The position numbers and the translations under genes were made by a program. Of a stretch of DNA of 64,000 nt, positions 1 to 64,000 are shown one piece after another. This DNA is from Macrostomum lignano (Eukaryota): assembly GCA_002269645.1 (NCBI GenBank), contig NIVC01000283.1:62001-126000 (forward strand). Reading direction: 5' to 3'. The notes below the pieces were generated by a model, which searched no databases, was not told where the DNA came from, and saw nothing but the letters and a program-made list of their open reading frames with translations. Each line of letters begins with the position of its first letter. Position 1 is the stretch's first letter.

Positions 1-167
1 GAAGCATAAAATAGAGATTACACTCTGCCGACTGCAGAGTGAGCACTGCACTAAGATACGACTCTGTCAAATCGGTAGCCTTGTCAAATTGTACACTGTT
101 GAGTTGTGAATAAGGAGAGGGAACTTCTGTGCTACAAAAATATTGTTCAATCCAGATTGTCCCTTAC

Positions 168-390
168 CCGCGCCATCATCGCCTCAGAAGATGTGACGAA
201 GTTCGCGTACTCCCTCCATGACCCTACTGGCACCGGCTCGGTCTCAGCTGCAACGGCTTGCCCACCATGCCCTCCAATCGCAGCCAGGAGATCGCGACGC
301 AGGCGCTGCATTTCTGCCCTCATCTGCTGCACTTGTTGCTCCATCTGAGACTTCAGCTCTACTCGGGTGATGTGCAGCTGCCGGAAGATG
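168..390 (-). CDS. Internal coding exon of an uncharacterised coiled-coil protein (gene extends beyond what can be resolved)
   Basis: Acceptor ctcaacag at 391-398 and donor GTAAGG at 167 flank an open 223-nt exon (IFRQLHITRVELKSQMEQQVQQMRAEMQRLRRDLL...YANFVTSSEAMMAR) with heptad-like character. No family recognised with confidence. Confidence 0.45.
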
Positions 391-715
391 CTGTTGAGGG
401 CAAAAGTTTGGCCTTCTAAGAGGGCAAAAGAAGGGCAGTCATGCGCTGTTCTCAATCCGGCCCTTGAGGTAAAAAGTTTGCTGATTCTTGCACTAAAAGC
501 ACTAGGCTTAGGCACATTAGATAAAAACTGAACTGAACATGAACTTTTATATCAGCTGGTACCCTTCGCTTCCAAGACTCACTAAAGCCAAAGCCGAAAA
601 CTGGATGACACTTGCTTGAAATTCAAAAAGGGCATTTGGAGGATCATGCAAAAAAGTGGGTGGGGGGCTTCAGCACCCCTGTGCCCCCCCCCCCCCGGTT
701 CCGACACCCCTGCGC

Positions 716-1335
716 AGATAGCAAGCATTTCCCTGGTAGCAAGCATTTCCTTGTACGGCTCGTAGCAAGCATCTCCTGATAGCAAGCATTTCCTGACAGC
801 AAGCATCCCCTGATAGCAAGCATTTCCTGATAGCAAGCATCCCCTGATAGCAAGCATTTCCTGATAGCAAGCATCCCCTGATAGCAAGCATTTCCTGATA
901 GCAAGCATTTCCTGATAGCAAGCATCCCCTGATAGCAAGCATTTCCTGATAGCAAGCATTTCCTGATAGCAAGCATTTCCTGATAGCAAGCATTTCCTGA
1001 TAGCAAGCATCCCCTGATAGCAAGCATTTCCTGATAGCAAGCATCCCCTGATAGCAAGCATTTCCTGATAGCAAGCATCCCCTGATAGCAAGCATCCCCT
1101 GATAGCAAGCATTTCCTGGTACGGCTCGTAGCAAGCATCCCCTGATAGCAAGCATCCGCCCAGCCCAGATAGCAAGCATCCCCCCAGCCCTAGCATTACT
1201 CCCCCAGATTAGCACCACCCACCCTCAGATTACCAGCACTCCGCCCAGATTAGCAAGCACTCCGCCCAGATTAGCACTCTGCCCAGTTAGCACTCTGCCC
1301 AGATTAGTACTCCACCCAGTAGCACTCCACCCGGA
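716..1335. repeat. 17-bp minisatellite (GATAGCAAGCATYYCCT) followed by a related CAGATTAGCACTCYGCC-type array
   Basis: Tandem units read directly (AGCAAGC at 781 and 798, period 17). Left flank ends in CCGGTTCCGACACCCCTG, a MITE-like terminus. Confidence 0.95.
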
Positions 1336-3247
1336 TGCTTGCCTCAGCTGCCACAATCTCGAATTGAGAAAATTAATATTTTCTCATTTCTCTAAAATAA
1401 ATAAATTTTATACAAATATCACCGCATACCTAGTTGTCTACTATGAGTAGTATGACTGGTTTGCAGACAGTTTGGCCACAGCATGACCAGCGCTTTGCCT
1501 CCTGTATGGCCAAGCCGAAGAAGTGCCATGCATTTTCCGAGGTTGAATTATCTTGCATTTTTATGTTAAACGATGTGATTAATGACAAAGCAGATACCTA
1601 TAATGGTGTTATAATGTCAAATAGGGGCATACGTAAGTTTTTGTAATGGCCACCATAAGGCCAACTGGCCATCGAATGGCCACCGGTGGCCCAAGCCATT
1701 TTTTTCCACTGGGTAGTAGAATTTGCCGAATTAGAAGTTAGCCTCCACTGGGGCATTGATTGCGATTTAATATATTTGAGATCCAAGCGTTCGCTCAAAG
1801 AGCAACATGCACTTAAGTATTGTGGATGTACACTAGCTTGATGTAGCTACATTATAAATAGACAAGGGCGCAATGCGAAAGGTAGAGTGGACTGCAACTA
1901 GTTAGATAGTTAATTAGTTATTTGTTAGTTATAACTACAGTATAAGAAGATAAGTCTGTAAATTATATTATTGAGATTTTATTTCAGGATTCCGGAACCG
2001 GATAAAAATCGATCGGGTCAATCGAAGCAAAGAAAAGTTACAAGGCAGATAAACAAATATGAGTCTTTAAATAGGCATCGCAAAAGTATCAAAAAAGAGC
2101 AGCAGGAAAGTTAAATTAAAACTATAAGACATTTATATAGACTTTGGGGTCGGGAAACAACACAAAAAACTAAGGCGCTAGCGAAGGCATTGCTAGTTTA
2201 ATCTAAAAAACACGTTAAAAACACGTCTATTTTAATGCAACGAATAGGTGCAATTTTGGGTGCTGGTTCGGTTCTCGAGCTGATCAAGGAATATTATTAA
2301 AGTTACATTTAATTGTAATTTTATAAATATAAAATAACATTTATTAACATTATTCATATATATCTAAGATATACAGAACATAGATCATATTTCTTTTGTA
2401 TTCTAACAACTTATCAATATCGACAGACAGAACTTTTTAGGAAGGAAGTTCCATTTCTGTCTCTCATACCTGCTATAGTCTCATTTTAGCACAACAGCCA
2501 ATATTTTTCTATAAAACTTGGCCTCCAATTGTCACTAGGGGGCCATACAGCTACCCTTCTTCCCTACCCCCAGTGGCACCTTGATTTTATATCCACACTT
2601 GAGCAGAAGACTCACATAGTCTGTGCAGATAAAACATTGCACATTTAGTCGAAGTTTGCAGAAAATAAAGACTACTCATTGTTGAGAAGATTGCTCAGGT
2701 GGCAATTATAAGTACTACTCAAGTAGAATGACGGTAAACAACATTTTGTTCAAAAAAGTTTTAGGAGACACCGAAAAAATTACATTGCGGAGAATGATGG
2801 TTTTCATTTTTTCAGCACAAAATTTGTTATTACCTTTTATAGAGGCAGACCCAATGTTCATCTTTTGATATGTCTTCACGTCTCATAGCTCTATTGATAC
2901 TCATAGAACAGAATTATTCTTAGTTAGCTAGTTCATTATTCTTAACTGACTGCGTTAAAAAATGTGAAACAGAATGACAAAATAGATTCACATTCGAAAA
3001 GCCCTATGAATATCAATAGGGATCGGGAAGACATATCGAAAGATAAACAATTGATCATATATCAAATGCAATAACAATATTCGGGGCTAAATACGCTCCT
3101 ATACGAAAGTTTCCGGTTGCCGCCATAGAATTTTGCCTCCCTAACTAAACCTGCCTTCTAAAATTTTCCAAGAAACCTAATAGTTCCCGTCTTTCTACTT
3201 GAGTATGTAAACCGGCCGTCATTGGGACACTGTAAAGTACATGCAGC

Positions 3248-4277
3248 TCAAGGAAGCAGATTGAAAAAAGCGCGAATCTGCTGCTCGGTCAGTGAGCCGT
3301 TGGCAATGGCGATGGCGCTCACCGTGCCCTGCAGGGTGAAGTTTACCGATGGAGTCTGGTATCTGCCGATCAGAATCGCCGGGCAGAAGAGCTGCGAGTA
3401 TGAAGCACCGACGTTTCGAGTCACGTTGTAGTCAAAGGACGAGCCACTGAACAGATTGCTGCTGATAGCGTCGGCGCCAATGCTGACTGCGATGTTCACC
3501 CATGAGCTGGAGCTGCTGGTAAGAAATTCACCAGAGGAGTGCAAGAGGACTTTCTGAGCCAGCCTGTTGCTCGTGCCGAAATAAAGTTTGTTGGCAGAAT
3601 TAAATTCAACAAAAAATGGACCGATAATAGAGAAATCCGAACACGAAACCACTGCTATGAAAGGCTGGACCCTCGGCTCCCTTTTGAGCCTCATCAGCCA
3701 AGTAAAGCCGGTAAAAGTATCGATAGAGACGAATCGGCTGTCGTTGAGCAGCGCGTACGACGATGTCCCGTCGAAGCGGGCGCCCTCCTCAGTCCACTGC
3801 AGGTTCGCGCTCTCCAGTCGGTGGCTGCCGCTGTCGCTCTGGCACACCAGGTTGCTGAACCGGCTGCTCCCACCTGCCAGCCACACGCCCACCAGCTGAG
3901 CGTCGAGCGAGGCGTCGCAGCTCGCCAACGACAACGCGCGATACACCGAGCACTGCGACTGCTGCACTGCAGCTCCAGCTCCGATCGCGACGGCACCGCT
4001 TGCCTGCATCGTGCGACACACCTGCTGGTAGTGGAAGAGCGAGCACACACCTGTCTGCTTGTTCCACTCAAGCACCAGGTCGTCAGGCTCGCTGCTCGCT
4101 TTCAACACGCAGGCTTGCAGGCTTTGCGAGCTCCATCGAGTCAGCGCCGAGGTCTCGTTGAGGCAGTGCGGCATCCGGTACTGGCACCAGCGCCTGCTGC
4201 AGCTCGTTGCGACTCAGCCCGATGAAAAGGCAGAGGAGCAGCTGAATTACTGGAGCGATAATTTTGCTGTTGGTCAT
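3248..4277 (-). pseudogene. Secreted PAN/Apple-like + LamG-like (concanavalin A fold) protein, copy 1, with a 1-nt frameshift in the signal peptide (pseudogene or assembly error)
   Basis: ATG at 4277 gives MTNSKIIAPVIQLLLCLFIGL. The homologous frame (VATSCSRRWCQYRMPHC...) has an upstream TGA and needs a frameshift near 4213. LamG_3-like motifs: LVGVW, FDGTSSYALL, FTWLMRL, LIG...LQGTVSAIAIANGSLTEQQI. Paralog of 9011-10054. Confidence 0.7.
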
Positions 4278-5453
4278 CTCATTAACTGCAGCTGTTTCGG
4301 TAAATAGTTATAGTATTTTACTCTTTCTTGTATTCGTTTCGAATTTGGACCTTCAATTGAGTGTCCTTGTTACTCCGCTTGACAGAAATGAGCGGCTGGA
4401 GGTTTCGTGCTGGTCTGAAAAAGTTTTGAGCGCATTTTCGGCTGCTTTTTTCCACGGGTTTTATTTGCTCTGCCTCAGCGTTTGTGGGAAGCAGCTGAAG
4501 CAGCCGTCCCCCCCTGTGCCTCCAACACCCCCAGAGCCCCTCCGCCAGCTGCCGGCATTCAATGGGGCCAGTTGGATTTTTTGTTTTATTTCTCTCCAAC
4601 TGAATATCCACCGGCAGTTCTGCTACCATCAATTCTGAAAAGCCCATTTGATTTTATTCTATAACGTTAATTATTGAGTAGCTTGTTGAGCTGCCACACG
4701 GCAAGAAACTATTTTTAGGCAAATCTTCATAAACAACTGCGCAGACTTTTACCGGTTAAGGGGTGGCTACTCTTTGGCACCTAATACAGAGCCATACCAT
4801 AAGAGAGTCAATGATCAACTCTACCTTAACCCCAAATGAATCTTTGCAATTAGGATTTTTTCCAAGCCTACTGGACTAACTAATTTCCCCTGCTCAAGGG
4901 CGCTGGGGGAGATGAACTTTTCCTTGAGTAAAAAAGGCTGAAATGAAAAACATCACGTGATTGCAACTAGTCGCTTCATTCTTCTTTGGCGAGGCTTCAA
5001 GACGGATGCCATAGTTACTAACAACTGCAGGGCAACTGCAACTACAATAGCTCTTAAGAATCCATTATGTCAGCTGCTAGGAATTCACGGAACAATGGTA
5101 ACTGGAAGACTTGCCAGTTAATATTAATTGGAATCTTGACAGGAAATTTTTGTGAAATTGGATTTTTTCGCTAATTACTTCCGCGGTATACTTGAATACC
5201 TTTAGTCCGGACAGTACTACTCTGAAATATATCTGCAGATTGTTTCAAACCTTTTACCAATTTGATTAATAAATATTTGGAGGCTTTTAATAGACTATAA
5301 CTATTTGAAAGAAGCATTTATTACTTGTTTTATGTACAATTCACCAATAAATACCGATAATTAAATGGTTCAATCCAAAGCCCGAAACTAATATCTGGCA
5401 CAATTATTATGTAGAAGCCGTCCCAAAAATACATCTAGATAGAGGTGCATGCG

Positions 5454-6530
5454 TGCTAGATTGGTATGGGTATTCTAGATTGGGATGGGTGTGCTAGATT
5501 GGGATGGGTATTCTAGATTGGGATGGGTATGCTAGATTGGGATGGGTATTCTATATTGGAATGGGTGTGCTAGATTGGGATGGGTGTTCTAGATTGGGAT
5601 GGGTGTGCTAGATTGGGATGGGTGTGCTAGATTGGGATGGGTGTGCTAGATTGGGATGGGTGTGCTAGATTGGGATGGGTATGCTAGATTGGGATGGGTG
5701 TGCTAGATTGGGATGGGTGTGCTAGATTGGGATGGGTATGCTAGATTGGGATGGGTATTCTAGATTGGGATGGGTATGCTAGATTGGGATGGGTATTCTA
5801 TATTGGAATGGGTGTGCTAGATTGGGATGGGTGTTCTAGATTGGGATGGGTGTGCTAGATTGGGATGGGTGTGCTAGATTGGGATGGGTGTGCTAGATTG
5901 GGATGGGTATGCTAGATTGGGATGGGTGTGCTAGATTGGGATGGGTGTGCTAGATTGGGATGGGTGTGCTAGATTGGGATGGGTATGCTAGATTGGGATG
6001 GGTGTGCTAGATTGGGATGGGTGTGCTAGATTGGGATGGGTATGCTAGATTGGGATGGGTATTCTAGATTGGGATGGGTATGCTAGATTGGGATGGGTAT
6101 TCTATATTGAATGGGTGTGCTAGATTGGGATGGGTGTTCTAGATTGGGATGGGTGTGCTAGATTGGGATGGGTGTGCTAGATTGGGATGGGTGTGCTAGA
6201 TTGGGATGGGCGTGCTAGATTTGGATGGGTGTGCTAGATTGGGATGGGTGTTCTAGATTGGGATGGGTGTGCTAGATTGGGATGGGTGTGCTAGATTGGG
6301 ATGGGTGTTCTAGATTGGGATGGGTGTGCTAGATTGGGATGGGTGTGCTAGATTGGGACAGGTGTGATAGATCGGGACAGGTATGCTAGATCGGGAAAGG
6401 TGTGCTAGATTGGGATGGGTGTGCTAGATTGGGACAGGTGTGATAGATCGGGACAGGTATGCTAGATCGGGAAAGGTGTGCTAGATAGATCGGAATAGGG
6501 GTCTGCTAGATTGAGACAGGTGCTAGATCG
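5454..6530. repeat. 19-bp minisatellite GCTAGATTGGGATGGGTRT
   Basis: About 55 tandem units read directly, degenerating to GGGACAGG variants at the right end. Confidence 0.97.
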
Positions 6531-6932
6531 GGACATTCATTTAATGCAAGACTGCACTGGTTTTGCAGGCACTTCCCCAATTTTATTTGATAAAAATTCT
6601 GGCTGTAAATCTCTCTCAACTTTATTCTTTGCGGTCTCAGGCTTTCACAATTTTCACAATATTCACAATTTACTAGTTTAGCGTCTTACCTTGGTTAGCA
6701 ATGTATTTTGAAGGTGCCACATCTTAGGCATTTTACCTGCACCGGTCTTTGCGAAACCTGTAAAATGCATATGTTGCGATGGAACTTCAATATGACGCTT
6801 TCAGTTAAGTTTTGAAGGAAAACTGCTGCAACAGTCACTGGGTTAGGGCACGGACATAAGCAGACAGAGAGCCGCCCGCGTCAGCCAGCACGAAAGGAAA
6901 CACGAAAACGAAAGGCAGACTATACCCGGTGA

Positions 6933-8152
6933 AAACGGTACCCAGGCCAAGAAGCGTCCCTGAGTCACTTGCGTCGCCCCAGAGTCGTTGCAGACGCGTT
7001 GCAGATGACAGGTCAAATACGAGGTCAAACGTAGAAAACACAGCGTCGCTGTAGAGCTGGAGTCGATGAGCATGCATTTTCTATTCGAAATGGCGATCCA
7101 ACAGTCTGTTTGAGGCCGGTAGTACCGACTCTGTAACGCGTCCAGAACGCCTCAGAAGTGACGCACTAACGATTCTACAGTGAAGCTAAAGCGCTTCTTC
7201 TGCGACTTTTATGCAACTGCAGAATGCCGCTGAAACGCCGGAAATGTGACTCTAATTCATCAAGCCACGCAAATACGCTTCAAACACAACTCAGTGACTC
7301 TGATGCGACTCTGGAACGCCTCACATACGACTCTACGGCTCCAGAATCGTTGTACCGTCGCCCCAGAGTCACTAGAGTCGCCCCAGAGTCACTAGAGTCG
7401 CCCTAGAGTCACTAGAGTCGCCCCAGAGTCACTAGAGTCGCCCCAGAGTCACTAGAGTTGCCCTAGAATCACTAGAGTCGCCCTAGAATCACTAGAGTCG
7501 CCCCAGAATCACTAGAGTCGCCCCAGAATCACTAGAGTCGCCCCAGAGTCACTAGAGTCGCCCCAGAGTCACTAGAGTCGCCCCAGAGTCACTAGAGTCG
7601 CCCCAGAATCACTAGAGTCGCCCCAGAGTCACTAGAGTCGCCCCAGAGTCACTAGAGTCGCCCCAGAGTCACTAGAGTCGCCCCAGAATCACTAGAGTCG
7701 CCCCAGAATCACTAGAGTCGCCCCAGAGTCACTAGAGTCGCCCCAAAGTCGCCCCAGAGTCACTAGAGTCGCCCCAGAGTCACTAGAGTCGCCCCAGAAT
7801 CACTAGAGTCGCCCCAGAGTCACTAGAGTCGCCCCAGAGTCACTAGAGTCGCCCCAGAATCACTAGAGTCGCCCCAGAGTCACTAGAGTCGCCCCAGAGT
7901 CACTAGAGTCGCCCCAGAGTCACTAGAGTCGCCCCAAAGTCACTAGAGTCGCCCAGAGTCACTAGAGTCGCCCCAGAATAGAGTCACTAGAGTCGCCCCA
8001 GAATTTTTGGCGACTTGTACCGGGAAATCTCGTCGTTTTAGAGTCGTTTAGAGTCACTTCTTTTCTATTTGACCTGTCATCTGCAACGCGTCTGCAACGA
8101 CTCTGGGGCGACGCAAGTGACTCCGGGACGCTTCTTGGCCTGGGTACCGTTT
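6933..8152. mobile_element. Non-autonomous TIR element (MITE/foldback-like) with an internal 20-bp satellite
   Basis: 87-bp inverted repeats at 6933-7019 and 8066-8152 with one mismatch (AAACGGTACCCAGGCCAAGAAGCGTCCC...). No ORF inside. A related copy lies at 43.3-43.9 kb. Confidence 0.75.
7357..8002. repeat. 20-bp minisatellite GAGTCGCCCCAGAGTCACTA
   Basis: About 32 tandem units. The core GTCGCCCCAGAGTC also occurs once in each TIR of the surrounding element. Confidence 0.97.
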
Positions 8153-9010
8153 GTTGAATGCATGCATGTATTTTAGAAGAAAAGCTTGGAAACTTTGATT
8201 TTGACACAACTCGTAATGGCAAATTAAAGGGCCTGTCAACTTGAGCTCATAAAGTGTACATAACAGTCCTTAAATTATTTACAGTTCCAAATTTGTCGCT
8301 TTTTTGCCAAACTTAGCTTTCTGGAGTCACGACTGTGAGCAGAATGACGTATCATTTGCATATATCGGTTACTCGATCGGGCTCCATTTTATCAGCTTAA
8401 GTCGACAGGCCCTATCCTCGTTACCGAACAGAGCCCACGAGCTACACAGCTTTCTGTTTAAAAACAGACTCTAAACATAGCGGCAACACTGAAAGACGAA
8501 AGACGAGTCTGATTGGGTGTGAGTGCGAGTGGCTGGATGGATCTTAAAGCCAGAATTTGAGAATGATGATGTCGAGTCTTCACGTCAGCTATTCTCTTTG
8601 GTAATAAGACATGCCGGGATCCAAGAATGAATCAATTATTTGGTAAAAAGTAAGTATGGCTTTTGCAAACAATGCAAACGCCAAAAAACTGACACTCATC
8701 GACTATGTAAAAAGGGCTTATCGCTTGCAATGAGTGCCCAGCAGAATCCACAACCCAACAAGTCAAATAGCCAGTTTCCTTGTAATACATGTCTATTTGA
8801 AGTATTTGAGCTTGTTCAACGACAGCTGTGCAAAGCAGGCCTGCAAACACTCTTAGCTATATCAATCATTCGAGTGTCTTTCTTATTTAAGGAAACCCTC
8901 CAGCATTCTCAACGGCTCTTCTGCTATTCTGCAACTGCGGCCTTAGCTTCAGCTATCGGTTCTGTTGTCGAAAATTCTGACTGTCCATCAGTTTTAAAAT
9001 TCGCACCTAA

Positions 9011-10054
9011 ATGAGAACAAAAGATATCTTTGCTTTCCTGATGGTGCTTTTATTGGCAGTGGGAAAGGGCACGTCTAAAAGCAGCTGCGGCAGGCGCTGG
9101 TGCCAGTACCGGATGCCGCACTGCCTCAACGAGACCTCGGCGCTGACTCGATGGAGCTCGCAAAGCCTGCAAGCCTGCGTGTTGAAAGCGAGCAGCGAGC
9201 CTGACGACCTGGTGCTTGAGTGGAACAAGCAGACAGGTGTGTGCTCGCTCTTCCACTACCAGCAGGTGTGTCGCACGATGCAGGCAAGCGGTGCCGTCGC
9301 GATCGGAGCTGGAGCTGCAGTGCAGCAGTCGCAGTGCTCGGTGTATCGTGCGTTGTCGTTGGCGAGCTGCGACGCCTCGCTCGACGCTCAGCTGGTGGGC
9401 GTGTGGCTGGCAGGATGGAGCAGCCGGTTCAGCAACCTGGTGTGCCAGAACGACAGCGGCGGCGGCGGCGGCCACCGACTAGAGAGCGCGAACCTGCAGT
9501 GGACTGAGGAGGGCGCCAGCTTCGACGGGACATCGTCGTACGCGCTGCTCAACGACAGTCGCTTCGTCTCGAGCGACCCGTCGGCCAGCTTCACGTGGCT
9601 GATGAGGCTCAGGAGGGAGCCGAAGGTCCAGCCATTCTTAGAAGCCGTTTCCTGCTCAGACATGAGCTCCTTCGGACCTCATCTTTGGGAACATAATTCC
9701 GCAAATAGACTGTACTTCAACAAAGCGGGTCCCTCCTCAGACAGCAGAAACTTTTTATTCTACTCCCAAACTATAAATCTGCTGCCAGCGAGCAGTAAAG
9801 CGTGGATCAACATTGGAGTCTCCGTGAAATTTGGCGAAGTATCTTCATCAGCACTTTTTTATGACGGCAGCTTTGTAGAGGCCGGTGGAATTCGCAGCGT
9901 TGCAAATACTTTTCATTCCTGCCTTGTCCTGTCGGTGGGCCGCCGGTTCTCCGGAAGCGGCTCGACTCTGCGAGGCACCGTGAGAGCTGTGGGGCTGGCC
10001 AACGCCTCAATGACGGAAAAGCAGATTGTCGAGTTCTTTCGCCAGTTGCCATGA
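9011..10054 (+). CDS. Secreted PAN/Apple-like + LamG-like (concanavalin A fold) protein, copy 2, intact, 347 aa, single exon
   Basis: Hydrophobic signal peptide MRTKDIFAFLMVLLLAVG; Cys-containing module SLQACVLKA...EWNKQTGVCSLF; LamG_3-like motifs LVGVW, FDGTSSYALL, SFTWLMRL, LSVG...LRGTVRAVGLANASMTEKQI. Domain names come from motif recognition, not a search. Confidence 0.8.
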   Translation: MRTKDIFAFLMVLLLAVGKGTSKSSCGRRWCQYRMPHCLNETSALTRWSSQSLQACVLKASSEPDDLVLEWNKQTGVCSLFHYQQVCRTMQASGAVAIGAGAAVQQSQCSVYRALSLASCDASLDAQLVGVWLAGWSSRFSNLVCQNDSGGGGGHRLESANLQWTEEGASFDGTSSYALLNDSRFVSSDPSASFTWLMRLRREPKVQPFLEAVSCSDMSSFGPHLWEHNSANRLYFNKAGPSSDSRNFLFYSQTINLLPASSKAWINIGVSVKFGEVSSSALFYDGSFVEAGGIRSVANTFHSCLVLSVGRRFSGSGSTLRGTVRAVGLANASMTEKQIVEFFRQLP

Positions 10055-10699
10055 TACAATTGACCGCATAAAAATACTTCGATTATACTTCGAACTTGTA
10101 GCTACTTCGATTACAGGAAATAGTAAATAAACAATATGATCGCCACTAAGGCTATTAAATTCTCGATAAAAAAAGTGGCAGTTGTGCTTCAGCGATCACT
10201 CAGTTTTATTCACTGAGGTTAAACTCAATTTTATACATGAAAATTTTCGTTAATTTAGTCTGAAGAGGCGCTTGTTGATTTTAGAAAATATTGAATATTT
10301 TATTTAGCTGTCCATCTTGAAGTCATTAGCAGATATAACTGTGGGACACTGGTATGTAACTGGATTGACCATTGACCATGCAGGGACAGAGAGGACTTCA
10401 TCTGGTACATGTATTCTTACGCTCGTGAGTCTCTTATTAAAATAAAAAAAATAAAAATAAAAAAGAAATATTTATTGATCTAACTAATGTCACACTTCCT
10501 CTCGAAATTGAGTCAAAATTTTCGCTGTTTTAAATTGAATTTATTCGGCCTGGAGTTCAGCATAAAAACAAAAAGTAAATCGAAAGTGTTATTGCTCCAC
10601 TGAAAAAGAGGGAATTAACAGAAGGGGCACTGCAGCCAACCAATCAAAATATCAAAAGTTGACGCGGATTAACATGGAATTCCAGTGACCGCGAGGCCA

Positions 10700-11250
10700 C
10701 TAGATGACGGAACTACTTTACTCGGCGCGGATGATGTGGCCTGCCAGGCTGTTGAGTCGCCTTCACGATGCAACATGTTTGGTTCAACGTGACGATACAG
10801 CGCGCAGTACGTTGGTAACTCGCTCGTTGCCGATCTCACTATCTTTCAGGAGTCCGCCAGCGTCCAGGTCTCAGCATTGCAAGAGGCAGGGCACATGCTA
10901 GCTAGTCTTGACCACTACCGAAACTTGTGGTCAGTCAAGCTGAACCTTCGGACTTGCATACAGTATATGACGTCGATGCTCACAGAACAAAAGGACAAGA
11001 CTCGACCCAGTCAAGCCCGCATCGACAGCTCGTATAGCGGATGTTAAGTTGAGAACCAGAATGGAAGTTTCCTCGCCAGCATATATTGACACAATCAGCC
11101 TATAAATGTCATCCCGCCGGGACGCAGAGCACAACGGTTCTTCTGCGTGTTGACCCACTATAGGCCGACACTCGCCGCAACAACAGCTAGCAACCAAATT
11201 GTCCAGCACCGGCCTTGACAGTTTGAGAACAGCAGGCAGTGCGAGATCGT
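10700..11250 (+). mobile_element. Highly decayed RTE-like non-LTR reverse transcriptase fragment
   Basis: Across frames: LLY/GADDVA-LLSRLHDATCLVQR (YADD-like), YRNLWSVKLNLR, and RIDSSYS-RMLS...RQHI, matching the RTE pattern RLDGxYTRMLR...WRQHITN. Many stops and frameshifts. Confidence 0.45.
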
Positions 11251-11460
11251 CGGCTCAGACATATATGGAAGCAGAGTTTATTAAGTCACTATAAATTAGT
11301 GCATAAAAGAAACTATAAGTACACACAATATACCGCGATATACAGATATAGTTGAAACGAAGAAAGATACTGCAGATTTTTCGTGAGTGTATCATAATTT
11401 TAATGACTCGACTAATTAACTCTCAGTAATGCCAAAATGTCACGTCAGTCAGCAGCGCAG

Positions 11461-11915
11461 ATACTAGAATGACTAGATAGGCCACTCAGGCACATATACT
11501 TAGTCAAAATGCAGCTTTTATTTGTCTACTTTCAGTTCAGTAGCAAAGAAGAATACACGTAGGCTAGCTATTTTATAAAAATAAATTAAGACAACTGAAA
11601 TAACTTTGATAAGCTTAGAAGCCCAAAGCTAGCTTGCAGGCGTAAACAACTTGAGAATTGGTTCAGCAATAATATGTACGAATGTGCATTAGCGCAGTTT
11701 ACTGAAATGTACGTGGCAGCTTTAAGCTGGAATTCTGAGAAAGGCAATAAAAATTGCGGTGGGGCGGGGGTAGTGTGCGGAAAGGCGCGGGGATAAGAGC
11801 CAAAATAAGCCTGATTGGCATTAAAATACATTAAAATACTTCAGTTTAACTTACTACTGAACTGAAAATAGCTTATAAGCAAATGTGCTGAGTGGCCCAT
11901 CTAGTTATTCTAGCA
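11461..11915. mobile_element. Degenerate MITE-like element
   Basis: Imperfect inverted repeats: ATACTAGAATGACTAGATAGGCCACTCAG...TTCAGTTCAGTAG (11461-11543) and its reverse complement at about 11852-11915. Confidence 0.5.
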
Positions 11916-11939
11916 TAAGAGTTTAAAATCTGAAGTTTT

Positions 11940-13170
<1,231 letters not shown>

Positions 13171-13390
13171 AAGTGCAAAGCCCCTTCTAGTCGGAAGCCC
13201 GATTTCGAGAGTCCCGGTGTGGTGAGCCAGGGCGCACGGGCTGGTGGCAGCAAGTTAGTTAATCTGCGGATTAGCTAATTTCTACTTTCAAAATTCCTCT
13301 CTTAGCTACAGGACCTAGACTGCTCGCCACACGATCAAGCTACCATGGGGCTGACCATCTGACAGGAGTGGGGGGCCAGGACTCTAATTG

Positions 13391-13480
13391 ATTTATTTCT
13401 GAGACCTGAGGCCCGAAGGCTTCCCCACAAGGGGGCCGGAAGGTCGAAACCCATCACATATTTGGAAATATAGGTTGAAA
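13391..13480 (+). ncRNA. Degenerate type I hammerhead ribozyme candidate (Penelope/retrozyme-like)
   Basis: CTGA (13399), GACCT...AGGTC stem II with inner GGCCC/GGGCC stem, GAAAC (13446), stem III closing on GGT-T (13473-13476). The core lacks 3 nt (CTGA instead of CTGATGA) and stem I is weak. Confidence 0.4.
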
Positions 13481-14694
13481 ACCGGTTTTTCGGACTATGT
13501 AATGATTACTTGCTGTTTATGTAATATTGCATGTATTACTGAAAATATAGAGTATGACGCATGTTAGTTTTTTAAATATTAATCATGTTTTTATCTTACT
13601 ATTTTTAGTAGCCAACTAGGCTTGGAGATCTCTACACACGGAGCAAGTACCAGAAAGATTCTCACTCAGCTTAGATACTAGGAGGTCCCGTCAGTTCATA
13701 CGGTTGTCTCTGACGGCCTGATAGAAGAGTCAAAGAGCTGTCAGAACCTTAGACCGCTAGACCTATTTGCAGAAAGTAAACGCGTACATTATATCTAGTA
13801 TCTGTGGTCAGAAGACATTTTTAACCCCTTAAAATACGCTTCACAGTTTTTATTTTTATGTGGAGGCATTGAGCGCTAGAGAGCTGTTTATTAATACATT
13901 AATACCCATGGTTTAAGGGCGTTAATGGGAAAATCAGAGGGCGCCGTTATAGATCTTGTACGATGTAGCAAGTCGCCCAGATCTGGTAAGTTTACCTAAA
14001 TATTATTATAGCGAAGATCTTGCACGTTCTTTGCAAGTACTTGCGCAGCAACACAAGAAAATAGACAAGATCTGCTAAGAATCTACAAGTCAATGTCTTC
14101 TAGGGACCCAGCAGTCTGCATGATCAAATATGAGATATGATAAAATTAAAAAACAGTAATACGTATACCAAGAAGCTTCAATTTCAACAACTAGCTAGGG
14201 GACCGATAATTTTACATCGGGATCCCAATCCAGTTCTAATAAATTTAATTGAACTAAAAATATTACCTAATTAATCTTTATATGCGTATAAAAACCTTAT
14301 TACTTTCGCTTTTGTTTGCATCTCTTACTTACATACACTTCGTTATACTGCATATAAGTTACGCAATGCAAACCGTGGTAAACTCGTCAACACAGTTGAC
14401 AAGAATAAAAAGTTGACGAGTTTACCCGGATCCGCTAAAAAATCTAATCTTTCTTTTCCCTTCACGCCCAGACTCTGCTCTGGTAAGTCAATTACTGAAG
14501 TTAAATATATTGCTGCCTAGCCTAATTAATTAGTGGTTAGTGCTATTGTTAGGCTAGGGCTCTAAAAATAAATGATAGAAAAACAATAATTGATAGCCAT
14601 GCTGGCCCTACCTAGAGGCAGGGCCTAGGCCTACTACTTTACTTATTTTGATCTTGATATTAGTAATAGATTAGTAATAGTAAAGAATACCACC

Positions 14695-17600
14695 CTCCAA
14701 GTGGCTACTGCGTGGCTGCTCGGACGGACGGCATCCCATACGCCCCAGAGGAAACTGACGCTGCTGCGGCAGCGGCGGACGGAGCTAGCGCTGCCCCCGC
14801 GGCCTTTCAAACTGACGACAATGGCCGTGACAGCAGGGGCCCGATGGCTCGTGCCACGGACAACCGCCGCATTCATCGACCCAACTTCCGCAAGAGACAA
14901 CCAGAAGACCGCCAAACGTGGTGCACAGGCTGCCGGGGCTGCCGCTCCGCGTGCACTGAGCGAGACAAACCCTGGCCTAAACCAGGAACTGCCGTGCCAA
15001 ACATGCCCGAGCGGCCCGCTGAAGACACGAGAGCCCCGGCGTGCGGGAGCACCACCTCCCTAGCCGGAAAAAAAACCAAAAAGGCAAAAAAACATACCGG
15101 CAGGGGGGGGGAGTGATCATCCTCGTGCGCTCCGACGTCAGGTATAGCGAAGAGCGAGACTACCAAAGACCGGACGATAAGCTTGATACGGCGTCTACCA
15201 CCATATTCCCGAAGGGCCAGGCCTCCATCACCCTTGCCAACGTCTACGCGCCCCCAACTAGCTCGCAACGCCAAGAAGCCTGGATCCCTGACCTCTACAG
15301 TTTACCGTCTCGCGGCAATGTGGTGCTTGGAGGAGACTTCAACGCGCACGGCTGCTGGGATAGGTGGATGGAAGAGGATGCGAGGGGCCACGCCATCGAA
15401 GAATGGTGCTCCAACAAAGGCCTCCATATCTGCAATAATGGCCAGCACACTCGCACTAGCCCAGCAACTGGTTCGCGTAAAGCGCCGGACATCACGATCA
15501 GTGGCGGACAGCTCGCGAACTATATCAGCGATCGCTGGAGAACTGAGAAAGACATCGGCAGCGACCATCTGCCCATCTCGTTCCCCCTCGCCGCCGACAA
15601 ACGCCCCCCCCCCAGCATGGCTGCACTCGCTGGAGCTTCCGTAAAGCTGACTGGGGCTGCTTCAGGGCGCACCTGGAAACGATCCAAGGACCTCAAGCCT
15701 GGCCCTCTGCTGACATCGAACGTGAGGCTCTCTGCGCCGACATCCTCGCGGCGGCAGCCATAGCCATCCCCAGAGGTAGCCCCGCCTGCAGGCGCACCCC
15801 TTTTTGGAATGCCGAGTGCGATTCGGCAAGAGCCGCCTGCTCGGAGGCCAGAGAGCGCGCTAAATGCGATCCGTCTACTGTCAATCTCACGGCTTACAAC
15901 CGGGCAAGGCACCAGGCCGGCGCCACCATCAGACGCGAGCGCCAGCGCTTTCTTGAAGAGCGGGCCAGCAACCTCACAGCGGACAGCGACCTGTTTGGCC
16001 TTCTTCGGGTCAGCCGTGGCGACACCGCGCCTGCCCGAGGCAACGTTGATCTCATCAGACGCGATAAGAATGGTGCTGATAAGAATGGACCGGCGAGGAC
16101 CCGTAAGGAGAAAGCGGACGTTTTCTGCCAAATGTACGCGGCCGTGTCGCGGGTACCAAGACGAAAGAGTGACAGCGCCATCAGAAACCAAGCCATTGAA
16201 GCACACAGGAAGGCCCGCCAACCTCCTTCCCTGCTCTCCATGTGTGAGCTTCGCATTGCTCTTAAGAAACTCAAAAGCAGAAAAGCTGCCGGGCCCGATG
16301 GCGTCTGCAATGACATGCTCAAGAGACTGCCCCCCAAGACCGACCAGCGGCTCCTGGACCTCGTCAACCAGACGTGGAGGACCAAACAATTCCCTCGCGC
16401 CTGGCGCAGGGCTATCATTGTGCCTGTTCTCAAGAAAAAACAAGGACGCGTCTGCCCCGGAGTCGTACAGGCCGGTGTCGCTTACCAGCTGCATAGCGAA
16501 ATGCGCTGAGCGCATGGTCCTGGCGCGGCTCATCTACGATCTGGAGTCCAAGGGCCTCCTAAGTACAACGGAGGAGCAACTAGCCCGTGTCTGTCAGGAT
16601 GTCTTCAACGGACTTGAACGTCAACCACCACATCGAAGCATCCTGGCCCAGATGGATTTCAAGGCGGCCTATGACAAAGTCTGGCGCGACGGCCTCACGG
16701 TTAAAATGGACCGTATTGAGACAGACGCGCATATCATCGCCTGGACCCACGCCTTCCTCTCAGACCGGCACGCATGCGTCCGCTACAAAGGCACCTACAG
16801 CCGGCTTCGCGCGTTCCGCGAGGGCCTGCCGCAGGGCTCCGTCCTAGCTCCAATGCTCTTGTGCATCTATGTCAATGACCTCCCGACAGTCATCGCGAGA
16901 GCGGCACCGGACTGCGGCACGAGTCTCTTTGCCGACGACTCGGCGCTCCTCGCCACTCACCGCACCCTCAAAGGTTGTGGGGCCATCCTCCAGCCTGCCT
17001 TGGACGCGGTCGCGGCCTGGTGTCAGGAATGGAAAGTGACGCTTAGCACTAACAAATTCTGCTACACCACATTCACGCTATCACCGGCGGAGGCTAATGG
17101 CAAGCTCAGCGTCTCCCTCACCCTGGCTGGTGAGCAACTCAGCTACTGCAAGAACCCGACTTTCCTGGGGCTCACCCTGGACGACCAGCTCACGTTCCTA
17201 CCCCATGTGAACTCCGTGCGTCGTCGGATGACTCAGCGCCGGAGAGCTCTTGGCAGCTTGGCCTCCAGACGCGCTGGCGCCTCGCAGACCGTGCTCAGGA
17301 CCGCCTATACTGCGACGGTCAGAGCTCTGGCCGAGTACGGTTGTGGGATCTGGGCGGCCAGCGCTGTCCGAGCATTAAGATGCTGATTGAGCAGCAGCAG
17401 AACGCCTGTGCCCGAATCATTACGGGCTGTCTCCTACCCACCCGCGTGACCAGCCTCCTCGCCGTCGCTGACCTGCCACCTTTCAACAACATAGCCCTGG
17501 AACGTGCCGCCTGCCTGAGAGAACGTGTTCTCAGACTCGCCCCAGGCATACCGGCGACAGCCTCGGCGTCGAGGCAGAGTGAGCCCCGCCTCCGCAACCG

Positions 17601-18761
17601 AGCCTTTGAAAGCGAGAGGCGGCAGCAGGCTGAGGATGCTACCAACGTCAGGCAAATGGACCCCGACAAAGGCGGCCGCGCCTTGCTGAAGGTGGAGTAC
17701 CAGCGTCCGCACTGTGGATGCTGGCGATGCTTCAGCCAGGAGCTGTGCACCGGCCTCGACGACCTGGCCAGGGATCCGGTGCAGCCGTGGGTTAACCCGA
17801 AGATCCTCGACGACGGCGGAGGAACCGTCAGCTTCCACCTTGAGTTGGGAGAGACCTGCAGCCGATGGCTCCCCGCCAGCATTAAGAAGGAACCGGCCCA
17901 GCACCTCCTGGCGGCCATGGCGCCGGTGGATATTGAGCTATGGACCGATGGATCGGCCAGTGGTGGTATCAACAACGCGTGGGGCGTGGCTGTGGTCACA
18001 ACGCGCCTTTGGTGCAGCACCGTCGCAGCCCCGGCCGGCCACATCGCCAGCAGCTTCCAGGCCGAAATGGTGGCCATCCAAGCCGGCCTCAGCTACGTCA
18101 ATGAGCTGCCAGCCTGTCACGGCACCACTATTCGCCTCAAAACTGACTCCCAGTCCGCCCTGAGTGCGCTCGAGGCTAGTCCTGGACAGCAAGCCACCGG
18201 CACTGGCCGTAGCTGCTGGGACCTGCTCGCCCTGCTGGCCGCGTCCAGCCGCACCTGCGAAGTCGTCTGGGTGCCCGCGCACTGCGGCATCGGCGATAAC
18301 GAGCGGGCTGACAAGCTAGCCAACAGCGCCAGAAATACCGATCAACAGAACGGGCCAATATTGCTTCAGGCGGCCAAAGCAGCAATCCGAAGAGCGCGCG
18401 TTGCGCTGGACCGTCAACTCGTTGGACCATCATGGAAGAGCCCCCCGAACAATCTCAGCCGGAGCGAGGTGGTGGCCATCAACCAACTGCGGGCCGGCTG
18501 CTCCAGTCTGGCACAGGCCACGCGTCACCGCCTTGGCATCACCGACGACCCGCGGTGCTGGGACTGTGGACTTCCGGACACGGAAGACCACATCCTGCGG
18601 CAATGCCCACGCGGGGATGCGCTCCGCGCCAGACTCCGAGCAGGAGACATCCTTGACCATCCAGAGGACGTGCTAGTGCTCCTGCGCAGGTTGGGGCGTC
18701 TGTGAGCGCCCTCCCCCAGCTGCCGGGGCAGCGTTGTGGGGTGTCGGAAAAAGAAGAAGAA
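14695..18761 (+). mobile_element. Ingi/I-group non-LTR retrotransposon, near full length, frameshifted (APE - RT - RNase H - CCHC)
   Basis: APE motifs NVYAPP, GDFNAH, SDHLPI (15041-15763 frame). RT motifs KAAGPDG, SYRPVSLTS, DFKAAYDKV, GLPQGSVLAP, LFADD. RNase H motifs LWTDGS, QAEMVAI, TDSQSAL, WVPAHCGIGDNERAD. C-terminal CxxC...H...C. (AAG)n tail at 18748-18761. Candidate TSD ACCACC at 14689-14694 and 18762-18767. Confidence 0.92.
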
Positions 18762-18777
18762 ACCACCGCAGCAGCAG

Positions 18778-20734
18778 TCACCGCAGCAACAGATTTGCGG
18801 GTCGATTCGTTGGCCTGGCGTGCGGTAGTCGTCTGCTGACTGGTACGCCATTGAAGTTGGGCTCTCGCAGAGGGCCATGCAAGAAGACCTGATGGTCACC
18901 AGGTGTCGCGGAGAACACCAGGTATCCATTGTCGAATTGCATAGGCCTTGTGAGAGTTGCTCTGGCGTTGCCTTGACAATTAGAGGCCAGCCACTTTAAG
19001 AAATTTATTTGGTTATTATTATTGCAGGTCTCGCCGTCGAAGATGGAAACCACCGGCACGACGTTCTGACGGCCTGCTGTTGTTGCCTACTATTGGCATT
19101 TGTCCTAGCAGCTGACGCATAAGAGCGCCCTAGATCGTCGCGACGTTGGCCAGTACTACCGCGCCCCGCACCGACGTTGCCGCCGCCGTACCGGACGCGG
19201 GAACTGCTAGGCGCTGCAGGACCGGGCGCGCCGGCCGTCTCCCTGATGCCTGGTTGCCCCGGGTTGCCACGCTCGACCACAGGCCCGGCGCGACCATGCC
19301 CATGCCCGTCGTGTGCAACTGCCGTCGTAGTTAGGCCTCCGCGCCCCAGCGTGCCAGTGCCAGGTGGATGCGTCATACTGAAGGTGAGCGAGATTCTGAC
19401 GCCATCCTGGACACCGATAGCTGGGACACTGTGTCGGCACTTTCGTTGGAATGCACTTGCCATAATGATCACGGACCCAGGCTCAGTGCTAAACCGCGCG
19501 ATAACCCTTTGATCGTCATTGCGCACGAATCTCCGTACAGTGCCAAGAGAAACAGTGGCAATTTACGGGTCAACCCCGAGCTCGGGTTTGTCATCGGCGT
19601 GGTAGGAAATTTTATCATCGGCGGTCTCATAAAATTTGATGAGGCACGAATTGAATTTGGGCATGCCGAGGTCTGCGTTAAACTCCAAGAAGTCTCGCAG
19701 GTCCTCGACAGTGCTATACATCATTGGACTGTAGCGGTACACCTGAGTACGAGTAGCTGGGACCGTACCAAATCACCCTGCGCTGCTCGTGCGGCTTATG
19801 CCTAACGGCCTTCGGCAGAAGGTCGGTGATAAGGCGGTCGTACAGGTCTTGTGCTACCGACTCTAGCATCTTGGGGTAGTACTCAAAAATTTATGTCATC
19901 GTAATGCTGGATATTTTCACCGGACTTATCCCGGTGCGTTGGGAAGCCAATTGGACTGATTGTAGTCGGCTGTGTCCTTGTCAGCCTCCATATTGACAGC
20001 ATTGTTAGCCTCGCTTTCAGATCTTTCAGACTGAGCGCTCGGCGGATGCCACAGCACTGGGGGCTTCGGCCAAGCCGGCTCTTTCCAGTACCGTGGGAGA
20101 GCCGCTGGACGCTGAGACATCGGAGTCGGCCGGAATCTCAATTACAGTTGGTGGATCAGTGGCAGCCGGGTTCGAAAGCACCGGTGACCCGGGGACCGAG
20201 AGTCAAGACCCTGGAGTCAAGGTACTAGGCTCAAGCGGCGGCATCGTCTTGTTCGAAGGACCAATAGACGAGCGTCGCTTCTGGGCCGGAGGCATGGGTG
20301 TACGGCTTGTCGTGTTTCTACGAGCTACTAAGTGGTGACGGCCGTTGCACTAGACACCATCTTGCTTGACCAGTCTGAGGACTGTGTAGTATTGGGTTTC
20401 TTACTCGGCAGCTCTGCTAAGCAGATCCTCGTACTTAGTACTCGCGCCACAACAGGCGGTTTGGCGGTTTAGAGCTGCTGATTTGTTCGACGATCGGGCA
20501 GAGTGCGTTCGACGTTGAATGGAGTGGCCAGAAACCGTGCTGCCGGTTCTGGAGATGTAGGTCACGACTAAGGACAGGTAGGAGCACTTTCATGGGGCGG
20601 TATGAGGCGCCATCGTATGGACTGCCTCGCATTCTCCTTTCCATCTCCTCCCCACTCTCCCTCTCACTGCCCGCATCCTCCCCACTCTCCATCTTACTGT
20701 CCGCATCCTCCCTAGCCACCTTACTGTCAGCCAT
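18778..20734 (-). pseudogene. Decayed intronless ORF of about 650 codons with a central AlkB-family (ALKBH2/3-type) 2OG-Fe(II) dioxygenase domain; probable mobile-element ORF
   Basis: Translation of about 19887 down to 19375: EYYPKML...RRVIWYGPSYSYSG, FNSCLIKFY...ISYHADDKPELG.DP*IATVSLG, PGSVIIM...Q...RHSVP...RISLTF. HxD at 19601-19593. Stops at 19716 and 19565 plus frameshifts. Flanked by Ser/Pro and Gly-rich linkers and an SYASAA motif before a globular C-terminal segment. Confidence 0.8.
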
Positions 20735-21548
20735 GGACACGTTTTTGTATTAGTATTCCTGTTTTTATCTTTCATATTGAGATCAAATTTAGAGGTCATA
20801 GTTATTATAAATACTACATTAACTCGCGGCAAGACAAAGAGCGTCATTCCCATGGTTTAGCTTTTCCTCTAGCAAGCAGCTTTCTTTTGACACTAAATGA
20901 AGTAGCAGGCAACCTAAATTAATGGCGCAACGGACTAGGGACTGATTCTTTTTACTAGCTATCTCAGTTTTTACTTCAAAATTCTACTTCAAAAAAATAT
21001 TTTATATAAAATTCTTGAAGGGTCGTCTTAAAACGTCTGAAAAAGGTAAAAACTAAACTACTTTCATCCGCTTGTCCAGCCAGAGAAGTCATCGGAATTC
21101 TTACTTAAATGTCAGAAAAGTGTTTGCATTATGAAGTCGGTAAAGTGTCACCCTCAGGTCTACAATCGACTGTCGGTGACAGTAACTTCTAAGTTGGTTT
21201 AGTTTAAGCATTCAAGGTAAGGATTACTAAAACATTGCAGTTTGAATGAGTCCAAATATGAAATTAAGACAAATACGCACGTATAATAGAACCCATTGAC
21301 GCATGGTGATATTTTTAGCTGCATGATGGCAAACTTTTGAGCATTATTAAAAGCGTACAATTTCTATTGAAGCTACTGTAAATTACGTGAACAATAAATT
21401 AGTTATGGTAGGAATGTTTTGTTGCTGTAAAAGATGAAGAAGCTATTAGATATAATTAAAAAGGCACACAAATTATGGTTGAAATATAGCAGCTACACAC
21501 TGTAAAGAGGAAATTATAGCTGTTTCATCAGTTAGATCAAGGCTTGGT

Positions 21549-40496
<18,948 letters not shown>

Positions 40497-42201
40497 CTGA
40501 GGAGATTTAAATGGCATCAATTTTAAGATTCAAAGTCGTATTGTTAAATTGTACATCTGATTAAATTTACAAAGTTATATGAACAAATTAATATATATTT
40601 TGAGGCCATCATCAAATTTTTTTGGCTTAACTAGTAACGAATTTTGCTTTATATTTCTGTGTAGATCCTGTCATTAGTAAGTGAAGTGCGCTAACGACAA
40701 ATTAGTATTTTATCTAAAAATCTTACCGTTTTACAAGCGTCCATTCTGTACTGATATAAATTTCTCAAAATATATGCTCCATATGCTCTCTAACTAAACT
40801 TACCAGATTTGGACCGAGAAATTTTTGTAGCGAGTGACTGTTAGGTCACATTTAGGCCGTACACTAGATGAAAAGATAGGCATTTTAGCTTAATATAAAA
40901 GATTTGCGATTAAAGTCACGTCGCAAAAATGCTATAATTCCATCAAACTAAAATTTCGCATAAAGCTAAAAAACTTCTTTTAAAAACAGTAGTAAATATT
41001 TTAAAATGTTTATTAATTTATAAATTTTACATCTAAATGCTTGTAAAAAAATTTACACTGTAAGTATAAAAAAAACCATAGTATTGTTTGTTTTAACTAG
41101 TTATACTGAGCCTTTAGAAATTCAACATGCCCCTAATGTTCCTAGAATTTAGACTTTATGGATTTATTGAATTGCGATATTCTATGTTTTTATTTCTTAT
41201 CTTAAAGTTTCAAGTTGTTTGACCGTAATCTTTTTTTGACTGGTACTGGTACGGTCTGTCGCCTGACGGTGACACTCTCCGTGCTGCTACTAGCACGAGC
41301 TTAGATAACGTGTGTGCCTCTAGTATATCAGTGACTTTAAAGCCTTTTTAAACACAGAAGACATACGAGTTGACTCATAATTTATCATGTTGAAAAGCTT
41401 CTGTCTGTCAACGCTGACCTTAAAACACATTAGCACGAATGCTAGAATATCTCTTTAGCAAATATTTTTCAATATAAACTATATCGTAAATTCGTAATAG
41501 GGAATTTTTTGCAATAGATGTATTATAGCATCTTGAAGTTGGACTCTAAGAGTCTAGAGATATGTAATTTCAAAACTTAGTATCAGCAAAAAACACAGGC
41601 TAGGTTTTTCAGTTTTTTTATGTAATATAATAATATTAATAAAATAATATACTAATAATATCTATTAGACTATTGCTGCAATTTTGTACCTTGAAAAGTC
41701 AATGTTTTTATCAATAATAATAATAATAACAATAATAATAATAATAGCAGCTAATTTTGCAGCTAATTTGTAGGTACCTTGTATGGCACTCTTAATAGCA
41801 TTGTCTTATAATTAACACTAAGCAAATTTTATTTATTATATTCACTCTAAAGCATATATATTTAGATACTACACTTATATTATATTTAAATTTATATATT
41901 CCTATACGATATATAGCAACTTTGAATTTCAAATTGATTAGAAATATTCACTTTTTGACTTGGGATACTAGCAATGAGATAATTATTTTGTTGTTAAATT
42001 ATTTATTATTTAACATAAATAGCTAAAATCATTTTGTGAAGCACCTTAATAAGTGCAAATATTCTTAGAAATTTAAGGTTGATTAAGAAGTCCTAATGCT
42101 AATAAATTAAAAAAAGTTATATATTATTGGTTTTATATATTTGATAGGAGTCCAATTAATTATTCAATTAAATATTATGCTTTCAGCAAAGCAAGCAAGC
42201 C

Positions 42202-42527
42202 ATGCAAGTCGGCACAGCCCACTCGGACCCAAATCCTAATCATATCTACTTTAATTCTCGGGGCATCTGGATGACCTACATAATCTTCATCCTGATTGCT
42301 CACTTCATCATTCTGTCAATTCCTTTTATCAGTGTTGGATTAGCCTGGACCCTCACCTGTCAGGTGCATAATTTCATCACATACCTGTGGCTGCACTGGG
42401 AGAAAGGTGCTCCATTTGAGCCGCTGGACCAGGGCGAGAGCCGAACCCTGACCCACTGGGAGCAGCTGGACGATGGCGTGCAGTTCACTGCTAACAAGAA
42501 GTTTCTGCTTGTCGTGCCCACTGTTGT
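42202..42527 (+). CDS. ORMDL: ORM1-like sphingolipid biosynthesis regulator, exon 1
   Basis: M.VGTAHSDPNPN...NSRGIW, AWTLT...HN, LHWEKGAPFE..DQG..R.LTHWEQLD.G.QFT..KKFL. Donor GT|GTGAGT (phase 2). Confidence 0.97.
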
Positions 42528-42599
42528 GTGAGTTCAAATTATGACAACTAGTCATTCATTTCCACTGAAATCGTTGCTGGGACAAGAATCGCTCTAAAG

Positions 42600-43327
42600 C
42601 AGGGGTCGGCGAACTTTTTTACCTCCAGGGCCAGAATCGTCAATTCAGCTCATGTCTGTGAGCCAGATAGGAGTGGAAAGGGGAGGGGAGATAATATAGG
42701 TAGGATGAGAGAACAAATAAAAGAGGAGAGAAGAGGAGAGAGGGAAGAATAGAATGGAGATCGGAGAGAAAGAAAGGAGAAGAGAGGGGAGAAAGAAAGG
42801 AGAAGAGAGGGGAGAGAAGAAAGGAGAAGAGAGGGGAGAGAAAGAAAGGAGAAGAGAGGGGAGAGAAAGAAAGGAGAAGAGAGGGGAGAGAAAGAAATGA
42901 GAAGAGAGGGGAGAGAAAGAAATGAGAAGAGAGGGGAGAGAAAGAAAGGAGAAGAGAGGGGAGAGAAAGAAAGGAGAAGAGAGGGGAGAGAAAGAAAGGA
43001 GAAGAGAGGGGAGAGAAAGAAAGGAGAAGAGAGGGGAGAGAAAGAAAGGAGAAGAGAGGGGAGAGAAAGAAAGGAGAAGAGAGGGGAGAGAAAGAAAGGA
43101 GAAGAGAGGGGAGAGAAAGAAAGGAGAACAGAGGGGAGAGAAAGAAAGGAGAACAGAGGGGAGAGAAAGAAAGGAGAACAGAGGGGAGAGAAAGAAAGGA
43201 GAAGAGAGGGGAGAGAAAGAAAGGAGAAGAGAGGGGAGAGAAAGAAAGGAGAAGAGAGGGACCCGAGGGCCGGATAGACAGGTTTCGAGGGCCACTTGTG
43301 GCCCGCGGGCGAGTTTGCCTACCCCCG
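42600..43327. mobile_element. hAT (Charlie-like) MITE in the ORMDL intron, with an internal 25-bp purine satellite
   Basis: TIRs CAGGGGTCGGCGAACT and AGTTTGCCTACCCCCG; perfect 8-bp TSD CTCTAAAG at 42592-42599 and 43328-43335. Internal array GAGAAAGAAAGGAGAAGAGAGGGGA at about 42720-43261. Confidence 0.9.
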
Positions 43328-43335
43328 CTCTAAAG

Positions 43336-43883
43336 AGTCATTGCAAACCAACTCAGTAGTGACTCTAGCGACTCAGGGGACGACTCTCTTGTCACTTTTT
43401 ACCAACTCAAACGACTGTACTGCAGCGGAGCCTGTTGAGTCACGAGCAAAAAAAATCGTCTAAGAGTCGTTGCTTTTGCGCTTAACATTCTACTAACTCT
43501 AGTAGGCTAAATAGAGTTGTTATGAATGCAAAATGCGATTCTAATTCATAGAGTGACGTAGACTTCAGCGACTTTGACACGCCTCAGATAGGACTCTACG
43601 GACCCAGAGTTGTTTCCGAATCGCAGACAATAAAACACCTCAAATAGACTCTTAGATGCTTCTATGACGACTTTTTGGCGACTCGTACCGTGACCCAAAA
43701 ATCTGCAAGTAGTACTAATTAGATGACGAGGCATTTACCCTTGATAGTACAATCATAGTTACTCGTTCCGTTTACTCAAAATTACGGTTATATTTGTTTA
43801 GGTAAGTCCCATTTTGGATCTAAAAGTAAGTCGCCCGCCCGGTGTAAATCAGGGGGTTGCGTCTGCCTAGGTACCGTTTTCAT
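43336..43883. mobile_element. Diverged relative of the 6933-8152 TIR element, without the satellite expansion
   Basis: Collinear shared blocks: GATTCTAATTCAT, ACGCCTCAGATAGGACTCTACGG, TTTTTGGCGACTCGTACCG, and the terminus CCTAGGTACCGTTTTCA. Confidence 0.6.
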
Positions 43884-43945
43884 CATCTAGAAAGTTATTT
43901 TTCGATACATATCGGACCCTAATTATCTTGATATTTATTTCTCAG

Positions 43946-44084
43946 GTTCCTTCTGGCCACATTCTACAGCCGCTACGACCAAATTCATTTCATCGCGAAC
44001 GCCCTGTCACTGGTGGTGTTGTCCATCGCGCCAAAACTGCCCATGTTCTATCGAGTGCGGCTTTTTGGCATCAACAAATGGTGA
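43946..44084 (+). CDS. ORMDL: ORM1-like protein, exon 2 (total 154 aa)
   Basis: Acceptor tttctcag, then FLLATFYSRYD..HF..N...PKLP.FYRVRLFGINKW*. AATAAA near 44148. Confidence 0.97.
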
Positions 44085-44420
44085 ACTGGTTGCTGTGGGG
44101 AACTGAGTTGTGCAATATTTTATGCATTAGCTATCAGTCATCTGTGTAATAAATCTTCATTTTTTGGATTGGGCTATTTTTCTGATGGATGTGATTCAAA
44201 ATAATATAGATTTATAATTTGTTTATTTTTCTTGATCAAATAGCAAAACATAACGTAGAAATTTTAACAGCTGATTTCAAATTAAAGTGGTTCTGACATG
44301 TTCTGTTTGTTGTTCTGTGCAATGGCTTTGGTTGTTGCAAATTCGATTGTCTTTAACTTCTTTTCAGTTTCCTGTTGTTTGCACTGGCTGACTGCTATGT
44401 AGCAAAACTTAAGACTTCTA

Positions 44421-46310
44421 GCCCCTCCCTGAGTATTCAGGGGGAACCACACACACACACACTGTCCCCCCCCCCCTGAGTATTCAGTGGGAGCCACACA
44501 CAGACACTGTCCCCTCCTTGAGTATTCAGTGGGAGCCACACACACACACACTGTCCCCTCCCTGAGTGTTCAGTGGGAGCCACACACACACTGTCCCCTC
44601 CCTGAGTATTCAGTGGGAGCCACACACAGACACTGTCCCCTCCCTGAGTATTCAGTGGGAGCCACACACACATACTGTCCCCTCCCTGAGTGTTCAGTGG
44701 GAGCCACACACACACTGTCCCCTCCCTGAGTATTCAGTGGGAGCCACACACACTGTCCCCTCCCTGAGTATTCAGTGGGAGCCACACACACTGTCCCCTC
44801 CCTGAGTATTCAGTGGGAGCCACACACACACACTGTCCCCTCCCTGAGTATTCAGTGGGAGCCACACACACTGTCCCCTCCCTGAGTATTCAGTGGGAGC
44901 CACACACACACTGTCCCCTCCCTGAGTATTCAGTGGGAGCCACACACACACTGTCCCCTCCCTGAGTGTTCAGTGGGAGCCACACACACTGTCCCCTCCC
45001 TGAGTATTCAGTGGGAGCCACACACACTGTCCCCTCCCTGAGTATTCAGTGGGAGCCACACACACTGTCCCCTCCCTGAGTATTCAGTGGGAGCCACACA
45101 CACACACACACTGTCCCCTCCCTGAGTATTCAATGGGAGCCACACACACACACTGTCCCCTCCCTGAGTATTCAGTGGGAGCCACACACACACACTGTCC
45201 CCTCCCTGAGTGTTCAGTGGGAGCCACACACACACACTGTCCCCTCCCTGAGTATTCAGTGGGAGCCACACACACACACTGTCCCCTCCCTGAGTGTTCA
45301 GTGGGAGCCACACACACTGTCCCCTCCCTGAGTGTTCAGTGGGAGCCACACACACACTGTCCCCTCCCTGAGTATTCAGTGGGAGCCACACACACACTGT
45401 CCCCTCCCTGAGTATTCAGTGGGAGCCACACACACACTGTCCCCTCCCTGAGTGTTCAGTGGGAGCCACACACACTGTCCCCTCCCTGAGTGTTCAGTGG
45501 GAGCCACACACACTGTCCCCTCCCTGAGTGTTCAGTGGGAGCCACACACACTGTCCCCTCCCTGAGTGTTCAGTGGGAGCCACACACACTGTCCCCTCCC
45601 TGAGTGTTCAGTGGGAGCCACACACACACTGTCCCCTCCCTGAGTATTCAGTGGGAGCCACACACACACACACTGTCCCCTCCCTGAGTATTCAGTGGGA
45701 GCCACACACACACACTGTCCCCTCCCTGAGTGTTCAGTGGGAGCCACACACACTGTCCCCTCCCTGAGTGTTCAGTGGGAGCCACACACACTGTCCCTTC
45801 CCTGAGTGTTCAGTGGGAGCCACACACACTGTCCCCTCCCTGAGTGTTCAGTGGGAGCCACACACACACACACTGTCCCCTCCCTGAGTGTTCAGTGGGA
45901 GCCACACACACTGTCCCCTCCCTGAGTGTTCAGTGGGAGCCACACACACTGTCCCTTCCCTGAGTGTTCAGTGGGAGCCACACACACTGTCCCCTCCCTG
46001 AGTGTTCAGTGGGAGCCACACACACACACACTGTCCCCTCCCTGAGTGTTCAGTGGGAGCCACACACACTGTCCCCTCCCTGAGTGTTCAGTGGGAGCCA
46101 CACACACTGTCCCCTCCCTGAGTGTTCAGTGGGAGCCACACACACTGTCCCCTCCCTGAGTGTTCAGGGGGAGCCACACACACACACTGTCCCCTCCCTG
46201 AGTATTCAGTGGGAGCCACACACACACACACTGTCCCCTCCCTGAGTATTCAGTGGGAGCCACACACACACTGTCCCCTCCCTGAGTATTCAGTGGGCCA
46301 CACACACACA
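44421..46310. repeat. Compound minisatellite: 32-bp constant unit CTGTCCCCTCCCTGAGTRTTCAGTGGGAGCCA plus a variable (CA)n tract
   Basis: About 43 units whose length varies only by CA number. Confidence 0.97.
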
Positions 46311-47039
46311 GGAGTCCCTTTAGCATCCAATGAATATTCCTCTCAACTGAGCTGTCTGAAATGAGCAAATTCTGGAACGATTTCCGAAAGTTTCCATCAC
46401 AGTTTTTTTTACAACCGTACTAACTAGAATATGCTATATTAATAAGTATTTTTATTAGAGTTTTCAGAGAAGTCAATATTATTATAATTCTATTTCATAT
46501 AAATATGATTTTTCTGATGAAACTATTTTGCAGTGTAATATTAACCTCTATTGTTACTGCTGTGTGTCTTTTGGTGCGGTGTCTGTAATTGTCGTTGTTC
46601 GTACTGTTTAAAATTATAATACTACTATGTAGATTTTTTGTATAATAAATTCATGTCATAAAAATTTCAAGTGTACATGCGGGAATCTGATTACAGTTCA
46701 TTTCTTTCATCATTTCGTGTTCTGTAAGGTTCGGCTTTAAAAGAAATAATTATATTTTTGGCTTAATAGCTGCAGGCACTCGCGCACTTGTTTGTTTGCA
46801 ATTTGAATTAATATTGAACTTTTATTTTGCAATTTTTGGTTTTTCTTTACAAATAAATAGATTAGTTGTTGAGCTGGTTTAAAGCACCAGTCTTTTCTGT
46901 TGGCTGACTGGTTCAAACTAAAAATTATAAATTACTGCAAAATTAATGTATTTTGTTTATATGCATTGTATTTTGCATAGTTGCAGTGTTTTCAAGTTGG
47001 AGATGATGTAGAGTAAGTGAAGACATAGGAGTTTGTGAA

Positions 47040-48135
47040 GAAGCAGAATTGGTGAAGCTGAGGAGTTTGTGGAGATGTAGAGTTGGTAAAGATTTAGAGT
47101 TTGTGAAGATGTAGAGTTGGTGAATATATAGAGTTGGTGAAGATATAGAGTTGGTGAAGATTTAGATTTTGTGAAGATATAGAGTTGGTGAAGATTTAGA
47201 GTTCGTGAAGATATAGAGTTGGTGAAGATTTAGAGTTTGTGAATATGTTATCTTGGTGAAGATGTAGAGTTAGTGAAGATATAGAGTTGGTGAAGATTTA
47301 GAGTTTGTGAAGATGTAGAGTTGGTGAATATGATGAGTTTGTGAAGATATAGAGTTGGTGAATATGTTAAGTTGGTGAAGATATAGAGTTGGTGAATATG
47401 TTAAGTTGGTGAAGATGTAGAGTTGGTGAATATGTTAAGTTGGTGAAGATGTAGAGTTGGTGAATATGTTAAGTTGGTGAAGGTGTAGAGTTGGTGAAGA
47501 TGTAGAGTTGGTGAAGATGTAGAGTTGGTGAAGATTTAGAGTTTGTGAAGATGTAGAGTTGGTGAATATGATGAGTTTGTGAAGATATAGAGTTGGTGAA
47601 TATGTTAAGTTGGTGAAGATATAGAGTTGGTGAATATGTTAAGTTGGTGAAGATGTAGAGTTGGTGAATATGTTAAGTTGGTGAAGGTGTAGAGTTGGTG
47701 AAGATGTAGAGTTAGTGAAGATATAGAGTTGGTGAAGATTTAGAATTTGTGAATATGTTATTTTGGTGAAGATGTAGAGTTAGTGAAGATATAGAGTTGG
47801 TGAAGATTTAGAGTTTGTGAATATGTTATCTTGGTGAAGATGAAGAGTTAGTGAAGATATAGAGTTGGTGAAGATTTAGATTTTGTGAATATGTTATCTT
47901 GGTGAAGATGTAGAGTTAGTGAAGATATAGAGTTGGTGAAGATGTAGAGTTGGTGAATATGTTAAGTTGGTGAAGATGTAGAGTTGGTGAAGATGTAGAG
48001 TTGGTGAAGATGTAGAGTTGGTGAAGATGTAGAGTTGGTGAAGATGTAGAGTTGGTGAAGATGTAGAGTTGGTGAAGATGTAGAGTTGGTGAATATGATG
48101 AGTTGGTGAAGATGTAGAGTTCCTAAAGATTTAGA
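47040..48135. repeat. 17-bp minisatellite GAGTTGGTGAAGATGTA with variants
   Basis: Period 17 in the homogeneous part (47960-48120), with degenerate multimers to the left. Confidence 0.95.
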
Positions 48136-48622
48136 GTTATTCAAGATGGAGTTAGAGAGGATATACAGTTCGTGAGCATTGAGAATTGAATATTTCTAGA
48201 CATTAGGTAATTAAAAAATCACCACTATAGTATCCGAAGTAAACTAAACGCCGTCAGTTGAAGTCTGACAGAGAGAGCCAGGGTGATTTTTTCCCACGGC
48301 TATTAAAATTACTGGTAAAACCCATAATTATAGTGTGGCGAATGCATGCACCAAAATTAATTTATAGCAATGTTCGTTCACTGCTGAGTTCTGATAAAAC
48401 CCAGTCGAGACAAACAGAAATGTGTCACGTCCAGGTTAGTTTAGTAACAGGTGGTGCTGATAAGACGGTACCAGGCTACCCTTGGCCTTAACTGACCTTA
48501 TCTAACACCGGCCGGTTGGGTGTCCGGTGCACCTTCTTACATAATTGCCAAATTATTTATTTGGGAAATCAATTTTTGCTTAAATGGCTTATCATTTTTT
48601 CCATTTGTGGTTTCTAACAAAG

Positions 48623-48676
48623 GCTCAGAGTTTTACATTTCGAATATATAATTGCATTACTGTATTCACACAGCAG
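48623..48676 (+). other. Possible 54-nt exon immediately upstream of the large satellite
   Basis: CTAAC branch-like motif, AG acceptor at 48621-48622, strong donor CAG|GTGAGT at 48677, open in two frames. No homology recognised. Confidence 0.25.
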
Positions 48677-48734
48677 GTGAGTGTGCCAAAGCTGTCAAGC
48701 ATTTTGAAACATCGAATTTTTTATTTAGACGGAC

Positions 48735-51700
48735 CATGTTAGACACCAAACAACATGTTAGACACAACAGCCTGTTAGACACCAAACAACCTGTTAGACA
48801 CAACAACCTGTTAGACACCAAACAACCTGTTAGACACAACAACCTGTTAGACACCAAACAACCTGTTAGACACCAAACAACCTGTTAGACACCAAACAAC
48901 CTGTTAGACACCAAACAACCTGTTAGACACCAAACAACCTGTTAGACACAAAAACAACCTGTTAGACACAACAGCCTGCTAGACACAACAACCTGTTAGA
49001 CAAAACAACCTGTTAGACACAAAAACAACCTGTTAGACACAACAGCCTGCTAGACACAACAACCTGTTAGACAAAACAACCTGTTAGACACCAAACAACC
49101 TGTTATACAAAACAACCTTTTAGACTCTAAACAACCTGTTAGACAAAACAGCCTGTTAGACACCAAACAACCTGTTAGACACAACAGCCTGCTAGACACA
49201 ACAACCTGTTAGACACCAAACAACCTGTTAGACACCAAACAACCTGTTAGACAAAACAACCTTTTAGACTCTAAACAACCTGTTAGACAAAACAGCCTGT
49301 TAGACACCAAACAACCTGTTAGACAAAACAACCTTTTAGACTCTAAACAACCTGTTAGACACAACAACCTGTTAGACACCAAACAACCTGTTAGACAAAA
49401 CAACCTTTTAGACTCTAAACAACCTGGTAGACAAAACAGCCTGTTAGACACCAAACAACCTGTTAGACACAACAGCCTGTTAGACACAACAGCCTGCTAG
49501 ACACAACAACCCGTTAGACACCAAACAACCTGTTAGACACAACAGCCTGTTAGACACAACAGCCTGCTAGACACAACAACCTGTTAGACTCAAACAACCT
49601 GTTAGACACAACAGCCTGTTAGACACAACAGCCTGCTAGACACAACAACCCGTTAGACACCAAACAACCTGTTAGACACAACAACCTGTTAGACACAACA
49701 GCCTGCTAGACACAACAACCCGTTAGACACCAAACAACCTGTTAGAAACAACAACCTGTTAGACACAACAGCCTGCTAGACACAACAACCTGTTAGACAC
49801 CAAACAGCCTGCTAGACACAACAACCCGTTAGACACCAAACAACCTGTTAGACACAACAACCTGTTAGACACGAAACAACCTGTTAGACACCAAACAACC
49901 TTTTAGACACAAAAACAAACTGTTAGACACAACAGCCTGCTAGACACAACAACCGGTTAGACAAAACAACCTGTTAAACACCAAACAACCTGTTAGACAC
50001 AACAGCCTGTTAGACACAACAACCTGTTAGACACCAAACAACCTGTTAGACACCAAACAACCTGTTAGACACCAAACAACCTTTTAGACACAAAAACAAA
50101 CTGTTAGACACAACAGCCTGCTAGACACAACAACCTGTTAGACAAAATAACCTGTTAGACACCAAACAACCTGTTAGACACAACAACTTGTTAGACACCA
50201 AACAACCTGTTAGACAAAACAACCTTTTAGACTCTAAACAACCTGGTAGACAAAACAGCCTGTTAGACACCAAACAACCTGTTAGACACAACAGCCTGTT
50301 AGACACCAAACAACCTGTTAGACACAACAGCCTGTTAGACACAACAGCCTGCTAGACACAACAACCCGTTAGACACCAAACAACCTGTTAGACACAACAG
50401 CCTGTTAGACACAACAGCCTGCTAGACACAACAACCTGTTAAACACCAAACAACCTGTTAGACACAACAACCTGTTAGACACAACAGCCTGCTAGACACA
50501 ACAAAACGTTAGACACCAAACAACCTGTTAGACACCAAACAACCTGTTAGACACAACAGCCTGCTAGACACAACAACCTGTTAGACACCAAACAGCCTGC
50601 TAGACACAACAACCCGTTAGACACCAAACAACCTGTTAGACACAACAGCCTGTTAGACACAAAAACAACCTGTTAGACACAACAGCCTGCTAGACACAAC
50701 AACCTGTTAGACAAAACAACCTGTTAGACACCAAACAACCTGTTAGACAAAACAACCTTTTAGACTTTAAACAACCTGTTCGACAAAACAGCCTGTTAGA
50801 CACCAAACAACCTGTTAGACACAACAGCCTGTTAGACACCAAACAACATGTTAGACACCAAACAACCTGTTAGACACCAAACAACCTGTTAGACAAAACA
50901 ACCTTTTAGACTCTAAACAACTTGTTAGACAAAACAGCCTGTTAGACACCAAACAACCTGTTAGACACGAAACAACCTGTTAGACACCAAACAACCTTTT
51001 AGACACAAAAACAAACTGTTAGACACAACAGCCTGCTAGACACAACAACCTGTTAGACAAAACAACCTGTTAGACACCAAACAACCTGTTAGACACAACA
51101 ACCTGTTAGACACCAAACAACCTGTTAGACAAAACAACCTTTTAGACTCTAAACAACCTGGTAGACAAAACAGCCTCTTAGACACCAAACAACCTGTTAG
51201 ACACAACAGCCTGTTAGACACAACAGCCTGCTAGACACAACAACCCGTTAGACACCAAACAACCTGTTAGACACAACAGCCTGTTAGACACAACAGCCTG
51301 CTAGACACAACAACCCGTTAGACACCAAACAACCTGTTAGACACAACAGCCTGTTAGACAGAACAGCCTGCTAGACACAACAACCCGTTAGACACCAAAC
51401 AACCTGTTAGACACAACAACCTGTTTGACACAACAGCCTGCTAGACACAACAACCTGTTAGACACGAAACAACCTGTTAGACACCAAACAACCTTTTAGA
51501 CACAAAAACAAACTGTTAGACACAACAGCCTGCTAGACACAACAACCTGTTAGACAAAACAACCTGTTAGACACCAAACAACCTGTTAGACACAACAACC
51601 TGTTAGACACCAAACAACCTGTTAGACAAAACAACCTTTTAGACTCTAAACAACCTGGTAGACAAAACAGCCTCTTAGACACCAAACAACCTGTTAGACA

Positions 51701-54700
51701 CCAAACAACCTGTTAGACACCAAACAACCTGTTAGACACCAAACAACCTGTTAGACACAACAGCCTGCTAGACACAACAACCTGTTAGACAAAACAACCT
51801 GTTAGACACCAAACAACCTGTTATACAAAACAACCTTTAAGACTCTAAACAACCTGTTAGACAAATCAGCCTGTTAGACACCAAACAACATGTTAGACAC
51901 AACAGCCTGTTAGACACAAAAACAACCTGTTAGACACAACAGCCTGTTAGACACAACAGCCTGCTAGACACAACAACCTGTTAGACACCAAACAACCTGT
52001 TAGACACAACAACCTGTTAGACACAACAGCCTGCTAGACACAACAACCCGTTAGACACCAAACAACCTGTTAGACACAACAACCTGTTAGACACAACAGC
52101 CTGTTAGACACAACAACCTGTTAGACACCAAACAGCCTGCTAGACACAACAACCCGTTAGACACCAAACAACCTGTTAGACAAAACAACCTGTTAGACAC
52201 AACAGCCTGCTAGACACAACAACCTGTTAGACAAAACAACCTTTTAGACTCTAAACAACCTGTTAGACAAAACAGCCTGTTAGACACCAAACAACCTGTT
52301 AGACACAACAGCCTGCTAGACACAACAACCCGTTAGACACCTAACAACCTGTTAGACACAACAGCCTGCTAGACACAACAACCTGTTAGACACCAAACAA
52401 CCTGTTAGACACAACAACCTGTTAGACACAACAGCCTGCTAGACACAACAACCCGTTAGACACCAAACAACCTGTTAGACACAATAACCTGTTAGACACA
52501 ACAGCCTGCTAGACACAACAACCCGTTAGACACCAAACAACCTGTTAGATAAAACAACCTGTTAGACACCAAACAACCTGTTAGACAAAACAAGCTTTTA
52601 GACTCTAAACAACCTGTTAGACAAAACAGCCTGTTAGACACCAAACAACCTGTTAGACACAACAGCCTGTTAGACACCAAACAGCCTGTTAGACACCAAA
52701 CAACCTGTTAGACACAACAACCTGTTAGACACCAAACAACCTGTTAGACACCAAACAACCTGTTAGACACCAAACAACCTGTTAGACACCAAACAACCTG
52801 TTAGACACCAAACAACCTGTTAGACACAAAAACAACCTGTTAGACACAAAAGCCTGCTAGACACAACAACCGGTTAGACAAAACAACCTGTTAAACACCA
52901 AACAACCTGTTAGACAAAACAACCTTTTAGACACCAAACAACCTGTTAGACACTAAACAACCTGTTAGACACCAAACAACCTGTTAGACACCAAACAACC
53001 TGTTAGACACCAAACAACCTGTTAGACAAAACAACCTGTTAGACACCAAACAACCTGTTATACAAAACAACCTTTTAGACTCTAAACAACCTGTTAGACA
53101 AAACAGCCTGTTAGACACCAAACAACCTGTTAGACACAACAGCCTGTTAGACACAACAACCTGTTAGACACCAAACAACCTGTTAGACATCAAACAACCT
53201 GTTAGACAAAACAACCTTTTAGACTCTAAACAACCTGTTAGACAAAACAGCCTGTTAGACACCAAACAACCTGTTAGTCACAACAGCCTGTTAGACACAA
53301 CAGCCTGCAAGACACAACAACCCGTTAGACACCAAACAACCTGTTAGACAAAACAACCTTTTAGACACAAAAACAAACTGTTAGACACAACAGCCTGCTA
53401 GACACAACAGCCTGCTAGACAAAACAACCTTTTAGACTCTAAACAACCTGTTAGACACAACAACCTGTTAGACACAACAGCCTGCTAGACACAACAACCT
53501 GTTAGACACCAAACAACCTGTTAGACACAACAACCTGTTAGACACAACAGCCTGCTAGACACAACAACCGTTAGACACAAAACAACCTGTTAGACACAAC
53601 AGCCTGTTAGACACAACAGCCTGCTAGACACAACAACCCGTTAGACACCAAACAACCTGTTAGACACAACAGCCTGTTAGACACAACAGCCTGCTAGACA
53701 CAACAACCTGTTAGACACCTAACAACCTGTTAGACACAACAGCCTGTTAGACACAACAGCCTGCTAGACACAACAACCCGTTAGACACCAAACAACCTGT
53801 TAGACACAACAACCTGTTAGACACAACAACCGTTAGACACCAAACAACCTGTTAGAACAACAACCTGTTAGACACAACAGCCTGCTAGACACAACAACCT
53901 GTTAGACACAAACAGCCTGCTAGACACAACAACCTTAGACACCAAACAACCTGTTAGACACAACAACCTGTTAGACACAAACAACCTGTTAGACACCAAA
54001 CAACCTTTAGACACAAAAACAAACTGTTAGACACAACAGCCTGCTAGACACAACAACCTGTTAGACAAAACAACCTGTTAGACACCAAACAACCTGTTAG
54101 ACACAACAACCTGTTAGACACCAAACAACCTGTTAGACAAAACAACCTTTTAGACTCTAAACAACCTGTAGACAAAACAGCCTGTTAGACACCAAACAAC
54201 CTGTTAGACACCAAACAACCTGTTAGACACCAAACAACCTGTTAGACACCAAACAACCTGTTAGACACCAAACAACCTGTTAGACACCAAACAACCTTTT
54301 AGACACAAACAACTGTTAGACACAACAGCCTGCTAGACACAACAACCTGTTAGACAAAACAACCTGTTAGACACCAAACAACCTGTTAGACACAACAACC
54401 TGTTAGACACCAAACAACCTGTTAGACAAAACAACCTTTTAGACTCTAAACAACCTGGTAGACAAAACAGCCTGTTAGACACCAAACAACCTGTTAGACA
54501 CAACAGCCTGTTAGACACAACAGCCTGCTAGACACAACAACCTGTTAGACACCAAACAACCTGTTAGACACAACAGCCTGTTAGACACAACAGCCTGCTA
54601 GACACAACAACCTGTTAGACACCAAACAACCTGTTAGACACAACAACCTGTTAGACACAACAGCCTGCTAGACACAACAACCCGTTAGACACCAAACAAC

Positions 54701-57700
54701 CTGTTAGACACCAAACAACCTGTTAGACACAACAGCCTGTTAGACACAACAACCTGTTAGACACAAACAGCCTGCTAGACACAACAACCTGTTAGACACC
54801 AAACAACCTGTTAGACACAACAACCTGTTAGACACAACAGCCTGTTAGACACAACAACCTGTTAGACACAAACAACCTGTTAGACACAACAGCCTGTTAG
54901 ACACCAAACAACCTGTTAGACACAACAGCCTGCTAGACACAACAACCTGTTAGACAAAACAACCTGTTAGACACCAAACAACCTGTTAGACACAACAACC
55001 TGTTAGACAAAACAACCTGTTAGACACCAAACAACCTGTTAGACACAAACAACCTGTTAGACACAAACAACCTGTTAGACAAAACCCTGTTAGACACCAA
55101 ACAACCTGTTAGACACAAACAACCTGTTAGACACAAACAACCTGTTAGACAAAACAACCTGTTAGACAAAACAACCTGTTAGACACCAAACAACCTGTTA
55201 GACACAACAACCTGTTAGACACAACAGCCTGTTAGACACAAACAACCTGTTAGACAAAACAACCTGTTAGACACCAAACAACCTGTTAGACACAACAACC
55301 TGTTAGACACCAAACAACCTGTTAGACAAAACAACCTGTTAGACACTAAACAACCTGTTAGACACAACAACCTGTTAGACACCAAACAACCTGTTAGACA
55401 AACAACCTTAGACTCAAACAACCTGTTAGACAAAACAACCTGTTAGACACCAAACAACCTGTTAGACACAACAGCCTGCTAGACACAACAACCCGTTAGA
55501 CACCAAACAACCTGTTAGACACAACAGCCTGTTAGACACAACAGCCTGCTAGACACAACAACCGTTAGACACCAAACAACCTGTTAGACACAACAACCTG
55601 TTAGACACAACAGCCTGCTAGACACAACAACCTGTTAGACACCAAACAACCTGTTAGACACAACAACCTGTTAGACACAACAGCCTGTTAGACACAACAA
55701 CCTGTTAGACACCAACAGCCTGTTAGACACAACAACCTGTTAGACACCAAACAACCTGTTAGACACAACAACCTGTTAGACACAACAACCTGTTAGACAC
55801 CAAACAACCTGTTAGACACAAACAGCCTTTAGACACAAAACCTGTTAGACAAAACAACCTGTTAGACACCAAACAACCTGTTAGACAAAACAACCTGTTA
55901 GACACAAACAACCTGTTAGACAAAACAACCTGTTAGACACCAAACAACCTGTTAGACACAACAACCTGTTAGACACAAACAACCTGTTAGACACAAACAA
56001 CCTGTTAGACACCAAACAACCTGTTAGACACCAAACAACCTGTTAGACACAACAGTTAGACACAACAACCTGTTAGACAAAACAACCTGTTAGACACCAA
56101 ACAACCTGTTAGACAAACAACCTTTAGACACAAACAACCTGTTAGACAAAACAGCCTGTTAGACACCAAACAACCTGTTAGACACAACAGCCTGTTAGAC
56201 AAACAACCTGTTAGACACAACAACCTGTTAGACACCAAACAACCTGTTAGACACAACAACCTGTTAGACACAACAGCCTGCTAGACACAACAACCTGTTA
56301 GACACCAAACAGCCTGCTAGACACAACAACCCGTTAGACACCAAACAACCTGTTAGACACAACAACCTGTTAGACACAACAGCCTGTTAGACACCAAACA
56401 ACCTGTTAGACACAACAGCCTGCTAGACACAACAACCTGTTAGACAAACAACCTGTTAGACACCAAACAACCTGTTAGACAAACAACCTTTAGACACAAA
56501 CAACCTGTTAGACAAAACAGCCTGTTAGACACCAAACAACCTGTTAGACACAACAGCCTGTTAGACACAAACAACCTGTTAGACAAAACAACCTGTTAGA
56601 CACCAAACAACCTGTTAGACACAACAGCCTGTTAGACACAACAACCTGTTAGACACCAAACAACCTGTTAGACACCAAACAACCTGTTAGACACCAAACA
56701 ACCTGTTAGACACAACAGCCTGCTAGACACAACAACCTGTTAGACAAACAACCTGTTAGACACCAAACAACCTGTTAGACAAAACAACCTTTAGACACAA
56801 CAACCTGTTAGACAAAACAACCTGTTAGACACCAAACAACCTGTTAGACACAACAGCCTGTTAGACACAAACAACCTGTTAGACACAACAGCCTGTTAGA
56901 CACAAACAACCTGCTTAGACACAACAACCTGTTAGACACCAAACAACCTGTTAGACACAACAACCTGTTAGACACAACAGCCTGCTAGACACAACAACCT
57001 GTTAGACACCAAACAACCTGTTAGACACAAACAACCTGTTAGACACAAACAACCTTAGACACAAAACCTGTTAGACACAACAGCCTGCTAGACACAACAA
57101 CCTGTTAGACAAAACAACCTGTTAGACACAAACAACCTGTTAGACACAACAACCTGTTAGACACAAACAACCTGTTAGACAAAACAACCTGTTAGACACA
57201 AACAACCTGTTAGACACAACAACCTGTTAGACAAAACAACCTGTTAGACACAAACAACCTGTTAGACACAACAGCCTGTTAGACACAAACAGCCTGTTAG
57301 ACACAACAACCTGTTAGACACAACAACCTGTAGACACAACAACCTGTTAGACACCAAACAACCTGTTAGACACAACAACCTGTTAGACACAACAGCCTGC
57401 TAGACACAACAACCTGTTAGACACAAACAACCTGTTAGACACAACAACCTGTTAGACACAAACAGCCTGCTAGACACAACAACCTGTTAGACACCAAACA
57501 ACCTGTTAGACACAACAACCTGTTAGACACCAAACAACCTGTTAGACACAACAACCTGTTAGACACAAACAACCTGTTAGACACAACAGCCTGTTAGACA
57601 CAAACAACCTGTTAGACACAACAGCCTGTTAGACACAAACAACCTGTTAGACACAACAACCTGTTAGACACAAACAACCTGTTAGACAAAACAACCTGTT

Positions 57701-60700
57701 AGACACCAAACAACCTGTTAGACAAAACAGCCTGTTAGACACCAAACAACCTGTTAGACAAAACAGCCTGTTAGACACCAAACAACCTGTTAGACACAAC
57801 AACCTGTTAGACACCAAACAACCTGTTAGACAAAACAACCTGTTAGACACCAAACAACCTGTTAGACAAAACAGCCTGTTAGACACTAAACAACCTGTTA
57901 GACAAAACAGCCTGTTAGACACCAAACAACCTGTTAGACACAAACAACCTGTTAGACACAAACAACCTTTTAGACACAACACCTGTTAGACACAACAACC
58001 TGTTAGACACAAACAACCTGTTAGACAAAACAACCTGTTAGACACAAACAACCTGTTAGACACAACAACCTGTTAGACACCAACAACCTGTTAGACAAAA
58101 CAACCTGTTAGACTCAAACAACCTGTTAGACACAACAACCTGTTAGACACCAAACAACCTGTTAGACACAACAACCTGTTAGACACAACAGCCTGCTAGA
58201 CACAACAACCCTGTTAGACACCAAACAACCTGTTAGACACAACAGCCTGTTAGACACAACAGCCTGCTAGACACAACAACCCGTTAGACACCAAACAACC
58301 TGTTAGACACAACAGCCTGTTAGACACAACAGCCTGCTAGACACAACAACCCGTTAGACACCAAACAACCTGTTAGACACAACAACCTGTTTGACACAAC
58401 AGCCTTCTAGACACAACAACCTGTTAGACACCAAACAGCCTGCTAGACACAACAACCCGTTAGACACCAAACAACCTGTTAGACACAACAACCTGTTAGA
58501 CACAACAGCCTGTTAGACACCAAACAACCTGTTAGACACAACAGCCTGCTAGACACAACAACCTGTTAGACAAAACAACCTGTTAGACACCAAACAACCT
58601 GTTAGACAAAACAACCTTTTAGACTCTAAACAACCTGTTAGACAAAACAGCCTGTTAGACACCAAACAACCTGTTAGACACAACAGCCTGTTAGACACAA
58701 CAACCTGTTAGACACCAAACAACCTGTTAGACACCAAACAACCTGTTAGACACCAAACAACCTGTTAGACACCAAACAACCTGTTAGACACCAAACAACC
58801 TGTTAGACACCAAACAACCTGTTAGACACCAAACAACCTGTTAGACACCAAACAACCTGTTAGACACAACAGCCTGCTAGACACAACAACCTGTTAGACA
58901 AAACAACCTGTTAGACACCAAACAACCTGTTAGACAAAACAACCTTTAGACTCAAACAACCTGTTAGACAAACAGCCTGTTAGACACCAAACAACCTGTT
59001 AGACACAACAGCCTGTTAGACACAAACAACCTGTTAGACACAACAGCCTGTTAGACACAACAGCCTGCTAGACACAACAACCTGTTAGACACCAAACAAC
59101 CTGTTAGACACAACAACCTGTTAGACACAACAGCCTGCTAGACACAACAACCCGTTAGACACCAAACAACCTTTTAGACACAACAACCTGTTAGACACAA
59201 CAGCCTGCTAGACACAACAACCTGTTAGACACCAAACAGCCTGCTAGACACAACAACCCGTTAGACACCAAACAACCTGTTAGACAAAACAACCTGTTAG
59301 ACACAACAGCCTTTTAGACTCTAAACAACCTGTTAGACAAAACAGCCTGTTAGACACCAAACAACCTGTTAGACAAAACAACCTTTTAGACTCTAAACAA
59401 CCTGTTAGACACAACAACCTGTTAGACACCAAACAACCTGTTAGACAAAACAACCTTTTAGACTCTAAACAACCTGGTAGACAAAACAGCCTGTTAGACA
59501 CCAAACAACCTGTTAGACACAACAGCCTGTTAGACACAACAGCCTGCTAGACACAACAACCCGTTAGACACCAAACAACCTGTTAGACACAACAGCCTGC
59601 TAGACACAACAACCTGTTAGACACCAAACAACCTGTTAGACACAACAACCTGTTAGACACAACAGCCTGCTAGACACAACAACCCGTTAGACACCAAACA
59701 ACCTGTTAGACACAACAACCTGTTAGACACAACAGCCTGCTAGACACAACAACCGTTAGACACCAAACAACCTGTTAGACAAAACAACCTGTTAGACACC
59801 AAACAACCTGTTAGACAAAACAGCCTGTTAGACACCAAACAACCTGTTAGACACAACAGCCTGTTAGACACCAAACACCTGTTAGACACCAAACAACCTG
59901 TTAGACACAACAACCTGTTAGACACCAAACAACCTGTTAGACACCAAACAACCTGTTAGACACCAAACAACCTGTTAGACACAAACAACCTGTTAGACAC
60001 CAAACAACCTGTTAGACACAAACAACCTGTTAGACACAACAGCCTGCTAGACACAACAACCTGTTAGACAAAACAACCTGTTAGACACCAAACAACCTGT
60101 TAGACAAAACAACCTTTTAGACACCAAACAACCTGTTAGACACTAAACAACCTGTTAGACACCAAACAACCTGTTAGACACAAAAACAACCTGTTAGACA
60201 CAACAACCTGTTAGACACCAAACAACCTGTTAGACACCAAACAACCTGTTAGACACCAAACAACCTGTTAGACAAAACAACCTGTTAGACACCAAACAAC
60301 CTGTTAGACAAAACAACCTTTAGACTCTAAACAACCTGTTAGACAAAACAGCCTGTTAGACACCAAACAACCTGTTAGACACAACAGCCTGTTAGACACA
60401 ACAACCTGTTAGACACCAAACAACCTGTTAGACACCAAACAACCTGTTAGACAAAACAACCTTTTAGACTCTAAACAACCTGTTAGACAAAACAGCCTGT
60501 TAGACACCAAACAACCTGTTAGACAAAACAACCTTTTAGACTCTAAACAACCTGTTAGACACAACAACCTGTTAGACACCAAACAACCTGTTAGACAAAA
60601 CAACCTTTAGACTCTAAACAACCTGTAGACAAACAACCTGTTAGACACCAAACAACCTGTTAGACAAAACAACCTGTTAGACACAACAGCCTGCTAGACA

Positions 60701-63700
60701 CAACAACCTGTTAGACACCAAACAACCTGTTAGACAAAACAACCTTTAGACACAAACAACCTGTTAGACACAACAGCCTGCTAGACACAACAGCCTGCTA
60801 GACAAAACAACCTTTTAGACTCTAAACAACCTGTTAGACACAACAACCTGTTAGACACAACAGCCTGCTAGACACAACAACCTGTTAGACACCAAACAAC
60901 CTGTTAGACACAACAACCTGTTAGACACAACAGCCTGCTAGACACAACAACCGTTAGACACCAAACAACCTGTTAGACACAACAACCTGTTAGACACAAC
61001 AGCCTGCTAGACACAACAACCGTTAGACACCAAACAACCTGTTAGAAACAACAACCTGTTAGACACAACAGCCTGCTAGACACAACAACCTGTTAGACAA
61101 AACAACCTGTTAGACACAAACAACCTGTTAGACACAACAGCCTGCTAGACACAACAACCTGTTAGACACCAAACAACCTGTTAGACACAACAGCCTGTTA
61201 GACACAACAGCCTGCTAGACACAACAACCCGTTAGACACCAAACAACCTGTTAGACACAACAGCCTGTTAGACACAACAGCCTGCTAGACACAACAACCT
61301 GTTAGACACCTAACAACCTGTTAGACACAACAGCCTGTTAGACACAACAGCCTGCTAGACACAACAACCCGTTAGACACCTAACAACCTGTTAGACACAA
61401 CAGCCTGTTAGACACAACAGCCTGCTAGACACAACAACCCGTTAGACACCAAACAACCTGTTAGACACAACAACCTGTTAGACACAACAACCCGTTAGAC
61501 ACCAAACAACCTGTTAGACACAACAACCTGTTAGACACAACAGCCTGCTAGACACAACAACCTGTTAGACACCAAACAACCTGTTAGACACAACAACCTG
61601 TTAGACACCAAACAACCTGTTAGACACAACAACCTGTTAGACACAAACAACCTGTTAGACACCAAACAACCTTTTAGACACAAACAACCTGTTAGACACA
61701 ACAGCCTGTTAGACACAACAACCTGTTAGACAAAACAACCTGTTAGACACCAAACAACCTGTTAGACACAACAACCTGTTAGACACCAAACAACCTGTTA
61801 GACAAAACAACCTTTTAGACTCTAAACAACCTGTTAGACAAAACAGCCTGTTAGACACCAAACAACCTGTTAGACACAAACAACCTGTTAGACACCAAAC
61901 AACCTGTTAGACAAAACAACCTGTTAGACACCAAACAACCTGTTAGACAAAACAACCTTTAGACACCAAACAACCTGTTAGACACCAAACAGCCTGTTAG
62001 ACACCAAACAACCTGTTAGACACAAACAACCTGTTAGACACCAAACAACCTGTTAGACACAAACAACCTGTTAGACACCAAACAACCTGTTAGACACAAA
62101 CAACCTTTTAGACACAAACAACCTGTTAGACACAACAGCCTGTTAGACACAAACAACCTGTTAGACAAAAAACCTGTTAGACACAAACAACCTGTTAGAC
62201 ACAACAACCTGTTAGACACCAAACAACCTGTTAGACAAACAACCTGTTAGACACAACAACCTGCTAGACACAACAACCTGTTAGACACCAAACAACCTGT
62301 TAGACACAACAGCCTGTTAGACACAACAGCCTGCTAGACACAACAACCTGTTAGACACCAAACAACCTGTTAGACACAACAACCTGTTAGACACAACAGC
62401 CTGCTAGACACAACAACCTGTTAGACACCAAACAACCTGTTAGACACAACAACCTGTTAGACACAACAGCCTGCTAGACACAACAACCTGTTAGACACAA
62501 ACAACCTGTTAGACACAACAACCTGTTAGACACAACAGCCTGTTAGACACCAAACAACCTGTTAGACACAACAGCCTGTAGACACAACAACCTGTTAGAC
62601 AAAACAACCTGTTAGACACCAAACAACCTGTTAGACACAACAGCCTTTAGACACAACAACCTGTTAGACAAAACAACCTGTTAGACACCAAACAACCTGT
62701 TAGACACAAACAACCTGTTAGACACCAACAACCTGTTAGACACAAACAGCCTGTTAGACACAAACAACCTGTTAGACAAAACAACCTGTTAGACACCAAA
62801 CAACCTGTTAGACAAACAACCTTTAGACACTAAACAACCTGTTAGACAAATCAGCCTGTTAGACACCAAACAACCTGTTAGACACAACAGCCTGTTAGAC
62901 ACAAAAACAACCTGTTAGACACAACAGCCTGTTAGACACAACAGCCTGCTAGACACAACAACCTGTTAGACACCAAACAACCTGTTAGACACAACAACCT
63001 GTTAGACACAACAGCCTGCTAGACACAACAACCCGTTAGACACCAAACAACCTGTTAGACACAACAACCTGTTAGACACAACAGCCTGCTAGACACAACA
63101 ACCTGTTAGACACCAAACAGCCTGCTAGACACAACAACCCGTTAGACACCAAACAACCTGTTAGACAAAACAACCTGTTAGACACAACAGCCTGCTAGAC
63201 ACAACAACCTGTTAGACAAAACAACCTTTTAGACTCTAAACAACCTGTTAGACAAAACAGCCTGTTAGACACAAACAACCTGTTAGACAAAACAACCTTT
63301 TAGACTCTAAACAACCTGTTAGACACAACAACCTGTTAGACACCAAACAACCTGTTAGACAAAACAACCTTTTAGACTCTAAACAACCTGGTAGACAAAA
63401 CAGCCTGTTAGACACCAAACAACCTGTTAGAGACAACAGCCTGTTAGACACAACAGCCTGCTAGACACAACAACCCGTTAGACACAAAACAACCTGTTAG
63501 ACACAACAGCCTGCTAGACACAACAACCTGTTAGACACCAAACAACCTGTTAGACACAACAACCTGTTAGACACAACAGCCTGCTAGACACAACAACCTG
63601 TTAGACACCAAACAACCTGTTAGACACAACAACCTGTTAGACACAACAGCCTGCTAGACACAACAACCCGTTAGACACCAAACAACCTGTTAGACACAAC

Positions 63701-64000
63701 AGCCTGTTAGACACAAAAACAACCTGTTAGACAAAACAGCCTGTTAGACACCAAACAACCTGTTAGACACAACAGCCTGTTAGACACAACAACCTGTTAG
63801 ACACAACAACCTGTTAGACACCAAACAACCTGTTAGACAAAACAACCTTTTAGACTCTAAACAACCTGTTAGACAAAACAGCCTGTTAGACACCAAACAA
63901 CCTGTTAGACAAAACAACCTTTTAGACTCTAAACAACCTGTTAGACACAACAACCTGTTAGACACCAAACAACCTGTTAGACAAAACAACCTTTTAGACT
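48735..64000. repeat. Large satellite array of 17/18/19-bp units (GTTAGACACCAAACAACCT, GTTAGACACAACAGCCT and variants) with higher-order structure; runs off the window
   Basis: More than 15 kb of continuous tandem units. A recurrent cassette ...AAAACAACCTTTTAGACTCTAAACAACCTG... marks higher-order blocks. Confidence 0.99.

Follow-up and report, generated by a model that had tools for sequence, protein, structure and literature searches.

A decayed reading frame in Macrostomum lignano points to a family of probable LINE ORF1 proteins with a predicted ALKBH3-like dioxygenase

The stretch of DNA analysed here (the window, 64,000 nt of Macrostomum lignano) carries on its minus strand the remains of a gene, dead and cut short at the 3' end. 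Intact relatives of this gene code for an ALKBH3-like dioxygenase with a pair of predicted RRMs and then three CCHC knuckles behind it. We consider it probable that these proteins are ORF1 products of a LINE, with an RNA-binding part that would keep the enzyme on the RNA of the same element, where it would remove m1A and m3C that stall the reverse transcriptase. Both modifications are found on the pairing face of the base and block reverse transcriptases. The window copy, being dead, matters only as a pointer, and the finding is the family. A preliminary description of the locus had proposed the ORF1 or gag of a mobile element with its own demethylase. This proposal is supported by the domain layout, in which AlkB is joined to two predicted RRMs and three knuckles; the RRM/knuckle module matches ORF1s preceding APE-RT ORF2s.

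The copy in the window

By inspection of the window, the reading frame has its ATG at 20734 and its TGA at 18780-18778 (minus strand). Both triplets, and the decay, are as first described, but the ca. 650 codons do not form one ORF, as the 1957-nt span from ATG to TGA lies in several frames and requires at least 8 stops or frame changes (minimum-break count). The start codon is putative, since the 5' part (20734-19890) has no tblastn match at E<0.5 to any of 8 relatives. This presumed 5' part of ORF1 (19891 to 20734) is of low complexity (acidic, Ser, Pro and Ala residues) and has at least 4 breaks; the GC content climbs from ca. 0.35 to 0.53-0.60 below ca. 20700. Its acidic repeat (20646-20712, 2.2 copies) has a unit of 30 nt and therefore of 10 amino acids, not the 11 initially reported. 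It is followed by the ALKBH2/3-type Fe(II)/2-oxoglutarate dioxygenase domain (19362 to 19890; Pfam, phmmer, tblastn to relatives and alignment), by a Gly/Ala/Pro-rich linker ending in SYASAAR (19069 to 19361), with a frameshift near 19088 and disordered counterparts in the relatives, and by the first RRM of the ORF1 protein (18802 to 19068; family profile iE 8e-20, AlphaFold model and structural matches). All the motifs quoted for the locus can be read on the minus strand (WYGPSYSYSG, FNSCL, HADD, IATVSLG, HSVP, RISLTF, SYASAAR and VVSIFDGE...FLKWLASNCQG...NGYLVFSA). The lack of introns holds as well, with the homologue P0154 collinear with the window at 19881-19723, 19718-19365 and 19044-18805.

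Homology ends in a short degenerate triplet repeat (18762 to 18801) that contains the TGA, and the second RRM, the knuckles and ORF2 are absent. The intact relatives extend 200-470 aa past the last residue matching the window, so this TGA is not the natural end of the protein. Profiles of the second RRM, the knuckles and the C-terminus found no match in the 64-kb window (best iE 0.95, 4.6 and 35), and for this reason we regard the copy as a truncated homologue and not as a complete type I ORF1. It is dead and 3'-truncated after the first RRM, and no termini or target-site duplication of its own were recognisable.

The dioxygenase domain, which had been described as complete, is indeed present in full length, but a frameshift near 19716 and a stop at 19565-19563 interrupt it, and in R-x-x-L-T-F-R the final Arg has become Ser. 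The metal triad (H-x-D at 19601-19593, His at 19433) and the first Arg (19397) are kept. Pfam 2OG-FeII_Oxy_2 is found on both window fragments below the cut-off (E 1.2e-4 and 1.2e-3), and the best solved relative is human ALKBH3 (phmmer, E 1.6e-9). This domain is identical to P0003 at 69% of 103 aligned aa, and to the M. lignano protein P0004 at 53% of 175.

These breaks are genuine decay and not assembly errors. Contigs from all four sequencing runs compared (four studies, with the window perhaps derived from one of these runs) cross 19458-20081 without a gap, hence both frameshifts of the AlkB region are shared, and one contig of 1290 nt (18792-20081) shows 0 differences from the window. While the frameshifts are common to the runs, the stop at 19565-19563 is polymorphic, with a sense codon in two of them. 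Contig depth over the ORF is within ca. 2-fold of the unique flank, as against 30-1000x deeper coverage at 13050-14290; depth is not copy number, but the near-flank level suggests that this subfamily is not abundant. A joint between 19012 and 19193, found in 4/4 runs, hints at a paralogue, but the depth is near flank level.

Relatives and domain layout

A phmmer search against the full library (1.84 billion representatives) gave ca. 2780 matches, and seven of the top nine were element-like, ranking above most of these AlkB matches. Element-like top matches (P0003-P0006, P0008 and P0009) were judged by architecture or naming, P0003, a fragment, by its closeness; P0007 and P0010, also among the top matches, are stand-alone proteins of bacterial type, and P0150 appeared at rank 148. 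P0008, P0009, P0150, P0157 and P0158 are Logan records, the last of them being the one new full-length member that a profile search added among the matches listed (120 of 711). In the databases searched the family amounts to four full-length proteins and one near-complete. P0004, P0005 and the cluster members P0153-P0155 are "hypothetical proteins" of M. lignano, five near-copies on three contigs of which three lose the frame at the end and one is partial, and to these the P0003 subfamily must be added. The M. lignano contigs concerned are those of PAA49615, PAA61448 and PAA54533-5. Frameshifted near-copies are what would be expected of element debris, and the number of copies in this genome could come partly from genome duplication or sequencing indels.

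The four intact relatives (P0008, P0009, P0150 and P0158; 757-962 aa) share the order AlkB, linker, RRM, RRM and three CCHC knuckles, with the knuckles behind two predicted beta-alpha-beta-beta-alpha-beta domains. Three knuckles are present in each of the four, while P0154 has one before the frame is lost; Pfam zf-CCHC passes its cut-off in P0158 only. In the AlphaFold model of P0009 (from a 5-row alignment) the two RRM-like folds are predicted at 314-383 and 414-489 with a local pLDDT of ca. 60-88 (57.5 for the whole protein), and the linker at 221-309 stays below 50. The last domain of the window copy aligns with P0154 (41%, E 4e-16) and P0150 (38%, E 1e-13) in the corresponding position, behind the linker that follows AlkB. 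The preliminary description had left it as a globular C-terminal segment, and the fold comparison identifies it as an RRM: the AlphaFold model has the beta-alpha-beta-beta-alpha-beta topology (pLDDT 74), and nearly all the structures that it matches are RRMs, the best with Z 9.3 and 9.2 (the background of the tool is 7-8), including U2AF65 RRM1 (Z 9.2, rmsd 2.5 over 76 residues). With Foldseek the best E was 0.04.

Three lineages can be told apart (M. lignano with the window; P0008/P0009; P0150/P0158), with AlkB domains 35-42% identical and RRMs 29-39% identical. Such low identity in both parts indicates that the fusion is old and that its active site has been retained. H-x-D, the distal His and both Arg of R-x-x-L-T-F-R are kept in 13 of 13 relative rows (near-duplicates included), so that the catalytic residues are intact in the relatives, and the window copy has lost the last Arg alone.

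Several searches came back empty. A word-index protein search with two window fragments found no match among longer proteins, where the full HMMER search did, and the Atlas held no usable match for the window RRM. Scans of metagenomes with P0154 (0 of 193 candidates confirmed) and of viral contigs with P0003 (0 of 13) detect close relatives only, and the two blanks are accordingly weak.

Class of the element

RRMs directly before CCHC knuckles define the type I ORF1p of LINEs (PMC4120745). This type, established by Khazina and Weichenrieder and summarised in the same paper, is known from the non-LTR retrotransposons I, Jockey, R1, Tad1, plant L1 and some L2/CR1. The present proteins resemble it in this arrangement and in their homology to ORF1s that precede APE-RT ORF2s, and differ in their N-terminal ALKBH3-like dioxygenase. 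In the Atlas, P0150 375-640 has eukaryotic clusters for neighbours, among them zf-CCHC and PRE_C2HC proteins named "nucleic-acid-binding protein from transposon X-element" (0.91-0.94). When metagenomes were scanned for the module, 16 loci were found, five of which match the part with the second RRM and the knuckles over >80 residues. In four of these (L001-L004) an APE ORF2 stands directly behind (three with RT, one with RNase H), and the contig of the fifth ends too soon. The order behind the module of L002 is APE-RT-RNase H, and the ORF1 of this locus is related to the family by hhalign (98.7%, E 2e-16). AlkB was carried by none of the 16 loci. The module is read as LINE ORF1 because these AlkB-less relatives sit directly before APE(-RT) ORF2s. 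A non-LTR element (LINE) with a type I ORF1p is thus the most likely class, and from the AlkB-less relatives we infer that an APE-RT ORF2 would follow the AlkB-bearing ORF1s.

One of the two better-placed alternatives, to which we give a small chance, is that the family consists of ORF1 alone, either as a non-autonomous element moved by the ORF2 of another LINE or as an ORF1-derived repair gene domesticated by the host, the window copy then being a dead duplicate. The ORF2 context does come from AlkB-less relatives alone, three of the four intact proteins are from contigs of 3.8-4.9 kb, and the depth at the window locus is low. Against this, near-copies with frameshifts are found on several contigs, divergence between the closest subfamilies amounts to 31-47% inside one organism group, which suggests element-like turnover, the AlkB-less relatives of the module do have an ORF2 behind them, and the contig of P0150 (9,079 nt) has room for a two-ORF element.

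Relationships and substrate of the dioxygenase

The more careful of two trees had 46 rows. Near-duplicates and the greater part of the 233 background rows were left out of it, and 40 background rows were picked by hand, 2 of which had no long enough domain. In this tree the seven ORF1 AlkBs group together, apart from 38 stand-alone AlkBs, with moderate support (91/81), and the AlkB of P0156 is sister to that branch (95/90). A first tree of 137 rows by a quick method agrees (11 ORF1 rows, SH-aLRT 90). These branches are relative to rows with no identified animal ALKBH2/3 among them. The family profile scores ALKBH3 at 143 bits, ALKBH2 at 111 and E. coli AlkB at 25, with proteins other than ALKBH2/3 at 26 or less, and the comparison of folds gives a similar ranking (ALKBH3 Z 23.8, ALKBH2 Z 22.5, all others at most 16.9). 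By profile and modelled fold we assign the domain to the ALKBH2/3 subfamily, nearest to ALKBH3 and then to ALKBH2. With the human enzymes (PDB 8jnk, 2iuw and 3bty) it shares the fold (Z 22-24), 30-34% identity, the metal ligands and the 2-oxoglutarate arginines. They are, however, stand-alone cellular enzymes without fusion to RRMs or knuckles, and the F1 hairpin is shortened in the lineage of the window.

This hairpin sets the preference for double or single strands in ABH2 and ABH3: ALKBH2 handles dsDNA by means of a hydrophobic F1 wedge, and ALKBH3 prefers ssDNA and RNA, as described in PMC2965238. The present family has a polar F1 region like that of ALKBH3. With a crude pattern match, the F1 finger (a hydrophobic pair, Gly and a basic residue) was detected in none of 11 family rows (0 of 11), whereas 138 of the 175 stand-alone rows that could be scored (233 examined) have it. 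From the likeness to ALKBH3 and the missing double-strand wedge of ALKBH2, the substrate would be single-stranded RNA or first-strand cDNA. Repair is a likelier role than the anti-silencing suggested in the preliminary description, since the domain resembles ALKBH3/2 and not ALKBH5/FTO.

An equally modest chance has to be left for a second alternative, namely that the proteins are indeed LINE ORF1 fusions but the enzyme works on DNA or on a regulatory mark. It would then mend 3-methylcytosine at the nicked target or in freshly made cDNA, or remove m6A/6mA and so evade host control, which is what has been proposed for the Gypsy enzyme of orchids. ALKBH2 is nearly equal to ALKBH3 by fold, M. lignano keeps DNMT1/3, makers of 3mC as off-target damage (PMC9246332, where ALKB2 is also noted as retained), and according to a review fusions of the ALKBH3 clade may demethylate m6A in DNA (PMC4738411). 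However, ALKBH5 and FTO are distant (Z ca. 16, 18-20% identity), the double-strand wedge is absent, and the partner of the enzyme in the fusion is an RNA-binding module.

Proposed role and known systems

LINE ORF1 proteins act in general in cis, that is, on their own transcript. ORF1p is described as an RNA-binding chaperone (PMC4120745), and under the reading that we prefer, in which the AlkB-bearing ORF1p serves its own LINE, the protein would coat the element's transcript by means of its RRMs and knuckles. This coating would bring the dioxygenase onto the element RNA, where it would oxidise the methyl groups of m1A and m3C on the single-stranded RNA of the RNP before it is copied. A fuller version, to which we would give slightly less than an even chance, is that of an old animal LINE lineage in which every ORF1p subunit bears an ALKBH3-like demethylase to clean the template ahead of target-primed reverse transcription and in which methyl damage to RNA truly limits retrotransposition; since the sister P0156 belongs to a second, unrelated element-like protein, the enzyme would also have passed between retroelement classes.

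If these ideas are true, the conserved AlkB of ORF1p would serve self-repair and would reach the element RNA in many copies, and a single point mutant would suffice to ask whether RNA alkylation damage, or an m1A/m3C mark written by the host, limits retrotransposition. The same limit has been argued for the AlkBs of plant viruses. There is also a note of caution, as some "ALKBH2/3" annotations in such genomes would be element proteins.

LINE ORF1 proteins are RNA chaperones that sometimes have PHD, esterase or helicase domains. Insect Jockey LINEs with a virus-like SF1 helicase inserted in ORF1 (PMC5563155) are a similar case, in that their ORF1 has also taken up an enzyme domain, though a different one. 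The best functional model is provided by the AlkB of plant RNA viruses, also selfish RNA replicons, in which the domain would protect the RNA template (PMC2553587); the viral domain belongs to a replicase, whereas here the context is one of RRMs and CCHC knuckles and the closest solved relative is ALKBH3. The one retrotransposon with AlkB that the literature search returned is a group of Ty3/Gypsy elements (Tat/Ogre-related) of the orchid Phalaenopsis (PMC9289625), which likewise carry a nucleic-acid demethylase of the AlkB family. According to the same source, these plant LTR elements have it as a separate extra ORF, ALKBH5-like, and its activity as an m6A eraser was shown; our case is likely an animal LINE, with a predicted enzyme that is ALKBH3-like and fused into ORF1p.

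A survey of 448 Jockey-group ORF1s has in its main text no mention of AlkB, oxygenase or demethylase (PMC4120745), and AlkB has 0 occurrences in the main texts of this paper and of PMC6431247, PMC5563155, PMC11203168, PMC5203782 and PMC12801592. The ALKBH3 fusions given in a review have PHD, SAD/SRA and AT-hook partners, and none from ORF1 (PMC4738411). No fusion of AlkB to ORF1p was found in searches of openly available full texts. A retroelement with a captured AlkB was thus already known, and what appears to be new is its fusion into ORF1p, a layout absent from the literature searched, though it would be less new if Repbase or supplementary files already mention an AlkB.

Genomic neighbourhood of the window copy

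The preliminary description saw no linked pol ORF. There is in fact a full EN-RT-RNase H element whose tail ends 20 nt from the TGA of the AlkB ORF, but it is on the opposite strand and appears to be a separate LINE. This decayed LINE (14690 to 18761, plus strand) lies tail-to-tail with the AlkB ORF and consists of an APE endonuclease (15023-15760), an RT (15764-17383) and an RNase H (17134-18702), with Pfam E values of 2e-17, 2e-25 and 2e-11, and an A/GAA-rich tail (18746-18761). A possible target-site duplication of 11-12 nt (ca. 14683-14694 and 18757-18767) is matched or bettered by 92 of 2950 random pairs. We treat the element as a later, separate insertion, and our guess is that it belongs to Ingi, a clade whose elements lack an ORF1 (PMC3708506). 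As to its history, the AlkB copy would have inserted close behind a host gene, then lost all that follows the first RRM and decayed, after which the second LINE would have inserted beside the break. We also considered that the AlkB unit might resume beyond this LINE, below 14690, and rejected it, the sequence there being AT-rich and without ORF1 or ORF2 remnant.

That the plus-strand frame is instead the AlkB ORF's own ORF2, now inverted, is very improbable. It does lie 20 nt from the end of the ORF and has the domain order found behind L002, but the missing second RRM and knuckles would be expected at ca. 14700-15100, where the profiles match nothing, the LINE possesses a tail of its own, turned towards the ORF, along with the possible and weak target-site duplication, and its 3' end at 18712 is ca. 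10x deeper than the ORF. Slightly less credible still, in our estimation, is a processed pseudogene of a host ALKBH2/3 with flanks gathered by chance, in spite of the intronless, decayed, low-depth and clearly ALKBH3-like copy. Among the proteins compared, the nearest AlkBs belong to ORF1-type fusion proteins, and the downstream RRM is common to relatives that continue into a second RRM and knuckles; since the closest relatives share these ORF1 domains, the case that the preliminary description had named as contrary to its proposal is not what was found. Least probable of all is an endogenous viral element derived from the replicase of an AlkB-bearing RNA virus, an option also raised at first that has found no support: plant flexi- and related viruses do have RNA-preferring AlkB domains (PMC2553587), but the flanks of AlkB here are RRM and CCHC, and neither the window fragments nor the relatives give a Pfam match to a methyltransferase, helicase or RdRp.

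The host gene, of which the last exons were delimited (21549 to 24800, minus strand), has its stop codon at 21551-21549, 815 nt upstream of the ATG of the AlkB ORF and on the same strand. Its GT-AG introns give one open frame; it has no PDB match and in Pfam a single sub-threshold match (DUF7085, E 0.002). The AlkB stretch is absent from every run on record as RNA. In one contig from X11, a run for which RNA is only a guess, the last intron of the host gene is removed, joining 21656 to 22198, and the cover continues from that exon into the AlkB ORF, which is possibly read-through of the host transcript and not expression of the element.

AlkB in another protein architecture

Two Logan records, P0156 (1012 aa) and P0006 (569 aa), carry an AlkB that is placed by the AlkB tree as sister (support 95/90) of the clade of AlkB domains fused to RRMs and CCHC knuckles in ORF1-like proteins. 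The layout of these two proteins differs from that of the ORF1 fusions, with a helical N-terminal segment and an alpha/beta C-terminal segment; neither RRM nor knuckles were found in them, and AlkB was the sole domain matched in a Pfam scan. The flanking segments look like the ORF1 and the SGNH esterase found in some Penelope-like or CR1/L2 elements, and P0156 and P0006 may stand for a second class of retroelement that carries this AlkB enzyme.

Surroundings of the decayed AlkB frame

Upstream of the dead ORF (the decayed, 3'-truncated AlkB-RRM frame at 20734-18778, minus strand) there is a multi-exon host gene (21549-27300, minus), the C-terminus of which may resemble DNAAF9/C20orf194 and the only Pfam match of which, below the cut-off, was DUF7085 (E 0.002). 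In one sequencing run, guessed to be RNA, cover ran from the last exon of this gene into the dead ORF, which may therefore be located in an extended 3' UTR. In 4/4 runs, contigs matched both sides of the dead ORF's linker (joint at 19012-19193), the sequence between being unknown; this is consistent with a paralogous copy with a diverged linker.

The adjoining LINE (14690-18761, plus) is a decayed, almost full-length element; it has APE, RT and RNase H as well as a CCHC-like motif at the C-terminus, and an ORF1 was not seen in it. Its 3' end was ca. ten times deeper than its body in run contigs (a depth, not a copy number), an excess that suggests truncated copies, or a SINE with the same tail.

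Two intronless ORFs, 3248-4213 (minus) and 9011-10054 (plus), are similar and oppositely oriented; each begins with what looks like a signal peptide and seems lectin- or LamG-like overall. A Pfam scan of one gave no match. Another (33032-34588, plus), to our eye resembling a seven-transmembrane receptor, had no Pfam match at E 0.01.

Very high-copy repeat(s) at 13050-14290 reached 30-1000 times the flanking depth in the runs, with numerous joints and loose ends, and contained no 100-aa ORF. A 15 kb satellite (48737-64000; 860 copies of 17/18-nt units) extends past the window end, and many other minisatellites (16-38 nt) are present.
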